Shown piece after piece: positions 1 through 64,000 of a stretch of DNA of 64,000 nucleotides. This DNA comes from an uncultured Heliobacteriaceae bacterium (GTDB taxonomy: Bacteria; Acidobacteriota; Blastocatellia; RBC074). The DNA is taken from NCBI GenBank assembly GCA_964563495.1, contig CAZLYK010000009.1, positions 45-64,044 of the forward strand. The letters are read 5' to 3'. How positions within the stretch are numbered: position 1 is the stretch's first letter; each line of letters begins with the position of its first letter. A program made the translations under genes and the position numbers. Under the pieces are notes generated by a model. It worked only from the letters and a program-made list of their open reading frames with translations. It was not told where the DNA came from and searched no databases.

Positions 1-24
1 TTATCTTGTTAATCCTGTCTATTT
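1..24. repeat. family A right-arm fragment at the window edge
   Basis: ttatcttgttaatcctgtctattt. Confidence 0.6.
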
Positions 25-85
25 GACTTTAGGCTCCTACCGCAGGCATTATCAACGGTCCTAATTTACCGCGACGGTAAAGGCT

Positions 86-793
86 ATGGCACAAGAAAGC
101 CTCGCTCTGACGGCGACTCTGATTCAACTGGCAGAGCTCGACCGCTACAATCATTGGATCTATGAGCAGATCGCGCACTCGTTGGGGCGGCGGGTCCTGG
201 AGATCGGCTCGGGCACCGGGAACATCACCCGGTTTCTTTGCGCCGACGATCGCGAAGTGATCGCGACGGATGTCATCCCGACCTATCGGGGCGAGCTCGA
301 GCGGTTGTTCAGCGATCAACCGAATGTTCGAGTCGGCAAGTTCGATCTGACGGCGCCTGCACCCGAGGAGTTCGTCGATCGGCCTATGGATACGGTCGTC
401 TGCCTCAACGTTCTGGAGCACGTCGAGGATGACATTTTTGCCCTGGAGCAGATGCATGATGTGCTCAAGCACGGGGGGTATCTGGCCCTGCTGGTGCCGG
501 CGCACCGGGTTCTTTACGGGGAGTTTGACCGGGCCGTCGGGCATTACCGGCGCTACGAGAAAAAAGAATTGATTGACAAACTCTCTCAGGTTGGGTTTAC
601 TGTCCGGGAGGCGAAATTCTTCAGCCTCCTCGCAGCGTTGCCCTGGTTTATCAATGGTCGCCTGCTCAAGCGCGACTATTTACCGACAGGCCAAGCCAAT
701 CTTGCCAACCGTTTAGTGCCCTTGCTCAAACTCGAACGATTGATCGGCCCGCCGTGTGGTCTGTCACTAATTGCTATTGCCCAGAAACAATAA
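86..793 (+). CDS. class I SAM-dependent methyltransferase
   Basis: ORF 235 aa; [14 protein letters not shown] glycine-rich SAM-binding motif; ATG at 86. Confidence 0.75.
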
Positions 794-799
794 GATTTT

Positions 800-2584
800 A
801 TGCGTTGGTCACAGTATTTTATTCCCACACTCCGCGAAGATCCGGCTGATGCCGAGGTCATCAGTCATAAACTGCTTTTGCGCGCCGGGTTGATCCGTCA
901 GCTGGCCTCCGGACTCTATTCGTATTTGCCGCTCGCGCAGCGTTCGATCCTGAAAATCTCCAACATCATCCGCGAAGAGATGAATGCGGTTGGGGGCCAG
1001 GAGTTCTATCTGCCGGCGCTCAATCCGGCGGAGATCTGGCAGGAGAGCGGTCGCTGGTCGATGATGGGCGACAATATGTTTCGCCTCAAAGATCGCAAAG
1101 GCGGCGATTACTGCCTGGGCATGACCCACGAAGAGGTGATCACCGACATCGCGCGAAACGAACTGCGTTCATACAAGCAACTGCCGCAGGTCTGGTATCA
1201 GATCCAGATCAAATTCCGCGATGAGCCCCGCCCCAAATCGGGATTGCTGCGCGTGCGCCAGTTCACCATGAAAGACGCTTACTCATTCGATGTCGATCCG
1301 GAGGGGTTGGATAGATCGTTCGAGGATCAGCGTAGCGCCTACCGCCGCATCTTCTCGCGCTGCGGACTGGAATTCGTCATCGTCGAAGCCGATTCGGGGG
1401 CGATGGGCGGTTCGGCCTCGAACGAGTTCATGGTCTACACCGACGCCGGCGAGGATATGGTCGCGAGCTGTCCGAAATGCGGCTACGCTGCCAACACAGA
1501 GAAGGCTCGATCGAATCTCCCGGCTGTCGATGATGGAGAGACCGACCTGGCTGTCGAGGAGTTTCCGACTCCGGGAGTGCGGACGATCGAGGATCTGGTC
1601 GGCTTCCCGGGCGGAGCGACGGCCGATCGCCAGATCAAGACCCTGGTCATGGTCGCGGTCGCCGAAAAGGGAAAGCAGTCGCAGTCTACGCCTCTGCTCG
1701 CGCTTTTGCGCGGCGATCACCAGGTCAACGACGCCAAGCTCTTCAACGCCGCGGCCAGGCTGATCAACCAGGACGGCTGGGAGGTAACCCAGGTACGCCC
1801 GGCTCATCCGGGTGAGATCGTCGAAGTCATGGGCGCGCAAGCCGGCAGCCTCGGCGCCGTCGGTGTGACCAAGACATGGGTGGTTGCCGACGAGGCGCTG
1901 CGCGGTCGCCGGAACATGACGACCGGGGCGAACCGGGACGATCACCACCTCCGCGGAGTGAATATCGACCGTGATATCAAGGTCACGCTCTGGACTGACC
2001 TGCGCACGGTTGCCGAAGGTGAGGGCTGTCCCAGATGCGACGGCGTTCTGCGTGTCGCCAAGGCCCTCGAAGTCGGCCATATCTTCAAACTCGGGACAAA
2101 ATACAGCACCTCTATGGGTGCGCACGTTCTGACCGCCGAAGGCAAAGAAGTACCGATCATCATGGGTTGTTACGGCATCGGCGTCGAGCGGATTCTGGCT
2201 GCGGCAATCGAGCTCAGTCACGATGAGGCCGGGATTATCTTCCCAATGACCATCGCGCCATTCCAGATCATCGTCTCACCGCTCAATCTCAAGGACGCGG
2301 ATCTGAAAGCCTCATCGGATCGGATCTATCAGCAGCTCTCGGCTGCCGGGATAGAGGTCCTTTACGATGACCGCGACGAGCGCGCCGGCGTCAAACTCAA
2401 TGACGCCGACCTGGTCGGATTCCCGTTCCAGATCAGAGTCGGCCCGAAGAAGTTGAAAGAGGGCAAGGTCGAGTTTTACGATCGCGCAACGCGCCAGGCT
2501 CAAGATGTCGCGGCCGACTCCGCCGTCGAGCTCGCCCTCCAGCGGATAGAGCAAGCCAAACGTAAGTTAAATAGACAGGATTAA
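800..2584 (+). CDS. proS: proline--tRNA ligase (bacterial type with editing domain)
   Basis: 594 aa; conserved class II aaRS N-terminus [13 protein letters not shown]...LLRAGLIRQ; last 4 codons + stop (NRQD*) come from the intergenic repeat. Confidence 0.9.
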
Positions 2585-2652
2585 CAGGATTTTACAGGAT
2601 TAAACAGGATTAAAGACAAGGCATATAAAAATCCTGTTAATCCTGTCTATTT
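2570..2652. repeat. palindromic CAGGATT-heptad intergenic element (family A), copy 1
   Basis: aatagacaggattaacaggatt...aatcctgttaatcctgtctatt; asymmetric arms (4 vs 2 heptads); core aaagacaaggca in reverse orientation. Confidence 0.9.
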
Positions 2653-3654
2653 TATTCTGAGCACTGCCGCCCCGCGGACGGCATCGTGCTTGAGCGCGTT
2701 GAGCGCGGCGTTCACTTCAGCCAGATCGAAGACCTGGGTCCGGGGATTGATCGGGATTTCCGCCGCGGTTCGCAAAAAGTCCTCGCCGTCCCGGCGCGTA
2801 TTATTGGCGACGCTGCGGATGACTCTTTCGTGGTAGAGCAGCCGGTAATCGATCGGCGGGATCTGGCTCATGTGAATTCCGCCGAGTGCGATCGTCCCGC
2901 CTTTCTTCAATACTTTGAGAGCCGAAATGACCAGTTCGCCGGCCGGCGCGAAGATGATCACGCTGTCCATCTCGACCGGGGGATGATCGTCGCTGAAGCC
3001 GGCCCACGCGGCGCCGAGCTCGACCGCCAGTTCCTGGTGTCTGCGGTCGCGGGTGAAAGCGAAGACTTCTACGCCCCAGTGCCGGGCTATCTGTATCGCG
3101 ACGTGAGCCGCCGCTCCGAACCCATAGAGCCCCAGCCTCCGACCGGGGCTCTGACCCTCCAGACCCGACAAACGCAGCGAGCGAAAGCCTATGATCCCCG
3201 CACAAAGCAGCGGCGCAGCTTGCGTATCGCTGAATACTTCCGGAATTGAATAGACGAATCCGGCCGGCGCTATCGCGTATTCGGCGTAACCTCCATTGAC
3301 GATGTATCCGGTAAAACTTGCCCGTTCACAAAGGTTCTCCTTGCCTTCGCGGCAGAAATCGCACTCGCCACAGGTCCGGTGCAGCCATGGGATCCCGACG
3401 CGGTCTCCCAGTTTGAATCCAGAAACGTGTTGACCGACCTGCGCGACCCGGCCGATGACCTGATGGCCGGGGATGATCGGAAGATGCCGCTCGGGCAGCT
3501 CGCCCTCGATCACGTGCAGATCGGTCCGGCAGACTCCGCAGACGCTGACCTCGATCAGCAGTTGATCCGGCCCCGGCTCGGGCACCGGCGCATCGGTCAA
3601 TACGAGCGGATTGGTCTCAACCGGCGCAATCTGGTTTAGTAGACAGGCTTTCAT
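2647..3654 (-). CDS. zinc-dependent alcohol dehydrogenase family
   Basis: [13 protein letters not shown] and [15 protein letters not shown] zinc-binding motifs; ORF-track N-terminal extension is translation of the repeat, so start trimmed to ATG at 3654 (MKACLL). Confidence 0.8.
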
Positions 3655-3663
3655 GTCGGGAAT

Positions 3664-3787
3664 AATAGACAGGATCAACAGGATTTTTGCAGGATTAAAC
3701 AGGATTTTAAAAGAGGTAAATTGGATGTTAACTACCACCCACCCCTTCTAAATCATCCTGTTTAATCCTTTCAAATCCTGTCTATTT
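3664..3787. repeat. family A element, copy 2 (non-palindromic insert in the loop)
   Basis: both arms present, about 43 nt non-palindromic centre. Confidence 0.85.
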
Positions 3788-5944
3788 CTTTCTTTTCCTG
3801 CTCAACTCGACGACGGAGAAATCGACCAGGTGTCGATCGACATTGACCCGGTCGACGCGCACGCGGACGCGATCGCCGAGCTTGAAAGTCCGTTTCCCGC
3901 TTCGCCCGATCAGGGCGTGTCTGCGTTCGTCAAAACGATAGTAATCGTCGATCAGCGTAGCCACGGGCGTCAGACCCTCGATGTAGAAATCGTCGAGCTC
4001 GACGAAAAATCCGAAATCCTTGACGTTGGTGATCAGTCCGTCAAACTCCTCGCCGATGCGCTCGGCCATAAAAACGGCTTTCCGCCATTCGTCTATCTCC
4101 ATCTCCGCGGCGTCGGCGGCGCGCTCGCGCTCGCTCGATTCCTCGCCGATCAATTCCAGTTCGCCAAAGGGAAATCGCGGGGAACTCCTGAGCAGTCCGC
4201 GAAGAATCCGGTGGACGATCAAATCAGGGTAGCGGCGAATCGGGGAAGTGAAATGGGTGTAGACCGGGGCTGCCAGTCCAAAATGGCCGGCATTTTGCGC
4301 CGAGTATCGCGCGCGCTGGAGCGATCGCAGCATGGCGTAAGCCAGCACGCGCTCTTCCGGCTTTCCCTCGATCCGTTTAGACAAATGCTGATAGTCTTTC
4401 GAGCTGACACCTGAGGCAGGAAAGCCGTAACCATACGCCTGAGCCAGCTCGGCGAATTCGATCACCCGCTGCAGTTCGGGCTCTTCGTGGATCCGGTAGA
4501 GTGAAGGCACGCCCAGTTTTTGCATATGCCCGGCGACGGTCTCGTTGGCGAGCAGCATGAACTCTTCGATAATCCGGTGGGCGATGTTGCGCTCGGCTTT
4601 GAGCACGCCCGCGATCCGGCCTTCATCGTCGAATTCAAAGATTGATTCGGGCAGGTTGAAATCGATCGCGCCGCGCTGCTCGCGCATCCGGATCAGGATG
4701 CGCGCCAGCTCCTCCATGGCCTTGAAAAGATCGATCAGCTCGGCGTAGCGCATGGCCAGGTGCGGATCGGCGTGGGTGAGCAGCTGGTTGACATCGGTAT
4801 AGGTCATCCGCTCGTTGCTGCAAATGACCGTCTCGCGCAGATCGTAGCCGACGACGCGGCCTTTCCGGTCGATCTCCATGAGCGCCGACATGGTCAACCG
4901 ATCGACCCTGGGGTTGAGCGAACAGATGCCGTTCGAGAGCTTTTCGGGCAGCATCGGGATCGCGCGTTCAGGAAAATAGACGGACGTGCCGCGCAATCGC
5001 GCTTCCTGGTCGAGCGGGGATCCCTCGCGGACATAATAACTGACATCGGCGATATGCACGCCGAGATGAAAATTTCCGTTTTCCAACTGGTGCAGGCTGA
5101 TCGCGTCATCGAAATCGCGAGCCGTTTCGCCGTCGATCGTGACCGTCGGCGCATGGCGCAGATCGAGACGACCGGCGACCTGCGTCGAGGTCACTTCGGG
5201 CGAGATCGCTTCGCTCTCGTCGAGGACCTCCTCGGGAAAGATGTGCGGGAGGTCGTGTTTATGGATGACGATCTCTATGTCCATGCCCGGTGTGGCGCTT
5301 GACGCGCCGAGCTGCGCAATGATCCGCCCTTGCGGGTTGAGCCGGTTGTGCGGGTAACTGGTCACCTCGACCAGCACGATCCAGCCGTCGGCGAGCTCGC
5401 CAATCTCCCTGTCTCTTTTGAGATCGATATCGAAAGGGAATTTTTCATCGAGCGATTCCGCCCAGCTCTCGCGGAACCCGTGGTGCAATCTGCCGATCAC
5501 TCGCAATTGCCCGCGCCGCAGGATCATTTCGACTCTGGCTGAGCGGTCGCGCTCGCCCTGCCGGCGTGCGACTCCAGCGACGACGCGATCGCCGTCAAAG
5601 GCGCCGTTTAAATCCTCGGGTGCGATTCGTATCCGGCCGCGCGTGCGCTCCGCCGGATCGTCGGGAACCAGACTGATCGATTTGCGGCGGCGCTGGCGGA
5701 TCGTCCCGATCAGTGCCCGGTGCGAATTCGACCAGCGAAATCCCTGACCGTAGCGGCGCAGCAGCCCGACGCTCTGCAATTGGTTCAGCAATTGCTGGAC
5801 TGCCTTCTGCTCGGTGCGGTTGAGCTCCAGCAACTCCCCCAGTTCTCGCGCGGAGAGCCCGTCCGGTTCTTCGCGGATTGCGCTCAGGATCGCATCGATG
5901 TCGATCGATGCGGCCGTTTGATTGGTCTGTTTTCTTCGGCTCAT
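3782..5944 (-). CDS. rnr: ribonuclease R (RNB family 3'-5' exoribonuclease)
   Basis: 720 aa; N-terminal HTH, RNB catalytic core, C-terminal S1 domain and Lys-rich tail (SRKRKK). Confidence 0.9.
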
Positions 5945-5999
5945 TGAAAAGAGGATACGGGACAGTCGAGAGGTTTATCAAGATACCAAAATGATCGAA

Positions 6000-6066
6000 C
6001 CAGGATTGCATCTTTGTCTCTAATCCTGTTTAATCCTGCACAAATCCTGTTAATCCTGTCTATTTT
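6000..6066. repeat. family A element, truncated (core + right arm)
   Basis: caggattgcatctttgtctctaatcctgtttaatcctgcacaaatcctgttaatcctgtctatt. Confidence 0.8.
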
Positions 6067-6093
6067 CTTCTTTCTTCTTTTTGGGGATTGGTT

Positions 6094-8832
6094 ATGGCCA
6101 GAGTGATCAAAATTTTGTTCTGCCTTCTCGCCGGACCGGCTTGCCTGGTCGAAGGTTCACAGCCCAATCACTGGGCGTTCGTCGCGCCGGTCAGACCGGC
6201 GCTCCCTGAGGTCAAAAACAAGGCCTGGGTTCGCACGCCGATCGACCGTTTTATCCTCGCCGAGATCGAAAAGCAGGGATTGTCCCCGTCACCGCAGGCC
6301 GACAAGGAGACGCTCATTCGCCGGCTCAGTCTGGACCTGACGGGTTTGCCGCCGTCGATCGAGGAGATCGATCAATTTATCGCCGATAGCTCCCCGAACG
6401 GAGATGAAAAGCTGGTCGAGCGATTGCTCGGCAGCAGCCATTACGGCGAACGGTGGGGGCGTTGGTGGTTGGATGTCGCCCGTTACGCCGACACCAACGG
6501 CTTTGAAAAAGACCTCCCGCGCTCGATCTGGCCGTATCGCGACTGGGTAATCAATGCTTTCAACCGGGACATGCCATTCGATCAAATGACGATCGAACAA
6601 TTGGCGGGAGACCTGCTGCCGGGCGCTACGATCGACCAGCGCGTGGCGACGGGATTTCTGCGAAACTCCATGCTCAATCAGGAAGGAGGCGTCGACCCGG
6701 AGCAGTTTCGCGTCGAGGGGATCATCGATCGCGTCGACGCCGTAGGTAAGGCTTTCCTGGGCTTGACGATCAACTGTGCGCAATGCCACACCCACAAATT
6801 CGACCCGATCGCACACAGGGAGTACTACCAGTTTTACGCCTTTCTCAACAGCGACGATGAGCCCGAGATCGAGGTTCCCGGCGAAGCCGTCACCAAAAAG
6901 CGCCGGGAGATTCTCGCCGGGATCGCCCGTCTCGAAGACGACCTGATCGCCAAGACTCCCGGCCTTTCGAAACAAATGGCTGACTGGGAGGAGAAGGTCA
7001 AGCGGGACGCAGTCGAGTGGGTGCCGCTCGAAGACGCCGGCATCTTCGCTTCGTTCGGCGTCAAGTTCGATCGGCTGGAAGATGGTTCGTTTATCGCCAA
7101 GGGTGACAATTCGACGGCCAACAACTACATCGTCAGGGCGAAGACCAATCTGAGGCGGATAACCGGATTCCGGCTTGAGCTGCTGACCGATCCGAATTTG
7201 CCGCGCGGCGGCCCGGGACGGGCAAATGACGGCGGCTCATACGTCTCCGAATTCATCGTCGAAGCCGGCCCTGCAGACAAAGCCGAGCCGGAGGGAAAGG
7301 TGGCGCTCTCGCGGGCCACGGCAGATTTCTCGCACGCCGGTTATCCGGTCGGCAACCTGATCGACGGTGACCAGAAAACCCACTGGGGCATCGACGCCGG
7401 GCCCGGCCGGCGCAACCAGGATCGTCACGCGGTTCTGGTCGCCAAATCCCCGGTCGATTATGAGGGTGGAGCTCTGCTCAAATTTCAAGTCGTTCAAAAG
7501 TTCGACGAGTCGATCAATGTCATGGGCGGCAAGCCGAACATCGGCAGATTCCGCATTTCAGTCACGACGGCGGAAAACCCCGCCGTCGATGCGCTGCCGG
7601 CAAGGATCCGGGGCGTGCTGGCGATTCCGGCTGAACGGCGCACCGCCGAGCAGCAGCGCGAAATCTTCGGCTTTTATCGCACCACGGTCGCCGAATGGGC
7701 TGGGACGAACGCCCGGATCGATGAGCTCATGAAGGATTGGCCATACGGGCCGACCACGCTCGCCCTGGCGTCCAGGCAGACGCCGCGCCAGACGCGCCTC
7801 TTCAGACGCGGCGATTGGAAGCGTCCAGCCGATCCGGTTGAACCCGGGACCCCGGCGATTCTGCATCCGTTTCCGAAAGACGCTCCGCGCAACCGGTTGG
7901 GTTTGGCCGGATGGATCGTCGACAAGGCGAACCCGTTGACGCCGCGTGTGATCGTCAATCGCATCTGGCAGCAATATTTCGGTCAGGGTCTGGTCGCGAC
8001 GCCGGAGGATTTCGGCTCGCGTTGTGAAAGACCATCGCATCCCGAACTGCTCGATTGGCTGGCGCGCGAATTTGTCGAAAGCGGTTGGAGCATCAAGCAT
8101 ATTCATCGCCTGATCGTTAATTCGGCCGTCTATCGCCAGTCTTCGAAACTGACGCCCAGGCTGCAGGAAGCCGACCCGACCAACCGCTGGCTGGCGCGCG
8201 CGCCGCGTCTGCGTGTGGAAGCGGAAACGATACGCGATATCGCGCTCTCGGCGAGCGGCCTGCTCAGTCACAAGATCGGCGGCCCATCGGTCTACCCGCC
8301 GATCCCCGATGGCGTGCTCTCGCTCAGCTACGGCGCAGCCATGAAGTGGGAGACGAGCGCCGGCGAGGACCGTTACCGGCGCGGGATGTACACCTTCTGG
8401 AAACGCGCCATCCCCTATCCCGGTTTGCTGGTCTTTGATGCGCCGAACGCCGATTTCTCCTGCACCCGCCGGGTTAAATCCAACACGCCGCTCCAGGCGC
8501 TGACAACCCTCAATGATCAGGTCTTTATCGAAGCGGCGCAGGCGCTCGCCTGGCGCGCCTTCAAAACCGGGGGCGCCGGCGATCGCGAAAAGATCGTCTA
8601 TGCGTTCAGGCTCTGCACCGGCCGACGCCCGGATCAATTCGAGTTGAACAGATTGACCGATCTTTTGCACGATCAGCAGGTCTATTTTCGAGGGCGCACG
8701 GCGGCGGCGGTCTATGTCTCGTCGCCGGATCTCAATCAGCTGCCCGAGGATGTCGACCTCCACGAGCTTGCCCCGTGGACCATGGTTGCACGCGTCCTGC
8801 TCAATCTGGATGAGACAATCACAAAGGAGTAG
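6094..8832 (+). CDS. DUF1549/DUF1553 (PSCyt2/PSD1) domain protein
   Basis: 912 aa; signal peptide; [17 protein letters not shown] and [14 protein letters not shown] motifs typical of the family; ATG at 6094 (TTG at 6088 in the track). Confidence 0.8.
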
Positions 8833-8834
8833 CG

Positions 8835-10286
8835 ATGAATCACCGGGACGAAATCAATAGTGAATACCGCCGGCTGGTCACCCGCCGTCATTTCTTCAGG
8901 GAATGCGGGATCGGGCTGGGATCGATCGCCATGGCGTCGCTGCTCGGCGATAAAATCCTTGCCTCAACCCAGCAGGCCGCGATCAATAATCCGCTCGCAC
9001 CGAAGCCGCCTCATTTCGCGGCCAGGGCAAAGCGCGTGATCTATCTCTTCCAGGCGGGCGCGCCGTCGCAGTTGGATCTCTTCGATTACAAACCCGCGCT
9101 CGTCAAATACAACGGCCAGCCGGTTCCGCAGGAGATGGTCAAAGGGATCAACTATGCTTTTATCAAACCCGACGCCGGCCTCTACGCTTCCGAGTTCAAA
9201 TTCGCGAAACACGGCCAATCCGGCGCCGAAATGTCCGAGGCTTTGATTCATTTGCCGAAAGTCGCCGATCAGATCGCGATCATCCGCTCGATGATCAGCG
9301 AGGCGATCAATCACGCGCCGGGGCAGATCTTTATGAACACGGGATCGGTCCAGTTCGGCCGGCCGAGCATCGGCGCTTGGGTGACTTATGGGCTAGGCTG
9401 CGAAACGCAGGACCTGCCCGCTTTCGTCGTTCTTTCGTCGGCGGGCGGAACCAGCGGCGGCGCCGGCAACTGGGGCTGTGGTTTCCTGCCGACGATCTAC
9501 CAGGGCGTGCCGTTCCGCCGGACCGGCGATCCGATCCTTTCACTCTCGAACCCGCGCGGCATGACTCGCGAGATGCAGCGAAAAACGCTCGATGCCCTCA
9601 AGGATCTCAACGCTCATCACCTCGATCTCAGCGGCGATCCGGAGATTACTACGCGAATCAACTCCTTCGAGATGGCTTTTCGCATGCAGGAGAGCGCTCC
9701 CGAACTGATGGATCTCTCTAAAGAATCGAAAGCCACGCTCGAGATGTACGGGGCTGAGCCGGGCAGGAACTCATACGCCAACAACTGTCTGCTGGCGCGC
9801 CGGATGATCGAACGCGGCGTCCGCTTCGTCCAGCTCTTCCACGAGGCATGGGATCACCACAGCGAAGTCTACAAAGGCGTCAAATCGCAGTCCAAACAGA
9901 CCGACCAGGCGACGACTGGGCTGATTCTCGATCTCAAGCAGCGCGGACTGCTCGACGACACGATCGTCGTCTGGGGCGGTGAATTCGGCCGCACACCCAT
10001 GGTCGAGACCGACCCCGAAGCCAATCGGAGCAAAGGCCGCGATCACCACAACAAGGCCTTCTCGATGTGGGTCGCTGGCGGAGGCTTCAAACCCGGCGTG
10101 ACCGTCGGCGAAACCGATGAGCTGGGATTCAATGTAGTCAATGACCCGGTCCACGTCCACGACCTGCACGCGACGATTTTGCACCTCCTCGGGTTCGAAC
10201 ATACGAAGCTGACTTATCGTTACCAGGGCAGGGATTTTCGGCTGACCGACGTCGGCGGAATCGTGGTTGAAAAACTGTTGGTCTAA
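8835..10286 (+). CDS. DUF1501 domain protein (sulfatase-like fold), Tat signal
   Basis: 483 aa; twin-arginine [14 protein letters not shown]; usual partner of DUF1549/1553 proteins. Confidence 0.85.
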
Positions 10287-10366
10287 ATCAAACCGGACAA
10301 CGCCGGGACACTGGTTGCGTGAGCCCCGAAGACGAGATTGACGAAATTGTTTGAGGATTAAACAAG

Positions 10367-12274
10367 ATGAAATACCGATCTTGGCTGCTGATTTTTCTCA
10401 TCCTCGTGCCGGCCGCTGTCGCTCAATCTTTGTCGCCGCAAAGCAAGCCTAAACCGGCTGCGCCGGCGAAGAGCGATGAGGCCGCGGAAAAAGAGCAGAA
10501 AGAGGCGGAATTGACCGCCCTCGAGTTCCGGGCATTGAGTCTGATCGAGGAGGCCGGCCGCGACGCCGGTCGGCTTGAGAATCTGCGGGAGGGCGCCAGA
10601 TTGCAGGCTTTGGCGGCGGATCTGCTCTGGTCCCACCGGAGGGACAGGGCCCGGCAGCTTTTCGATGAGGCCTTTCAAACCGCCGAGCAGCACTACCGGA
10701 AAAGTCAGGACAATAATACGACCAGGATCTCAAACAGCGCCTGGGTCAGCCGCGACGATGTCCGCATGGAGATCGTTCGTCTGATCAATAAGCACGACCC
10801 GGCTCTGGGGCGGGAGTACACTGAAAAGTTTATCGAATCGAAGAAAAAACAGCGTGAGAGCGGCAATCAAGAGGGGGCGAAGCCGAACAGCCTCGACCAG
10901 ATGTTCGGCTCGAATTCGACCGCGGCGAGCGACCTTCTCCGGATCTCGGATTCTCTGCTCGAGGTCGACCCAAAGCTTGCCATCGAGCTCACCCAGCGAG
11001 CGATCGCGATGAGCGTCACGCCGTCCTTGAGCGGTTTTCTCAATCGGTTGTCGGAGCGTGATCGAGCCGCAGCCGATCGCCTCTTTTTCATGGCTCTCGA
11101 CCGGCTGCGCGCCGACCCGGCCCCTCTGGCCGGTGAGCTCCTCTCGCTGTCCGGCTATCCCTTCGGCGCTGAAGAGATCCGTTTTACCGATGGCGGCGGA
11201 AACACCTCGATGTGGGGGTTCGGCAAGCCGGAGAATTTCAAGGCCGATCCCAGACTGATCCAGAGGTTTCTCTTGAACGGCATGGAGATCCTCACCAAAG
11301 CCTCCGATCCGGCGGTTCTTCAGTTACCCGATGGTGTATCCAGGTTGGGAGCGGCGCTCTTCGCAGCCAGATCGATAGAGCCCAGAGTCGTCGAATATCA
11401 GCCCGCGCTGGCCGAGAAATGGCAGGGCCTGATCGCCAGGATCGCGGCGCTCACCTCGGACGGGCCGCGCCAAAGAATAGACCAGCAAATGCAGGAAGCG
11501 GCTAGCAGGAAAGCCGAGACGCAGAACCCACCTGCGAGCGGCAGCGACGCCCCGACCGTCCAGGCTTTGATCGATCGGGCCAAAGTGGCCGGCAACATCG
11601 TCGAAAAAGACGATCTCTATATGGAAGCCGCGCTCGCCGCCGAACGGACGGGCGATAGCTCATACGCACTGGAGGTCGCCGGCAACATCCTTGATCTGAC
11701 GCTCAGGCAAAAAGCCAAATCCTGGATCAGTTTTGGGGCTTCCACGAAGGCCGTTGGTGAAAAGAGGCTGGATGACGCCAAACGCTTCGCCCTCGATGTC
11801 GATGAGGCCGATCAACGGGCCTACCTCTTTCTGGAGATCGCCAAAGCCGCACTCGGCGATAAGGATCAAGCCCGCGCGCGCGAGCTCATGGAAGAAGCCC
11901 TGCAAAAAGCCAACCAGGTGGAAGACTCGCCCGGCAAGCTGCGCTCCTTGCTCGGCCTCATCAGTCTGTACTCCCAGGTCGATTACAATCGCGCATTCGA
12001 GATTGCCGAGCACGCGGTTCGAACCGCCAATCGTATCCCATCCGACCAGCTCGGAACGGGAATCGACGCCGCCCGGCTGGTCAGAAAGCTCGAAACCAAC
12101 AGAAACAGCATGGCCATGACCACCTCCGTCACCGGGTTCAATCCCGATCACGTCTTCGCGGCTTTGGCGAAGTTCGATTTTCAGAGAGCCCTGACCATCG
12201 TCGAGGGGTTTGAAAGCCTGCCGGTCAAACTCTCGACCACTCTGGCCGTAGCCGGAACGGCGCTCAGGAAATAA
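10367..12274 (+). CDS. hypothetical secreted Ala-rich protein
   Basis: 635 aa ORF with N-terminal signal peptide; no recognisable domain. Confidence 0.55.
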
Positions 12275-12287
12275 CCCTCGGTCGATC

Positions 12288-13031
12288 ATGTCTTCTATGC
12301 CGGATGAGCTCGTCCGCCTTTCCAAACTCATGTCTGAACGGGGCATCTGCTCGCGCCGTGAAGCGGATGCCCTGATCAGCCAGGGGCTGGTGCGGGTCGA
12401 TGGTGCGATCGTTAATCAGCTCGGCGTCAAGGTCTCGCCACAGGCGAAGATCGAGCTCGATCCCAAGGCTCTCAGCCATCAACAATCATGGGTCACCATT
12501 ATTCTCAACAAGCCCGTCGGTTACGTCTCGGCCCAGCCCGAACCGGGTTACACTCCGGCGATCAAGCTCATCACGCCGGCGAATATGTTCGGTAAATCCG
12601 AGCTCAAATTGCGGCCCGAACATTTGAAAGGTTTGGCTGTCGCCGGTCGATTGGATATCGATTCGCAGGGACTGTTACTGCTGACACAGGACGGCCGGAT
12701 GGCCAAGAAGATCATCGGTGAAAAGAGCGGGATCGAAAAAGAGTACATCGTCCGCGTCGCCGGCTCGCTTTCGGAGGAGAACCTCGGGCTTTTGCGTGAC
12801 GGCCTCTCGCTCGACGGCAAGCGGCTTCTGCCCGCACGGGTCGAGTGGATCAATCGCGACCAGTTGAGGTTCGTCCTCAAAGAAGGGAAAAAACGCCAGA
12901 TCCGCCGTGTCTGTGAGATGGTCGGTTTGAAAGTCATCGGTCTCAAGCGGGTGAGGATCGGTAAGATCGCACTCGGCAATTTGCCGGAAGGGAAATGGCG
13001 ATTCCTGCGACCTGACGAATCAATCGATTAA
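12288..13031 (+). CDS. pseudouridine synthase, RsuA/RluB family (S4 + catalytic domain)
   Basis: S4-like N-terminus; [17 protein letters not shown] catalytic-Asp motif. Confidence 0.8.
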
Positions 13032-13033
13032 TT

Positions 13034-13135
13034 AATAGACAGGATTGACAAGATTCCTGCAGGATTAAACCGGATTTAAGACAACCGAAAAAATCCGGTT
13101 TAATCCTGCAGGAATCTTGTCAATCCTGTCTATTT
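13034..13135. repeat. family A element, copy 4 (near-perfect palindrome)
   Basis: aatagacaggattgacaagattcctgcaggattaaaccggatttaagacaaccgaaaaaatccggtttaatcctgcaggaatcttgtcaatcctgtctattt. Confidence 0.9.
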
Positions 13136-14338
13136 CCTCTCGTTGATCATCTCCTTGATGCGTTCGATGGCTTCCTGAATCGCTTCGAGCGAGTTGGCAT
13201 AGGACATTCTCAGGTACCCTTCGGCTCCGAACGCCGAGCCGGCAGTCAGGACCACTCCATACTTCCACAACAGCTCGTCGGCCAGCTCCTTAGAGGTGGC
13301 GAATCCGCAATTTTTCATCAACTCTCTGACGTTCGGGAATGCATAAAAAGCGCCTTCCGGTTCGCCGCATTTGATTCCCGGGACCTGGTTGAGCGCGGGG
13401 ATCAACCATTCGGCGCGGCGCTGGTACTCGGCGAGCATGGTCCTGACCGAGTCCTGCGATTCGGTCAAGGCGGCGATCGCGGCCTTCTGCGCGATCGATG
13501 CGGCATTGGTCGCCGAGTGGCTTTGGATCTTGGTCACTTCCGTCACCCACTCCTGCGGGCCGAGGGTGAAGCCGATGCGCCACCCGGTCATGGCATAAGT
13601 CTTGGAGAGCGAGCCGGCGATCAGGACTCGCGACCTCAGCTCGGGCGATAGCGTTGCGGCCGAATGTACTTTATGCGGCGAGTAGACGAACTGAAGATAG
13701 CATTCGTCCGAGATCACCCAGAGACCCTGCTCGACCGCGACCTCGACTATCTTCTTGAACTCCTCCGGATGAATCACCCGTCCCGTCGGATTCGACGGCG
13801 AGTTGATGATCAAGAGCTTCGCCTTCGGCGTGATCGACGCTTTGACCAGATCCGCGGTCAAATGGAAATCGGTCATCTCAGTCTCGACCGGAACGATTTT
13901 TCCTTCGGCAAAATGGACGATCTCCGGAAATGAGACCCAGCACGGTTTTTCCAGCAAGACCTCATCGCCGGGATCGATCAACCCGAGCACGGCGTTGAAA
14001 ATCCCCTGCTTCCCGCCGAGCACGACGCAGCATTGCTCCGGCGCATAATCAGAGCCGAAGTTGGAATTCATATAATCGCAGATCGCCTCACGCAAAGGCA
14101 TAATCCCGCTCGGCGAGGTGTATTTGGTGAAATTCTCATCGAGCGCACGCTTGGCGGCCGCTTTGATATTTTCCGGCGTCGGAAAATCCGGCTCACCGAC
14201 GCCCAGGTCGATCACTTTGACTCCCTGCGAACGCAACTTTTCAGCCGCCATGACCACAGCCGCGGTAGACGACAGCCTGGTCAGCCGGGCTCTGGCTGAA
14301 ACGGGAAAGGCGGTTGCGGATTTTGAGGATGTGCTCAT
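13130..14338 (-). CDS. PLP-dependent aminotransferase class I/II (aspartate aminotransferase-like)
   Basis: 402 aa; [18 protein letters not shown]-lysine region. Confidence 0.85.
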
Positions 14339-14820
14339 TTTTTTCCTTGCTGCTTCATTTTTTCGATGACGATATCCGGGACCAAGCCTTCGATCGAGCC
14401 GCCGAGACTGAACACTTCTTTGATCAGGGTCGAGCTGATGAATGAATTTTCCTCAGCCGCGACCAGCATGACGGTCTCGACATCCGGATTGAGTCGGCGA
14501 TTCATGAGGACCATCGGCAGCTCATATTCGTAATCCTTGATCGATCGCACTCCGCGAATAATCGCATCCGCCCGGCGCCGCCGCGCATAATCCACCAACA
14601 ATCCCTCGAAGGTCTCGATCGTGACCTGAGGAAAACGAGGCTTGAGCACCTCGGTCAGAAGCTCTATTCGCTGAGAGATCGAAAACATCGGCTGTTTGCC
14701 GGGGTTGACCAGCAAGGCGACGATGACTTGATCGAACAGCTTGCACCCGCGCGCAATGATGTCGACATGACCGTTGGTCGGCGGATCGAATGAACCAGGA
14801 TAGATGGCGAGTTTGGACAA
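14335..14820 (-). CDS. coaD: phosphopantetheine adenylyltransferase
   Basis: 161 aa; [18 protein letters not shown] (T/HxGH) motif; 4-nt overlap with the upstream gene. Confidence 0.9.
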
Positions 14821-14844
14821 GGCGTTTGTCTTTTCTCTCCCTGC

Positions 14845-15429
14845 TCATGAATCGGTAGCAGGCTGCGATGGTAACACGGGTTCAAGGCTGTAAAAAGTCA
14901 AACAGGACTCGCCCTGCCTGATCTCGCGATAGGGGCGCAATCGATCATAACTCGGGGCGAGCGGCATCTGCCGGCGATGCTCGACGATGACTAGACCGTC
15001 ATCGGCGATCAATTGGTTGAGGGCTAATTGCCGGAGGACCGGTGAATAGATCCCGGAATCATACGGGGGGTCAAAATAGCAGATATCGAACCGCTCCTCT
15101 TCCGAAGCCAGTTTTCTCAAAGCCTTGAGCGCTTCAGAGTTGATCAGCCTGAACCCCTCCTCGATCCCGCAGTGGCTCAGGTTCTCGCCGATCACTGCGG
15201 CGGCTTTGCGTGATGCCTCGATGAAGGTGACGCCGGCCGCTCCGCGTGAAAGCGCCTCTATCCCGACCGCACCCGATCCCGCACACAGATCCAGAAAACG
15301 CGCCCCGGCGATCTGCGGAGCGATGACATTGAAGAGCGTCTCGCGCAGCCGGTCCGATGTCGGGCGCACCTGCACCCCTTCGAGCGTCTTCAGCCTGCGG
15401 CCTTTGTATGTCCCGGCAATTACTCGCAT
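14845..15429 (-). CDS. rsmD: 16S rRNA (guanine966-N2)-methyltransferase RsmD
   Basis: [13 protein letters not shown]...[18 protein letters not shown]; DPPY motif; conserved rsmD-coaD arrangement. Confidence 0.85.
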
Positions 15430-15439
15430 AAAATTATTG

Positions 15440-15468
15440 AATAGATGGGATTGTCAATCCTGTCTATT
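15440..15468. repeat. family A minimal copy (outer arms only)
   Basis: aatagatgggattgtcaatcctgtctatt. Confidence 0.7.
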
Positions 15469-16441
15469 ATTTATACCCATGAGGATGGTTCAGATGCCAG
15501 CGCCAGGCGGACTCGATAATCCGATCGAGCTCGCTCTGACGCGGCTGCCAACCCAGGTCGCGCATGATCTTATCGGGGCTGGCGATCAGCACCGGAGGAT
15601 CGCCCGGGCGGCGCGGAGCCGCCTCGGTCGAAATCCATCTGCCCGTGACTTGCCTCGCCATTTCGACCACTTCGGCTACCGAATAACCGCTCCCGTAACC
15701 CAGATTATAGACATCGCTGCGTTTTTCCGTCACGCCCAGGGCGAGGATGTGCGCGGCTGCCAGATCGACGACGTGAATGTAATCGCGCACGCACGTTCCG
15801 TCGGGCGTGTCGTAGTCTTCGCCGTAGACGTCCACGTGGCCGGCTTTGCCGGCCGCGACTCGCAGCACGTTCGGTATCAGATGGGTCTCGGGTTGGTGGT
15901 CTTCGCCGAAACGATCGCTTGCGCCGGCTGCATTGAAATATCGCAGGCTGACATAATTGAGCTGGTGGGCTTCCTCGTACCAGCGCAGCAATCGCTCGAA
16001 GGCGAGCTTCGATTCGCCGTATGGATTGGCCGGAACCGCAGCCGTCTCTTCGTTGATCGGCATCGTCGGCGGCGCTCCATAGACCGCCGCTGTTGAAGAG
16101 AAGACCAGCCGTTTGACACCGGCCGCCAGCATGGCATCGAGCAGCGCGATTCCCCCTCCGACATTGTTGGTGAAATATAGATGAGGCTGAACCACCGATT
16201 CGGCGGCCAGGCTCGATCCGGCCATGTGGATCACCGCTTCGATCCCATGCCGGTCGAGCGTCTCGACCAGTCTCCGGCGATCCGAAAGCTCGCCCTCGAC
16301 CAGAATCGCCTCGGGCGAAACGGCCGCCGCGTGCCCTTTGCTCAAATTATCCAGGACAATCGGGTTGTGACCCTGAGCAATCAAATACTCGACGATCACG
16401 CTGCCGATGTACCCGGCTCCGCCCGTGACAAGAACCTTCAT
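15467..16441 (-). CDS. galE: UDP-glucose 4-epimerase
   Basis: [14 protein letters not shown] Rossmann motif; YxxxK SDR catalytic motif; 324 aa. Confidence 0.85.
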   Translation of the reverse strand: MKVLVTGGAGYIGSVIVEYLIAQGHNPIVLDNLSKGHAAAVSPEAILVEGELSDRRRLVETLDRHGIEAVIHMAGSSLAAESVVQPHLYFTNNVGGGIALLDAMLAAGVKRLVFSSTAAVYGAPPTMPINEETAAVPANPYGESKLAFERLLRWYEEAHQLNYVSLRYFNAAGASDRFGEDHQPETHLIPNVLRVAAGKAGHVDVYGEDYDTPDGTCVRDYIHVVDLAAAHILALGVTEKRSDVYNLGYGSGYSVAEVVEMARQVTGRWISTEAAPRRPGDPPVLIASPDKIMRDLGWQPRQSELDRIIESAWRWHLNHPHGYK

Positions 16442-16461
16442 GAATAAATTGGCCTCCTAAA

Positions 16462-16547
16462 AATAGACAGGATTGACGGGTTTTTTGCTCGATTAAACAG
16501 GATGACCTCCTGTTTAATCATGCAAAAATCCCGTCAATCCTGTCTAT
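16462..16547. repeat. family A element, copy 6
   Basis: aatagacaggattgacggg...cccgtcaatcctgtctatt with compensatory arm changes. Confidence 0.9.
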
Positions 16548-16563
16548 TAATAGCCGGATTATT

Positions 16564-17511
16564 TTAACTGCCGGGGCAGGGAACGGTCTTTCCATCCGGG
16601 CCGCGACAAAGTTTACCGGGTATCAGGACGCCGAAGCACTTGCCGTCGACCAAAATGCCACCCTTGGGACAGTCACCGGTCGCGCCCGGAGGACTGCTGG
16701 CGGCGCTGAAGATGACCATGTTCGGAGCGATAAAGCCTCCGGCCATGACCGTTACGCCGGGGAAGAAGAGCGAGTGGTCGTAATATTCAATGCCGTAATA
16801 ACTGCGAAACATCCTGTCGCTCTTACGGCTGACCACGCCGACGATCGGCCCCTTACCCGGTTCGCTCTCGTCGAGCGATAATCCCGAATCATTGGCGCCG
16901 GCATTGCCGTCCAACTGGGTATCGGCCGGCTGGCCGGGCAGCCGTGTCGTCCCCATCTGGGCGAGCACAACCAGATTGGCCGGGGGCGGCGGCAGCGCGA
17001 TATTCCCCTTTTGCTGCGTCGCCAGATAAGCATCGTAGAGTTCCTTGACGAGCGGGTCACCCGGGCGAACCAGACGCCAGTTGGACATGCCGGGCGTGCA
17101 GGGCGTCATCGGATCGCACAACGCCGATGGGCGAAGCAGTCTGATCTTCTTGCCTCCCACATCTATGCCCTCTATCAACTGAGTCAGATCGGTCGGAAAC
17201 TGCTGGCCGCCCCGCATCGCCGCGTAGCGCCCCAAAGCCGCCGAGATCTGCTGCCCGCGCCAGAGCATCTCCTCTTCGCGCTCGCGCTGCGTCTCCATTT
17301 TGACCATCGGCGCTGTCGCCGTCATCAAAATCAGCGAAAACATCATGACACCAATCAAACCCACCAGCGCGTAACCGCGCTCGCCGCGTTTCACCTTGCG
17401 GCGCTGAGCAGTGTCTCCCGCCCGCTGATTGATCAAATTCTCTTTCATCTTCCTCATACCTCTGAACTCTCGCTCTCTCAACCGTTCAGCCCGGGGCTCA
17501 GCCATTCTCAC
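16564..17511 (-). CDS. hypothetical membrane protein, possibly pseudopilin-like
   Basis: N-terminal hydrophobic helix [17 protein letters not shown] resembles a non-canonical prepilin segment (no Glu at +5); start uncertain. Confidence 0.4.
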
Positions 17512-18352
17512 CCGAAAAATTGATCACGTGCGAAACTTTAATATTAGTGTCCTCCACTTCGATCCTCTGTGAAGTGATATTGATGACGCGCCAGTTCTTG
17601 AACTTCTGTCCCTTGACGACGTTGATCACTTCGTCGTCGGTTTGTGACTTGAGCACCGCAATCGTCCCCTTCTTGCTCACGATCAAACCGATAAATCGAT
17701 AAGGCGGCGCCGGCGGCTCCGCCACGTTGAGCGTGATCTGATTGGAGTAGAGCGCGGCGTTAGTTTGACTGCGAACCTGGACGCCAAGATTCGACGCACG
17801 TCCGATCGTCTCCGCCGAGACCTTCGCCTTGACTTCGTTGGCGCTGACAAAAGTTGTCGGGACCTCGCGGCCCTCAATGTAGACTCTGGAATCGCTCGGG
17901 AACTTTTCACCGAAGATTGTCAGGTTAAACTCACCCGTCCGCGCGATCACGCCCGAAGGGTTGACCGAATAGGCGGTCAACGGCGGAGGCGGGGGAGGCG
18001 GGGGCGTCGGCACAGGTTTGGCCGGCGTTGGCGTGGGGGGCGGCGGATAAACGAAGATGTTGCGGCCGGTTCCACCACCCGCCGCGGCCCTGCTGCTCAT
18101 CGACGCCAGATCCAGCGGCTGTGAAATGATCGGCTCGGGCGATCCGCCCGGACGGGGCGTCGGCTGCGGCGCCGGCTTGACTACCGCGCTCGCTCCGGTC
18201 CCCGCCGCCGGCGGGCTCGACTTCGACGGAGTCTCGCCGCCGGTGAAAAATTGAAGATAGACGATACCGGCAAAAATGACGAACAACACGCCCAACAGAA
18301 TCTTCTTGCGCGTCTCTCCAGAATTAATACTGTTCGAATTTTCCTGACTCAT
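17498..18352 (-). CDS. hypothetical Pro-rich membrane-anchored protein (PilP-like position)
   Basis: N-terminal TM helix, poly-Pro linker, C-terminal beta-rich domain; lies between the PilO-like gene and the pilin-like gene. Confidence 0.4.
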
Positions 18353-18418
18353 GACAAATTCAATCCGGACAAATCAACTAACCCGGGTCTATCTATTCGC
18401 CGCCGCGTGCGCGAGCTA

Positions 18419-19147
18419 TCATCTGGTCTCGGCCGGGCGCCGAAAATATGTGTCCATCTCGATCTTGAGCGAAACCGGAACTGCTTCGGGGCCGCTCAAT
18501 TGAATCTGTTGCGCTTGGCCGCCCCTGGCGGCCATCTGCCTCACCTTTTCGGCCTCACCCTGAAACGAGAGCGAATTGATAATTAAAAATTGATTGCTCC
18601 GCTCCAGGTCGGCGAGGAATCCGCGCAAGTTCAAATAATCCCCGATCACCGTGGTGTCGATTCCGAGCGACGGATAGAGGTTGATCTTCTTCTCGTAGCT
18701 CGCTTTTTGCGCCTTTCCGCTGCCGTCGTCCTCGGCCGTAGCCTCCGGTTCGAGCGGGCGATAACTGGCGTCTCCGACGATCACCTTGTGGGTTCTTCCC
18801 AGATTGTCGATCTCGTTGATGATCTGAGTCATCCCGCGCTCGTCCGGCTTCAAATAGCCCTGAAATTTGCCCAGACTGTCGATGATCTTCTCGGCATTGC
18901 TCGCCTGATCGAGGCGCTTCTTTTCATCGCTCGTCATCTTTTGCAGGCGTGTGCGCAACTCGGTCTCACGGTTCTTAAGCCCAGCCATCTCTGAATTGAG
19001 CGGCTGGACCTTGGTCAAATAGAAAGAGATGACCAGGGCCACAAAGACCAGCGCCGTAACCAGAAAGATAATCTCCAGCGCGCTCAAACGAACCCTGCGC
19101 AGCGTTTCACCCACCCCGCTGAAATTAATAATTCGTCGCAGGTTCAT
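18419..19147 (-). CDS. PilO-like type IV pilus/T2SS assembly protein
   Basis: single N-terminal TM helix followed by coiled coil, ~240 aa; overlaps the upstream gene by 4 nt. Confidence 0.5.
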
Positions 19148-19773
19148 TGTTTCTTCTCCGCAATCTGATAGTTCGGGCTGCCGCCGGTCGCGGCTTGTGG
19201 CGGGAAATATTCAACCATCAGCGTGAACTCGACCTCGTCGGTTCCCTCGACCGGTTTTTTTGTCAGCGGCTGAACCTTGAATCGCCCGGAATCGTGCAAC
19301 CGGTTGATCATCCCGGTCACGTCCTGACCGCTTTTCCCGATCACATCCAGCATGAGCGTCGCCGCGCTGATGTTGCCGCTGATCGTCTCGGTCCGCTCCT
19401 GCGGCTGAATCTGGTTGACCGCCACCCGCATGACCCGCACCGAAGCCGGTATGTTGCGCTCTATATCATTCAAAAGCTGCGACCACGAAAACACCCGGCG
19501 CGCGATCAACTCGCTCGCCGCTACCAACTCGCGGTTCTGATCGGTCGTGATCGTGACATTGCCGCTCACCGGTCTGTCGTACCTCCTCAGCTGCGTTTCC
19601 AACCCTCTAATGATATTTCGCCGGTTCGATATCTCACCCTCGATCAGGGTCATCTGCCCGATCGCTTCCAAACCAAAATATGATGGCACGATAAACAACA
19701 CCAGAATCGCCAGCCAGAATAATCGACGATTGCGAAACGGCTCGCTTGCCAGATTGACTATTGGTTTCATCAT
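19144..19773 (-). CDS. PilN-like fimbrial assembly protein
   Basis: [13 protein letters not shown] then TM helix, similar to the PilN INLLP...R N-terminus. Confidence 0.5.
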
Positions 19774-20085
19774 TCAACTTTATCTGATTGCCATTCTTGA
19801 TCGTTCTTCAGCGGATCTGAGGATTGGGGCGCAGAGCAACGCCAACTATAGCATAAAGATCAGATTGGCTAACAGCAGAGATCAGGGGCGGGAAGTGTGA
19901 TTCGTCTATTATTACAAAAAAATCGAGGTGACCTTCCCCCGCTCCAGCGTGGCTGATCACCTCACACAAACTACACACAGCCGCTATCACGCTTCTATAG
20001 GGAAAAGGTTCCCGGATTTTTCTCTAAATAATCAATTTTTCTGACTTTTGCCCCACTTCCGGCTTCATTCTAATGAATAGCCAGG

Positions 20086-20163
20086 ATAAACAAGACTTTT
20101 GCAGGATTTTACCAGGCCAGCTCTGGTAAAATCCTGCAAAAGTCTTGTTTATCCTGGCTATAT
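20086..20163. repeat. family A diverged variant
   Basis: aatagccaggataaacaagactttt...aaaagtcttgtttatcctggctat; arms diverged but still complementary. Confidence 0.75.
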
Positions 20164-20251
20164 CCCGGGCCGCTTAGGGTATGCAAATATCAGTATTGCT
20201 TGATATTTAGCGACACAGTCGGCATACTGGCCGTCACGTTTTGAGCCATCA

Positions 20252-22051
20252 ATGAAACATCCGGGAAGATCAATGACCGAATCGACGACCAAAATCGTGC
20301 GCGGAATCTCGGGCGCCCGCTGGCGGTTGAACCAATGCGACGAAGAGTTGGTGGACGGTTTGCGCCGGTCCACGGGTGAGGACGAGATTCTGATCCGCTG
20401 TCTGGTCAATCGCGGCCTCTCGAATGCGGAAGAGATCAAGAATTTCCTGGAGCCGCAGTTCTTCAGCCAGCTTCACCCGCCCATGCTGCTGCGGGATATG
20501 GCGGAAGCCGTCGGGCGGTTGCGACGCGCCGTCCGCGATCGGGAGCGCATTCTGATCGTCACCGACTTCGACGTAGACGGGACTACCTCGAGCATCATTC
20601 TATCGCAGACATTAAAGCTGCTGGGCGGGGCAGACCTCGTCTCCTGCTACATCCCGGACCGCTTCAGCGAGGGCTACGGTCTTTCCCGGCAGATCGTCGA
20701 GCAGGCCGCCGCCGGCGGCTTTCGCATCATCCTGACGGCCGACATAGGGATCAAATCACACGCCGAGTCGCGGCTGGCGCGCGAGCTCGGCATCGACCTG
20801 ATCATCTGTGATCACCACCTGCCCGATGGGGAAGACGTCCCGGCCGATGCCTTCGCCGTACTTTGCCCCAAGGGATCTTCGGGAACCGGCTATCCGAACA
20901 AGCACCTGGCTGCCTGTGGAGTCTCGCTCAAACTGGCTGATGCGCTGCTCGAAGGACACTCAAAGAGGGAAGCGATTTTAGCCTCGCTCGCCAAACTCAC
21001 CGCCATCGGGACGATCGCCGACATGGTCGATCTTTCGGCCGGGGAAAACCGCGCCATCGTCGCTCACGGTCTGAAAGCTCTCTGCCGGCCGAGCAACAAC
21101 CCGGGTTTGCGCGCACTGCTCAGACTGGCTCAGGTTGGCGACCCAATCACCTCTTACGATATCGGCTTCAAAATCGGCCCGCGGATCAACGCCGCCGGGC
21201 GGATCGCGCACGCCAACTCGGTCCTCGCCCTGTTCGAGGCTAAAACGGATGATGAAGCGACCGAACTGGCACTCAAACTCGACGCCCTCAATTCCGAACG
21301 CCAGCATATCCAGCACATTCTGGTTGAAAAGTTGAAGAAGCTCGTCTTTGAGGGGAATGATCGATTTCCACACGTTCTGGTCTTTGCCGGCAGCGAGCAG
21401 GAGGATTTTCATCGCGGCGTGATCGGTATCGCCTGCTCCAAAATGGTCGAGATGACCGGGCGGCCGACCTTTATCTGCTCGGTCAATGAAGATGGCATTG
21501 CTCACGGCAGCGCCCGCTCGATCGGCGGATTCCATCTGGTTGAGGCTCTCGATTCGGTCTCGGATCTGCTCGTCAAATATGGAGGTCATCCCATGGCCGC
21601 AGGCTTCACGGTTCCCTCTGAAAAGATCGACGAGCTTCGCCGGCGACTCAATCATTACGCCGAGAAGATCCTGAGCGATCAGGATCTGGGGCGAATCCTG
21701 ATCGCCGACGCGGAAATTCGAGTCGAAAGCGCGACCGTCGAGACTACCCGATCCCTGGCCAGACTGGAACCACACGGAGTCGGCAACCCCACTCCGCTCT
21801 TCCTGCTGCGCGGCGCTCCCCTGCGCTCGATCCAGGTGCTCAAGGAGAAGCACCTCAAATTGCTCATCGGCCCGGAAAGGATGCCGCTCGAAGCTCTCTG
21901 GTGGAATGCAGCCGACCACCGATCGAAGCTCGAAGGGGCGTCTTCGATCAGTCTGATCTGCCGGCTCGAGATCAATCGCTGGAACGGCCGCGAAACCTGC
22001 CAGCTCAAGATCATCGATGCCAAGATTGAGGAAAAGAATAGACAGGATTGA
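20252..22051 (+). CDS. recJ: single-stranded-DNA-specific exonuclease RecJ (DHH/DHHA1)
   Basis: [21 protein letters not shown] motif; 599 aa; C-terminal NRQD* supplied by the repeat. Confidence 0.9.
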
Positions 22052-22134
22052 CAGGATTTCTGCAGGATTGAACAAGATTTATATCTTGTTCAATCCTGCA
22101 GAAATCCTGTCAATCCTGTCTATTCTTTTCCTGG
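22037..22134. repeat. family A element, copy 8 (perfect palindrome, extended by gaaaag/cttttc)
   Basis: aatagacaggattgacaggatttctgcaggattgaacaagatttatatcttgttcaatcctgcagaaatcctgtcaatcctgtctatt. Confidence 0.95.
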
Positions 22135-22175
22135 TTGACAAAGGGAAGCTGTGGCCGTTAAGATGCGCATTCGTA

Positions 22176-22251
<76 letters not shown>

Positions 22252-22262
22252 CTTTTAGAAAA

Positions 22263-22301
22263 AACAGTTACGGCTTCCGAAAGGAAGCCGTAACTGTTTT
22301 T
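22263..22301. terminator. bidirectional rho-independent terminator
   Basis: 15-bp perfect stem acagttacggcttcc/ggaagccgtaactgt, GAAA loop, T-tract on both strands; lies between the tRNA-Pro 3' end and the 3' end of the convergent cupin gene. Confidence 0.85.
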
Positions 22302-22737
22302 ACGACACTTTCAGCTTGGCGTCCTTTGGAGGATTCTCGGCAAACCATTCCGAGATCGCCGGCATATGTTTCTCGAAATCCCCGGGAATCGAAAAGTTCA
22401 GGACGCCCGCCCGCTCAGAACTACGGTTCTCGAAATCATGCGTGACTCCGCCAGGCGCCAGGATGAAGGAGCCTTTGGGGGCTTCAACCCAGCGATCACC
22501 GACGAGAATGCTCATGGTCCCATCAATCACATAGAAGATGTCGTCCTCGGCGTGGGAGTGCGCTCCGGGACCTTGTGTGTGGGGTTCCAGCCACCACTCA
22601 GAGATAGAGTACCCGCTCTGTGTTTCATCCCCGTCTGCTTTGAAGACGGCGCTGATCCGTCCCATCGGGTAAGAACGCCCTTCGCCGGGAAGCAGAAATA
22701 TGCCGGCTCGCTCTGTCGGTCTAGCCTGGTCGCTCAT
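22300..22737 (-). CDS. cupin domain protein
   Basis: 145 aa; double-stranded beta-helix His motifs (GAHSHAEDDIFYVIDG...GGVTHDFEN). Confidence 0.75.
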   Translation of the reverse strand: MSDQARPTERAGIFLLPGEGRSYPMGRISAVFKADGDETQSGYSISEWWLEPHTQGPGAHSHAEDDIFYVIDGTMSILVGDRWVEAPKGSFILAPGGVTHDFENRSSERAGVLNFSIPGDFEKHMPAISEWFAENPPKDAKLKVS

Positions 22738-22912
22738 GTTCCCTCCTCTCAGACGTATTTATCGATAGCGCCGCCAGAATACAACCGGTAATCGCCGGGC
22801 GCAACGATACAGTCACAACCGAGTCACAGTTCGCCGGTTCGGGTTCGACTCGATTGCATTCCAGATGCTTTACTGACATCATCGCCTCAAAGCAGAAGGG
22901 AGCCGAGCTAAG

Positions 22913-23890
22913 ATGGCAAATTCACAGCAACCGACCTTGTTTAATCATAAACTCATAGTCATCGCAAAGGCCTTGAATGTTCGCCAATCACCATCACCGC
23001 AAGGTGAAATCGTTGGTTTACTTGGAAAAGATGAGGTCGTCGATTGGCTCGACACATCGGAAGATGGCCAGTGGTACAAGGTTCAGAAAGGCAATCTCGT
23101 CGGATGGTCATTTAGAAAATTTCTCACCACTGTCACGCCATCAGAACTAGACAAAATTACTCAGGTTGCCGCGGCCTCGGAGGTTGCGCGCTATCGATGG
23201 CTCGACCGGGGAGTAGCGCCGCTCGGATACATTAAGGGAATGGCCGTTGCTTACGCGAGGGTCTATTGCAAGCTGTTAGCCGGAGATGCTGCTGCCATAG
23301 AGATGGCAAAAGCAAAGACGACAGTAACCGGCAAAGATGCCCTGGCGCATTATCATCAAATCTTTCAAGATGCCGGAATGGACAACAGCCGTGCCGGGGA
23401 CGACACGCTTCGACATTTATTTGTACTCCTGATCGGACTTGGGATGCGTGAAAGTTCCGGGCGTTATTGTGAGGGACGTGATAGATCGGCGAGTAATACC
23501 ACAGCGGAAACAGCCGAAGCCGGGCTTTTCCAGACCAGTTACAATGCCAGAACCGCGAGCCCATTGCTGCCGGTATTATTTCATCAGTATTCGGCTAATC
23601 CGGCAGGGTTTGTCGATATCTTCAAACAAGGCGTCAGGTGCACCGATGCAAGCCTTGAAAACTATGGAGATGGTGACGGGAGGGAGTTTCAGCGTTTATC
23701 AAAGGCTTGCCCGGCATTTGCAGTCGAATTCGCCGCGGTGGGGCTGAGAAACATTCGGAAACACTGGGGGCCGATAAACCGCAAAGAAGCAGAGGTCCTG
23801 CCTGAGGCCGATGAGATGTTAATGCAGGTACAAAATATTGTAGATAAGTTTAATCTCTGTCCAGCGCTCAAAGGAAATAGCCAGGATTGA
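22913..23890 (+). CDS. SH3b domain protein with C-terminal lytic-transglycosylase-like region
   Basis: N-terminal bacterial SH3 pattern (ALNVRQSPS...GWSFRKFL); C-terminal GMRESSG...AEAGLFQ resembles the SLT catalytic ES...AxGLMQ motif; gene looks AT-richer than its surroundings. Confidence 0.55.
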   Translation: MANSQQPTLFNHKLIVIAKALNVRQSPSPQGEIVGLLGKDEVVDWLDTSEDGQWYKVQKGNLVGWSFRKFLTTVTPSELDKITQVAAASEVARYRWLDRGVAPLGYIKGMAVAYARVYCKLLAGDAAAIEMAKAKTTVTGKDALAHYHQIFQDAGMDNSRAGDDTLRHLFVLLIGLGMRESSGRYCEGRDRSASNTTAETAEAGLFQTSYNARTASPLLPVLFHQYSANPAGFVDIFKQGVRCTDASLENYGDGDGREFQRLSKACPAFAVEFAAVGLRNIRKHWGPINRKEAEVLPEADEMLMQVQNIVDKFNLCPALKGNSQD

Positions 23891-24166
23891 CAGGATTTCA
23901 ACAGGATTATAGCAAGTTTCACGTTTGTGCGACCGCGTCCTCGCGGTCGCACAAACGTGAAACTTGCTGCCACAGTGTAAGCATTGATTGATGACCAATG
24001 CTATCAGCGCGGTTTTCAGTTTCGTGCGTCCTGTCAGACGCCCTCCCTGACGGTCGGTCTTCTGACAGGACGCACGAAACTGAAAACCGCTGTAAACCGG
24101 ATCAAAGACAGGGCAAAACAACATCCGGTTTAATCCTGTTGAAATCCTGTCAATCCTGTCTATTTC
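23876..24166. repeat. composite: family A element split by a nested ~186 bp hairpin-rich element (family B, 23909..24094)
   Basis: left A arm 23876-23908, right half (aaaccggatcaaagacagggc...aatcctgtcaatcctgtctatt) 24095-24166; insert holds a 26-bp perfect stem hairpin (23912-23967), a 6-bp hairpin (23980-24000) and a ~32-bp stem hairpin (24006-24092). Confidence 0.85.
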
Positions 24167-24206
24167 CTTCTTTGATCTGCTCATTCGTCTGACTGATTCA
24201 GTTTTG

Positions 24207-26351
24207 TCAGTTTATCGCTATCCGAAACCCGATATATTTGTTGCCATGATCCGGCATTTTGAACTCACGGTAAGAAGTGCGGCAAGCATCGCTGGTGCAC
24301 ATAATACAACCGCCGCGCTGTACATAATATCCCGAATTGGACGATCGCATTTGCCCGTCGTTTTTTAATTTCCGACGGTAAGCTTCTTCATCGTACCAGT
24401 CTTGACACCATTCCATGACATTGCCATGCATATCAAAGAGTCCCCAATGGTTCGGTTTCTTTCTGCCTACCGGATGCGTGCTATTTGAAGCATTATCGGC
24501 GTACCAGGCATAATCCGACAGCTTGCTTTGATCATCGCCGAAGCCCCACCTGCCGGTCGAGCCGGCGAGGGCGGCATACTCCCATTCGATTTCGGTCGGG
24601 AGGCGGTAAACCTCATTCCCGGTCTTTTGCCGCAGCCGTTTGATGAAATCCTGAACCGTATTCCACGACACCGTTTCGACGGGGCGATCATCATCTCCTT
24701 TGAAATAACTCGGATTGTTGTCGCTACCCATCAAAGCCTTCCATTGGGATTGAGTAACTTCGTATTTGCCAATCGCGAATGAAGCCACCTTCTCTCGATG
24801 CCTCGGCCTTTCATCCGGTTCTCCCTGATCCCATCCCATCTCGAACTCGCCACCCGGCAGGTGCACCATTTCAATCATGACACCATTCCCCAGATCTACA
24901 GTCAGCGATTGAAGCAATGCGGGGCTTGATGCGGGCGTCTCGGGTGAAAAAGCCGGCGTGTTTACAATCATTGGGGTGGGACTCAGGTAGGTCTCGCCCC
25001 GGTTGAGATTATGACGGATCAATAGAAAGACGGTAACGGCGAGCGCTGCGACAAATACAGTATATTTCCAGCGTGCGTCACGCGGCGGCGGAGCTTTCTC
25101 AGAGGCTTGGTCTTGACCTGCCGAATCTCGCTCGCTCCCAGGTCCGGCGCCGGCTTGCAACTCAGCCACGGTTGGTTGGGGGCAGCTTCGAATAGCCTCT
25201 TCGAGGATTGCGGCGACTTCGCCGGCGCGTTGAGGGCGATGGCTCGGGTCTTTCGCCAGCATCCGGCCGATGAGTTGATCGACTGAAGCAGGTACGTTGG
25301 GGAGGATGTCAAGGATGGATGGCGGCGATGCCGTCAATTGCATCTGGATGACCCTTTGCACCAAAGGGTCATCGAACGGGAGAGTTCCGGTCAACATTTG
25401 GTACAAGATAATCCCGAGTGAGTAGATGTCCGATCGTTTGTCGATCAGGCCGCCCTCTTGTAACTGTTCGGGGCTTGCATAATGGGGTGTTCCGATTGGG
25501 GTCGAGACGGGTGATCCCGCCGTAGTGCTGATGACTTTGGCGATGCCGAAATCCAACACTTTGACGTGACTGCTCCCATTGGGCTCATCAACCAGCATGA
25601 TGTTGGAGGGTTTAAGATCGCGGTGGACTATGTTTTTGGCGTGAGCCTCTTCAAGCGCGGCAGCAACCTGCCGAATGACGCCGGTGGTGTATTCCAAGCT
25701 CAGGCGGCCGGATGAAGCAATCTCTTCATCGAGCGTATGACCTTCAAGCCACTCCATGACCATGAAGGCAATGCCTTCGGCTGTTTGCCCGGCATCCGTA
25801 ACATAGGCGATGTTATTGTGATGGAGCCGGCCGACCAGTCTTGACTCCTGCTCAAAGAGGCCGACGATGTACCGGCTGCCGAGCGCCACATTGGGTTGGA
25901 GGATTTTGAAAGCTACTCGGCGGTCAATTTTTATGTGGTGCGCGGCATAAACCGCCCCAATTCCACCGACGCCGACGAGGGCTTCGATCATGTACTTGCC
26001 TGCCAGGGTCAGTCCTACGAGATGGTAAGGGTCCGGCAGTGAGAGTAATTGATTGTCGCTTGTGCAAAAGCGATCTGCCCTTGGATATTGCTGCCGGCAC
26101 TTGGGGCAGAATTTTGTCAGCTTTTCATCCGCCCTGCCCGGATCATCGATAATCCAGGTAAGATCCTTTACGCCGGCTGTCACAATCAATTCTATTGTCT
26201 GTTTATCGAATGCCAGGAGGGATTCCACTTCGCTGCGCAGTTGGTCATCGCCGGCGCAGGCTCGACTGAGAAAATCAGCCCACTCGATGGGGTCGAGCCT
26301 CAACGCGGCGTGAAATAGCTCGCTGATCCGTTCGTGTCGCTCAGGCGTCAT
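24207..26351 (-). CDS. Ser/Thr protein kinase fused to a C-terminal FGE-sulfatase (SUMF1-like) domain
   Basis: kinase motifs VAFKIL, HRDLKPSNIML, DFGIAK; TM segment; C-terminal GNVMEWCQDWYD FGE domain; start set to the ATG overlapping the sigma stop (ATGA). Confidence 0.85.
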   Translation of the reverse strand: MTPERHERISELFHAALRLDPIEWADFLSRACAGDDQLRSEVESLLAFDKQTIELIVTAGVKDLTWIIDDPGRADEKLTKFCPKCRQQYPRADRFCTSDNQLLSLPDPYHLVGLTLAGKYMIEALVGVGGIGAVYAAHHIKIDRRVAFKILQPNVALGSRYIVGLFEQESRLVGRLHHNNIAYVTDAGQTAEGIAFMVMEWLEGHTLDEEIASSGRLSLEYTTGVIRQVAAALEEAHAKNIVHRDLKPSNIMLVDEPNGSSHVKVLDFGIAKVISTTAGSPVSTPIGTPHYASPEQLQEGGLIDKRSDIYSLGIILYQMLTGTLPFDDPLVQRVIQMQLTASPPSILDILPNVPASVDQLIGRMLAKDPSHRPQRAGEVAAILEEAIRSCPQPTVAELQAGAGPGSERDSAGQDQASEKAPPPRDARWKYTVFVAALAVTVFLLIRHNLNRGETYLSPTPMIVNTPAFSPETPASSPALLQSLTVDLGNGVMIEMVHLPGGEFEMGWDQGEPDERPRHREKVASFAIGKYEVTQSQWKALMGSDNNPSYFKGDDDRPVETVSWNTVQDFIKRLRQKTGNEVYRLPTEIEWEYAALAGSTGRWGFGDDQSKLSDYAWYADNASNSTHPVGRKKPNHWGLFDMHGNVMEWCQDWYDEEAYRRKLKNDGQMRSSNSGYYVQRGGCIMCTSDACRTSYREFKMPDHGNKYIGFRIAIN

Positions 26352-26989
26352 GGCTTCCTCCCACGGTCGAGTTCGCGCAACAGCCAGGCCCTGGCCAACC
26401 TCCAATCTCTTTTGACGGTTTCGGGTGAGATGCTGAGAGTTTCCGCCGTATCTTCAATGCTCAGCCCGCCGAAGTAGCGCAGCTCCACCACCCATCTCTG
26501 CCTGGGGCTGAGATCTGCCAGGATTTTTAACGCATCGTCCAGCGCCGATAGTTCCTCGCGTTGATCCTGCGAAACCAACTGCGCCTCATCCAATGCCACA
26601 AACCGGAAGTCGCCGCCCCGTTTGATCGCCTTCTCAGCGCGCTTTATATCCAAGAGGATCTCCTGCATCAGTCTGGCGCAGGCGGCAAAGAAATGATCGC
26701 GGCTCTTCCAATCTACCTGACTTTGGTCAACCAGGCGCAGGTAAACCTCATTGATGAGCGCTGTCGCCTGTAACATGTGGCCGGGGTTCTCGCGGTTGAT
26801 CCGTGCCCTGGCGCGCTTGTGGATTTCCCCGTAGACCATAGTAATGAGCTCATCAAAAGCGGCAGGATCTCCATTGCGCCAATCCAGGAGCAATTGTGTG
26901 ACTGTCCGTGACTGGAAGTGATCCATGAATCTCCTCTGATAAGTCACCCACTCTTGGTGTGCAGTTACCGCTCGGTGATCATACTGCAC
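26348..26989 (-). CDS. ECF-type sigma-70 family sigma factor (kinase-associated subgroup)
   Basis: sigma-70 region 2 (LINEVYLRL) and region 4 (TLSISPETVKRDW); GTG start at 26989. Confidence 0.8.
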   Translation of the reverse strand: MQYDHRAVTAHQEWVTYQRRFMDHFQSRTVTQLLLDWRNGDPAAFDELITMVYGEIHKRARARINRENPGHMLQATALINEVYLRLVDQSQVDWKSRDHFFAACARLMQEILLDIKRAEKAIKRGGDFRFVALDEAQLVSQDQREELSALDDALKILADLSPRQRWVVELRYFGGLSIEDTAETLSISPETVKRDWRLARAWLLRELDRGRKP

Positions 26990-27223
26990 GGTAAGCTTTC
27001 AACTCCAATCAAACTCGCGATATCTTTGGCTTAGCGTCGTCCACTTCAGGAGACATCAAAAAAAAATTCCAGCGGCCTTACCTTTTTTTCACTCAGTTTC
27101 CGCACAGGGAATTGGAGGGGCAATGGGTTTGTCAATTCAAAGCTCGTCCCTTTCCATGGAATTGAAATGCTGTTAGTCAACTTTTGTTTGATCAACCTTT
27201 AAGATAAAGAGAGGTAAGCAACC

Positions 27224-27919
27224 ATGTCAAAACGTAGCGATCTTCAAATTTCCTCCGATGTCCAGAAGCCGAAGGAACCATTGGATCCCAAAGAGCCAAA
27301 AGATCCCAAAGACCCTAAGCCTAAGCCAATCGTGCCGCGTCCGGTAACCATCAGCGCCTTGACCATGGACTGCGATGATGAGAACGATCCGTTAAGCAGT
27401 GACGAACCCTATTTATTGGTCTTCAGCCTCAATCTTGTAGGGCTGCCAAAGCCAAGAGTGATCAAACTGGGCCCTTTCAACGTCAGTGCTTCCGATACTA
27501 CGTTTGTCTTCCCTCCGAATATTCTTTGGGGGGTGGATGGTCAACCAACAATCATCAATCACCCCGACGATTTGCTCCTGCTGGTAGCTTTGATGGAGAA
27601 TGACACATCTGATCCCGAAGCAGTCCGGTCATTCGTCGAAGGTTTTATGGTGGCAAGCTCAGTTGAGCACGCAACGAGCGCAGGAAATCACAATGACTTC
27701 GCGAGCCGAATGATAAACGCTATGCAGGGCTTCATCAGTGCCCCGGCATTGGCCACCGGCCCGATTGATCCCGATGACCAGATCGGCCCGGTGCAGGAAC
27801 TGCGCATCAATCAAGATGACCTAAATCTGGTTTATAGCGATAAACTCAACTCGAGCGATAAAGCCATGGTTTTCGCGGGAGACGGAGCCAGATACTTTGT
27901 TCGCTTCCGTATCCATTGA
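27224..27919 (+). CDS. hypothetical protein with a K/P/E/D-rich N-terminal repeat
   Basis: 231 aa ORF with good SD (aagagagg); PKEPLDPKEPKDPKDPKPKP low-complexity N-terminus; AT-rich upstream leader; no known domain. Confidence 0.5.
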   Translation: MSKRSDLQISSDVQKPKEPLDPKEPKDPKDPKPKPIVPRPVTISALTMDCDDENDPLSSDEPYLLVFSLNLVGLPKPRVIKLGPFNVSASDTTFVFPPNILWGVDGQPTIINHPDDLLLLVALMENDTSDPEAVRSFVEGFMVASSVEHATSAGNHNDFASRMINAMQGFISAPALATGPIDPDDQIGPVQELRINQDDLNLVYSDKLNSSDKAMVFAGDGARYFVRFRIH

Positions 27920-27928
27920 ATGAGGAGG

Positions 27929-28033
27929 AATAGACAGGATTGACAGGACTTCTGCAGGATTAAACAGGATATTGTTTGGCCCTGTCTTTGATCCTGTTTA
28001 ATCCTGCAGAAATCCTGTCAATCCTGACTATTT
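27929..28033. repeat. family A element, copy 10
   Basis: full palindrome with core ttgtttggccctgtctttgatc. Confidence 0.9.
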
Positions 28034-28037
28034 CTTC

Positions 28038-29210
28038 TCAAGGCCGGTTGCGACCGTAGCGATCGTGGCTCGACACCCACTCTTCGGCGATGACCGCGCT
28101 GCCGAGCGATAACTCGCCGCAGAGCACCGTCGCAGCGACGATTTCGGCGAACTTCCTGACTCCGTCCTTGCCGTAACAACCGAGCAGTTCCAGGCACTCA
28201 CGTTGCGTCGGCAGTCCGGTGCCTCCGCCGTAGGTCGCCACGATCAACGAAGGGATCGTGATCGAGTAATAGTAATCGCCCGCCGGCGTGATTTCGGAAT
28301 AGACCAGCGCCGCCGAAGATTCAGCGACGTTAGCCACGTCCTGCCCCGTCGCGATGAAGAGTGCCGCGATGCCGTTTGGCGAGTGCCCGCCGTTGTTGTT
28401 GGCGCCGGAAAAGAGGCTCCCCAGATTGCTGATCAGCCGCCCGCGAAAGATGCGTTCGACGCTGGTGCGCATGACGCTTTCCAGCAGTCGCGCAGGGATC
28501 GTCGCTTCCGCCGTCACGCGCTTGCCGCGCGTGCGCAGCACGTTGATCTGCGAGGATTTCTTGTCGGTCGCGAAGTTCGATTCGAGAAGGTAATGCTCGA
28601 TGCCCGGATAAACGCTGCAAATCCAATCGCAGGCGGCTTTGGTCGCCTTGCCGACCATGTTCTGGCCGGCGGCGTCACCCGTCAAGAAATTGAAACGGAG
28701 GAAGCGGAAGCGGCTGGCCGAATATTGCTCAATGTCGCGCAGTTTGCCGACGCGCGTGGTGGTCTCGGCCTGGCGTTTGATCTCGTTGAAGTTTTCTTCG
28801 ACCCACTTGCCGAACTGGCGAGCCTCGCGTGCGCTGGGAAAGATAAAGACCGGCGCGCGCTGCATGGCATCGTCCAGGACGGTGGTGGTCACACCGCCCG
28901 CCTCGCGCAGCAGCTTCATCCCACGATTATAGCTGGCGACAAGCGTGCCCTCGGTCGTCGCCAGCGGCACAAAGAATTCGCCCTTCGCATATTCCCCGTT
29001 GACCATTAGCGGCCCGGCCAGGCCGATCGGCACCTGCGCTACGCCGATGAAATGCTCGATGTTGCCCGGCAGCGCCGCTGACGGATCGAAGGAGTATTGG
29101 CCGACGTGGTTGAGCTCGACCCCGGTCTGCTCTTTCAGGAACCGCCGTCGAGCCTCAGCCGCTTCGCGGGTGTAATCGTTGTCCGGGGAACGCGGAATTT
29201 TGTTGGACAT
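28038..29210 (-). CDS. hydroxymethylglutaryl-CoA reductase, class I
   Basis: ATTEGTLVAS, DAAGQNMV and ATYGGGTG motifs match class I HMGR signatures. Confidence 0.85.
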   Translation of the reverse strand: MSNKIPRSPDNDYTREAAEARRRFLKEQTGVELNHVGQYSFDPSAALPGNIEHFIGVAQVPIGLAGPLMVNGEYAKGEFFVPLATTEGTLVASYNRGMKLLREAGGVTTTVLDDAMQRAPVFIFPSAREARQFGKWVEENFNEIKRQAETTTRVGKLRDIEQYSASRFRFLRFNFLTGDAAGQNMVGKATKAACDWICSVYPGIEHYLLESNFATDKKSSQINVLRTRGKRVTAEATIPARLLESVMRTSVERIFRGRLISNLGSLFSGANNNGGHSPNGIAALFIATGQDVANVAESSAALVYSEITPAGDYYYSITIPSLIVATYGGGTGLPTQRECLELLGCYGKDGVRKFAEIVAATVLCGELSLGSAVIAEEWVSSHDRYGRNRP

Positions 29211-29386
29211 TGGGCCTCCTCAAAGCGTACTTTCACTGATTTTTTTGCGCACCTCCGCGGGATTTTACTCAGCATCACCCCGAATCACCCGGAAAATCAA
29301 GCTCGATACGCCTGGCACACGAATTGTGTCAATCATGGGAAAAAGGGGGGGTATTTTTTGAAAAAGCTCCAGGAAAGGAAGGAGTT

Positions 29387-30559
29387 ATGAAACGCATCGT
29401 CATCTTGATTGCTCTTATCATTTCAATCTCCATAATTGGTTTCGGATGTGCATCGCGTAGAGGTGTCGTGCGAACCAGACCCCTACCACCTCAAAGGATG
29501 GTTGTCGATATCAGTATATTTTATGACTCGCTTGCTCCGTATGGCCGGTGGTTCGACGCGGATGATTACGGCTGGGTCTGGACGCCCTATGACGTGCCTG
29601 TCGGCTGGCGACCATATACCTATGGATATTGGGTATTCTCAGATTACGGCTGGACGTGGGTCTCGCAGTGGCGATGGGGATGGGCGCCATTTCATTTCGG
29701 GCGCTGGATCCATCATCGGCAACATGGGTGGATCTGGATCCCGGGCAGAGACTGGGGGCCGGCCTGGGTTCTCTGGCGACGTAGCCCAAGAGAGGGCGGC
29801 TGGATCGGCTGGGCGCCGATGCCGCCACAACGGGGTTGGCGTGTTGGGCTTGAATTCGAGACCTGGAATGATCCCGAAGGGTCGGTCGAGCCGGTTTACT
29901 ACAGCTTTATTGAGGAGAGGAACTTCGCCTCGCGCAATCTTGACCGGGATCTGGTGCACCCGGCGCGCAATGTTACATTGATTCGAGACACGAGCAACGT
30001 AACCAACTATGCCAGGGTGGAGAACCGTATTGTCAATCGCAGTCTGGATGTCGAACAGATCGAACGAGCAAGTGGGCGCGCAATCCCGCGGCATCGTGTG
30101 GTTGACGCCGGGTCCGCCGGCGCCGGTGAGCGGGTGAGCGGAAACGACATCAGGGTCTATCGTCCCGACATCTCCCGTTCAGCGCCTGAACGCCCGCCTC
30201 AAACCACTGTTCCACAACGACAACGGCCGTCCTCAGTGGAAGACATGAATCGACGCGAAGAGCGGGAGCGCCGCCAGCTGGAGACCGAGCAGGCGCGAGA
30301 ACGCAAGGTGCTGGAAAATCAACAGCGGGTGGAACGAGATCGAGCCGCGCGGCAGGCCGATGCGGAACAGATGCGCAGGCAGCAGGAGGCCGAAAGGCGC
30401 GTGCTTGATGAAAAGGTGCGCCGCGAACAAGAGGTGCTAAAATCCAGGCAGGAGACTCGACGTAAAGTAGAACAACCCGCCCCTACTGCTCCGCCGCGCA
30501 AACCGGCCGGCGAAGAAAAGAAAGAAGCGCCGCAAAGAAAACCGCCGAAGAAACCCTGA
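29387..30559 (+). CDS. hypothetical Trp/Gly/Tyr-rich repeat lipoprotein with charged coiled-coil tail
   Basis: lipobox IGFGC after the signal; repeated GW.W.P/YGW motifs; C-terminal R/E/Q-rich coiled coil; ATG 29387 with SD aggaaggag. Confidence 0.55.
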   Translation: MKRIVILIALIISISIIGFGCASRRGVVRTRPLPPQRMVVDISIFYDSLAPYGRWFDADDYGWVWTPYDVPVGWRPYTYGYWVFSDYGWTWVSQWRWGWAPFHFGRWIHHRQHGWIWIPGRDWGPAWVLWRRSPREGGWIGWAPMPPQRGWRVGLEFETWNDPEGSVEPVYYSFIEERNFASRNLDRDLVHPARNVTLIRDTSNVTNYARVENRIVNRSLDVEQIERASGRAIPRHRVVDAGSAGAGERVSGNDIRVYRPDISRSAPERPPQTTVPQRQRPSSVEDMNRREERERRQLETEQARERKVLENQQRVERDRAARQADAEQMRRQQEAERRVLDEKVRREQEVLKSRQETRRKVEQPAPTAPPRKPAGEEKKEAPQRKPPKKP

Positions 30560-30572
30560 GAGCGGGTTTTAA

Positions 30573-30676
30573 AATAGACAGGATCGACAGGATTTTTACT
30601 GGATTAAACAAGATATTTTCTGCTTTGGATTCAATCATGTTTAATCCAGTAAAAATCCTGTCGATCCTGTCTATTT
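30573..30676. repeat. family A element, copy 11
   Basis: aatagacaggatcgacaggatttttactggattaaacaagat...atgtttaatccagtaaaaatcctgtcgatcctgtctattt (compensatory changes). Confidence 0.9.
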
Positions 30677-30817
30677 TCTGCTTTGCTCAAATAACTCTCT
30701 AACATACAATGACTCGATCACATTCAGCGGGTTACCTTCACAAAAAAACGACCATTTTTCGGGCAATTGGGAGCATTTGCTGCCAAAGGACAATGGCATA
30801 GAAAAGGATCAACGCCC

Positions 30818-32239
30818 ATGAAAAGAGTTTCTTTCGCCTTTTTCCTCAGCGCTTTGTTGCTCGGCGGACCGGTTCTGTTGTTTCTGACCACGGTGCTGCC
30901 GTTGACTGCCGGTGCGCAACGCGCGACCGCAGAGAGGCCGAACATTCTTGTCATCGTGGCGGATGATCTGGGTTATGCCGACATAGGCGTGCAGGGCTGT
31001 CAGGACGTCCCGACGCCCTACATCGATTCTCTGGCGAGAAATGGTCTGCGCTTTACAAACGGCTATGTCTCGGGGCCGTACTGCAGTCCTACGCGCGCCG
31101 GTCTGCTGACCGGGCGCTATCAGCAACGCTATGGCCACGAATTCAACCCCGGCCCGGCGGGCAATGCTGATCCGGAGTTCGGGTTGCCTCTCACGGAAAC
31201 GACGCTGCCGGCTCGGTTGAAAGCGCTGGGATACACGACAGGAATGGTCGGCAAATGGCATCTGGGTTTTGAGCCAAAATTTCATCCGATGAAGCGAGGC
31301 TTTGATGAGTATTTCGGTTTTCTAGGGGGGGCTCACAGCTATTTGGAAAACAGCGAGGGGCGCAATATGGTCATGCGCGGCAACCGGATGGTGACAGAGT
31401 TTGGTTATCTGACCGATATGTTCGGCGACGAAGCCGCGGCTTTTATCGAACGACAAAAGGAGAAACCCTGGTTTTTGTACCTGGCCTTCAATGCCGATCA
31501 CACGCCGATGCAGGCGACCGAGAAATACCTGGCGCGTTTCCCAAACATCAAGGATCCGCTCCGGCAAAAGTTTGCGGCGATGCACAGCGCCATGGATGAC
31601 AACATCGGTAAGGTGCTCTCCGCGCTCGGCAAGCACAGGCTCGAAGAACGCACGCTGATCGTTTTCCTCAGCGACAACGGCGGCCCGACCAGAGCCAACA
31701 GTTCACGCAACACACCGCTGCGGGGCTTCAAGGCGCAGACGTGGGAAGGCGGCGTTCGCGTCCCCTTTTTGCTCCAATGGAAAGGCAAACTGCCCGCCGG
31801 CGTGGTCTATCAAGAGCCGGTCATTCAGCTCGACATTCTCCCAACGGCGCTGGCTGCCGCCGGCGTCGAGGCGAAAGGCGATTGGAAACTCGATGGAGTC
31901 AACCTGACGCCCTATCTGACCGGCCAAAAGAAAGGGGCGCCGCACGAGGCGCTGATGTGGCGTTTCGGCGGGCAGATGGCGATTCGGATGGGCGAGTGGA
32001 AGCTGGTCAAAGCGCCCGGAGCCGGGGCTGCATTTGCTGAGCGCCGTCAACGCACGACGGTCAGCGGCGCGCATCTATACAACCTTCGCGACGATGTCGG
32101 CGAACAGGTCAACCTGGCGGACAAAGAGCCGGAGAAGGTCAAACAACTCGCCGCTTTCTGGGAAAAGTGGAACGCCGAATTGGAGGAGCCGCGCTGGGAG
32201 CCGAACCGCAATCCCAACCGGCAAAATAGAGAGGATTGA
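30818..32239 (+). CDS. sulfatase (formylglycine-dependent arylsulfatase family)
   Basis: CSPTRAGLLTGRY C-x-P-x-R motif; signal peptide; C-terminal NRED* from a half repeat. Confidence 0.85.
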   Translation: MKRVSFAFFLSALLLGGPVLLFLTTVLPLTAGAQRATAERPNILVIVADDLGYADIGVQGCQDVPTPYIDSLARNGLRFTNGYVSGPYCSPTRAGLLTGRYQQRYGHEFNPGPAGNADPEFGLPLTETTLPARLKALGYTTGMVGKWHLGFEPKFHPMKRGFDEYFGFLGGAHSYLENSEGRNMVMRGNRMVTEFGYLTDMFGDEAAAFIERQKEKPWFLYLAFNADHTPMQATEKYLARFPNIKDPLRQKFAAMHSAMDDNIGKVLSALGKHRLEERTLIVFLSDNGGPTRANSSRNTPLRGFKAQTWEGGVRVPFLLQWKGKLPAGVVYQEPVIQLDILPTALAAAGVEAKGDWKLDGVNLTPYLTGQKKGAPHEALMWRFGGQMAIRMGEWKLVKAPGAGAAFAERRQRTTVSGAHLYNLRDDVGEQVNLADKEPEKVKQLAAFWEKWNAELEEPRWEPNRNPNRQNRED

Positions 32240-32258
32240 CGGGACTTTTGCAGGATCT
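32225..32258. repeat. family A half element (left arm)
   Basis: aatagagaggattgacgggacttttgcaggatct; supplies the sulfatase stop and lies just upstream of the FGE start. Confidence 0.7.
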
Positions 32259-32264
32259 GAAAGG

Positions 32265-33323
32265 ATGAGCCTGAGACAATCAATCTTATTGCTGTGGTTG
32301 CTACTGTTGTTTCTCGCGGGTTGCAGAACCCAGTCGCCGGACTCTGCGATTGCGCCTCCTCAAACTGAATTCACTGCCGTAGCGAGCGTCAACAAACGGC
32401 CGCCGCCCGGTCCCGCCCCTGCCGGGATGGTCTGGATTCCCGGCGGCACGTTTTGGATGGGTTGCGCGGATTGCAATATGCCCGACGCCTTGCCGGTGCA
32501 CGCAGTCACAGTGGACGGATTCTGGATCGATCAAACGCCGGTCACAAACGCTCAGTTCGAGCAGTTCGTACGGGCGACCGGTTACCGAACTATTGCCGAG
32601 CGTAACCCCGATCCGAAAGATTATCCCGGCGCTGATCCGAACATGCTCGTACCCGGCTCGGCTTGTTTTACCGCGCCGCCGACGGACGTCCCGCTCGATA
32701 ATTTCCTGCAATGGTGGCGGTACGTGCCCGGCGCCAACTGGCGGCATCCTGAAGGGGCGAACTCAACTATCCAGGGACGCGAAAATTATCCGGTCGTGCA
32801 TATTGCCTGGGATGACGCGGCAGCCTACGCGAAATGGGCGGGCAAACGGCTGCCGACCGAAGCCGAATATGAATTTGCCGCGCGGGGCGGGCTTGATCGC
32901 CATCGCTACGCCTGGGGTAATGAGTTGAAGCCCGGAGGCAAATGGCCGGCGAACATCTGGCAGGGAAAGTTTCCCTCAAAGAACACCGGTGAGGATGGCT
33001 ACTCCGGCATATCTCCGGTGAAGGCGTTTCCGCCGAACGGATTTGGACTCTACGACGTGGGCGGCAACGTCTGGCAATGGTGCGCTGATTGGTATCGGCC
33101 CGATTATTATCAAACGCTGGCCGCAGGCGGATCGCGTAACCCCCAGGGGCCTGCCGACAGTTTCGACCCGCAGGAACCGGGAATTCCGAAGCGCGTCCAG
33201 AAGGGCGGTTCGTTCCTCTGCAGCGATCAGTATTGCGTGCGCTATCTGGTTGGCAGCCGCGGCAAGGGCGCGACCGACAGCGGCAGCTCAAACGTCGGTT
33301 TCCGCTGCGCGAGCGGGGGGTGA
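32265..33323 (+). CDS. formylglycine-generating enzyme family protein (lipoprotein)
   Basis: LLLLFLAGC lipobox; WIPGGTFWMGC, RLPTEAEYEFAARGG and GNVWQWCADWY FGE motifs; start trimmed from the track ORF (upstream part is out-of-frame overlap and repeat). Confidence 0.85.
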   Translation: MSLRQSILLLWLLLLFLAGCRTQSPDSAIAPPQTEFTAVASVNKRPPPGPAPAGMVWIPGGTFWMGCADCNMPDALPVHAVTVDGFWIDQTPVTNAQFEQFVRATGYRTIAERNPDPKDYPGADPNMLVPGSACFTAPPTDVPLDNFLQWWRYVPGANWRHPEGANSTIQGRENYPVVHIAWDDAAAYAKWAGKRLPTEAEYEFAARGGLDRHRYAWGNELKPGGKWPANIWQGKFPSKNTGEDGYSGISPVKAFPPNGFGLYDVGGNVWQWCADWYRPDYYQTLAAGGSRNPQGPADSFDPQEPGIPKRVQKGGSFLCSDQYCVRYLVGSRGKGATDSGSSNVGFRCASGG

Positions 33324-33332
33324 AGACGGGTA

Positions 33333-34412
33333 ATGGAAAACTTCGGCTTGAGCAAAGGCGTCTGGGAAGAGCGATGGCATCCGCTCCGCGAGGAGTGGGT
33401 GCTGGTCGCTGCCCATCGCCAGAATCGTCCGTGGAGCGGTGAGACAGTGCAACACGAGGAAAAGCCGTTGCCGGCGTATCTGGAAGATTGTTATCTATGT
33501 CCCGGCAACGCGCGGGTCAGCGGTAAGGTCAACCCGCATTACAGCGGTGTTTATGTCTTCGATAACGATCATCCGTGTGTCGGGTGGGACGCACCGAAAG
33601 ATCTGAAACCTGCTCCCGGCATCTACCGCAACCGCCCGGCGAACGGGATCGCGCGAGTGGTCTGTTATACACCGCGCCACGACCTGACGCTGGCTGAACT
33701 CGATGCCGTTGAAGTTGAAAACCTGCTGGCTGCCTGGCAACAGCAGTACACCGACCTGGGCGCTCACCCCGAGATCAATCACATTCTCTTTTTTGAAAAC
33801 AAAGGGGAAGTCGTTGGCGTCTCGAACCCGCATCCGCACTGCCAGATTTACGCGACCAATTTTGTTTTCAAAACCATCGAGAACGAGGCGCGCGTCAGCC
33901 AGCGGTATTTCGACGAAACCGGCCGCCCGATCTTTGAGGAGATCATTGCGGCCGAACAACAGGACGGCAGCCGGGTGATTTGCGAAAACGCAACGGCCAT
34001 CGCCTTTCTGCCCTACTTCGCACGCTATGCTTACGAAGTCTTTGTCGCGCCGAAAAAGACGCATCCGAGCCTTGCCGCACTGAGCGATGGCGAAGTCCAC
34101 GACCTGGCCGAAGTCTTGCGTGAAACGCTGATTCGCTTCGACAACCTGTGGCGCATGCCTTTCCCTTATGTCATGCCGCTTCATCAGTCTCCGACCGATG
34201 GCGGCGACTATCGCGGCTTTCACTTTCACCTCGAATTTCATCCGCCGCTGAGAAAGCCAAACCTGCTCAAGTATCTGGCCGGCCCGGAGATCGGCGGCGG
34301 CAATTTCCTGAGCGATACGTCGCCGGAAGAAAAGGCCGCTGAGCTCCGCGCGCAACCCACAGAGCATTACAAACATTCTGCAATTTCTCGCGGTTTTCAC
34401 CTGAATGAGTAG
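33333..34412 (+). CDS. galT: galactose-1-phosphate uridylyltransferase
   Basis: CYLCPGN zinc site and [13 protein letters not shown] active-site motif. Confidence 0.85.
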
Positions 34413-34435
34413 ATCAAAGGAAGAAAATAGACAGG

Positions 34436-34531
34436 ATTGACAGGATTTTCACAGGATTAAACAGGATTTTGTTCTGCCTTGGCTTTGATCCTGTTTAATC
34501 CTGTGAAAATCCTGTCAATCCTGTCTATTTT
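34436..34531. repeat. family A element, copy 13
   Basis: perfect arms; core ttgttctgccttggctttgatc. Confidence 0.95.
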
Positions 34532-34550
34532 CTTCCACGAATGAAGACGA

Positions 34551-35993
34551 ATGAAGTGGAATGATCTAAAGGATACAGCGGCATTCATCGCCTTGCTCGA
34601 TGGTCTGCCTGCCGGATTGCCGGGCTTCTTCGGTGACGAGCGGCCATTGATCGTCACGCGTGCGCCGGGCCGGCTCGATCTGATGGGCGGGATCGCCGAT
34701 TACAGCGGCTCGCTGGTGCTGCAATGGCCGATCGAGGCGGCGACGCACGTCGCCCTGCAACGAACCACCGAGCCGGCGCTACAAATTGTCAGTCTGCGCG
34801 CAGAGGGCGGCCAGGCGCGGCGCCAATTTAATTTGCCGCTGAGCAATCTTTTGATACGCGGCGAAGCAATTGCCTATGACAAAGCCCGCGAATGGTTCGA
34901 CGATCATCCCGACGATCACTGGGCGGCATATGCAGCCGGCGCATTTCTCGTGCTCATGCGCGAGCGAGGCGCGGTCTTTAACCAGGGGGCGGGGATTCTG
35001 ATCCGCTCCGACGTGCCCGAGGGCAAGGGCGTCAGTTCATCCGCCGCGCTCGAAATCGCCGTCATGCAGGCGATCTCCGTCGCGTATGACATCGCCCTGA
35101 CGCCGCCCGAAATGGCCTTTCTCTGCCAGAAGGTTGAAAACCTGATCGCGGGCGCTCCGTGCGGCGTCATGGATCAGATGACTTCAGCGTGCGGCGAAGC
35201 GAACCGTCTGCTTGCCCTCCTCTGCCAACCCGGTGAACTGAAAGGTACGGTCATGTTGCCCGCGGAACTGGCGATCTGGGGCATAGATTCCGGGATTCGT
35301 CACGCGGTCACCGGAGTCGATTACGGTGCGGTGCGGACGGCGGCTTTTATGGGCTACCGGATAATTGCGGAGCTGGCGGGTCTGAAAGCGGAAGAGCTAT
35401 CGCCAGGTCGCGTCAAGATAGATGACCATCGCTGGAACGGCTACCTGGCCAATCTCTCGCCGCAGGAATTCGAGCGATCATTCGCCGCACACCTGCCGCA
35501 GGAGATGTCCGGCGCGGAGTTCCTGGCCAATTACCAGGGCATCACGGATACCGTGACAGATGTAGTTCCTGACCGCCGTTATCCGGTTTTTCAAGCGACA
35601 CGCCATCCAATCTATGAACACGCGCGTGTCAGTGAGTTTGCCGCGCTGCTTGATCACGAACGGCCTCTTGTCCGCGCCGAACGGCTCGGCGAATTGATGT
35701 ACGAATCGCACGAGAGTTATTCCGCCTGTGGTCTCGGCTCAGAAGGTACAGATCAACTGGTGCGGCTGGTGCGGCAAGCCGGGCCTGAGTCGGGTCTGTT
35801 CGGCGCAAAGATCACAGGCGGCGGCAGCGGCGGCACGGTTGCAGTGCTCGGTCGCCGCGACGCCGGAACGGTCGTCGGCCGGATCGCCCGGCAGTATGCG
35901 GAACAGACGGGCCACCAGGCGCTCATCATCTCAGGCTCTTCGCGGGGCGCAGGAGCATTCGGTCATCTGATACTAAGAAATAGACAGGATTGA
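34551..35993 (+). CDS. GHMP kinase, galactokinase-like
   Basis: [20 protein letters not shown] galactokinase-signature-like; [20 protein letters not shown] motif; 480 aa, longer than typical GalK; C-terminal NRQD* from the repeat. Confidence 0.7.
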
Positions 35994-36082
35994 CAGGATT
36001 TTCACAGGATTAAACCGGATTTCTTTCTGCCTTGTCTTTGATCCGGTTTAATCCTGTGAAAATCCTGTCAATCCTGTCTATT
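35979..36082. repeat. family A element, copy 14
   Basis: arms with aaaccggat/atccggttt variant; core ttctttctgccttgtctttgatc. Confidence 0.95.
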
Positions 36083-36093
36083 AGGAGGCGGTA

Positions 36094-37146
36094 ATGGCAA
36101 TTCTGGTCACAGGCGGCGCGGGCTATATCGGCAGCGTCATGGTTGAATTGTTGCGTGAAAGAGGCGAGCAGGTAGTCGTCCTGGATAACCTCTTTCGCGG
36201 CCATCGCGAAGCCGTCGATCTGAGCGTGCCGTTTTATCAGGGACGGATCGGCGACCGCGAACTGGTCGGGCGCATCTGCGCCGAACACCAGATCGAAGAC
36301 TGCGTTCACTTTGCTGCGCTTGCCTATGTAGGCGAATCGGTCAGCAACCCGAAGCTATACTTTGAAAATAATGTCGAGGAGGGGATCGCCCTGCTCGGCT
36401 CGTTGCTCAATGCGGGTGTGCAACGCTTTGTCTTTTCGTCGACCTGCGCGACTTATGGCGAACCCCAGTATGTGCCGATCGACGAGCAGCATCCTCAGTC
36501 ACCGACCAACCCGTACGGCTGGTCGAAACTCATGATTGAAAAGGCGCTGGCGGCTTATCAGCAGGCGTACGGGTTGAGGTATGTCGCGCTGCGTTACTTC
36601 AATGCGTCCGGGGCGACCCCGCAACGCGGCGAAGACCACACGCCCGAAACCCATCTCATCCCCAATGTGCTTTCCGCCGCAATGGGCAGGCTCTCGCACG
36701 TCTCCGTCTTCGGCGGTGATTACCCGACACCCGACGGCACGGCGATCCGCGATTACGTACACGTCGTTGACCTGTCTTCCGCGCACGTGCTGGCGCTTGA
36801 ACACCTGCGCCGGGGCGATCCGTCTGAGTGCATAAATCTGGGGACGGGGCACGGCTATTCGGTCATGGAAGTGATCGAAACCGCGCGTCGCGTCACCGCC
36901 AAGCCGATCAAAATACGGATCGAACCACGCCGCCCGGGCGATCCGTCGCGCCTGGTCGCCAACGCCGACAAAGCACGCGCCGTGCTGGGCTGGCAGCCGC
37001 GCTACAACCGGATCGAAACTATCATTGAGACGGCCTGGGCTTGGCATGAGGCGCATCCCGGGGGCTATCTGCCCGGGGGCTATCTGGTTGACAAACCGGG
37101 AGCTGAACAGATAACTTCAAAATTCAAGATCAATCCAATTCTGTGA
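36094..37146 (+). CDS. galE: UDP-glucose 4-epimerase (second copy)
   Basis: [14 protein letters not shown]; 350 aa; paralog of 15467..16441. Confidence 0.85.
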
Positions 37147-37163
37147 ACAATGCCTGACTTGAT

Positions 37164-37442
37164 TTGAGCATGGTTGCGAGACGGTTTCTCATCTTCGGGA
37201 CGGTTCAGGGCGTAGGATATCGATTCTTCGTCCTCCGCGCCGCAGCGAGACATCAGGTCCTGGGGACGGTGAAAAATCTTCCTGACGGGCGTGTCGAGGT
37301 GATGGCTGAAGGAGATCGCGAGGCCGTCGATGAATTCAAACACGATCTTCTGACCGGTCCCGCTTTTGCCCACGTCACCGATATCGACGAAACCGACATC
37401 CCGGTGACGGGGCTCTATCGCGACTTCAGAATCGACTTCTAA
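37164..37442 (+). CDS. acylphosphatase
   Basis: 92 aa; FGTVQGVGYRFF acylphosphatase signature. Confidence 0.8.
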   Translation: MSMVARRFLIFGTVQGVGYRFFVLRAAARHQVLGTVKNLPDGRVEVMAEGDREAVDEFKHDLLTGPAFAHVTDIDETDIPVTGLYRDFRIDF

Positions 37443-37536
37443 ATAGACAGGATTGACAGGATTCCTGCAGGATTAAACAGGATCAAAGACAAAGCATAAA
37501 AAATCTTGTTTAATCCTGCGGGAATCCTGTCTATTT
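37442..37536. repeat. family A element, copy 15
   Basis: core in reverse orientation (caaagacaaagcataaaaaatc); right arm one heptad shorter. Confidence 0.9.
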
Positions 37537-37557
37537 TAACCGAGGAGATGAATCTAC

Positions 37558-38103
37558 ATGCCCGTTATTCACTCTGAAGAAGAGAACCAGTTGAAATCGC
37601 TGATCCGTGAAATCCCCGATTTTCCCAAACCCGGCATTCTTTTTTACGACATTACGACTTTGTTGAAGGACGCAAAAGGGCTGCGATCGATCATCGACCG
37701 GACGACCGATCATTTCCGCAATCATACGGTCGACGTCGTGATCGGCATCGAAGCTCGTGGTTTTATCTTTGCGCCGGCGCTGGCTTACCATCTGGGAGCG
37801 GGTTTTGTCCCCGTTCGCAAGCCCAAGAAGTTGCCGGCTGAAGTCGAAAGCTGGAGCTATGATTTGGAATATGGCAAGGACACGCTGGAGATTCACCGCG
37901 ACGCAGTGGGCAAAGGGCACAACGTGATCATTGCCGATGACCTTCTGGCCACCGGCGGAACGGCCGAAGCGGTGGTTAAGCTGGTCGAGAAGCTCGGCGG
38001 CCACGTCGCCGGCCTCTCATTCGTGATCGAACTGGAATTTCTCAAGGGGCGCGACAAGCTGGCTGGCTACGATGTCTTATCGCTGTTAAAATACCAGTCG
38101 TAA
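37558..38103 (+). CDS. apt: adenine phosphoribosyltransferase
   Basis: 181 aa; [20 protein letters not shown]-binding motif. Confidence 0.9.
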
Positions 38104-38110
38104 TTTGAGG

Positions 38111-38184
<74 letters not shown>

Positions 38185-38317
38185 TCAGTCTTTCCAAGAG
38201 CCTTGATTGGCTGCCAGATTGTAAATACAGAAAAATAAGCAGAGTCGTGAGAGGTAAGGCATTGAAGCTGGTTCAGCCCGTCTCGAAACGGGATCAGGCG
38301 AGGGCTTCGATGACAAG

Positions 38318-39892
38318 GTGATTATGAAGATCAATGTAAGATTAGCGGAGCTCAACGGACAATCGACCAGGCCGGTCCTGGCGCTCAGGGAGACAGATAA
38401 CGTCGGCGTCGCGCGAGTCCCATTATCATCCGGGGAGACGGTTGAAGTGGGGGGTCGTCGAATTGAGGTGCGCGAAGCGATTGCACCCGGTCACAAGCTC
38501 GCGCTGCAGCCGATTGCGGATGGGAGTCCCGTGATCAAGTACGGAGAGGTGATCGCGAAAGCCACCCGCGACATTGCTCAGGGAGCATGGGTGCATACGC
38601 ACAACACAGCGCCGGACTTCAGCGGGCGCGAATACGAGTATGCGACCCGGACCCCGGTTACCGATTTCTTCCCGCCGGAGCGGGTCGAGACCTTTATGGG
38701 GTACCTGCGCGAGAACGGCGATGTCGGCACACGCAACTATATCGCGGTCATCGCCACCTCCAATTGTTCAAGCCACGTCACCTCCGAGATCGCCGAGAGG
38801 CTGCGGCACGTCAATCAGAAGACACACGGCGTCGATGGGGTGATTGCCATTCCGCATCAGGAAGGCTGCGGCCATTCGCAGGGCGAAGACACCTGGCAGC
38901 TCGAGCGTACGATCGCCGGGATGATCTTCCACCCGAACGTCGGGGCTGTGCTCATGGTCAGCCTCGGCTGTGAGGTCAACCAGATCTCGAAATACCTCGG
39001 CACGACCCAGCTCGGCCAGCAGGCTTTCCGAAAGGGGAAGCTGATCGTCGGCCTGGAGATGCAATCCACCGGGGGCACGCTTAAAACCATCGAGGGCGGC
39101 GTCCGCCAGGTTGAGCAACTGATCGAGCATTGTCAGGTGATGAAGCGCACCGAGCAACCGCTCGGCAAAATCATACTCGGCACTAACTGCGGCGGTTCGG
39201 ATGCCTTCTCGGGAATTTCCTCCAATCCGGCTCTGGGGTATGCGAGCGATCTGCTCATCCGTTCGGGAGGAACTTCCGCCATCGCGGAGATACCCGAATG
39301 TATGGGCGCCGAGCACCTGCTCACCCGTCGCGCGATCGATGAGGCGACCGGGCGTAAAGTAATCGACGTGGTCCACTGGTATCAAAATTATCTGCAGCGC
39401 TTCGGCGCCTCGTGGGATGACAACCCTTCTCCGGGCAATAAGGCGGGCGGGATCACAAACATCACCGAAAAGTCGCTGGGGGCTGTGGCAAAAGGCGGGA
39501 CGACGGCGCTGACCGGCGTTTACGCTTATGCCGAGCGGATTGACAGAAAAGGCTTCGTCCTCATGAACACGCCAGGCTACGACCCGGTCTCGCTGACGGG
39601 CCTTGCGGCAGGCGGAGCGAATATGATCGTCTTTACGACCGGCCGCGGATCCGGCATCGGTTTCCCCGTGGTTCCGGTCATCAAGGTCTCATCGAACTCT
39701 CGGATCGCTTCGATCATGGAAGACAACATTGATATCAACGCCGGAACCATTGTTGACGGGAAAGAGACGATCCAAGAGGTGGGGCGGCGGATCTTTGATT
39801 TGATCCGGCGTGTCGCTTCGGGTGAACGGACGAAGAGCGAGTTGCTGGGCCATAAAGAGTTTGTGCCCTGGCGCGTCGGACCGGTCCTGTGA
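38318..39892 (+). CDS. UxaA-family altronate/galactarate dehydratase
   Basis: N-terminal SAF domain then C-terminal UxaA-like domain; 524 aa. Confidence 0.75.
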
Positions 39893-39907
39893 GCAGAGCA
39901 AAAAAGA

Positions 39908-39980
39908 AAATAGACAGGATTAACAGGATTTCAACCGGATTAAACAGGATCTAAGGCAGGCAATAAAGATCTTGTCTCGA
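39908..39980. repeat. family A element, right arm degenerate
   Basis: aatagacaggattaacaggatttcaaccggattaaacaggatctaaggcaggcaataaagatcttgtctc. Confidence 0.75.
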
Positions 39981-39994
39981 AAGGGGTTCTCAAA

Positions 39995-41611
39995 GTGGGA
40001 TATCGAAAGCTGGTTAGAGTGATGGGCCTGTTGCTGATGTTACTCGGGTGCACGGTGGGCTGGGGTTCGGGCCGGCCGGCTGAGGGCGGCAAGCCCGCGG
40101 ACTGGCTGACCGACGGCGGCAACCCGCAGCGGACCGCCTGGCAACAGGATGAACAGACAATCACGACGGCCAACGTCAGGAATATCAAGCTGCTCTGGAA
40201 GATCAAGCTCGATAACCAGCCACGTCAAATGCATTCGCTGCTGCCGGCGCTGGTTGTCGGCCGGGTCGAGACGAGCAGCGGCCCCAAACAGATCGTCATC
40301 GTCACGGGTGTTTCGGACAACATCTATGCGATCGATGCCGACAAGGGAGAGCTGCTCTGGAAGCATCATTTTGAGACCGATTGGACGCCGCCACCTGGCG
40401 GGAGGGGGGAGGGGATCCTGTGCCCGGGCGGCATCACCGCGACGCCGGTCATCGGACCGGCGGGCACACCGGGCAAGTACACGATCTATGCTGCGGCCTG
40501 GGACGGGACGCTGCGCCGGTTGAACGTCGCCGACGGCAAGGAGGTCGCGCCGCCCGCAAAGTTCATGCCGCCCAATGGGAAGCCATACGCGCTGAACCTG
40601 GTCAATCATGTGATCTATACGCACACCGCGCAGGGCTGCGGCGGCAATCCGAATATGGTCTATACCTACGATCTGGCCACGGACCAGGTCGGCTCGTGGG
40701 GGCCGGCCGGCGGTGGTATGTGGGGTCGAACCGGTCCCGCGATCAGCTCAAACGGAACCATGTACACGGGCACGGGGGACGGGCGATGGGATCCGGAGAA
40801 CGGCATTTACGGCAACGGCATCATCGGGGTCAAGCAGAACCCACAGACGAAGGCCGTCGAACTGGTTGATTATTACGGACCTTCCAATGCCGAATGGCTC
40901 TTTAAGCGCGACCTGGATATGCAGGTCACTCCGGCGATCTTCAATCACAAAGGCAAGGAACTGATGGTCGATGCGGGCAAGGAATGCCGGGTCTACCTCA
41001 TGGACACGGAATCGATCGGAGGAGACGACCATCGCACGCCTCTCTTCCGGACCCCGCTGATCTGCAACGAAGAGGTCAACTTCGCCTCGGCCGGCATCTG
41101 GGGCTCGATGGCGAGTTGGGCCGACTCGAAGGGCACGCGCTGGGTGCTGACGCCGTTCTGGGGGCCGAAACATTCGGCTTTTAAGGCTCCAATCGAATAC
41201 GGCCCGGTCAAATATGGCGCGATCGCGGCCTTCAAGGTGGAAGAGAGAAACGGCAAATGGCAGTTGGCGCCGGCCTGGATCTCACGCGATATGAACCGGG
41301 CGGAGCCGCCGGTGATCGCCAATGGAATCATCTTCGCCTACGGCAACGGGGAAGATACGGACCAGGCGGCGTTCGATATCGGGCTCGCCTACAACAACGC
41401 CGCGCAGCGCATCGCGGGCTCGACCCACGCGGTCTTGTATGCTCTGGACGCCCAGACCGGCAAAGAGTTGTGGTCGAGCGGCGATCAGATCGCCTCGTGG
41501 AGCCACTGGGGAGGGCTTTCGATCGCCAACGGCCGGGTCTACATCAATACGTTTGACGGCTTTCAGTACTGCTTCGGTATCAGGGGCGCTGCTGAACAGT
41601 CGGCTCCCTAA
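39995..41611 (+). CDS. PQQ-dependent dehydrogenase-like beta-propeller protein (secreted)
   Basis: signal peptide; N-terminus [12 protein letters not shown]...NV.NIKLLW...[15 protein letters not shown] follows the quinoprotein ADH pattern (W..yGgd..ntRyS...NV..L...W...vYAlDa.TG..lW). Confidence 0.65.
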
Positions 41612-41637
41612 AAGTTTTTCTCCGGAATGGGGGCGAG

Positions 41638-42555
41638 ATGCAACAACAATGTAAAACGTGCGGTTATGAGTCTCCGGATGTTGATAAGTTCTGCAGGCAA
41701 TGCGGCAGCCAGTTGTCCATGGAGAGTGAATTTTCGTCTGCTCCGACGGCAAACCAGGTCAAAGCAGGGCAGAACCCGCCGGCAGCAAGCGTCAACACAG
41801 GGAGGTTTCCTCCAAGTGTAGGCGACGCCATTGCCGGGGAAACCGAACGTATCTATTCTGTGCCGCAATATGCGCCGAGACCGATAAATATCGCGTATCC
41901 TCAGGATTTTGCGCCGCCCAGGGATGTCTCTTCCTCATGGCCAAAGTCATTATCCGGCCTCTTGAAGGGTGCCTTTCTGTTCATGGTCTTCGCCGCATTG
42001 TTGGCGGCGACAGCTGGGGCGGTCTTTTTCTCGCAGGAAGCTTCCCACGAAAGAGAGCGGCGTTATCAGTTGGAGAACAGAGCTCGGGGGAGGGAAGGTG
42101 GGAATAACGCCAATGGCCGGGCTCAGAATGCCTGGGAGCAAACGGAGGATGCGATCAACCTGCTCCAGGCAGCGGGGGAGAAGGCGGCGGGCGCCGGTGC
42201 GACGATCTCGATCGCCGGCGAAAAGCCGATCGATCTGGGTAAATACGCCTACCCCGGCGCCAAGGTGGAGGCGACGGTCGGCAGCTTCGGCAACGAGGCG
42301 CTCTCTTTGCTGACTCACCAGAACTTCGACACGGTCCGGGCATTTTATGAGAGACAATTCGGCAAACCGGTCATTCAAGTGGTGGACAAGTCCATGGGGG
42401 ATAATCGAAATAAGCTGATCTTCCAGTCTTCCAGCCCGGCTACCGTCCTGATCAGAATCGAAGAGTTTGAAGATAACCAGGTCAAGATCACGATCCTGCA
42501 TTCACTTTTACGGTTTCCGAGGAGCGATGACATCCAGCCACAAAGTTCCAGGTGA
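41638..42555 (+). CDS. zinc-ribbon (CxxC...CxxC) membrane protein
   Basis: MQQQCKTCGYESPDVDKFCRQCG then a TM helix; 305 aa. Confidence 0.5.
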   Translation: MQQQCKTCGYESPDVDKFCRQCGSQLSMESEFSSAPTANQVKAGQNPPAASVNTGRFPPSVGDAIAGETERIYSVPQYAPRPINIAYPQDFAPPRDVSSSWPKSLSGLLKGAFLFMVFAALLAATAGAVFFSQEASHERERRYQLENRARGREGGNNANGRAQNAWEQTEDAINLLQAAGEKAAGAGATISIAGEKPIDLGKYAYPGAKVEATVGSFGNEALSLLTHQNFDTVRAFYERQFGKPVIQVVDKSMGDNRNKLIFQSSSPATVLIRIEEFEDNQVKITILHSLLRFPRSDDIQPQSSR

Positions 42556-42605
42556 AGGTACTGGCTATTATCTGCCGCCGCTTCGCGGCGAGTGTCCGAA
42601 GAAGA

Positions 42606-42689
42606 AATAGACAGGATTAACAGGATTTTCTTCTGCCTTGTCTTTGACCCTGTTTAATCCTGAGAAAATCCTGTTAATCCTGTCTATTT
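42606..42689. repeat. family A element, copy 17
   Basis: aatagacaggattaacaggattttcttctgccttgtctttgaccctgtttaatcctgagaaaatcctgttaatcctgtctattt. Confidence 0.95.
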
Positions 42690-42721
42690 CTTCTCATTCA
42701 ACTGAAAGAGGAGATTTCGCC

Positions 42722-44395
42722 ATGATCAGACTTGCTGCTGCAGTCATTGTCTTTTTCGGCTGTGCCGTTGTCTGGACAGGAGCCGCTAAGGCCCAGGGAC
42801 GAGACTGGATGACCGACAACGGCGATGCGCAGCGATCATCCTGGATCAGAGGGGATGCGAAGATTTCGAAGGACACTCTGCAGAAGCCGGGCTTTCAGTT
42901 CCTCTGGAAGCTCAAGCTCAAGAATGCGCCAAGGCAGTTGAACTCATTGACGCCGCCCTCGACTCTTGATCGACTGATTGGATACCGGGGTTTTCGGATG
43001 CTCGGATTTGTCGGCGGGAGTTCGGATAATATTTTCACGATCGACACAGACCTCGGCCGTATCGAATGGGAGAAACACCTCAAATCCACGGCTCCGGCCC
43101 GGGTTGGAACACTGGCTTGTCCTGGGGGCATGACGACGGGAGTGACCCGCCCGACCATCGCCACGCTGCCGCCATTAGCGGGTGGCAGGGGTGGCGGGGG
43201 TGGCGGACGCAGCTCCCCGGCGAAAAGCGGAGTCGGTCAACCGAATGAGGGGGCCGTCACCCTGGCGCAGGTTCGGCCGAACCCTCCAGCGCCGCCGCCG
43301 AGCGCAGCGCCTGCGGCCCCGCCTCGTGTCAATCCCGCGACCCCCCCGGGAGGCCAGTTCGGCAGCGGGCCCTTTCTCGTCTACGCCTTGTCGAGCGACG
43401 GAATGCTGCACTCGATGCACCTTTCGAATGGCGCCGATTTCGAAGCGCCGGTGAAATTCCTGCCGCCCAACGCCAACGCCAACGGCCTGATCGTGATCGA
43501 TAACATCGCCTATGTCGTGACCGAGGGGAATTGTGGCGGCGCGGCGAACGGTGTCTGGGCGCTCGATCTTGTCTCGAAGCAGGTTGCCGTCTGGAAAGCG
43601 AACGTTTCAGGGTCAGCCGGTCCTGCTTTTAACGGAAATGGAACGATCTACGTGGCGACGGTGGGCGGAGGTGAAACACCCAACTCTCTTGTCGCCCTCG
43701 ACCCGAAAACCCTCGAGGTGAAGGATTGGTATTCAGCCGGCAACCAGGCATTCTCTTCCACGCCGGTTATCTTCGCGTACAAAGGAAAAAACCTGATCGC
43801 CGCCACCACCAAAGATGGGCGAGTGCATCTGCTCGACAGCCAAAATCTGGGAGGAGCGGATCATCAGACTCCGCTTTTCGCATCGCCCGCATCAGCGAAA
43901 TCGGGAGATTTTGCGCCGGGTGCGCTGGCGAGCTGGCAGGATCCGAGCGGCACGCGCTGGATTCTGGCGCCGGCAATCGGCAGGCAGGCAGCCGATGCGG
44001 GATTCAGTGCCGCCAACGGCACCGTGACCAGGGGCTCCGTCGTCGCCTGGAAGATCGTTGACGAGAACGGTGCACCCACTCTCCAGCCGGGTTGGGCTTC
44101 GCGCGATCTGGTCTCGCCGCTGCCTCCCACGATCATCAACGGCGTGGTCTTCGTTACCTCAAGCGGTGAGTTCCGTTCGAGCGACGGCAAGTTGACCGCG
44201 ACCCAACGCGCCCTGCGTTCGTCACGCGCGGTGCTGTATGCGCTCGATGGGATGACCGGTAAGGAGCTGTGGAACAGCGGCGCGACGATCACTTCCTTTA
44301 CCCGTGGCGGCGCGCTCTCCGGCGGCATGGGCCAGATCTATCTAACCACTCACGACGGGACGATCTACGCGTTCGGTTTCCCGATGGAGCATTGA
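42722..44395 (+). CDS. PQQ-dependent dehydrogenase-like beta-propeller protein, paralog with a Gly/Pro-rich insert
   Basis: signal peptide; [13 protein letters not shown]...FQFLWKLKL pattern parallels 39995..41611; start trimmed past the repeat to ATG 42722 (SD aaagaggag). Confidence 0.65.
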
Positions 44396-44424
44396 AGTCT
44401 CTTCGCTTGCGTGTGCATCTTGCT

Positions 44425-44958
44425 ATGAAATTATTGATGGACTTACGAGTGTCTTCGCTGACGATTAATCGGATTTGGCGGGCTGTTTTTCTCACGGTTG
44501 TGATCGCCTTTCTCACCGGCATTGCCTCGACGCGGTCATCGACCGGCCAGGGGAGGTCCTTGCCGGAAGGCCCCGGCAAGGAAGAGACCCGGAAACTCTG
44601 CTCGCAGTGCCACGAACTGGAAAAGTCGTTCTCTCTTAACCAGGATCGCGCGGGATGGCAGCGAACCGTCGATAAGATGGCAGCCTTCGGAATGAAAGGC
44701 ACTGAGAAAGAGATCAGCGCCGTGCTCGAATACCTGGTCAGGAATTTTCCTGCCGAGGATGTTCCGAGGATCAACGTCAATAAAGCGACGGCGATCGAAC
44801 TGGAAAGCGGGTTGTCGCTCAAACGCTCGCAAGCCGCCGCGATCATTCAGTACCGGACGAAGAACGGTAATTTCAAAACGATCGAGGACTTGAAAAAAGT
44901 CCCGGGCGTGGACATCGCCAAGATTGAGGCGAAGAAGGATCGCCTGATATTTGAATGA
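44425..44958 (+). CDS. membrane-anchored c-type cytochrome domain fused to a ComEA-like helix-hairpin-helix domain
   Basis: TM helix; CSQCH heme-binding CxxCH with downstream Met; C-terminal [13 protein letters not shown]...[15 protein letters not shown] HhH (ComEA-type). Confidence 0.55.
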
Positions 44959-45710
44959 ATAACTGGATTATCAAAACCCTGCTCGGATTGATGGTTCTGG
45001 GCGGTTTAGTGGCAGCGGGTTCGCCGCAGGATTGCGCTTCAACCGTGACGGCGCTTGAACGGCAATTGGAAGCACAGCGGCGCCTGCTCGTCGACTGGGC
45101 CGGCCTGACTCGATACGGCAGCGAAAATACCGAACTCCCGCGTCCGGCGCCCGGAGAAGACCGCGTCGTCTTTCTGGGCGACGAGATCACCGAGAACTGG
45201 GGACGCGGCAAGGCGAAGTTCTTTCCGGGCAGGCCCTACCTGAACCGCGGGATCAAGGGCCAGGCGACCCCTCAAATGCTGGTTCGCTTCCGCCAGGATG
45301 TGATCACTCTGAATCCAAAAGTTGTCGTGATCCTCGCGGGGACAAACGACATCGCCGGCGTCGCGGGCCCGATCACTCAGGGGATGACAGCGGAGAACGT
45401 CATCTCGATCGTCGAACTGGCCAAAGCCAACGGGATCCGCGTCGTGCTGGCTTCGCTGACTCCGATTTGTGATTGCTACACGAAACAATCGCTGCTGCGT
45501 CCGTTCGGGAAAATTATCGGGATCAATGGCTGGCTCAAGCAGTATGCCGCCCAGAGCGGCTCTGTCTATCTGGATTACTACTCCGCCATGGCCGAAGGCC
45601 GCAATTTGAAAAAAGAATTGACCGGCGACGGGCTGCTTCCGAATGACGCGGGGTATGCCGTCATGGCCCCGCTGGCCGAAGCAGCGATCGCCCAGGCGCT
45701 GGGGAAATAG
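44955..45710 (+). CDS. SGNH/GDSL hydrolase family protein
   Basis: [12 protein letters not shown] (GDS-like block I) and GTNDIAG block. Confidence 0.75.
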
Positions 45711-45745
45711 ACAGTCTTAACAGAATTTCAATAGGATTAAACACG
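45706..45745. repeat. family A degenerate half copy
   Basis: aatagacagtcttaacagaatttcaataggattaaacacg, directly abutting ATG 45746. Confidence 0.6.
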
Positions 45746-46792
<1,047 letters not shown>

Positions 46793-46805
46793 TAGACATG
46801 AGTTT

Positions 46806-47945
46806 ATGACAAAAACAGATCTGAATATCGGTTTAATCGGTTACGGCTTCATGGGGCGGACGCATTCGAATGCCTTTCTGCAAGCGGGGCGGTTTTTTGA
46901 TCTGCCGTACCGGCCCGTTCTCAAGGCCGCCTGCGCCCGCAATCCGGAACGTCTCAGGGCCTTCGCGGATAACTGGGGGTATGAGTCGGTCGAGACGGAT
47001 TGGCGAAGGCTGGTCGAACGCAAAGATATCGACCTGATCGACATCGCCAGCCCTAACGACACGCACGCCGAGATTGCGATCGCTGCCGCCAAGGCCGGCA
47101 AGCTGGTCATGTGCGAAAAACCACTGGGCCGTAACGCCGCCGAAGCCGTGGCCATGACCGAGGCGGTCGAATCGGCCAAAGTCGCCAATATGGTCTGGTA
47201 CAACTATCGCCGCGTGCCGGCGGTGGTGCTGCTCAAGCACCTGATTGACGAGGGGCGGTTTGGACGGATCTTCCATTACCGCGCCAAGTTTCTGCAGGAC
47301 TGGACGATCTCACAGGATCTACCACAGGGCGGGGAAGGTTTGTGGCGGCTGGATGTGGCCGTCGCAGGCAGCGGGGTGACCGGCGATCTGCTGGCCCATA
47401 ACATTGACACCGCCATGTGGCTGAATGGCCCGATCACCGAAGTCGTGGCCATGACCGAGACGTTTATCAAGCAGCGAAAGCACAATCTGACGGGAAACGT
47501 CGAACCGGTCGGGATTGACGACGCCAGCGCGTTCCTCTGCCGGTTCGGGAACGGATCGCTCGCGACCTTTGAAGCGACGCGTTATGCCCGCGGTCACAAG
47601 GCGCTCTATACGCTCGAAATCAACGGCGAGCATGCCTCGGCCTTTTGGGACCTGCACGATCTGCACCGCATCCAGTATTTCGATCATCACGACGAAGGGA
47701 TAGTCCGCGGCTGGAGAGACGTTCACGTCACCGATGGGGATCATCCCTACATGAAGCACTGGTGGGTGCCCGGGCTCCAAATCGGATACGAACACACCTT
47801 CATTCACCAGTTCGCCGATTTTCTGGAAGCGCTTGGCGCGGGCAAGGAAGCTGCGCCGACCTTCCGGGATGGGTTAGCCACCGATTATGTCACCGACGCA
47901 GTCTTGAAATCAGCAAAGACACGCCAATGGGAAGAAATTCAATAG
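46806..47945 (+). CDS. Gfo/Idh/MocA family oxidoreductase
   Basis: [17 protein letters not shown] Rossmann N-terminus; start trimmed to ATG 46806. Confidence 0.85.
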
Positions 47946-47978
47946 GATGATAGCAAGTTTCACGTTTGTGCGACCGCG
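47930..47978. repeat. degenerate A fragment + truncated family B copy
   Basis: ttcaataggatg then atagcaagtttcacgtttgtgcgaccgcgtcctcgcgg, a near-identical ~38 nt match to 23909-23946; right half of hairpin missing. Confidence 0.7.
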
Positions 47979-48020
47979 TCCTCGCGGATGAATAAATTTA
48001 GTGTCAGGATGGAGAATCGG

Positions 48021-48779
48021 ATGAAAAAGCTTTTTGTCATATCCGCCGCGTTGCTGCTGGCTGGGCTCCCGGCATTTTCCGCCATTGCTCAGCAAGGCCC
48101 GCCTCGCGGCGGCGCCGGTCGTGGGACGGGGATAGAGACGCCGGCGATCGATGATCACGCGGGGTTTGAGTCGATCTTCGACGGTAAGTCCCTCAAGGGA
48201 TGGGACGGCGACCCCGCTTTCTGGCGCGTTGAGAATGAGACGATCATCGGAGAAAGCACCGCGGAAAAACCGCTCAAGGCCAACACCTTCCTCATCTGGC
48301 GCGGCGGTCAGCCAAAAGATTTCGACCTCAAACTTGAGTATCGCATCAACTCCACCAACAGCGGGGTCCAGTACCGCAGCGTCGAGCTCCCCGATGCCGG
48401 GAAGTGGGTGCTTAAAGGTTACCAGGCGGACATTGATTTCCAGAACACGTACACGGGTCAGTTGTACGAAGAGCGTGGTCGCGGATTCCTCGCCATGCGC
48501 GGCCAGGTGACTCACCTGCAGCCGGGCAAAAAGAGAGTGATCGCCAACCTGAGCAGCGGCGACGAACTCAAGAGTCTGATCAAGGTCAACGACTGGAACC
48601 AACTCCACATCGTCGCGCGCGGGAATGTGCTGACGCACATTCTAAATGGCTATCTCATGGCTGAAGCCATTGATGACGACGCGACCGGGCGAGCCCTGGG
48701 CGGATTGATCGGCTTCCAGATGCACGTCGGGCCGCCCATGAAAGTCGAGTTCCGCAACATCTGGCTGAAGAACCTGTAA
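48021..48779 (+). CDS. DUF1080 (3-keto-disaccharide hydrolase-like) secreted protein
   Basis: signal peptide; C-terminal [19 protein letters not shown] matches the DUF1080 ending. Confidence 0.7.
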
Positions 48780-48782
48780 ACG

Positions 48783-49847
48783 CTACCGCCCGATAATCAG
48801 TACGCCCCAGGGGCTTCCCGTAACCTTGATCTTTTTGGTCACCATCTGGCCGGCCAGATCGACCACGGAGACATCGTTGGAAGGTCCGTTTGCGGTGAAG
48901 AGCGTCTTCCCGTCGGGCGAAACCGCGATGCCCCAGGGGCGCTGTCCGACTTCGAACGAGGCGGCCGCCTGATTCGTCGCGGTATCGACGACGAAGACCT
49001 TACGCCCGCGGCCCGTGCTGACATAGAGATTTTTGGCGTCGGGTGCAAGCGCCATGCCCATCGGCTTGATTTCACCCGGCGTACCGAGCGGGATCGCCTG
49101 AAGCTTGACGTTCTTGACGGTGTCGAGCAGCACGATGCCGCCATCGTTTTCGGCGTTGACATAGGCGCGGGATCCATCGGGGAGAAAGACGATATTACGC
49201 GGGCGGCGCCCAACTTTGATGTTCTTGATTAGTTTTCGCCCGGCCACATCGATCACGGAGACGGCTCCGTCGGCTTCATTTGTCACATAAACCAGCTTGC
49301 CGTCCGGCGCGAGCCTCACCCCTTCGGGTTCGCCTCCGACGTTGATCGTCTGGACCAGTTTTCCGGTAGCCACCTCGATGAAACTGACGCCGGATACGTC
49401 TTCGTTGGAAACGAAGAGTGTCGTTCCATCGCGGTTGATATCAAAATTCTCCGGGTCCGATCCGCCCTGAATGACGCGCACCAGCTTGTTCTGCTCGACA
49501 TCGAAAACGCCGATCCCATCCGCGCTTTTATCGGGAGGCGGCAACGTACTTTCGTCCACGCCCGGCGGCGCGGGAGGCGAGCCGCTCAACGCGACATAGA
49601 TCGTCCGCCTGTCCGGACTGGCGTGAATGCCGCGTGGGCGCTTTCCGAGCGGGACAGTGGCGATGACCTCTAAGGTCGCGCCGTCAATCACGCTGAGATC
49701 ACCCGATGTCTCATTTGTCACGTAGACGCGGTATCCGGTTTTCCACTCCGGCGCAGTCGATGGTTCTTTTGCCGGGGGGGTGGTGGAACAACCGGCAAAA
49801 ATCAAGGCAAGACTACCGGCAACAAAAAGGCACAAAAGTTTATTCAC
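48783..49847 (-). CDS. YVTN-type beta-propeller repeat lipoprotein
   Basis: repeated ...LYVTNE/YVSTG... blades; lipobox FAGC. Confidence 0.7.
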   Translation of the reverse strand: MNKLLCLFVAGSLALIFAGCSTTPPAKEPSTAPEWKTGYRVYVTNETSGDLSVIDGATLEVIATVPLGKRPRGIHASPDRRTIYVALSGSPPAPPGVDESTLPPPDKSADGIGVFDVEQNKLVRVIQGGSDPENFDINRDGTTLFVSNEDVSGVSFIEVATGKLVQTINVGGEPEGVRLAPDGKLVYVTNEADGAVSVIDVAGRKLIKNIKVGRRPRNIVFLPDGSRAYVNAENDGGIVLLDTVKNVKLQAIPLGTPGEIKPMGMALAPDAKNLYVSTGRGRKVFVVDTATNQAAASFEVGQRPWGIAVSPDGKTLFTANGPSNDVSVVDLAGQMVTKKIKVTGSPWGVLIIGR

Positions 49848-49910
49848 GATAAGTATTCTCCTTGAAAAAGCCCGGGAATTCAGGCGTCCCGCCCGCGTTC
49901 CCGGGCTTTT

Positions 49911-50693
49911 TCAATTGAACCTGAAAACGAGCTCGCTTTTTCCGGAAGGCGTGAGCGTGACCTGCTGCTCCTGCCTGCCCAACTCCTCCTGCCAGACTTC
50001 AATCGTATAAGCGCCTGGCGGAACCTCGCGGAGCTGGAAGGCCCCGTCCGCACCGGTCACGGCGAAGTAGGGATGAGCGACCACGCCTATCCACGCATGC
50101 ATCCAGGAATGAATGTTGCACTTGACGCGGATCACGACCTCAGGTTGTGCGAAGCGACGCGTGAAAGGTTCGGCGCCGGGGGGTTGGCTCTGGTTCCAGT
50201 CGCGGTTGACCTGAGCAAGTGGATGGATGTTATGCGTTAGCGGATCGGAGTTCGTCACCTTGAGGGTCTGCCCGACTCCTATTCCGAGGATGCGCGGGTT
50301 GAACCAGCAGCCGCTCTGGTCAATCACCACGGGATTGGCGGGCGGCTCGAACTTCTTGTCCTCCAGGCCACGCTTGATGTAGACGAAAGCATTGGCGAGC
50401 GCGCCATCCCTGCCCGCCACGATGGCCTGGTCGAAGACCACGCTCCGATGGAGTTTCTCACACTCCGGGGCTTGATCCATGTCGACTTTCTTCGGCGGCG
50501 GTTTTTTCCCGGCAAACAGCACCCTGCCGGTGATAGTGCCCGCAGTGTTAGGATCAACTTTGAACCATGCCGGCGCGCCGGACGAGGTGCCGGCATGGTT
50601 CGGCGGATTCGAGCCGGAGCACCCGACGAAGAGAAGAGCCGCGCCGGCGCAACCAAGCAGAAATTTCTGGCGGTGAATCGTCAATGGCATCAA
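49911..50693 (-). CDS. hypothetical lipoprotein with C-terminal carboxypeptidase-regulatory-like domain
   Basis: lipobox LLGCAG; C-terminal VPPGAYTIEVWQEELG beta-sandwich pattern. Confidence 0.5.
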   Translation of the reverse strand: MMPLTIHRQKFLLGCAGAALLFVGCSGSNPPNHAGTSSGAPAWFKVDPNTAGTITGRVLFAGKKPPPKKVDMDQAPECEKLHRSVVFDQAIVAGRDGALANAFVYIKRGLEDKKFEPPANPVVIDQSGCWFNPRILGIGVGQTLKVTNSDPLTHNIHPLAQVNRDWNQSQPPGAEPFTRRFAQPEVVIRVKCNIHSWMHAWIGVVAHPYFAVTGADGAFQLREVPPGAYTIEVWQEELGRQEQQVTLTPSGKSELVFRFN

Positions 50694-51782
50694 TCAATCC
50701 TGACTGGGCCTGACCGGCCCTGACCGGCCCTGACCTGGTGGCCCCGAATCGGCGGGAAGTTCACCCGTCAGCGCTTCCAGAAACGCGACCAGGTCTATCC
50801 GATCCTGCGCCGAGAGCCTGAGCGGCTTAATCTCACGATCAAGTTGGGGGGTGGAATTGCCGCCCCCCAGGTAAAAATCGACGACCTCTTTTAGCGTCTT
50901 CAGGCTGCCGTCATGCATATAAGGGGCGGTCTTCGCAACATTACGCAGGCTCGGCGTGCGGAATGTTCCACGGTCGGTTTCGACGCCGGTCTGATCGAAC
51001 CGGCCCAGGTCCGTCAATTCCCCGTTGGAATTCATGCCGGCGCCGAGGTTGTGGAACTTGCCGTCCGACAATAACGCGAACTTCTCACCAATGGTGTGGC
51101 AGGTCGCGCAATTTCCTCGGTTCTTGTCGGTGAAGATTGCCAGCCCACGAATAGCTGCGGCGCTGAGCGCGGCCTTGTCTCCACCATACTGATAACGGTC
51201 GAAGGGAGAATTGCCGCTGAGCAATGTCCGCTCGAAACCGGCGAGGGCTTTCTCGATCTTGTCCATGGTAATTGCGCCGGGCCCGAATACCTTCGCGAAC
51301 TCGTCCCGGTAGGACTGATCGGCGTTGAGTTTGGCGACGCAAATATCGTGCGGCTGATTCATCTCCTTGGGGTTGGCAATCGGGCCACCGGCCTGGTCTT
51401 CCAGACTCGCGGCGCGACCATCCCAGAACTGAGCTATGCTATAGGCTGCATTCAGCACGGTCGGAGTATTTCGCGTCCCGAGTTGCTGGTTGACGCCCAT
51501 GGCCGCGGGCAGACCATCGACAAAATATAAGTCCGGGCGATGACAGCCAGCACACGAGAGAGTGTTGTCACTGGAAAGTCTGACATCGTAGAACAGTTTG
51601 CGGCCGAGAGCTATCGAATCACCGGTCGGCCGATTATCGGCTGGAATCGGCGCTGCCGGCAATCCGAACGGCGCGACGATCTCGACCGGGATGCCAACCG
51701 GTTGCGCAGCTCTCTCGATCTTCTTTGGGCTTCCGCACGAGTACGCCATGAACGCCACCAGCAGAAGGAAAATGAGTCGCAT
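50694..51782 (-). CDS. di-haem cytochrome c peroxidase (CcpA/MauG family)
   Basis: two CxxCH sites (CAGCH, CATCH); 362 aa. Confidence 0.85.
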   Translation of the reverse strand: MRLIFLLLVAFMAYSCGSPKKIERAAQPVGIPVEIVAPFGLPAAPIPADNRPTGDSIALGRKLFYDVRLSSDNTLSCAGCHRPDLYFVDGLPAAMGVNQQLGTRNTPTVLNAAYSIAQFWDGRAASLEDQAGGPIANPKEMNQPHDICVAKLNADQSYRDEFAKVFGPGAITMDKIEKALAGFERTLLSGNSPFDRYQYGGDKAALSAAAIRGLAIFTDKNRGNCATCHTIGEKFALLSDGKFHNLGAGMNSNGELTDLGRFDQTGVETDRGTFRTPSLRNVAKTAPYMHDGSLKTLKEVVDFYLGGGNSTPQLDREIKPLRLSAQDRIDLVAFLEALTGELPADSGPPGQGRSGPVRPSQD

Positions 51783-51917
51783 TATCTAACCCTCGACTTC
51801 CTGACAGGCCCGGCCACAGGAATTTTGCCGGCGATAGCAGAATCCGGTTTTGATCACGAGTTGGCGCCGGCCAGGTCCCCCTGCCAGCGAGCCGATCCCT
51901 GCCGTCGCCGGGATCCA

Positions 51918-53459
51918 CTACTGATCGAGCCGTTTAATTCGTCCTTCAAGTTTCGGCGCAACTTCTCCCGCCGCCGCGATCGAGTTCGCAAGCATAGTCG
52001 AATCAATCTGAGCCGATTCCTGGGAGATCAGAAACCGTAGTCCCTGGAGCATCTTGTAACCATCGCCGCCGCCGGTCAGGTAAGCATTGGTCGCAAGCGA
52101 ATAAAGCCTCTTTTGATCAAGCGGCTGACCCCCGACCATAACCTTGACAACGCGGGATCCAGCAGGCTTTCGGCCGTCAAATTCAAACTGTATCCCTGAA
52201 ACCTGCGGGAACCTTCCGCTTTCGGTCTCTTCAACCACCTGGCTAACGCCGTTCTCCAGGGCGGCCAGCAATAAAACCCCGCTGATCTCCACTTTCACCA
52301 CCGGGGTCTCAAACGGGAGCATGGTAACGACATCGCGTTTGGTTATCGCCCCCGGCTGGTAGGTCATATTGGCGCGAATCGAGCCGCCGTTGAAGAGAGC
52401 GACATCAGCGCCGGTCGCCTGCCGGAATGAGTCGGCGATCAGGTTGCCCAGGTTGGTCTCGCGATTGCGACTGTTGATTGCCAGAGCATCCAGTGGAACA
52501 GCAGCGCGGCCCACCGGCTTGTCCATCTCGGCCGAGACCTTCTTTTCATATTCTCCGATCACCGCCGCCACTACCGGATCGTCCGGGGTCTCATTGGTCA
52601 CGGGTATTCCGGCCCAATCAATACTTTCAAGCCTGCGGGTTGAGGCGTTGAGATTCAGATCGATTCGCCCCAGGACACGCGCATCCGATCCCCACTTGAA
52701 GATCGGGGCGTGGCCTGCGTGCGATTGCAGCAACTCGTGCTCGTGACCGCCGATGATAACGTCGACCAGTCCCGTGCGCGCCAGCTCTTTGTCCTCGCTC
52801 ATCGCCAGATGTGTCATGGCGATGATGATTGTCGCCCCCTCCGCTCGCATTCTCCTGACGATCCGTTTGGCGGACAGGATCGGATTAACCAACCTGATGT
52901 TGGGGCCGGGCTTCGAACTGGTCTGGGCATCTCTCGTCAGCAATCCGAACAGACCGACCCTTACCCCTCCAAATTTGCGAATTACGTAAGGAGGCATGTG
53001 GTTGAAAGGCTTGCCGGTCTTGCGGTCGATTACGTTTGACCCCAGCCATACGAACTTCGATTCCTTCATCCGTTCGAGCAGAATGTCATCACCGAAATCG
53101 AATTCGTGATTTCCCAGAACGGCGTAATCAAGTCCGAGAGCATTCCATGCAGCGATCATCTGCGCGCCACGGAAAATGCTCGATGCGACCGATGGCGAAA
53201 TCGTGTCGCCGCCGAGCAGGAAGAGCGTGTTGGGCGACTCCGCCATAATCTTTTGACGCAGAGTCGCCACCCGCGCGAGGCCGGCGTTTTTGCCCTTGTC
53301 AACGGGCGACATCTGGTAGACATCGTTCAGTTGCAGGAGCGTCACGCGGACCAGGCGTTCGTTTCGGCTCTTTTTCTGTGCGATGGCAGGCCCCGAAAGA
53401 CAGAACAGTAGCAGAACAGCCAGGGTGATACCCAGCCTTGAAACGCGAGTTGAGACCAT
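51918..53459 (-). CDS. bifunctional metallophosphatase/5'-nucleotidase
   Basis: calcineurin-like metallophosphoesterase motifs (GNHEFD) plus 5'-nucleotidase C-terminal domain; signal peptide. Confidence 0.8.
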
Positions 53460-53648
53460 TAATCAATCCTCCTAGTCTATCGGTATGGCGCCGGCAATCG
53501 GGATGCGATTAATCAAAAAATTTCCCGCCCCCCTCTACAAATTTTCGATTTTCGCATCGTCTATATCAGTGACAGCCTCAAAAAAGCTGGAGTTAAGCAG
53601 CGGGGCAGGTCGCTTGTGAGGTAGCGATCTGCCCCTATTTTTTTGGAT

Positions 53649-53745
53649 AATAGACAGGATTGACAAGCTTATTGCAGGATTGAACAAGACGCCACCTTGT
53701 TCAATCCTGCAATAAGCTTGTCAATCCTGTCTATTATTAATGAAT
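53649..53745. repeat. family A element, copy 19
   Basis: aatagacaggattgacaagcttattgcaggattgaacaagacgccaccttgttcaatcctgcaataagcttgtcaatcctgtctatt. Confidence 0.95.
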
Positions 53746-53762
53746 AAAAGGGGGCAGACAAC

Positions 53763-54851
53763 ATGAACGATCGGGAATTGCTCGTCGGCATCAACTATCC
53801 GTGGTTGGATTACGCCTGGGATTTCGGCGATCCGCCGCCGGCGTGGGTCAACCCGCTTGACCTGGCCGTGTGGCGGGAGCAGAAGAGAGCCCGAATAGTC
53901 GAGGACTTTCAGGCTTTTGCCGAGATGGGATTTTTCGCCGTCCGATGGTTTTTGCTCGGAGACGGGACGAATTACGGCGTCGATCTTGACGCCCCGCGGC
54001 AGATCGATCATGAGTGGTCTTTTGAGCCATTGCCCGAATCTCATCCTTTCAACCGGCAATTCCTCAGCGATTTTCAGTTCGTTTTGGAGACCTGCGCCCG
54101 GGTCGGCCTCAAATTGGCGCCGTCGCTGATAGACTTTCATTGGTGTCATCGCGGCTCTACGGTCGGCGGCAATCCGGGGATTGTCAAAGGCGGGCGGTAT
54201 CAGATCGTTCGTGATCCGGGGAAGCGGGAAGCCTTTTTCAATCAGTTGCTCGAACCGTTGCTCGACCTTTCAATGAAGTATCGCGATGCCATCTACGCCT
54301 GGGAGCTGATCAACGAGCCCGAGTGGGTTATCGCGCGACCATCGCTGACCCAATTAATTGCCGGGGTCGATCAGGACAAGACAGTCAGCCAGAAAGAGAT
54401 GAAGTCTTTCATCGCTCAAGGCATGGAGAGGATCAATCGTCGAGTCCTGGCTGACGGCAGCCCGGCGTTTCAATCGACGGTCGGCTTTGCCCATTGGGGA
54501 AGCGTTGAGGATTGGAGCTCGGCCGATCTCGGCGTCAGGCTCCACCAGTTCCATTATTACGCGCAAGCGGAAGCGGATCTGCCGCAGGATGGGCTTTCTT
54601 TGCCGGAGCCATGTTTTATCGGAGAGTTTGCCACGGCGGTCGAACGGGAATGGCCGGAGTTGAAGCGAAGCGGGTTGGAGCAGACGATCAGCAATCGTTT
54701 GCGCGCAATCGAGAAGAACAAATATCAATCGGCATTCTTATGGTCGGCCAAGGCCGTTGATCTGGCGACCCGTTGGACGGCGGAAGATCAGCGCGACACG
54801 ATAGCCTATCTCAATCCGGGTCAGGGACGTCCGTCGGGGGAAGTCGCTTGA
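53763..54851 (+). CDS. glycoside hydrolase, GH5-like
   Basis: AWELINEPEW (N-E-P acid/base signature of clan GH-A / GH5); no signal peptide. Confidence 0.5.
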   Translation: MNDRELLVGINYPWLDYAWDFGDPPPAWVNPLDLAVWREQKRARIVEDFQAFAEMGFFAVRWFLLGDGTNYGVDLDAPRQIDHEWSFEPLPESHPFNRQFLSDFQFVLETCARVGLKLAPSLIDFHWCHRGSTVGGNPGIVKGGRYQIVRDPGKREAFFNQLLEPLLDLSMKYRDAIYAWELINEPEWVIARPSLTQLIAGVDQDKTVSQKEMKSFIAQGMERINRRVLADGSPAFQSTVGFAHWGSVEDWSSADLGVRLHQFHYYAQAEADLPQDGLSLPEPCFIGEFATAVEREWPELKRSGLEQTISNRLRAIEKNKYQSAFLWSAKAVDLATRWTAEDQRDTIAYLNPGQGRPSGEVA

Positions 54852-54855
54852 AGCG

Positions 54856-56004
54856 TCAATTGAGCGATTGCTGTTTCAATTCGTCGCGAATCAATTGGGA
54901 GACCGGATTCCATGGGCGGAGCTGTGAGATGAAATCCAGGGTGTGTTCCACCCCACGCTCCCTGATCAGTTTTTGCATCTCGGCCGCCTGGGGATCGCCT
55001 TCCTGGGCGAAAGAGAGGGCTGCGGCGCATCCCTGGATCAGATAGGTCGGCTCGATGCTGTAACGATATGCAAGCTTAGCGGGGCCGATCAGCCGGTCTT
55101 CGGCTTGAAGCTTGCGGACCGGGTCGCGCCCGACGCGCGCGATCGTGTCTTTGAGCGCGGCGTTGGAGAAGCTGGTCAGAATTTCGCTGATCAGGTTGCC
55201 GTAGTGCAGCGTTCGGCCGTGCTTACTTTGCAGCGCGCTCTGGGCCTCGAGCATGGCGCCTACCACTGCCCGGTTGATCGTTTCATCGGCCATGGCTTCG
55301 TGAATGTAAGTGTAGCCCTTGCGGTAACCCAGATAGGCGCAGACGGCGTGGCCGCAATTGAGGATATAGAGCTTCTCTTCGATGCTCGCGGGGAAGTTGT
55401 CCAATCCTTTGAAAGGCGGCAGCACCTCGAACTCGCCCTTGACCTGGAGAGTGTCGAAGAGCACGTCACCGGTCGCGTCGGCCGTGATCACTATGCGACC
55501 TTCCTGATCGGTATCCTGAGCCGAGACGATGCGATCGGAGATAGCGGCGTTGAACCCGACATAATCCTGGATCTGCTGGGCGAATTGAAAAGGGATATTG
55601 GCGAAGACCAGCCTTTCAATCTGCGAGCCGGCGTTCTTGAGGTTCTCACAACAGAAGACATCGAGCGGGCTTCCGATCTCGGACTTGATCCGATACAAGA
55701 GGGCTTCCGCCAGGATCGACGAGATCTCCGGAAGGTTATCAGGGCGAACAGCAGTATAGATCTGGTCGGCTTCGGCGACTTCGCGGACGAAATCCGGCGT
55801 GGTCATATTGACGGCCCGGACGCCTCTCACCTCGATCTGCGCTTCGACCACGCCCTTGGTCACGACGTCGTAGCCCAATTTGTTTATCGAATGGACGATC
55901 TCGTCGCGTCGGGCGGCGAAGACGATTTCATGGCCCTGCATTGTGAGCGCCACGCCCAGCGCGCCGCAACCGACTCGACCGGCACCGATAATCACAATTC
56001 GCAC
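54856..56004 (-). CDS. mannitol dehydrogenase family protein (MtlD-like)
   Basis: N-terminal IVIIGAGRVG Rossmann motif and overall 382-aa architecture of mannitol-1-phosphate 5-dehydrogenase. Confidence 0.6.
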   Translation of the reverse strand: MRIVIIGAGRVGCGALGVALTMQGHEIVFAARRDEIVHSINKLGYDVVTKGVVEAQIEVRGVRAVNMTTPDFVREVAEADQIYTAVRPDNLPEISSILAEALLYRIKSEIGSPLDVFCCENLKNAGSQIERLVFANIPFQFAQQIQDYVGFNAAISDRIVSAQDTDQEGRIVITADATGDVLFDTLQVKGEFEVLPPFKGLDNFPASIEEKLYILNCGHAVCAYLGYRKGYTYIHEAMADETINRAVVGAMLEAQSALQSKHGRTLHYGNLISEILTSFSNAALKDTIARVGRDPVRKLQAEDRLIGPAKLAYRYSIEPTYLIQGCAAALSFAQEGDPQAAEMQKLIRERGVEHTLDFISQLRPWNPVSQLIRDELKQQSLN

Positions 56005-56029
56005 TACTTTTCCCCCAGTTTATTAACCG

Positions 56030-58273
56030 TTACCTCAACAATGCCTCGACCTTGGCGAGCAACTCCTCGAAGACCATCCGGCGTTTGCTGAGAAAGTCGT
56101 CGGCGCCCGATTGGAGGGCCTCGATCTTGTCTTCGAGCCCCTGGCGGCCGCCGAGCAGAATGACCGGGGTCTCGCGTTTGCGCTTGCGCAATTCGCGGCA
56201 GACGTCGAAACCCGAGTGGTGCTCAAGCAGGGCGTCGAGGATAAGCAATTGATAGTTCTGTTTGGAGTCTGATGCGCGTTCGAGCGCCTCGCGACCGTCC
56301 TGCACCCGCTCGACCTGATAGTTCTCGACCTCCAACCCTCGCTGCAAAATGGCGGCGAGCTCTTCGTTTGAGACGGCGACCATGATCTGTTGGATCTGTG
56401 GCGTGACCGGCGGCTGCAGGGTGGTAGTCATGGTTTTATGGGCCAGTGAAAGCCTGGCCGTGCCGGACATGGCGGGCAGGACTGTCGTCATGGCGCCCTG
56501 GACGTCGGCGAGTGTGGTTGACGACAGTCTCTCTTCGATGCCTTGCAACTCCGCCATGGCGCCGAGCTTGGCGAAGAGGCGCTGAGCCTCTTCAAGGTGG
56601 GCGCGCGCCGATTCCAGCCGGTTCTGACCTATCCGTAGAGTCCCGATCGCCGTGTGGCAGAGCGCGGTGCGGAACGGGTCGCCGATGGTCTGGAAGATCG
56701 AGAGGCTCTGGCTGAAACAGCGGTTGGCCTCGGTTGCCTGTCCGGCTTTGGCGTGAATCCAGCCGCGCGTGTAAAGCGCGCGGCCCATGAGATTCAAAGC
56801 CGGATCGAGCGATGTCGCAGCCTCGGCCGTTTCGACCTGATCTCTGGCTTTTTCCAGCTCGCCGTTGTTGGCATAGATCAGCGCCAGTTCCAGGGAGATC
56901 AGCACCTGCTCCTCGATCGCTCCGCGCTCGCGCGCCGCGATCGCCCCTTTTTCCAAAGCCTCTATCGCTTCCGGCGTCTGGCCGCGCGCCTGCAGAATGC
57001 GCCCGAGAATCCGCTGGGTCCTGGCATAGACCGTTTGACCGTGGAGTTTTTGCGCGGCCTCGATGGTCTCCAGCGCGGCATTCAGATCGCCCTGCAGCAA
57101 TTTCAGTTCCGCCTGATCGGTCAGCGCCACGGCCTCGGCTTTGGAGAGCCTGTGCTGCCGGGCCAGTCGCAACCTGTCTTCGAGCAGTTTCTCGGTCGCC
57201 GTCCACGACCCAAGCCGGGTTAGCACGCGCGAGAGACTGCTGTAGGCCTTGAGCAGCAACCTCGCGTTCCCGGTCGTTTCAAGCAATTGAATGGCCTCCT
57301 GGTAAGCCGGGATGGCCTCTCTCAGTTTACCCTCGGTGTAGAGGATGAGCGCCAGTTGCATTTGAATGCGGCCTTGTAAGAGCGCGTCTTTTGTCTCTTC
57401 GGCCAGCCGCGATGCACGGTTCCAATTGTAATTCGCCCCCTCGAAATCACCCTCTTTCCAGTCGGCTTTGCCGGCCAGGAAATGGACTTCGGAGCGAAGC
57501 CGCGAATTGCCGGCGCGGCGAGAGGCAGTCGCGGCGCGGTGCAGGTGATCGCGAGCCGAGACCAGGTCGTTGAGGCCGATCAACGCCCGGCCCAGAGATG
57601 CATGGGCGCCGGCGATCGCGGTCTCGTCGCCCGTCTCCTGATCGATCTTCCCGGCGAGGTCCAAGCAACGGACAAGGGTCTTGATCGCAGTCTTGTAATC
57701 TTTCTGCTCGATTTGTATCCGGCCGATCGAGAGCAGCACCATGGCCCGCAAAGCGGCGGGGAGCGATTCCAGCTCGGGTGACTCGTGATATTTCGCCAGG
57801 ACCTCTCGCGCCAGAGTGTGGTTGCCTTTATTGAGATGGGCTTCGGCCAGAATCCGGCGCAGGTTGGCCTCTTCGGCGTCGTCGGTACAGGGGGCCTCGA
57901 GCTTGCCCGAGAGTGAGTCGATCAGGTTCTCGGTCGTGCTTCGCGCATGAGGCTGTGGGACGGTGGTCCCTTTCTGGCTCAGTCTGAAGACCGCTTCCGG
58001 GCCGTTGCTGCCGAACCGTAGAACGTCGCCGTCATTGAGCATCTGCTCGGAAACGCGCTCGCCGTTGACGAAGCTGCCGTTGGTCGAGCCGAGGTCTCGC
58101 ATGAGAAAATCGTCGCCGAGTCGGATCACCTCGGCGTGTGTCCGGGAGATGATCGTCTCGGGTATGCAGAGCGAACTTTCGGGGCCCCTGCCTATGGTAA
58201 AACGCGGCGTGTCGAGCGGAATCACTCTGACTTCGCCGTTACTGGTCAGCAGAAGTTCTGCGCGCAGTCCCAT
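56030..58273 (-). CDS. FHA domain - TPR repeat - response-regulator receiver domain signalling protein
   Basis: N-terminal FHA (RFTIGRGPESSLCIPE...STNGSFVNG), long TPR array, C-terminal REC domain (LLILDALLEHHSGFDVCRELR...LSKR). Confidence 0.75.
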   Translation of the reverse strand: MGLRAELLLTSNGEVRVIPLDTPRFTIGRGPESSLCIPETIISRTHAEVIRLGDDFLMRDLGSTNGSFVNGERVSEQMLNDGDVLRFGSNGPEAVFRLSQKGTTVPQPHARSTTENLIDSLSGKLEAPCTDDAEEANLRRILAEAHLNKGNHTLAREVLAKYHESPELESLPAALRAMVLLSIGRIQIEQKDYKTAIKTLVRCLDLAGKIDQETGDETAIAGAHASLGRALIGLNDLVSARDHLHRAATASRRAGNSRLRSEVHFLAGKADWKEGDFEGANYNWNRASRLAEETKDALLQGRIQMQLALILYTEGKLREAIPAYQEAIQLLETTGNARLLLKAYSSLSRVLTRLGSWTATEKLLEDRLRLARQHRLSKAEAVALTDQAELKLLQGDLNAALETIEAAQKLHGQTVYARTQRILGRILQARGQTPEAIEALEKGAIAARERGAIEEQVLISLELALIYANNGELEKARDQVETAEAATSLDPALNLMGRALYTRGWIHAKAGQATEANRCFSQSLSIFQTIGDPFRTALCHTAIGTLRIGQNRLESARAHLEEAQRLFAKLGAMAELQGIEERLSSTTLADVQGAMTTVLPAMSGTARLSLAHKTMTTTLQPPVTPQIQQIMVAVSNEELAAILQRGLEVENYQVERVQDGREALERASDSKQNYQLLILDALLEHHSGFDVCRELRKRKRETPVILLGGRQGLEDKIEALQSGADDFLSKRRMVFEELLAKVEALLR

Positions 58274-58463
58274 CGACGTCGCTCTCCTCTGCCAATACTC
58301 CCGAGCGCTTGCGCTCGGGAGTTATAGCATTTAAGAAAATGGTTTTCCGATTCTTAGCCTGCGAAGCAGGCGTCAGAATCCAGAAACTGTCCGACAAGCT
58401 GGCAGCTTGTCGGACAGCGCCGCCAAAAACGGCGCCAGTATAGCAAAGTATCCGATATTTTTC

Positions 58464-58491
58464 TTGACCATCCCGCTCTCAAAGCTATAAT
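58464..58491 (+). promoter_or_regulatory. sigma-70-like promoter for the ATP-grasp operon
   Basis: TTGACC (58464-58469), 16-nt spacer, perfect TATAAT (58486-58491), about 100 nt upstream of ATG 58591. Confidence 0.5.
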
Positions 58492-58590
58492 CGCCGCGCT
58501 AATAATTTGAAACCCTGGACGACCCCACAGGTTGATGCCCTCGATTCAAGAAGAATTTTCAAGCGAGAACAATAAAGGGGATAGTTGCGA

Positions 58591-59412
58591 ATGTCTTCCC
58601 GGCTTAGAATCGGCGTGCTCTCCGAAGCCCGTTATCTGGAACAGAGTCAGCCTTCAGGACTCAGCGCAGAGTTGCAGAAACAGGGCCATCTAATCACCGT
58701 CATCGACCCGCAAAAGGCCTTCTACGTCATGGGCGATAACGGCTGGCATTCAAGTTTTGATCTGCTCGTCGGGCGTGGGCGGAGCTGGGCGCTGCTGGCG
58801 CTGCTCGGCTGGGCTGAGCGTGGAGGAACGCCGACGATCAACCAGCAGGAGGCGATTGCCGCCGTCCACAACAAGGCAAATATGTCGATCGCGCTCGCCG
58901 CCGCCGGCCTGCCGATTCCACAGACCTTTTTCGGCAGCGTCGAATATCTGGCGAGCGAGGTTTCACCAAATGCATATCCGATTATTCTCAAGCCGATCTT
59001 CGGCGATAACTCACGTGGGCTGCTGGTTGTCGATACCCCGGAACAACTGAAGCGGATCGAGTGGCCCGAACCGGTCGCGCTGGCGCAGCGATATTTTCAG
59101 ACCGATGGTTACGATTTGAAGCTCTACGGCATCGGTGACGAGATCTGGGCGATCCGCAAGCGCTCGCCGTTCAATCAACCGGTCGGGGAGGTTGCCGAAG
59201 GAGTCGTCACTCTGACGCCGGAACTGCAGGACCTGGGCCGGCGCTGCGGCCGGCTCTTCGGCCTCGATCTCTTCGGGGTCGATTGCATACTGACCGATCA
59301 GGGCCCGCTCGTGATCGAGATCAACGATTATCCGAACTACACCAACGTCCCTGACGCGAACGCGCGGTTGGCGGCTTACGTGGTCAAACGGGTGGAAAAT
59401 AGACAGGATTGA
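58591..59412 (+). CDS. ATP-grasp family protein 1 (RimK/LysX/ITPK-like)
   Basis: LVVDTPEQ, AQRYFQTDGYDLKLYGIGDE, LFGVDCILTDQGPLVIEINDYPNYTNVP; ATG 58591 with SD aaagggga; C-terminal NRQD* from the repeat. Confidence 0.8.
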   Translation: MSSRLRIGVLSEARYLEQSQPSGLSAELQKQGHLITVIDPQKAFYVMGDNGWHSSFDLLVGRGRSWALLALLGWAERGGTPTINQQEAIAAVHNKANMSIALAAAGLPIPQTFFGSVEYLASEVSPNAYPIILKPIFGDNSRGLLVVDTPEQLKRIEWPEPVALAQRYFQTDGYDLKLYGIGDEIWAIRKRSPFNQPVGEVAEGVVTLTPELQDLGRRCGRLFGLDLFGVDCILTDQGPLVIEINDYPNYTNVPDANARLAAYVVKRVENRQD

Positions 59413-59470
59413 CGGGATGATTGCAGGATTCGGCCGGACACTGCAGGAATTTTGTCAATCCCGTCTATTT
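59398..59470. repeat. family A element, copy 20 (asymmetric centre), between ATP-grasp genes 1 and 2
   Basis: aatagacaggattgacgggatgattgcaggattcggccggacactgcaggaattttgtcaatcccgtctatttt. Confidence 0.85.
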
Positions 59471-59481
59471 TATTAAATCAA

Positions 59482-60279
59482 ATGAAAATCGGCGTTATCA
59501 CCAAGCGCGAAAAAGCGCACAAGTCAGGGTCGGTCATGCAGGAGGCAGCCGGTTTGTTGACCGGGCGCGGCCTGACCGTGGAGATGATCTATCCCGAGGA
59601 TGGAGTGATCGAGATCGAGCGGGTCAAAAATGATTGTGATCTCTACCTGCTCAAGTCCGGGAGCGAGATGGCCTTGAGCCTGGCCGGCGTGCTGCACGAA
59701 TCGTATGCGGATATCCTCAATCCTTATCCGATCGTCGTGCTCATGCGCGACAAGATCGTCTCGACCAAGATGCTGCAGGATGCCGGCGTGCCGTTGCCTG
59801 AGACCTTCTTTGCGGCCAAGGCCGATCAACTGGCCGAACTGTTGAACGATGGTCCGCTTGTAGTCAAGCCTTTCTGGGCCGCATCACAGGGTCGTGGAGT
59901 CCAGATCATGCGGACGGCTGATGATCTGCCAGGGATCAGCCCCGATCAAGATCTGGTCTTCGCACAGCGATATCACCAGCCGGATGGGCGCGACCATAAA
60001 TTGTATGTCATCGGGGAGGAGGTTTTCGGAGTCCGCCGGGTCTGGCCGCCGAGGACCCTCGAGGACAAGCTTGGAGAGCCATTCGAAGTGCCGGCCGAGA
60101 TGAGAGAGATCGCGCTGCGCTGCGGCCGGGCCTTTAACATCGGGCTTTACGGCGTCGATGTGATTATCAGCGAAGGTCATCCGTTCGTGGTCGATATCAA
60201 CACCTTCCCGGGTTTCAAAGGGGTGCCCGGCGCCGCGAATTTGCTGGCCGAATATATTCTCTCGGTTTTGAGTTCCTGA
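59482..60279 (+). CDS. ATP-grasp family protein 2 (paralog)
   Basis: LVVKPFWAASQGRGVQ, FAQRYHQPDGRDHKLYVIGEE, LYGVDVIISEGHPFVVDINTFPGFKGVP; start ambiguous (ATG 59482 has no SD; TTG 59452 lies inside the repeat arm). Confidence 0.7.
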   Translation: MKIGVITKREKAHKSGSVMQEAAGLLTGRGLTVEMIYPEDGVIEIERVKNDCDLYLLKSGSEMALSLAGVLHESYADILNPYPIVVLMRDKIVSTKMLQDAGVPLPETFFAAKADQLAELLNDGPLVVKPFWAASQGRGVQIMRTADDLPGISPDQDLVFAQRYHQPDGRDHKLYVIGEEVFGVRRVWPPRTLEDKLGEPFEVPAEMREIALRCGRAFNIGLYGVDVIISEGHPFVVDINTFPGFKGVPGAANLLAEYILSVLSS

Positions 60280-60293
60280 ATGAGGTGAGTTGA

Positions 60294-61121
60294 ATGAAGC
60301 TGCATTTTATGATCGTTCGTCGTGTTCCACCGGTGCCCAGCCCGGTGCTGGTCGAGGCCTATCAGATATTGCGCGGGCGCGGTTACACCGTCACTGAAGA
60401 CATCGCCGAAGAGGTCATGCAACGATCGGATCTGATCGAAGTTGAGCACGACGTCTATCTTCTCAAGTCCCACACCGAGCTATCGCTCGCGCTGGCGGGC
60501 ATTCTTTACACCCAGGGTGCGAACATCCTCAATCCCTATCAATCCTGTTCGCTGATTCAAAGCAAGATCATCACATCCAGGCTGCTCCGGAAAGCCGGCA
60601 TCCCGGCTCCCGATTCGTGGGTGACCGGAGATTTGAGCATGGCCAAACCGCTGCTTGAGAGGCATCCATTGATCATCAAGCCGCATATGGGGCATCGCGG
60701 TGCCGGCGTCAACCTGTGCCGGGTTCCGGAAGACATCGACAAGATCCCGGCTCCCGAGACGCCGGTGATCATCCAGGAGGCGATTCCCGGTCCGGGAGAG
60801 GATTTGAAGATCTACGTCGTCGGAGACCAGGTCTACGGCGTCAAGAAGGCCTTTTCGGAATCCAGTTTTTCCGTCGCCGGGCGCCACGTGCCGATCACCG
60901 ATGAGGTCATGGAGATCTCGCGCAGGGTCGGCCAGGTCTGCGGTTTGGGGCTCTATGGGTTGGATATTATCGAGAGCGACCGAGGTCCTTACGTGGTCGA
61001 TGTCAACTACTTCCCCGGCTACAAGGGCGTCCCGAATGCGGCGGGCATGATTGCCGATTACATAGATGATTATGCCAAAGGCCGGGTAGTCCTGACTCCG
61101 CCGGTGGCCAATGTCGTTTAG
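60294..61121 (+). CDS. ATP-grasp family protein 3 (paralog)
   Basis: [63 protein letters not shown]; SD aggtgag. Confidence 0.8.
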
Positions 61122-62388
61122 AGGCGGCAGAAGGGATGAGATTTTACCGGGGTTAACCAGAAGATGGTCGGGGAAGAGGGAATCGGTCAGCCCGGCGCTT
61201 TTGGGCATCCTGGCCGAAGGGTTTCTCTCGCGGTTGAGCTTTGGCGTAATCAGCTTTGCGTTGCCGATCTTTGCCTATCGCCGTCTGGGTTTGAGTCTGA
61301 GGGAGACGGGGCTGCTTTTCTCGCTCAATCTGGTCGCCGAGCAGTTGTTCAAGCCGTTGATGGGTTGGGTTGCGGATCACGTCGGCGTCAAGCGGACTTT
61401 TACGGTGGCGATCGCTTTGCGCAGCCTAGTCGCGTTATTGCTCGCCTTTGCCGTCTCGCCCTGGCACGTCTTCGCCATTCGCTTCCTCCACGGTTTCTCG
61501 GAATCGATGCGCGATCCGTCGGTCAATGTGCTGATCGTCGAGAACGCCAATCAGAGATCCCTGGCTTCGGCTTTTGGCTGGTATACGACGGCGAAGATGT
61601 CCGCCGGCTCGATCGGCAGGGCTCTTGGGGGCGCGCTGCTGGCGTTGGCAGTCGAAAACTATTCACTGGCCTTCATCTCCGCCTTTGCCTTGTCGATCCT
61701 TCCGCTCTACGTCGTTATGCGCTATGTTCGTGAACCGGGGAGACACGAGAAGCCGTTCGATCAGCGGACCGGTGATAAAGCAGCCGCATTCGAAGAGAGC
61801 AGGGCTAAGCGGAAGGGGATCTGGTCGGTCGCGATTCTGGGCTTTCTGATCGCCAGTACGGCCCAGATGATCAGCAATCTTTTTCCGATTCTGGCGATGG
61901 AGTACGGCGGTTTGAGCGCGGGGCAGATGAGCCTGATCTACTCGTTCTCGATCATCGTGGTGGTCGGGGCGGGGCCGATCTTCGGCTGGATATCCGATCA
62001 TGTCAGCCGCAAGCTGGTCTTGATGGTGCGCGGGATCGCCAACACCTGTTCGTCGTTGCTCTTCTTATATTTTCCGGGTTTTACCGGAATGTCCGCCGGT
62101 AATGTCGTCGATGCCATGGGCAAAGCGGCCTTCCGACCGGCGTGGGGCTCGCTCATGGCGCAAATTTCAACCGTCGATCGCCGGCGTCGCGCGCGCGTCA
62201 TGAGTTATTTGAGCCTGGGTGAAGGTCTGGGGGAGACTATCGGGCCGCTGCTCGGCGGTTTTCTCTGGCACTACTGGGGAGTCGGGGCCATGCTCGGCGT
62301 TCGCGTCGCGCTCGCCCTGATCGGCGAGATTTATGCCCTCGTTCTGTCGAGGGGATCTGTCAACAGTCCGGGAAAAAGCAGGGATTGA
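61111..62388 (+). CDS. MFS transporter
   Basis: 425 aa with about 12 predicted hydrophobic helices; embedded between ATP-grasp genes 3 and 4, overlapping both (11 nt and 4 nt). Confidence 0.7.
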
Positions 62389-62426
62389 AAAGATTCCGGA
62401 AAAGACCTGTGGAATGGGAGACTGAT

Positions 62427-63287
62427 ATGCGTATCTGTTTTTTGATGGAGCCGCCGCGGAGCAAAGATTCCGTGACCTATGAAGTGCTCAATGGTTTGAA
62501 GGCCGGCGGCGCCGATGTCGAGGTGGTGACCGAGCGCAGCGGTTTGATCGATCTTGAAAACTTCAAATTCGATTATGACCTTTATCTGTTCAAATCGCAT
62601 TCGCCGCTGGCCGAATCTCTTGCAGCCGCGGCTCATTATCGCGGCGCGAAGCTGTTTAACGATTATCCGGCGACGATGAAGGTTCGTGACAAGGTCCTGA
62701 CCTGTACGCTTTTGCTGCAGGGCGACATCCCCACGCCAAAGACCTTTGTCACCGATTCGATCGAGACGCTACGCCCGGTCGTGCGCGAAATCCCGATCGT
62801 CGTCAAACCTTATCGCGGTCGCCGCGGCGAAGGCATCGAGGTCTGCCTCAATCAATCGCAGTTTGATGAGCTGGTCAAAAAACGGGCGGGAATGCCCGCC
62901 GGCGATCCCGATGAGGGCGGAGGTGAGGATGGGACCGCCCTCGGCGAGCGGTTGATCTTCGCCCAGGAATATCTCGAGCACGAACCGTTCGATTACAAAG
63001 CCTATGCGATCGGCGATTACGTCCACGTGATCAAACGCATCTTCCCGGCAAAGACCAAAGAGGAAAAATTGGGCACGCCGGTCGAGAATGATCCCGAGCT
63101 GTTCGACCTGGTCAGACGGTGCGGGAAGCTTTTCGGGCTCCAGCTTTATGGCGTCGATCTGGTCAAGACACCTCACGGCTTTTCAGTGATCGAGGTCAAC
63201 TGCTTCCCGGGTTATAAAGGCGTGCCGCAGGGCGGCGAGCGGATCTCTAATTTCATACTTGAAAAATCCGGGATTCGAGGTGAATAA
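62427..63287 (+). CDS. ATP-grasp family protein 4 (paralog with acidic Gly-rich insert)
   Basis: [63 protein letters not shown]; ATG 62427 with SD ggga. Confidence 0.8.
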
Positions 63288-63420
63288 ACAAAGGGCGGGC
63301 AACATCTGGTCGTAAGTCCTCATCTCAGAGGCCGTTTTAGAAGCCCCAACAAGAAATAAGCTGTAGACGGAGGGGCCTGCTGGACAGGCTGAAGACTTTT
63401 TTAGGAGGAACGGGTGATTT

Positions 63421-64000
63421 ATGAATGATAATTCGGGATTGAACTTTGGGAGAGGTAAGGGTTTTAGAGGGGCGAACCGGCTGATGATCATGCTGGCCGT
63501 AATCCTGGCTTCGGCGCTCATGACCGGCGCCGCTTTTGCTCACTATCTGCTCACGGATGAAATGAAGACCGAATCTTCAAAGAAAGACGAGAAAGAGAAG
63601 AAGGCAGACAAGAAGAAATCAAAGTCCGTTGATGACGATGATGAAGACAGCGATAAGAGCAGGAAAATCGAAAAAGAGTCCAGGGCAAAGAGTTCGGACT
63701 TGAAATCGGAATCCGGAAAATCTGAGACGAAGGCGGTGAAGAATTCGGCACCGACCGTTTCTCTGACGGTTGCAGCGTTGGAATCGGTCAATGCGACGGT
63801 CGAGACCGATCCCGTGCCGCACGGCGGTGATGCTGCAGACGATCCGGCGATCTGGATCAACCAGGCCGATCCGTCGCAAAGCACGATCATCGGTACCGAC
63901 AAACAGGGAGGGCTGGCGGTCTACGATCTCAGCGGCAAACAGATTCAATACCTGGCCGACGGCAAGATGGATAACGTCGATCTGCGCGATGGGTTCAAGC
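63421..64000 (+). CDS. beta-propeller phytase (3-phytase), 5' partial, runs off the window
   Basis: signal/TM, acidic K/D/E linker, then [48 protein letters not shown] matching the Bacillus-type BPP phytase N-terminal blade; SD aggagg; the minus-strand ORFs listed here in the track are spurious. Confidence 0.7.

Follow-up and report, generated by a model that had tools for sequence, protein, structure and literature searches.

How do unrelated genes lying near one another in one bacterial genome come to end in the same four codons and a stop? In the stretch of 64,000 nucleotides analysed here (the window), from a soil bacterium of the Blastocatellia (Acidobacteriota), proS, recJ, a galK-like kinase gene and an ATP-grasp gene (ATP-grasp 1) finish with NRQD and a stop codon at exactly the coordinates and with exactly the sequences of the original prediction, and the sequence agrees that a sulfatase gene finishes with NRED from a variant copy at 32225. 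The attribution of these tails to the first 15 nt of a repeat (family A) also holds, for six genes rather than five, all of which use the outer 15 nt of the palindrome. Missed earlier were an SH3-domain gene that ends in NSQD and six genes that end on a second stop of the repeat. Overall, the outer 5-15 bases of the repeat form the stop and at most four tail residues in a dozen unrelated proteins. Public annotation has the same ends (P0001 and P0241, NCBI proteins, 100% identical). The gene ends and the repeat copies that form them are:

2570..2651, unstranded: full palindromic element with 25-nt arms, 100% complementary, which is the entire convergent spacer between proS and an alcohol dehydrogenase (ADH) gene and includes both stops
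2570..2584, plus strand: tail of proS (ORF 800-2584, 594 aa), AAT AGA CAG GAT TAA = NRQD and stop (AATAGACAGGATTAA), TAA at 2582-2584
2647..2649, minus strand: TAG of the ADH ORF 2647-3738 (minus), from the same element as the proS stop
3664..3786, unstranded: full element, the right arm of which is the last K codon (aAA) and the TAG (3782-3784, minus) of an RNase R-like gene, 3782-5944 (minus)
13034..13134, unstranded: full element that fills the 98-nt spacer from a pseudouridine synthase gene (stop 13029-13031) to an aminotransferase gene
13130..13132: TAG of the aminotransferase gene 13130-14338 (minus), within the right arm of 13034..13134
15439..15468, unstranded: 30-nt mini-palindrome, two terminal 15-mers only
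15467..16441, minus strand: epimerase gene, the TAA of which is one flank base plus the AA of mini-palindrome 15439..15468
22037..22124, unstranded: full element 3' of recJ, with 50-nt arms, 100% complementary, palindromic out to 22029-22132
22037..22051: NRQD and stop of recJ, ORF 20252-22051 (AATAGACAGGATTGA)
23876..24164, unstranded: composite element, outer arms with other palindromes inside
23876..23890: NSQD and stop of the SH3_3-domain ORF 22913-23890, from AATAGCCAGGATTGA
32225..32262, plus strand: degenerate half-element (left arm only), with the ATG of the next gene (32265) directly after it
32225..32239: NRED and stop of the sulfatase ORF 30767-32239, from AATAGAGAGGATTGA
35979..36082, unstranded: full element between the galK-like kinase gene and galE, with 42-nt arms, 100% complementary
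35979..35993: NRQD and stop of the GHMP/galactokinase-like kinase ORF 34551-35993 (AATAGACAGGATTGA)
37442..37535, unstranded: full element, the first A of which is the third base of the TAA of an acylphosphatase gene, 37164-37442 (plus)
45706..45745, plus strand: degenerate half-element, with the TAG (45708-45710) that ends a GDSL lipase gene, 44955-45710 (plus); next ATG at 45746
59398..59469, unstranded: full, more diverged element between ATP-grasp 1 and ATP-grasp 2
59398..59412: NRQD and stop of the ATP-grasp 1 ORF 58585-59412 (AATAGACAGGATTGA)

Twelve stop codons lie within the 21 arms that face the 3' end of a gene, and by the same tally the other nine arms are 2-50 nt past the stop, most of them at a distance of no more than 16 nt. 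The overlapped ends comprise six of the NRQD type, five of the TAG/tAA type and one of the taA type. Reading inward from either terminus, the repeat presents a stop in two frames (xAA TAG; AAT AGA CAG GAT TGA/TAA) and leaves the third open, the three translations of an arm being NRQD-stop, IDRIDRIF.. and stop-TG... The ADH, RNase R-like, aminotransferase and GDSL lipase genes use the second built-in stop, one frame over (xAA TAG), and the genes at 15467-16441 (minus) and 37164-37442 (plus) have a TAA that uses the first one or two bases of the element.

Several ORFs had also been thought to begin inside a right arm. As was proposed, the right arm gives the peptides ILFNP, ILSILSI and ILLILSI when translated in frame 1, but as real starts these ORFs are to be discounted, being mechanical ORF extensions and artefacts of ORF calling: paralogue alignment places the true ATG of ATP-grasp 2 downstream of the arm, and both the ADH ORF and the ORF at 42638 have an in-frame ATG after the arm-derived peptide. 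The ATG of ATP-grasp 2 at 59482 does stand 12 nt past an arm, and the gene at 45746 does start immediately after a half-element. ORFs inside the hairpin repeat are mechanical read-throughs only, and the repeat has no coding capacity. In two half-elements the AGGA of the third unit is found 9 nt ahead of the ATG of the next gene.

About 20 copies of family A, a near-perfect palindromic repeat of 60-105 bp, are present in the window, a density of about one per 3 kb that accounts for 2.9% of its length. The terminal 15-mer, with up to two mismatches, has 36 matches in the window, compared with 0.11 expected from shuffled sequences. Each arm consists of a cap, AAT(A/G)G, followed by two to four tandem ACAGGATTnn units of about 10-11 nt, ACAGGATT recurring every 10-11 nt along it, and the two arms are inverted with respect to each other. 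The arms of the copies in the window are 25-57 nt long and 74-100% complementary, and many copies are followed by a TTTTCTT-like tract. Seventeen of 20 copies are located in unidirectional or convergent spacers and three in divergent spacers. Double compensatory changes occur at 16 of 34 stem pairs in a comparison of 13 copies, and the predicted RNA fold of the copy at 35979..36082 has a free energy of -80.5 kcal/mol (z = -12.6). Rfam, at the gathering threshold, matched only two tRNAs in the window and nothing on the repeat, and a literature search with the arm sequence returned chance primer matches only. Because co-variation of the arms maintains a stem of about 40 bp and target-site duplication is absent, the repeat resembles REP/REPIN sequences; judged by its sequence features, it may be classed as a non-coding interspersed repeat of REP/REPIN or MITE likeness.

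The original prediction held that each insertion had replaced or truncated the native C-terminus. Tail and stop are indeed repeat DNA, but the orthologues and domains indicate that nothing conserved was truncated. The alignment with orthologues that had been proposed as a check was run, and repeat-free orthologues of proS, recJ and the kinase carry no NRQD tail: none of 119 proS orthologues and none of 59 kinase orthologues ends in NRQD, and the one among 119 recJ relatives that does (P0121) is a 100% identical copy in an independent Logan assembly. All proS orthologues end in KLN and 0-3 variable residues (592-595 aa), compared with KLN-RQD (594 aa) in the window, where the N codon equals the native one and at most three unconserved residues differ; in two relatives without an element at this end (L001 and L003), the gene finishes aat caa tga and aac gaa gta gaa tag, respectively. 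The closest RecJ orthologues end in DKTN, and the protein in the window, ending in EEKN-RQD, is three residues longer; the element-free recJ of L004, a syntenic contig from a relative, ends in aca AAT TGA. Three kinase orthologues stop at HL(V/I)LR and others have variable tails, compared with HLILR-NRQD in the window, four residues longer. Conservation of the sulfatase stops at EPRW, 14 aa ahead of the stop, and the tail of ATP-grasp 1 lies beyond the last conserved column of a paralogue alignment. Of the proteins that end on the second stop, the aminotransferase finishes in NERK in the window and in DRAT in L004, and the epimerase in HGYK and EGYEE, respectively. Tail lengths differ from those of element-free, syntenic L004 by only -1 to +3 aa, and relatives without the element at the gene end (70-83% identical where measured) terminate within 0-3 variable residues of the junction. 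In nine of ten element-terminated genes the match to the last Pfam domain runs to within a few positions of the end of the profile (at least 172 of 188); the exception, the sulfatase, has a weak, partial C-terminal Pfam match, which its alignment covers. The intact domains and the tails of the orthologues together indicate that the repeat sits on the stop and exchanges or adds three or four residues of a variable tail. By these alignments, the repeat has displaced the stop, swapped at most three residues and added three or four, and has truncated no conserved part.

The four residues might instead be a selected C-terminal peptide motif, such as a sorting or degradation tag, given that they end six unrelated proteins in the window and further ones in other phyla. 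This reading is already largely refuted and very improbable: it is the nucleotides that are identical, and they remain so for at least 40 nt past the stop, into a non-coding palindrome; orthologues from other species lack the tail; just as many genes end on this DNA in another frame, without NRQD; and the proteins, all cytoplasmic housekeeping enzymes, share no common fate. Nor do we give appreciable credit to chimeric joins or mis-called ORFs, which an abundant repeat (2.9% of the window) on a contig from a metagenome-assembled genome would invite. Gene order over five element sites matches L004, which is an independent contig of 1.68 Mb from a related genome, the separately assembled P0121 gives an identical recJ end, and in none of the six NRQD-type ORFs is there an in-frame stop upstream of the repeat; internal differences between the copies show that they are not collapsed repeats.

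We consider it likely that these 15 bases form the outer end of a hairpin repeat that has spread through short spacers and against the 3' ends of genes, the stops in its termini sparing the proteins. The repeat would have become dispersed over the short gaps between genes in this Blastocatellia genome and either displaced the native stop on arrival or lost, by later deletion, the bases between stop and element. With stops built in for two frames, a gene that loses its own stop still ends at once, and it would do so with 0-1 (K, E or Q) or 4 (NRQD) foreign residues. The surviving copies would be only those that leave the protein essentially intact, which would explain why every overlap is confined to the very 3' end, past the last conserved residue, and why the open third frame is never used. 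As for the order of events, either insertion on the stop or insertion nearby followed by loss of spacer may have occurred. An empty site in the same species was sought through protein searches, in which the sole near-identical sequence, P0121, has the same filled site; the best relatives found have 77-83% protein identity. At the position of 13034-13134, L004 has an unrelated spacer of 100 nt, as opposed to the convergent, all-element spacer of 98 nt in the window, which implies that the spacer was replaced or trimmed and that simple insertion does not cover every case.

The flanks of 67 complete copies contain no target-site duplication: direct matches between them at k = 2-10 equal those of shuffled sequences (for k = 4, 0.66 versus 0.76 +/- 0.09). 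Inverted complementarity between flanks, by contrast with shuffled pairs, is about 4 sd higher, and across phyla the left flank is purine-rich and the right flank TCTTCTC-like. The Correia elements (CREE) of Neisseria are inverted repeats of about 100-150 bp that are co-transcribed with their neighbours, form long RNase III-sensitive stems and duplicate a TA target. Their terminal sequence, TATAGTGGATTAAC..., is loosely like AATAGACAGGATTAAC, a short resemblance beyond which we presume no homology. Unlike Correia elements, the repeat is not accompanied by a duplication. Duplication of TA or AT was rejected for this family, since A and G at the polymorphic cap position differ between the two arms of single copies and direct matches between the flanks are no more frequent than in shuffled sequences.

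The flank sequences suit an alternative in which the repeat or its enzyme recognizes a sequence or structure at gene ends, so that landing on the stop reflects mechanism and not selection. Candidate targets would be a palindrome of a purine run and a pyrimidine run of the GAAGAA|TTCTTC type, an existing terminator hairpin, or an AAT/TAA-type motif. Such targeting would account for the 12 of 21 arms on a stop and the proximity of most others, for purine-rich and TCTTCTC-like flanks that are more complementary than shuffled pairs, for the coincidence of the AAT of the element with a native Asn codon in proS and recJ, and for the over-representation of frame 3 in other genomes; REP dimers inserted within small target palindromes are on record (PMC3733652). 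Against it, the Asn of the kinase is not native, and most operon spacers in the window measure only about 10-35 nt once the repeat is subtracted, so that insertions sparing the Shine-Dalgarno sequence and the start codon must fall on or beside a stop anyway. We regard targeting as a serious but less favoured possibility.

The stem itself raises the question of domestication, whereby hairpins would be kept as terminators, as stabilizers of 3' ends or RNase III sites, or as protein-binding ACAGGATT arrays, and overlap with the stop would be tolerated, or might even serve to link translation with formation of the hairpin. A putative role of the transcribed 40-bp hairpin is that of an mRNA 3' end or processing signal. 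The compensatory changes that preserve 16 of 34 stem pairs, the extreme predicted stability of the RNA stem, the placement of copies between unidirectional and convergent genes with only three of 20 in divergent spacers, and the AGGA at 9 nt from the next ATG in two half-elements are in keeping with such functions, as is the lack of enrichment of canonical terminator-like sites at 20001-40000 (18 found versus 21.3 expected). However, several copies occur inside apparent operons (galT-galK-galE and ATP-grasp 1-2), in which strong termination would do harm; the stem, whose base is rich in A and T, is not called terminator-like; perfect palindromy can also come from the copying of hairpin elements; and L004 has no substitute repeat at its gene junctions in the 21.7 kb where it lacks any copy. 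Intrinsic terminators have a short GC-rich stem with a U-tract directly after it, and a consensus scan for them passed over the copies of family A, the stems of which are outside the limits of the scan and AT-rich near the base. On balance we think domestication unlikely, and return to a spreading repeat whose ends spare the proteins.

Stops supplied by repeats have already been documented for REPs and MITEs, which makes the present finding confirmatory: the TAG of GTAG-tagged REP termini serves as the stop of flanking ORFs (Di Nocera et al. 2013, PMC3733652), and MITEs overlap genes only at the 3' end, so the phenomenon is not new. Like REP/REPIN sequences, family A is a short, abundant, non-coding hairpin that occupies unidirectional and convergent spacers without target-site duplication, and like REPs it has a terminal tag ending in T(A/G)G; at a single locus of 95 (L042) it flanks a RAYT-family gene. 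REP dimers can carry short inverted 'target palindromes' at their flanks (PMC3733652). Unlike the REP tag (GTAG; GT[A/G]G), the cap (AATAG/AATGG) has A and not G at the first tag position, and whereas REP units are small imperfect palindromes, each arm here is a direct ACAGGATT array with no self-complementarity. REPIN-RAYT systems are described as mostly lineage-specific and vertically inherited (Bertels and Rainey, PMC3337134; Di Nocera et al. 2013, PMC3733652); in contrast, family A has the same sequence in many phyla, and there is no RAYT in the window.

In Coxiella burnetii, QMITE1 and QMITE2 overlap functional genes by 1-50 bp and exclusively at the 3' end; the proteins are not noticeably lengthened or cut short and change only in tail composition, and the same paper discusses a stop provided by the element and a possible effect of RNase III (PMC5896051). 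Family A is likewise a small inverted-repeat element overlapping gene 3' ends, of unrelated sequence. The model in that paper draws QMITE2 as a classical MITE that has terminal inverted repeats as well as direct repeats (PMC5896051), whereas no direct repeats flank the copies of this family; it has the terminal inverted repeats, the size below about 300 bp and the absence of coding capacity of a MITE, but no target-site duplication. RU-1/ERIC-type sequences are fused to the 3' end of genes past the last conserved domain, with a repeat-encoded tail (Delihas 2007, PMC2759123), and an RU-1 fusion 'eliminated the normal stop codon' (PMC2759123). Those fusions are sporadic and add 13-35 residues; here the built-in stops limit the addition to four residues at most, and about one third of all arms overlap a gene end. 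Rickettsia palindromic elements (RPE), as cited in PMC3733652, are palindromic repeats within coding sequence that do not destroy the protein; by that account they insert in frame within genes and are translated through, whereas here the repeat closes the frame at the gene end.

With stops in its ends, the landing of such a repeat on the last codons of a gene is nearly neutral, and the window would be a clean example of a selfish hairpin repeat saturating the tiny spacers of a compact genome. In terms of annotation, the 64 kb contain a dozen proteins with repeat-encoded tails (NRQD or a terminal K, E or Q), by extrapolation hundreds per genome, with the same tails in unrelated phyla. Such tails might be taken for motifs, and false N-terminal extensions arise from the repeat as well; gene models improve when it is masked.

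A candidate for what moves the repeat comes from a single locus. No transposase was found in the 64-kb window, and no transposase ORF recurs in 95 element-bearing loci of up to 8 kb. Candidates for an autonomous copy were rejected: in L097 and L087, distant arms enclose pairs of ordinary genes (cytochromes, a terminase-like protein, GNAT), and all-versus-all clustering of ORFs from the 95 loci yielded common families only (TctC, SDR, aminotransferase, ABC). In L042, from a gammaproteobacterial metagenome-assembled genome, the ORF 2397-2933 (minus) matches the REP-associated tyrosine transposase family NF047646 of NCBIfam (100 bits; cut-off 80) and is flanked on both sides, by an element at 2121-2313 and an arm at 3005-3048; Pfam missed this transposase, which was identified by NCBIfam and PDB entry 4ER8. 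An HMM built from it detected no second copy in the other loci of the 95 or in the window, a metagenome scan gave RAYT homologues at 40-59% identity only, without ACAGGATT arms, and a tblastn search of plasmids found nothing close. The link to a RAYT thus comes from one of 95 loci, and mobilization by a single-strand HUH transposase of the RAYT type (Y1) would be an extension from it.

The exact 22-base pattern of the terminus occurs in at least 95 stretches from many bacterial phyla (Acidobacteriota, Proteobacteria, Chloroflexota, Armatimonadota, Planctomycetota, Bacteroidota, Verrucomicrobiota and Firmicutes) and one archaeon, Ca. Methanoperedens. This occurrence across phyla was unexpected. 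Cultured bacteria among the carriers include Thiobaca trueperi DSM 13587 and Pelotomaculum propionicicum MGP. The syntenic relative L004 (77-79% identical) lacks the repeat over 21.7 kb, and its gene junctions show no other conspicuous repeat. No viral contig matched the arm pattern. Tentatively, and with more doubt than belief, we suggest that the repeat may be an undescribed hairpin family that crosses phyla and domains, mobilized by a RAYT-like HUH enzyme, very dense in some genomes because its stop-bearing termini let it sit on, or replace, stops and spacers of compact operons almost cost-free, with decayed half-copies co-opted as gene junctions. The HUH transposase would then travel with the repeat, and half-copies would bring a stop and a spacer together with a ribosome-binding site, AGGA, 9 nt ahead of the next ATG. 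The exact conservation over bacterial phyla and an archaeon, with a possible RAYT partner, is possibly worth a separate study. Public matches to the arm pattern on plasmids are present and unannotated. At element-bearing loci in other phyla, coding-like ORFs end in NRQD (at least seven convincing cases) and more often on the TAG of the cap. Gene ends in other genomes are distributed over frames 1, 2 and 3 as 15, 8 and 33, and the excess of frame 3 over frame 1 (33 versus 15) hints at a bias of target or deletion that selection alone does not predict.

The 15-mer that closes several genes of the window occurs there 36 times with at most two mismatches, against 0.11 expected from dinucleotide-preserving shuffles; it forms the outermost part of a 60-105 bp element that is an almost perfect palindrome. 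About 20 full or half copies of this element (family A) occupy 1,857 nt, or 2.9% of the window. Its arms consist of a cap, AATAG, followed by tandem ACAGGATTnn units of ~10-11 nt, and face each other in inverted orientation across a short, variable central stretch; 100% complementarity is frequent in arms of 42-50 nt. In 13 aligned copies, two-sided changes that preserve the stem were found at 16 of 34 stem pairs, and the predicted RNA fold of one copy has a free energy of -80.5 kcal/mol (z = -12.6). No family in Rfam matches the element, and a literature search for its sequence yielded no occurrence in a relevant context. A composite copy (23876-24164) has 221 nt between its outer arms. Within them are two palindromes, perfect or nearly so (23911-23968 and 24009-24090), which bear no relation to ACAGGATT and may be other repeat families nested within the copy. 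A diverged relative of the element (AATAGCCAGGATAAACAAGACTTTTGCAGGATTTTACCAG..., with perfect arms of 39 nt) occupies a divergent promoter region ahead of recJ (20076-20161), and is the sole copy scored as terminator-like by a simple scan.

The original prediction that this repeat supplies the last codons and stop of five unrelated genes was borne out, with all coordinates exact, and the number of genes that end within the element rises to twelve. Six of them end in the NRQD frame (asterisks denote stop codons), one of which, the SH3-domain ORF, had been overlooked; none of the six has an in-frame stop upstream of the element.

Genes ending in the NRQD frame
800-2584, + strand: proS (prolyl-tRNA synthetase), 594 aa; the last five codons, N R Q D stop, are AATAGACAGGATTAA at 2570-2584
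20252-22051, + strand: recJ; closed by the TGA-ending form of the 15-mer
34551-35993, + strand: GHMP/galactokinase-family kinase; closed by the TGA-ending form of the 15-mer
58585-59412, + strand: ATP-grasp 1, first of three tandem paralogues; closed by the TGA-ending form of the 15-mer
30767-32239, + strand: sulfatase; NRED* from the one-base variant AATAGAGAGGATTGA
22913-23890, + strand: SH3-domain ORF; NSQD* from AATAGCCAGGATTGA at 23876-23890

Read inward, an arm encodes NRQD* in frame 1, is open in frame 2, and presents an immediate stop (xAA TAG) in frame 3; because the element is a palindrome, this pattern is identical from both sides. In the window, gene ends fall equally often in the TAG frame and in the NRQD frame.

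Other genes ending within the element
2647-3738, - strand: alcohol dehydrogenase (ADH); ends ...K-TAG within the arm
3782-5944, - strand: RNase R-like gene; ends ...K-TAG within the arm
13130-14338, - strand: aminotransferase; ends ...K-TAG within the arm
44955-45710, + strand: GDSL lipase; ends ...K-TAG within the arm
15467-16441, - strand: epimerase; TAA borrowing one or two element bases
37164-37442, + strand: acylphosphatase; TAA borrowing one or two element bases

Of 21 arms that face the 3' end of a gene in the window, 12 contain the stop codon, and the other nine lie 2, 5, 9, 13, 13, 15, 16, 42 and 50 nt past it; no gene facing these arms reads through in the open frame 2.

The tails derive from the element, as predicted, since a search for element-free orthologues with the same tail found none, but the accompanying claim that each insertion replaced or truncated the native C-terminus is too strong. 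Pfam domains, orthologue tails and a syntenic locus all indicate that the element lies at the native stop codon to within three codons, where it exchanges or adds 3-4 residues in a tail that was variable to begin with, and that it has truncated nothing conserved. In nine of ten genes terminated by the element, the match to the final Pfam domain reaches essentially the end of that domain; the sulfatase, which has only a weak partial C-terminal Pfam match, was judged instead by alignment, with conservation up to ..EPRW, variable tails thereafter, and NRED 10 residues past that point. All 119 proS orthologues compared (77-83% identity, from named Blastocatellia/Acidobacteriota) end in ...(R/Q)KLN plus 0-3 variable residues, typically at 592-595 aa. 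The window's protein ends ...RKLN-RQD at 594 aa, and its Asn therefore corresponds to a conserved native residue, with at most three unconserved residues differing. In two relatives (loci L001 and L003), where the proS end lacks the element, the gene finishes aat caa tga and aac gaa gta gaa tag. The nearest recJ orthologues end ...DKTN* and many others ...AAIE*, compared with ...EEKN-RQD* in the window. The syntenic recJ region of a relative (L004, on a 1.68-Mb contig) shares the gene order of window positions 12288-22051, with protein identities mostly of 69-79% (47% for one), and has zero copies of the element across 21.7 kb. There recJ ends aca AAT TGA, the aminotransferase ..ADRAT* (window ..NERK*) and the epimerase ..EGYEE* (window ..HGYK*); tail lengths in the window differ by -1 to +3 residues. 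Kinase orthologues show conservation as far as ...FGHL(K/I)L, with 1-20 variable residues thereafter; three end precisely with ...HL(V/I)LR*, where the window's protein goes on with -NRQD*. The end of ATP-grasp 1 coincides with that of paralogue 2.

The gene order of L004, conserved over five element sites, argues against chimeric assembly or mis-annotation, as does the identical NRQD end of a recJ protein from an independent Logan assembly (P0121), which is 100% identical to the window's.

Within apparent operons, the spacers minus the element are only ~0-35 nt long, so that insertions sparing the ribosome-binding site must fall on or beside a stop codon; by itself, this constraint could account for much of the association. 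The convergent spacer at 13034-13134, 98 nt that are all element, is not explained by it: the spacer at the same place in L004 is unrelated, measures 100 nt and has a hairpin of its own, and here replacement or later trimming must have occurred. Either targeted insertion or insertion followed by loss of the spacer may account for the placement of the element on the stop. In the two relatives, one to three small genes are found between proS and the convergent ADH (L001:4779-5961, L003:4785-5821); these are absent from the window (2570-2651), where an 82-bp element is the sole separator and supplies both stops. In the cluster of galT, galK-like kinase, galE and acylphosphatase (33333-37442), the element follows galT, the kinase and the acylphosphatase, placing hairpins with stems of ~32-49 bp inside an apparent single operon.

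In a set of 67 complete copies, drawn from the window as well as from other genomes, no direct repeat between left and right flanks exceeds the shuffled expectation, and thus there is no target-site duplication. The flanks (left purine-rich, right TCTTCTC-like) are mutually complementary at ~4 standard deviations over shuffled pairs; the palindrome therefore often reaches a few copy-specific bases outward (e.g. 22029-22132). By these sequence features, the element appears closer to REPs and REPINs (inverted pairs of REPs) than to DDE-type MITEs, sharing with them the lack of duplication, a maintained hairpin, a cap ending in T(A/G)G, and location between unidirectional or convergent genes, although its tag is not GTAG and its arms are direct-repeat arrays rather than small palindromes. 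Delihas described an RU-1 fusion, past the conserved domain, that "eliminated the normal stop codon" (PMC2759123). The gene ends in the element are a clear fresh instance of this documented behaviour of bacterial hairpin repeats, unusually frequent here because stops in two frames at both ends of the element are combined with very short spacers in this genome.

With respect to gene starts, the ORFs predicted to begin in the right arm proved to be ORF-calling artefacts, ILFNP and IL(L/S)ILSI being the frame-1 translation of that arm; ADH and the ORF at 42638 have an in-frame ATG shortly downstream of the arm-derived peptide. The predicted start of ATP-grasp 2 near an arm agrees with alignment of the three paralogues, which places its ATG at 59482 (MKIGV...), 12 nt past the arm. 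The gene at 45746 does start directly after a degenerate half-element, as does the lipoprotein gene at 32265. These half-elements (32225-32267 and 45706-45748, left arm only) form the whole junction between successive genes, with the upstream stop in the cap region. In both junctions the third ACAGGAT unit places its AGGA 9 nt ahead of the next gene's ATG, and repeat remnants may have been co-opted as a ribosome-binding site. The three tandem ATP-grasp (RimK-like) paralogues (58585-61121; ~265-275 aa) have only 26-29% mutual identity and are followed by further same-strand genes, with which they may constitute a peptide-ligase cluster.

Exact matches to the 22-base terminal pattern AATAGACAGGATTRACAGGATT were sought in one genome per species and found in at least 95 stretches, which come from at least eight phyla of bacteria and from one archaeon. 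Bacterial carriers among the matches listed belong to Acidobacteriota, Gamma- and Betaproteobacteria, Chloroflexota, Armatimonadota, Planctomycetota, Bacteroidota, Verrucomicrobiota and Firmicutes, and include the named isolates Thiobaca trueperi DSM 13587 (Proteobacteria) and Pelotomaculum propionicicum MGP (Firmicutes); the archaeal carrier listed is Ca. Methanoperedens BLZ2. These copies are the same kind of inverted-repeat element, ~70-250 bp long, with arrays of ACAGGATT units.

Examples of the element in other genomes
L017:115-190, Ca. Methanoperedens BLZ2
L094 near 3560-3737, Pelotomaculum propionicicum MGP
L024:6002-6100 and L097:2509-2608, Thiobaca trueperi DSM 13587

No description of a cross-phylum AATAGACAGGATTRACAGGATT element was found in Rfam or by literature search. 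So wide a range is not usual for a REP/MITE-type repeat and implies that it has spread horizontally; the pattern had no matches in viral contigs and few, unannotated, on plasmids. At least seven coding-like ORFs in other genomes have convincing ...NRQD* ends, and cap-TAG ends are commoner: 15, 8 and 33 ORF ends fall in frames 1, 2 and 3, some probably being opposite-strand shadow ORFs.

No recurrent transposase was found near element copies in the loci listed, except for one gene in L042 (Gammaproteobacteria MAG S13.Bin138). This 178-aa ORF (2397-2933, - strand) matches NCBIfam NF047646, "REP-associated tyrosine transposase" (RAYT), with 100 bits against a cut-off of 80, and shows a weak match to the E. 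coli TnpA-REP structure 4ER8. On one side of it lies a full element (2121-2313) and on the other an additional arm (3005-3048). It is the sole NF047646-type gene among the 95 loci listed, and its metagenomic homologues of 45-59% identity have no such arms. The L042 transposase is a candidate for the enzyme that mobilises the element, a lead rather than a demonstration; this single RAYT association and the cross-phylum spread merit separate attention. In L042:2121-3048 the two right arms are followed by nearly the same 23 nt (TCTTCTC..AAACCAGCAAAATC), suggesting that a duplication is linked to the transposase cassette.

Follow-up and report, generated by a model that had tools for sequence, protein, structure and literature searches.

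The palindrome at 22029-22132 is one copy of a real, high-copy dispersed repeat that lies strictly between genes in the window, by which we mean the whole 64-kb stretch of DNA analysed. The same arms recur in genomes of distant phyla, where the only gene found between or against them is GxxExxY (TIGR04256 / PF13366), encoding a protein of 125-140 aa. We rate it a little short of an even chance that the window shows a nuclease-linked selfish repeat in its gene-less form, one whose spread was driven by that nuclease.

Anatomy and placement of the palindrome

CAGGATT occurs 85 times on the two strands of the window, compared with 9.3 ± 3.3 in shuffled sequences (maximum 20), confirming the phased CAGGATT units reported in the first-pass annotation. 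The focal element, placed there at 22037-22134, is the same object as our 22029-22132, a perfect 50+50 nt palindrome in which two 50-nt arms are 100% complementary and lie 4 nt apart. The earlier count of about 21 copies was close to the approximately 23 loci we found, comprising 14 two-armed copies, 5 half or truncated copies and 4 remnants, and the earlier consensus arm matches ours, ATAGACAGGATTGACAGGATTTTTGCAGGATTAAACAGGAT. Elements measure approximately 100-118 bp. Each arm is a head-to-tail array of three to four 8-nt sites, nACAGGATT, spaced 9, 11 and 10 bp apart, with an outer cap made of ATAGAC (the outer end of 25 of the 26 window arms) and a purine-rich tail. A centre of mostly 4-20 nt separates the two arrays, which point towards each other. 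The centre of about 20 nt described previously holds for most copies, but those at 22029, 16446 and 53632 have only 4-7 nt. The palindrome had also been said to reach into its flanks. It does so, but mostly through a purine-rich tail, GGAAGAAA, that is common to most arms and thus seems to belong to the element and not to the host flank.

The two-armed copies, to which no strand was assigned, differ in repeat number and centre. The copy at 2569..2652 has four repeats in its left arm and two in its right, that at 42600..42694 has two and four, and the right arm of 37443..37534 is one repeat short; element ends are ragged. Arms are 100% complementary in 13034..13134 and in the divergent variant at 20077..20161 (ATAGCCAGGATAAACAAGAC...). 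The copy at 34419..34536 has 49-nt perfect arms including the purine-rich tail, and 30571..30677 carries the paired variants GATCGAC and ACTGGATT. Short centres characterise 16446..16564 and 53632..53752, the latter forming a palindrome that reaches approximately 18-25 nt past ATAGAC. The centre is longer, at about 55 nt, in 3665..3789, which is flanked by two minus-strand genes, and reaches approximately 200 bp in 23877..24163, where it holds two hairpins of a second repeat family (23911-23968 and 24009-24090). A 121-aa ORF spanning this copy (23819-24184) has no family match and is probably spurious.

Among the incomplete copies, 6001..6063 (no strand assigned) retains a complete right arm and a left arm reduced to one repeat, and the degenerate 59396..59471 (likewise) lies between two RimK-like paralogues. 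Three lie on the plus strand: 32226..32266, a left arm only; 39910..39980, a left arm and centre with no right arm; and the half copy 45707..45747. The remnants are a degenerate left arm at 10325..10370 (plus strand), an arm remnant at 47933..47996 (plus strand) beside a second-family hairpin that is 88% identical to 23892-23955, and two minus-strand right-arm ends, one of 24 nt at 15451..15474 that fills a 37-bp gap and one at 1..24 that is cut by the window edge.

All 19 mapped copies (19/19) lie in gaps between genes. They occupy 19 of 52 gene junctions and 18 of the 30 gaps of at least 35 bp, so the earlier statement that nearly every intergenic gap holds a copy was too strong. Four of seven convergent gaps are occupied; 2569..2652 lies in one, 13034..13134 fills another and 27921..28040 fills the whole of a third, between 27224..27919 and HMG-CoA reductase. 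Three of seven divergent (promoter) gaps also hold copies (6001..6063, 20077..20161 and 53632..53752), and tandem gaps contain them in both orientations. Copies seem to be tolerated only between genes.

Many copies start at stop codons, and in at least six host genes the last codons and stop codon have been replaced by insertions. The RecJ TGA stop (22049-22051) lies inside the left arm of the focal copy, with a promoter-like site of tRNA-Pro following from 22135. The ProRS TAA stop (2582-2584) lies in an arm of 2569..2652, a minus-strand aminotransferase ends on the TAG of ATAGAC in 13034..13134, and the gene upstream of 59396..59471 has its TGA stop in the arm. In 35979..36082 the GalK TGA stop is in the left arm and the Shine-Dalgarno sequence of the next gene directly follows the right arm. 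Three or four half copies supply host genes with AGGA approximately 10 nt upstream and an ATG. The last repeat of 32226..32266 gives the ATG (32265) of an FGE-sulfatase gene, and 45707..45747 makes up an entire 35-bp spacer, its TAG serving as the lipase stop and its last repeat plus G as the AP_endonuc_2 ATG. The remnant at 10325..10370 ends in AAACAAG followed by ATG, the start of the gene at 10367. For genome annotation, the palindromes thus rewrite gene ends, both stop codons and Shine-Dalgarno sequence with ATG.

As the first-pass annotation had noted, no target-site duplication accompanies the element: the 14 copies compared showed no direct flank repeat beyond chance at offsets 0-14 and lengths 2-9. 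No transposase or RAYT gene was found in the 64-kb window, again in agreement, nor was a GxxExxY gene matched by tblastn and profile search in all six frames. An Rfam scan of the window returned two tRNAs and nothing else; none of the copies lies in rRNA. In the same organism, a short-read contig terminates within two copies (coordinates derived), which is evidence for high copy number. Such palindromes break short-read assemblies.

The two arms of a copy co-vary. They differ at 1.7 of 41 positions within a copy compared with 6.3 between copies. Departures from the consensus were identical and paired in 26 cases and unpaired in 15 (permutation 0/10000), bearing out the compensatory changes reported earlier, and double changes affect 13 of the 41 stem pairs. 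As RNA, the copy at 34419..34536 has a predicted fold of -88 kcal/mol (z -16.7). The single consensus arm forms no hairpin with itself (0 kcal/mol, no better than shuffles). The stem of approximately 50 bp sits between A and T tracts and is far longer than a canonical terminator, and the U-tract is itself paired. A simple terminator scan flagged the variant copy only (20096-20142). A transcript running through a copy would form a perfect hairpin of about 50 bp between an A-tract and a U-tract, and would be expected to stop or be cut there in either direction. A secondary role of the palindromes as terminators is likely.

The arms and the GxxExxY gene in other genomes

The pattern ATAGACAGGATTNACAGGATT, with 20 specified bases, is expected to match about once by chance in 596 Gb. 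At least 107 stretches were found, and the matches listed always lie in palindromes of two arrays facing across a centre. They come from genomes labelled as approximately a dozen phyla, including one archaeon, although many of these genomes are metagenome bins whose phylum labels may include binning errors. The window copies match the arms of L001-L107, L195, L197 and L199 as two facing nACAGGATT arrays. Across this family the caps are (A)TAGAC or GGAC and the spacing is 9-11 bp. Right ends read GTCCAT, GTCAAT or GTCTAA. A TA target duplication of the IS630 type was considered and rejected, as TA is not kept at right ends elsewhere and no duplications were found. A single match among viral contigs and one weak match among plasmids give no indication that a phage or plasmid carries the element. 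We found no description of the element in the searchable literature (arm sequence, GxxExxY/PF13366, MITE/palindrome and PDDEXK topics).

The GxxExxY gene lies inside or against the arms at L067, L103, L081 and L020. A complete Acidobacteriota chromosome (OY969111) contains both forms, L195 with the gene and L001, L014 and L063 without it. Arms and gene also occur together in Anaerolineaceae (L197) and in Blastocatellia (L199), the arm of the latter equalling the window consensus over its first 24 nt bar one base. Gene decay can be followed inside the palindromes, from a pseudogene (L081) to a C-terminal gene remnant (L106; E 9e-7). Overall, the gene is present in approximately 4 of the roughly 120 ACAGGATT palindromes sampled. 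Its position relative to the arms varies: it may lie between facing arrays, between the right array of a palindrome and a further array of the same orientation, between arrays that point away from each other, or within the left array. This variety is easier to reconcile with recombination or homing into arrays than with a fixed-ended transposon.

In the window, copies also lie on both sides of ordinary genes (GalK, between 34419 and 35979). In a genome so saturated flanking alone is weak evidence, and the case rests on controls and on the decay series. Inverted flanks were found at 17 of 37 real GxxExxY genes and at none of 67 shifted controls. Exact arrays adjoined the two gene ends in 18/67 and 14/67 cases, compared with 0.05 per kb elsewhere, and ACAGGATT-type arrays accompanied every one of the 13 metagenome genes that matched the query at 61% identity or more (13/13). 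In other GxxExxY lineages the flanking arrays consist of different 8-9 nt motifs. With motifs assigned by class patterns to at least eight classes, the class was that of the nearest protein relative at 53 of 61 loci (permutation 0/2000). Sister array motifs include CACAGAG, CGCAGAT, CACGAA(A/G), CAGGAAA, GCCAAG and ACGAAAC, among others.

The predicted GxxExxY structure has a minimal PD-(D/E)XK nuclease fold (pLDDT 88), and E27, D66, E76 and K78 are invariant, forming an intact E-D-ExK site. A GxxExxY profile matched none of the solved structures searched. PADLOC returned weak Cas4 similarity and nothing more, and hence no evidence for a known defence gene. The family comprises 17,431 clusters at 50% identity, one member alone having more than 8,000 close relatives, and PF13366 is listed as of function unknown (PMC3424549).

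Orthologous gaps were compared in Acidobacteriota relatives whose genes are 71-82% identical to the window in nucleotide sequence. These gaps hold palindromes of ACGAAAC, ACGCATGG or GCCAAGG arrays, or none. Two motif types from the relatives' gaps, CACGAAA and GCCAAG, also flank GxxExxY genes. In relative L191 the gap orthologous to 42600..42694 contains a plain GC hairpin only, and its 541-bp gap after AP_endonuc_2 was rejected as an array palindrome. The first-pass annotation had held that absence of the element from the same loci in close relatives, combined with no structural conservation, would speak against it. Close relatives do lack it at these loci, but structure is clearly conserved, and their sister palindromes of other motifs point to turnover rather than to the absence of a real family. 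Beside the L199 cassette, a PF05635 (23S_rRNA_IVP) gene sits behind a phased array. Some relatives have this gene and others lack it; a clean empty site was obtained for it. No base-precise empty site was obtained for the cassette itself, as L201 and L202 hold other ORFs and L203 is too short.

Origin and spread of the palindromes

How might a nuclease spread such a repeat? The arrayed sites are the predicted recognition sites of the cassette's own nuclease; no other protein both accompanies the arms and could co-vary with them. The nuclease would break DNA at arrays, and repair would copy from another copy, by homing-like gene conversion or by ectopic recombination between arrays. Such copying could spread and homogenise gene-bearing and gene-less copies alike, and would hold differences between the two arms of one copy to a minimum. 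Loss of the gene would give rise to gene-less copies, which would then act as further substrates or landing pads. Homing alone does not explain how a copy arrives in a new, repeat-free gap.

The main challenge to nuclease-driven spread is the possibility that the palindromes spread by some other cause and that GxxExxY is a free-standing homing-type gene using the arrays as safe, repeated landing sites, in which case the window copies owe the nuclease nothing. A gene position that varies between the centre, an arm array and the space between two palindromes suits this idea, as do the scarcity of gene-bearing palindromes and the PF05635 gene that also sits behind a phased array and comes and goes between relatives. 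We nevertheless think it unlikely, since motif class tracks nuclease phylogeny over at least eight classes, arms and gene occur together in distant phyla, gene remnants lie within otherwise ordinary palindromes and around the arms (107 loci listed) no second candidate for a mobilising gene recurs. Motif tracking also weighs against an element selected by the host without mobility of its own, be it a bidirectional terminator, an RNase III site, an mRNA stabiliser or an array for a host protein. The same gaps of relatives hold quite different motifs and motif class follows the nuclease gene, so no single host factor fits; moreover, identity over 20 nt across phyla is unexpected for independently selected terminators. 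Occupied convergent gaps, copies starting at stop codons and the perfect 50-bp hairpin between A and U tracts are what a terminator would lead one to expect, whereas copies in divergent gaps, and copies facing either way in tandem gaps, are not. The RNA would carry CsrA-like CAGGAU, and CAGGAUU resembles the CsrB repeat CAGGAUG, but no exposed GGA motifs suited to CsrA/RsmA titration were found: they are buried in the stem, all CAGGAU units being base-paired in the predicted fold. Similarly, TTGACA and TTTACA hexamers in the arms resemble -35 boxes but have no -10 partner, and a promoter scan found no promoters in the arms. Resemblances of the arm to DnaA boxes, PhoB boxes and IHF sites were dismissed on sequence inspection only, spacing or bases not fitting. 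A purely host-selected origin is thus improbable in our judgement.

Long terminal inverted repeats, small size, lack of coding sequence, high copy number and intergenic position would also suit a classical MITE, that is, deletion derivatives of an insertion sequence moved in trans by a DDE or other known transposase with the ACAGGATT units as subterminal transposase sites. Tn7, Mu and IS21 have such multiple subterminal binding sites at their ends. Sites of this kind are also reported for IS607 (PMC6188088). However, target-site duplications are missing at every offset, other genomes do not keep the flanking TA, ends are ragged with unequal repeat numbers between arms, and no transposase was found between or near the arms (approximately 0.8 Mb around the 107 arms listed) or in the window; we give this origin only a slim chance. 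A REPIN moved by a RAYT (an IS200-like Y1 transposase) whose gene lies elsewhere in the genome is very improbable. The first-pass label of REPIN/MITE-like stands as a description of form, the element being high-copy, extragenic and palindromic with no target duplication and with co-varying arms, but the implied REP/REPIN-RAYT assignment is not supported. REPIN-RAYT pairs are lineage-specific and vertically inherited, whereas near-identical arm cores occur here in about a dozen phyla. The arms are direct arrays, the single arm has no hairpin (0 kcal/mol), and no transposase family, Y1 or other, recurs in the sequence around the 107 arm loci listed. The outer end is ATAGAC rather than the conserved GTAG or CGTC tag that PMC3733652 gives for the REP end.

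Nuclease-driven spread may extend beyond this repeat. We put forward, as rather less likely than not, that an as yet unrecognised class of selfish element exists, with ACAGGATT palindromes and their sister families as its partners or substrates that lack the gene. Its sole gene would encode a PD-(D/E)XK nuclease of approximately 125 aa that reads lineage-specific arrays and spreads by break and copy. If so, the huge PF13366/GxxExxY family would gain a testable function, sequence-specific action on arrays beside its own gene, and one could explain where much of the palindromic DNA found between genes in Acidobacteriota, Chloroflexota, Proteobacteria and other phyla came from. Prokaryotes would have a type of dispersed repeat that is partnered by something other than a transposase or a RAYT, that has clearly moved between phyla and that is replaced rapidly at fixed positions between genes. 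A true nuclease link would also mean that transcripts are probably terminated or processed in most gaps of this genome.

Comparison with known systems

The REP/REPIN-RAYT systems of Pseudomonas and E. coli share with the window element high-copy extragenic palindromes, complementary arms and a lack of target duplication, as well as a mobilising gene at much lower copy number than the repeats. A REP is however a hairpin of 20-40 nt, two of which in inverted orientation make a REPIN, whereas the window arm is an unstructured direct array. The partner there is a Y1 HUH transposase and here a PD-(D/E)XK nuclease, and the arm core here crosses phyla. Correia/NEMIS (Neisseria), ERIC/IRU and RUP are, like the window copies, intergenic elements of 100-150 bp with long inverted arms that are co-transcribed as long hairpins, and their insertions likewise change gene ends and provide expression signals. 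Those elements duplicate their target (TA for Correia) or derive from known IS families, whereas the window copies lack a duplication and have ragged ends and arms of phased repeats, the sole internal gene found being a nuclease.

Inverted clusters of three to four directly repeated sites also occur at the ends of Tn7 (TnsB sites), Mu, IS21 and IS607, where they bind protein. The sites there are approximately 19-22 bp long and serve an internally encoded DDE or serine transposase, whereas the units of the window arms are 8-9 bp with a period of 9-11 bp and no such enzyme was found. ORF-bearing 23S rRNA intervening sequences (PF05635) share a long stem of inverted ends, an optional small loop ORF and patchy horizontal spread. 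The window copies differ in lying outside rRNA and in their associated ORF family (PF13366, not PF05635), and we know of no description of arrayed 8-9 nt sites for the intervening sequences. Free-standing homing endonucleases, including the PD-(D/E)XK enzyme I-Ssp6803I, resemble the GxxExxY system in having a lone small nuclease gene with a horizontal distribution and, as proposed here, spread by break and copy. Known homing endonucleases target one unique conserved site per genome, whereas the target suggested here by the sequence would be a multi-copy arrayed repeat.

An abundant intergenic palindrome with co-varying arms

The focal copy (22029-22132) is a perfect palindrome whose two 50-nt arms are 100% complementary around a 4-nt spacer. 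Across the window we found 85 instances of the CAGGATT heptad, where dinucleotide-preserving shuffles give 9.3 ± 3.3. By combining an inverted-repeat scan, a fuzzy arm search, direct reading and a direct-repeat scan, we counted 14 loci with both arms, five half (single-arm) or truncated copies and four short arm remnants, giving about 23 element loci in the 64 kb. The arms (consensus ATAGACAGGATTGACAGGATTTTTGCAGGATTAAACAGGAT) are arrays of short sites, with unit starts 9, 11 and 10 bp apart, roughly one helical turn, and they surround a centre, consensus (A)AAGACAAGGCAGAA, found in both orientations. Repeats are lost independently between arms, as copies of 4+2, 2+4 and 4+3 units occur. Outside most arms lies a purine-rich tail, for example GGAAGAAA, so that the full element is about 118 bp long. 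The first-pass annotation described the palindrome as reaching into its flanks; the extension is seen, but much of it is this shared tail, and thus element rather than host. An arm by itself forms no secondary structure (0 kcal/mol), and the whole element folds at -88 kcal/mol as RNA (z = -16.7) and -59.9 kcal/mol as DNA.

Arms differ on average at 1.7 of 41 positions within a copy versus 6.3 between copies. The paired arm changes proposed earlier proved real: 26 consensus departures were identical in both arms versus 15 in one arm only, and the observed arm-pairing value was reached in 0 of 10000 shuffles of partners. Across a ten-copy alignment, 13 of 41 stem pairs carried pair-keeping double changes and only about five cells were G-U, which fits strict DNA-level symmetry and is less typical of RNA-helix selection alone. 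Direct repeats flanking the copies were absent at every offset (0-14) and length (2-9) searched, confirming the reported lack of target-site duplications. A second family of hairpin repeats, GCAAGTTTCACGTTTGTGCGACCGCG... and GCGGTTTTCAGTTTCGTGCGTCC..., with CACGAAAC/CGTGAAAC-like units, was also seen. Two of its hairpins (23911-23968 and 24009-24090) make up part of the centre of one ACAGGATT copy (23877-24163). The family returns at 47933-47996 (88% identical), where its hairpin (47957-47974) is joined to an arm remnant.

Exact protein matches place the source sequence in a 69,296-bp contig of an Acidobacteriota/Blastocatellia-like metagenome bin. The window is ordinary chromosomal DNA (G+C 52-62%) with housekeeping genes (ProRS, RNase R, RecJ, CoaD, RsmD, HMG-CoA reductase, GalT/GalK and others) and two tRNAs, beyond which an Rfam scan of the window found nothing. 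No transposase gene was found among its genes, as first noted. Every copy is intergenic. Together they occupy 19 of 52 gene junctions (convergent 4/7, tandem 12/38, divergent 3/7) and 18 of the 30 gaps of at least 35 bp, and often the whole gap is the element alone. The arm's first 15 nt hold stops in two of three frames, and the element provides six genes with their stop and final few codons. On the plus strand, GGATT(G/A)AC forms the TGA or TAA of ProRS (2582-2584), RecJ (22049-22051), GalK (35991-35993) and the genes ending at 23888-23890 and 59410-59412; on the minus strand, ATAGAC supplies a TAG (13130-13132). Three half copies (10325-10370, 32226-32266 and 45707-45747) end exactly at host start codons. 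There the innermost repeat, extended by a G, creates the host ATG (...A(A/C)(A/G)G, then ATG), and AGGA of the preceding repeat lies about 10 nt upstream. A near-consensus promoter-like site for tRNA-Pro (22135-22164; TTGACA, 18 nt, TAAGAT) begins 3 nt beyond the focal copy's right edge. In an independent short-read assembly of the same organism, contig SRR14932634_113837 (Logan) corresponds to 6044-13063 by derived coordinates, so that its two ends fall within the copies at 6001-6063 and 13034-13134. A high-copy repeat should cause such breaks, and they are indirect evidence for a high genome-wide copy number.

Distribution across phyla and turnover in relatives

The arm core is common to several phyla. 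We searched one genome per species (596 Gb) with the arm pattern ATAGACAGGATTNACAGGATT, whose 20 specified bases should match about once by chance on our own calculation, and obtained at least 107 stretches. By record title, the matches listed include Acidobacteriota, Chloroflexota (Anaerolineae, Dehalococcoidia, Chloroflexia), Beta- and Gammaproteobacteria (including the isolate Thiobaca trueperi DSM 13587), Verrucomicrobiota, Kiritimatiellae, Planctomycetota, Bacteroidota, Heliobacteria, Armatimonadota, Desulfobacterota, Auribacterota and the archaeon Candidatus Methanoperedens. Most listed source genomes are metagenome bins, so single phylum labels may be wrong, but flanking genes, centres and base composition vary between the listed loci. 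Nearly all listed matches form the outer part of a palindrome, with 2-7 nACAGGATT units, a lineage-specific centre and inverted units, and among them the units always face each other (>>> <<<). Viruses and plasmids do not carry the element: viral contigs gave one match in 2.9 million and plasmids one weak match. The ACAGGATT unit can expand: in a Lewinellaceae bin (L035, 1-852) a 49-bp stretch holding two ACAGGATT units is repeated 17 times in tandem, one contig end (L053, 5266-5389) carries 13 or more tandem 9-mers, and one arm (L024, 6320-6400) has seven.

The family filling a given gap differs between relatives. A 13-kb block of the window is syntenic in three related Acidobacteria bins, with genes that are 71-82% identical at the nucleotide level. 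The intergenic gaps of these bins hold no ACAGGATT elements; their palindromes share the design but are assembled from different units. The GD_AH/PQQ gap, site of copy 39910 in the window, carries a palindrome of about 200 bp with ACGAAAC(A) units in the relatives. Where the window has half copy 45707, between lipase and AP_endonuc_2, they have ACGCATGG/GTTCCGCC palindromes and a fourth relative a GCCAAG(G/A) palindrome. In the gap preceding the second PQQ gene, the relatives have a plain GC hairpin in place of full copy 42600. Sister palindromes with ACGAAAC, ACGCATGG, AGAATGA and GCCAAGG units were located at 5110-5265, 9848-9983 and 13551-13702 of L191 and 180-390 of L190, some in exactly those gaps where the window has ACAGGATT copies. 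A 305-aa ORF of the window (41638-42555) lies between the two PQQ-repeat genes, directly before copy 42600; it has no Pfam match and is missing from the syntenic block of L191 and L194.

A nuclease-fold gene associated with the arrays

ORFs of the 107 listed arm loci were clustered all-against-all. Recurrent neighbours were generic housekeeping genes (ABC transporter, SDR, TctC, NifU, NusB and others), with the single exception of a family of about 130 aa lying between or against arms in L020, L067, L081 and L103. This is GxxExxY (TIGR04256, E 1e-41; PF13366, PDDEXK_3), a small PD-(D/E)XK nuclease-fold family. Decayed genes lie inside palindromes: the L081 gene is a pseudogene within the arms, and the 200-bp palindrome of L106 retains the last 25 or so codons (E 9e-7). 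No GxxExxY gene or fragment was found in the window.

The association of the gene with these and with analogous arrays is specific. The L084 gene has another array on its flanks, CACGAAGGn x3 plus its inverse. In a gene-first sample of 80 metagenome loci, blind to arms, nearly all genes were accompanied at both ends, at a distance of tens of bases at most, by arrays of an 8-9-nt unit that varied by lineage (ACAGGATT, CATGGATAGACAGGATA, CGCAGATT, CACAGAG, CACGAA(A/G), CACGAATT, CAGGAAA, CCGAGAA, GCCAAGA, GGGAGAT). Inverted flanks were detected at 17 of 37 genes versus 0 of 67 equal-length segments shifted within the same loci. Exact phased arrays stood at 18/67 upstream and 14/67 downstream gene ends, and at 0.05 per kb elsewhere in these loci. 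Motif class tracks gene phylogeny, with the nearest protein relative in the same class at 53 of 61 classifiable loci (0/2000 permutations); every one of the 13 genes with 61% or more identity to the L067 protein has ACAGGATT-type arrays. GxxExxY genes are also flanked by two of the sister-palindrome types, CACGAAA and GCCAAG.

A clean cassette occurs in a Blastocatellia genome (L199): TAA followed directly by TGGACAGGATTTACATGATTTTCAGGATGGGG...ATG-ORF-...CCTGAAAATCCTGTCAATCCTGTCCA, with a right arm equal to the window consensus over its first 24 nt except one base. An Anaerolineaceae locus (L197) has a family gene (69% identity) together with the ACAGGATT-type arms, and the complete Acidobacteriota chromosome OY969111 holds three gene-less loci (L001, L014, L063) plus a gene-bearing one (L195). 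In the nearest relatives of L199, the cassette slot is taken either by a TonB_C gene or by an unrelated ORF of 140 aa. Neighbouring the cassette is a PF05635 gene (23S_rRNA_IVP, four-helix bundle) with a GAGATTG(G/A)A x5 array that extends as far as its ATG; the gene is present at L199 11990-12563 and L202 4565-5183 and cleanly absent at L201 4563-4566, so this may be a second small-gene family with the same array habit. The GxxExxY ORF in L103, L126 and L133 starts with the geometry of the three half copies (ACAGG, then ATG), suggesting that arms may double as translation-initiation regions.

Homologues at E <= 1e-5 exceed 8,000 candidates, the best 120 of which are all 66-97% identical, with Blastocatellia and Anaerolineae bins among the sources; a library of 50%-identity representatives gave 17,431 proteins at E <= 1e-3, of which 5,125 reached E <= 1e-10. 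Fifty close homologues share invariant E27 (the GxxExxY glutamate), D66, E76 and K78, by sequence the E...D...ExK pattern of PD-(D/E)XK nucleases; the active site is intact. The AlphaFold model is confident (pLDDT 88). Solved structures included no relative by sequence, and defence-system models gave nothing beyond weak Cas4 similarity. Some relatives (P0148-P0153, P0222-P0224) are tandem fusions of two domains, about 260 aa long, which hints that the single-domain protein works as a dimer.

Proposed spread of the element and comparison with known repeats

We propose that the arrays are putative recognition sites of the nuclease, and that breaks at them would lead to copying from other copies, by which the family would have spread and been homogenised. 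The window copies would be gene-less derivatives or substrates, and may act as transcript ends in both directions. The strongest argument for array recognition by the nuclease is parsimony: a cassette of about 460 bp crosses phyla with conserved arms, and only one protein encoded in it could co-vary with these arms. The chief weakness lies in the variable layout (>>> ORF <<<; >>> centre <<< ORF <<<; <<< ORF >>> between two palindromes; >>> ORF >> centre <<<), in which the constant is a gene abutting arrays rather than one inside a stem. A nuclease gene that merely homes into palindromes spreading independently would be equally expected to show such arrangements, and on layout fits equally well. 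A purely host-functional element explains neither the cross-phylum identity nor the turnover.

In the literature covered, with most subscription journals outside it, nothing matched the way the arms are built, their conservation across phyla, the sister families based on other motifs or the PF13366 link. That the element represents a new class of nuclease-based selfish element is a tentative proposal, which we think has a real but less than even chance of being correct. The classical MITE reading fails on defining features, such as a target-site duplication at the copies or a transposase gene recurring near the arms of the 107 listed loci. The original REPIN-RAYT filing likewise did not hold, since defining features failed, including a structured single arm. 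As a dispersed intergenic palindromic repeat, the element belongs to a known category.

Follow-up and report, generated by a model that had tools for sequence, protein, structure and literature searches.

Single-strand transposition by HUH/Y1 enzymes is the best-known mechanism by which hairpin-ended elements insert without a target site duplication (TSD). In IS608, the hairpins are set back by approximately 19 nt at the left end (LE) and approximately 10 nt at the right end (RE), with an internal guide tetranucleotide 5' of the foot of each hairpin, and other members of the family vary in this arrangement. The end hairpins of the IS608 type are short, set-back and imperfect, and IS200/IS605 elements read only 4-5 nt of their target. 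The REPs of E. coli carry GTAG at the hairpin foot. Two kinds of small element are of particular relevance to the locus described here. REPINs consist of two inverted palindromic REPs and a hairpin-forming spacer, and their halves are near-identical (PMC3337134). PATEs are IS200/IS605 ends that contain no genes and carry a transposon-adjacent motif (PMC10055086).

In the present report we describe an insert, termed B, that is nested within a copy of a palindromic repeat, termed family A, in a 64-kb stretch of DNA from a soil acidobacterium (the whole of the stretch analysed, referred to as the window). The initial annotation of this DNA had taken B to be a PATE derived from IS200/IS605 and mobilised in trans by a Y1 TnpA. 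The nesting of a small non-autonomous hairpin element in another repeat is an already known phenomenon, and the sequence of B is new.

The host repeat and the insertion site

The genes of the window are ordinary chromosomal ones, among them those for ProRS, RNase R, RecJ and HMG-CoA reductase, galactose genes, sulfatase/FGE, an ECF sigma factor with a kinase, and others. The PSD1/PSCyt2/DUF1501 and ECF sigma families at first suggested a planctomycete, a reading that was rejected in favour of Blastocatellia, Acidobacteriota, the group of the closest homologues (88-93% identity). Family A occupies approximately 20 loci in the window. The two arms within a copy are approximately 92% identical on average, and often 100%, while identity between copies is 78%. 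Family A termini (ATAGACAGGATTRACAGGATT) were recovered in at least 98 stretches belonging to many phyla, mostly as palindromes of 75-125 nt, and exact 21-mers of the family are common to many bacterial phyla and an archaeon. Longer versions of 450-530 nt enclose GxxExxY (TIGR04256) genes, and the final repeat unit contains the start codon of the gene. The same arrangement, composed of a different unit (CACGAAGG), surrounds one GxxExxY gene. To our knowledge, neither a function nor a mobility mechanism has been established for the GxxExxY nuclease family. An A half-copy at position 45707 of the window has replaced the native spacer and ribosome-binding site, and supplies both the TAG of the upstream gene and the ATG of the downstream gene. 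By supplying stop and start codons, family A rewrites gene boundaries, and we regard it as a more interesting by-product of this work than B. A candidate for an autonomous A element (locus L035), in which two inverted A termini lie 2.7 kb apart, was rejected; it consists of two separate A copies flanking ORFs without transposase-like sequence, and judged by their translations these ORFs are apparently ordinary host genes. A literature search on the A repeat sequence found no relevant paper.

Although family A is abundant here, no copy was detected in the syntenic DNA of seven loci from close relatives (L100-L106). A is accordingly a recent invader that has burst in this genome, and B must be younger still.

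B is located in the spacer between two convergent genes, the SH3 and kinase genes, at 22913-23890 on the plus strand and 24207-26405 on the minus strand. The left arm of the host A copy (23871-23908, plus strand) comprises three ACAGGATT-type units, the last bases of which, CAACAGGATT, adjoin the 5' side of the insert. The remainder of the copy (24094-24169, plus strand) comprises the inner stem-loop, AAACCGGAT...ATCCGGTTT, and the right arm. One family A palindrome is thereby interrupted between CAGGATT and AAACCGGAT, at an off-centre point where the third repeat unit of one arm adjoins the fourth, and the region reads ...CAACAGGATT/ATAGCAAG...CCGCTGT/AAACCGGAT..., where the slashes mark the junctions. 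Alignment of the host copy with 11 other A arms or copies demonstrated a single gap of approximately 185 columns, from CAGGAT(T) to (T)AAAC, and the empty site in all of these other arms or copies is CAGGATTAAAC. The filled site reads CAGGAT[TA]TAGCAAG...CCGCTG[TA]AAC. Because a TA stands on either side (GGAT-TA-TAGC...GCTG-TA-AAC), the boundary of B can slide by up to 2 nt. Excision of B leaves a left A arm that agrees with the reverse-complemented right arm in 39 of 40 positions, a count based on the list of A arms after manual correction of the junction. The outer arms of the host copy are 39 nt long and 97% complementary. The alignment and the arm comparison show that the insertion removed no A sequence and created no duplication longer than 2 nt. 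These results confirmed the clean insertion into a family A copy that had been proposed, with A resuming intact after B. The length needed revision, from approximately 186 bp to 185 nt (23909-24093, plus strand), subject to the boundary ambiguity of up to 2 nt.

The left A-B junction is reproduced in an independent Logan short-read contig (L001, run SRR14932511), which indicates that the junction is no artefact of this assembly. The contig is identical to window positions 22224-23929 at 1706 of 1706 bases and extends 21 nt past the junction. It ends at 23929, 9 nt short of the first 31-mer that is repeated within the window. This stop could be a weak hint of a further A-B junction in the sample, or could equally reflect a drop in coverage at the palindrome. 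No record was returned when contigs with the empty site were sought through the neighbouring kinase gene.

Structure of B

Three hairpins were identified in B, all of which the initial annotation had noticed with somewhat different dimensions. The first, B1 (23911-23968, 58 nt), is a perfect palindrome with the TCCT loop as originally described, and its arms measure 27 nt, giving a stem of 27 bp where 26 bp had been counted. The last, B2 (24009-24090, 82 nt), has an uninterrupted stem of 30 bp that can be extended to 35-nt arms with 94% complementarity and a 12-nt loop, in place of the stem of approximately 32 bp and loop of 21 nt given before. The 40-nt spacer between B1 and B2 holds a small central hairpin (23980-24002), in which AGCATTG (23980-23986) and CAATGCT (23996-24002) enclose a 9-nt loop; its stem is 7 bp long and not 6 bp. 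B1 and B2 fold separately, each on its own, and the arm of B2 is related to that of B1 (TTTCA[C]GTTT[C]GTGCG.CC). When the 185 nt were folded as ssDNA, the plus strand reached -84.6 kcal/mol compared with -27.3 +/- 2.8 kcal/mol for shuffled sequences (z = -20.4), and the minus strand reached -88.4 kcal/mol (shuffles approximately -27 to -29 kcal/mol over both strands, z approximately -20). The secondary structure of B is far beyond chance. Together with its host A copy, B gives a nested multi-branch fold of -128 kcal/mol.

The left end of B (ATAGCAAGTTTCACGTTTGTGCGACC) and the reverse complement of its right end (ACAGCGGTTTTCAGTTTCGTGCGTCC) match at 18 of 26 positions when aligned from their extreme ends, while other end-to-end offsets give at most 10 of 26. 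A local alignment of the ends yielded p = 0.002-0.003 against shuffles and random segments of the window. The ends of B are in-register imperfect inverted repeats, 69% alike over 26 nt. Each terminus is directly abutted by its own inverted copy and folds on itself. Since B1 and B2 are both palindromes, the relation between the ends can be read either as terminal inverted repeats (TIRs) or as two similar hairpins on the same strand. The feet of the end hairpins (23911 and 24090) lie 2 and 3 nt from the boundaries of B, which leaves no room for a left internal guide.

B was originally described as containing no ORF. Formally this does not hold, as a 121-aa minus-strand ORF (23819-24184) crosses the entire element, and a public NCBI record (P0001) annotates a 101-aa version of it as a protein. 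In substance the description stands, because P0001 has no homologue among 5.8 billion proteins and the ORF is thus considered spurious. An Rfam scan at gathering and permissive thresholds, a check that the initial annotation had proposed, returned only tRNAs and sub-threshold matches to miRNA-precursor-like hairpins; no family for B reached threshold, and neither IS605-associated RNAs nor an omega-RNA signal were matched. A promoter and terminator scan identified no promoter-like or intrinsic-terminator-like site in or beside B.

B is a different family from A. In contrast to family A, B lacks an array of phased ACAGGATT units beginning with ATAGAC, and the two overlap in sequence only in the first four bases of B, ATAG, and in one TGACAGGA octamer inside B2.

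A second, truncated copy and the search for others

The window contains one full copy of B and one 38-nt fragment of its left end (approximately 1.2 copies in 64 kb), and no further resemblance to B was detected in the window by blastn-short or nhmmer. The fragment (47950-47987, plus strand) is identical to 23909-23946 at 38 of 38 positions, representing the first 38 nt of B; it covers the left B1 arm and the loop and extends 5 nt (CGCGG) into the right arm. This second site lies approximately 24 kb from the full copy, in a spacer bordered on one side by a GFO/IDH/MocA oxidoreductase gene and on the other by a DUF1080 (3-keto-disaccharide hydrolase) gene. Both copies start at the same nucleotide of B. 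The 10 nt on the 5' side of the fragment (47940-47949, plus strand; CAATAGGATG) are identical to CAACAGGATT at 8 of 10 positions (P = 4e-4), and the pattern shared by the two loci is CAA[C/T]AGGAT[T/G]. At the second site the two bases that precede TAGCAAG are GA and not TA, and the right side of the copy has been lost. Since the base at position -1 differs between the copies (T versus G) but the first base of B, an A, is shared, a boundary between 23908 and 23909 is favoured and a TA duplication is mildly disfavoured. Between the two copies, B shows 0 mismatches in 38 positions while the flank shows 2 in 10 (Fisher p = 0.04), and this lower conservation of the flank leans towards separate insertions.

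Comparison with relatives allowed the native and the gained sequence at the second site to be separated. The closest homologues of the oxidoreductase are 88-93% identical and labelled Blastocatellia/Acidobacteria. Homologues of the protein end in ...RQWE-x-[V/I] plus 0-2 residues, and their spacers contain no AGGAT. The ...QWEEI of the window protein is therefore native, which restricts the lineage-specific part to the last codon, the stop and GATG. CAATAGGATG contains the TAG stop of the GFO/IDH/MocA gene, and this flank is missing in the relatives. To the right of the truncated copy, GGAGAAT..ATG is the native ribosome-binding region, as seen in L102 and L106. Among the other relatives, the same spacer is absent from L105, plain in L100, and holds two different, unrelated palindromes, with arms of 25-28 nt, in L101 and in L103/L104. 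The presence of different palindromes in this spacer suggests that such hairpins arise or land repeatedly in the clade. Two further assignments at this site were rejected. TCAGGATGGAGAATCGGATG, immediately right of the fragment, had been considered as A units, and the relatives show it to be the native ribosome-binding region of the DUF1080 gene. An A-like left flank of 18-24 nt was likewise discarded; WEEI is native coding sequence according to the C-termini of the homologues, and approximately 10 nt count.

We conclude that the second site is a lineage-specific gain of the left end of B behind an AGGAT-type motif, the remainder of the element having been lost later. The second copy supports a defined left end of B and insertion 3' of an AGGAT-like motif. 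With two loci at hand, the 10-nt flank may reflect a preferred target, be left over from an A unit or have been carried along. The initial annotation had considered its proposal to be contradicted if B were unique in the genome, or if other copies had unrelated flanks and a different boundary, and the fragment with its common start and similar flank presents neither situation.

Beyond the window, an exact 20-mer of B1 gave 0 matches in 185,579 GTDB species genomes, 241 million JGI metagenome records and viral contigs. An exact 22-mer of B2, for which the scan covered the JGI metagenome records and viral contigs only, likewise gave 0 matches. A blastn search of plasmids and phages in 'distant' mode demonstrated no similarity to B. 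Searches by blastn-short and nhmmer of 106 fetched loci (approximately 0.7 Mb), of which 99 (674 kb) were brought in by the A repeat and seven came from close relatives (L100-L106), returned chance words only and no copy of B. Long ORFs run through B, so mis-called ORFs could mark other copies, and the six-frame peptides of B were therefore searched against 5.8 billion proteins; the sole match was P0001, the spurious ORF of the source contig itself. As far as these sequence comparisons reach, B appears to match no described family and no Rfam model.

The mobilising enzyme was sought in the same material. The IS200/IS605 tnpA or tnpB with matching ends that had been suggested is not among the window genes; the approximately 50 ORFs of the 64 kb include no tnpA, tnpB, RAYT, Y1, DDE or other transposase. 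A related locus (L101), the GFO protein of which is 93% identical to that of the window, encodes a 150-aa Y1 transposase of the IS200/IS605 family (NF033573, 74 bits). The gene lies two genes from the orthologue of the second site, between inverted arrays of approximately 100 nt with three short hairpins, in a REPtron-like layout. These hairpins match neither B nor any part of the window. Y1 enzymes and hairpin repeats do exist in the clade.

Possible origins of B and comparison with known systems

The clean insertion, the structured and related ends, the lack of coding capacity and the second left end with its similar flank together speak for a defined, mobile, non-autonomous element and not random filler. 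The absence of a duplication longer than 2 nt, the preserved left flank motif and the mismatch at position -1 of the second site point to a TSD-less mechanism. Our preferred reading, which we hold tentatively and with somewhat less than even confidence, is that B is a small non-coding, non-autonomous mobile element of REPIN/PATE-like type, moved in trans by an HUH/Y1 single-strand transposase. From the features above we infer mobility in trans, the class of the enzyme and a strand-specific ssDNA chemistry. Such an enzyme, an IS200/IS605 TnpA or a RAYT, would be encoded at another genomic locus; after recognising the terminal hairpins of one strand, it would cleave on the 3' side of the flank motif and insert that strand into ssDNA. 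B, with one hairpin per end, the two being related in inverted register and set apart by a 40-nt spacer that itself forms a small hairpin, would have integrated directly 3' of the AGGAT(T/G) motif in the left arm of an A palindrome without target duplication. It would have integrated at least once more, at the similar motif 24 kb away, and this second copy would then have lost everything past the B1 loop. Against this explanation, just one full and one truncated copy are known, and with n = 2 the resemblance of the flanks could stem from common ancestry and not from a choice of target.

A serious rival, though in our estimation an unlikely one, is that B is a 183-bp MITE (23910-24092) of a TA-duplicating DDE transposon of the IS630/Tc1-mariner type, similar to the Correia elements. 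According to this model the element targeted the TA in the middle of TTAA within GGATTAAAC, insertion giving rise to a second copy of that TA, and the relevant ends are TAGCAAGTTTCAC and CAGCGGTTTTCAG. The full copy is indeed flanked by TA on both sides while the empty site has a single TA, within TTAA, and a size of approximately 180 bp with no credible ORF would suit a MITE. The termini are in-register inverted repeats (18 of 26), and the right terminus read inward gives TA-CAGCGG..., a CAG start being typical of Tc1/IS630 ends. However, the second copy has GA and not TA before TAGCAAG, and the identity between the copies begins one base before the boundary that the model requires. The terminal repeats pair with their own adjacent inverted copies and not with the other end, which is atypical of MITEs; the identity of the TIRs is low (69%), and no DDE transposase is encoded in the window. 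The explanations considered below are less likely than this one.

Somewhat less probable again is a BIME-like cluster of independent palindromes (B1, the middle hairpin and B2), either gained stepwise at one hot spot or extended locally from a shorter precursor, resembling the 38-nt piece at the second site, through fold-back or template-switch synthesis. The independent folding of B1 and B2 would be expected of such a cluster, only the left part of B1 recurs at the second site, and the GFO-DUF1080 spacer of relatives carries other palindromes (L101, L103/L104). In addition, A-like elements of other phyla carry nested REP-like palindromes (L030, L052, L081), and the perfection of B1 (27 of 27) and of several A copies fits arm-copying or conversion. 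A stepwise origin is nevertheless difficult to reconcile with the location of all 185 nt at one position, on either side of which the A sequence is unbroken. The in-register relation between the outer ends of B1 and B2 is what would be predicted if these were the two termini of one unit, and neither palindrome has flanking repeats of its own or is found alone and complete in the window.

We consider it improbable that B arose by passive capture or segmental copying, with a fragment of some other locus used to patch A while a break was repaired; the second site would in that case be a copied A-B junction of approximately 48 nt, flank included. The similar flank (8 of 10) runs directly into the identical 38 nt, so flank and fragment could have been transferred together as a single piece, and B is an orphan in every database searched. 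Yet both A flanks are untouched to the nucleotide, the ends of B are symmetric, related and structured, the flank is less conserved than B (p = 0.04) and the window contains no source locus for B. An even more speculative proposal, to which we attach little credence, makes B a 'parasite of a parasite', a previously undescribed hairpin element homing specifically to the A repeat unit CAAYAGGATK. Both A and B would then be moved by machinery linked to the GxxExxY PD-(D/E)XK nuclease genes, which in other phyla lie inside full-length A-type elements, and not by a known transposase class, with the shared ATAG start as a recognition feature. If B does target the 10-nt A unit, its target recognition would be different from, or more elaborate than, that of IS200/IS605.

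It is very improbable that B is a functional structured RNA or regulatory DNA (a small RNA, a terminator or RNA stabiliser, or a protein-binding site) that merely lies inside A. The position between the convergent SH3 and kinase genes and the strong structure on both strands would suit such a role, but only generic miRNA-precursor hairpins were matched in Rfam and no family reached threshold, promoter-like and intrinsic-terminator-like sites were absent from B and its borders, no conservation was seen in relatives or in the databases searched, and B interrupts an A hairpin rather than extending it. Least credible of all is an assembly or amplification artefact such as a chimeric inverted duplication; although MDA or long-read artefacts can yield perfect inverted repeats and the right half of B1 and all of B2 were seen in this one contig only, the left junction and 21 nt of B recur base for base in the independent Logan assembly, the B1 arm, loop and start of the return arm recur at the second site, and the surrounding A copies are equally perfect palindromes. 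IS110/bridge-RNA elements insert site-specifically into REP-like targets, with a 2-nt core on both sides. An origin of this type was considered for B and dropped, as B carries no recombinase ORF and gave no Rfam signal.

Returning to the preferred reading of a non-autonomous element moved by an HUH/Y1 enzyme, the IS200/IS605 PATE label of the initial annotation is only partly sustained. The richness in hairpins, the lack of a credible ORF and the insertion 3' of an AGGAT motif without a duplication longer than 2 nt are consistent with it, but the geometry is not that of IS608, and the architecture of B resembles a REPIN-like doublet as much as a PATE. Taken alone, B is one more lineage-specific, low-copy hairpin element and a small matter. 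It does show that abundant palindromic repeats can act as landing pads for other small elements.

When compared with the REPIN/RAYT system (Bertels & Rainey; PMC3337134, PMC3116915), B is similarly non-coding, extragenic and within the range of approximately 100-200 nt. It contains two related palindromes in inverted orientation with a hairpin-forming spacer between them, has a short conserved motif at the hairpin foot (A[T/C]AG) in the manner of REPs, and was presumably moved in trans by a Y1 enzyme. The differences lie in number and in detail. REPINs are present in tens to hundreds of copies, whereas B has 1.2 in 64 kb and none found elsewhere. REP units are imperfect palindromes of approximately 20-40 nt, whereas B1 and B2 measure 58 and 82 nt and B1 is perfect. 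The halves of a REPIN are more than 90% alike and fold together, whereas B1 and B2 show 69% identity over 26 nt and each fold independently, and no RAYT flanked by B-like hairpins is known. With the PATEs (PMC3119063, PMC10055086), B shares the lack of an ORF and a hairpin at each end, the two resembling one another when read along one strand (18 of 26, p approximately 0.002). Judged by two loci, and with the TA ambiguity, it may also share the lack of a target duplication and a position 3' of a short, TAM-like flank motif, AGGAT[T/G], that is preserved on the left. Unlike the set-back hairpins of the IS608 type, those of B abut the ends (2-3 nt), and their stems of 27-35 bp are perfect or nearly so and approximately three times longer. 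The flank motif of B may extend to approximately 10 nt as opposed to 4-5 nt, and the 64-kb window yielded neither a matching autonomous IS, a tnpA or a tnpB nor an omega-RNA signal.

The TA-duplicating MITEs (IS630/Tc1-mariner type, and Correia of Neisseria) resemble B in being non-coding, in their range of approximately 150-190 bp and in their imperfect TIRs. The full copy of B has TA on both sides and is intergenic, and MITEs often lie between convergent genes. B differs from them in that its second copy lacks the TA, each of its ends folds on itself and no parent transposase is known. As in other nested repeats (MITE-in-MITE or REP-in-BIME), one small palindromic family has here served as the landing site for another. 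The A-like elements of other phyla similarly hold GTCATTCCCGCG-type palindromes or another A copy; in those elements the nested DNA occupies the central loop of A, whereas B is off-centre in one arm.

Distribution and arm structure of family A

The termini of family A (ATAGACAGGATTRACAGGATT), the abundant palindromic repeat of the window whose arms are built of short phased units, occur at about 20 loci of the window (for example 22029-22132, 34419-34536 and 35977-36082). An exact-pattern scan also recovered these termini in at least 98 stretches outside the source genome (L002-L099). Among the matches listed, family A is usually a palindromic unit of 75-125 nt, and its carriers include Acidobacteriota, Chloroflexota, Proteobacteria, Verrucomicrobiota and Lentisphaerales, in addition to Bacteroidota, Armatimonadota, Hydrogenedentes and one Methanoperedens archaeon. 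The literature searched contained no match to the terminus sequence. In about 51 kb from close relatives (L100-L106; GFO protein 90-93% identical), covering syntenic and adjacent sequence, no A arm was detected. The 64-kb window, by comparison, has about 20 loci, so family A has expanded recently in this lineage.

Comparison of the window copies over 40 nt of each arm demonstrated that the two arms of one copy co-vary. Arms within a copy share a mean identity of 92%, with four pairs at 100%, while arms of different copies share 78%; co-varying pairs are found, for example, at 13035/13133, 22038/22123, 34427/34528 and 35980/36081. This excess of within-copy identity implies arm-to-arm copying or conversion, or else selection for the hairpin.

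Family A at gene boundaries and around GxxExxY genes

Half-copies of family A are positioned exactly on gene boundaries at 45704-45749, 10325-10370 and 32223-32268 of the window. Where the relative L100 (8090-8200) has the native spacer with a GAGGAG ribosome-binding site, the window has the half-copy at 45707 instead, which supplies both the TAG stop of the GDSL lipase gene and the start ATG of the gene that follows. The ATGs at 10367 and 32265 likewise lie within the terminal AGGATGA/AAGATGA unit of A half-copies.

Longer A-type elements of 450-530 nt enclose a gene in the palindrome loop (L062 4998-5517, L083 647-1104, L047 429-959 and L092 6445-6884, with a remnant at L065 4216-4275). The encoded 125-140-aa protein belongs to the GxxExxY family (TIGR04256, E 1e-38 to 1e-41), and its start ATG is situated within the last ACA(A/G)GATG unit of the enclosing element. 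The 64-kb window contains no GxxExxY gene. Based on the gene-enclosing elements, family A looks to be derived from a GxxExxY (PD-(D/E)XK-type) cassette, without the gene itself. Another GxxExxY gene (L050 1-560) lies between arrays of units about 9 nt long, in inverted orientation, and its ATG again falls in the last unit; the unit, CACGAAGGR, is unlike that of family A although the architecture is the same, which suggests that the flank repeats of this gene family are lineage-specific.

Other genes of the window

The window encodes PSCyt2/PSD1 (DUF1549/DUF1553), DUF1501 and ECF sigma PF07638 proteins (6088-10286 and 24207-26989), and the sigma factor gene adjoins a Ser/Thr kinase-FGE fusion. 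These families, the fusion included, are usually taken as planctomycete hallmarks, whereas the GFO/IDH/MocA oxidoreductase (46764-47945), the sole window protein searched for this, has its best homologues in Blastocatellia. Elsewhere, three successive 275-aa ORFs (58585, 59452 and 60294; within 58585-61121) adjoin an MFS transporter as well as an ATP-grasp ORF of 300 aa (62385-63287). Matches to RimK-like ATP-grasp families were obtained for the first of the 275-aa ORFs and for the 300-aa ORF; the two middle ORFs are assumed to be paralogues because they are equally long and have a 43-nt repeat in common.

Nested repeats and hairpin-bearing spacers

The loops of A-type elements in other phyla hold nested repeats (L030 992-1501, L052 3653-3996, L081 1764-2064 and L076 2490-2795), which are REP-like palindromes of the GTCATTCCCGCG...GCGGGAATGAC type, a tandem array of 23-nt repeats or a second A copy. 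It may therefore be common for A elements to act as landing sites or carriers. The left junction between A and the three-hairpin insert B is crossed by L001, an independent Logan short-read contig that ends at window position 23929, 21 nt inside B and 9 nt before the first 31-mer repeated within the window. This stop point may hint that the sample contains another A-B junction, or may simply reflect poor coverage near the palindrome.

The GFO-DUF1080 spacer, which holds the truncated B copy in the window, carries two other, unrelated palindromes with 25-28-nt arms in different relatives (L101 4430-4540; L103 4140-4224 and L104 2769-2853) and no palindrome in L100 or L105. Such differing occupancy suggests that hairpins have colonised the spacer repeatedly and independently. 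At L101 2380-3080, an IS200/IS605-family Y1 transposase gene (150 aa, NF033573) is bracketed by inverted arrays of roughly 100 nt, each with three short hairpins (GCCGCGTATGCGGCGGC, CCGTGGGTTTTCAACCCACGG and GCGTCGCGTCAGCGACGC). This arrangement of a Y1 gene between inverted hairpin arrays, in a close relative of the window genome, resembles a REPtron.
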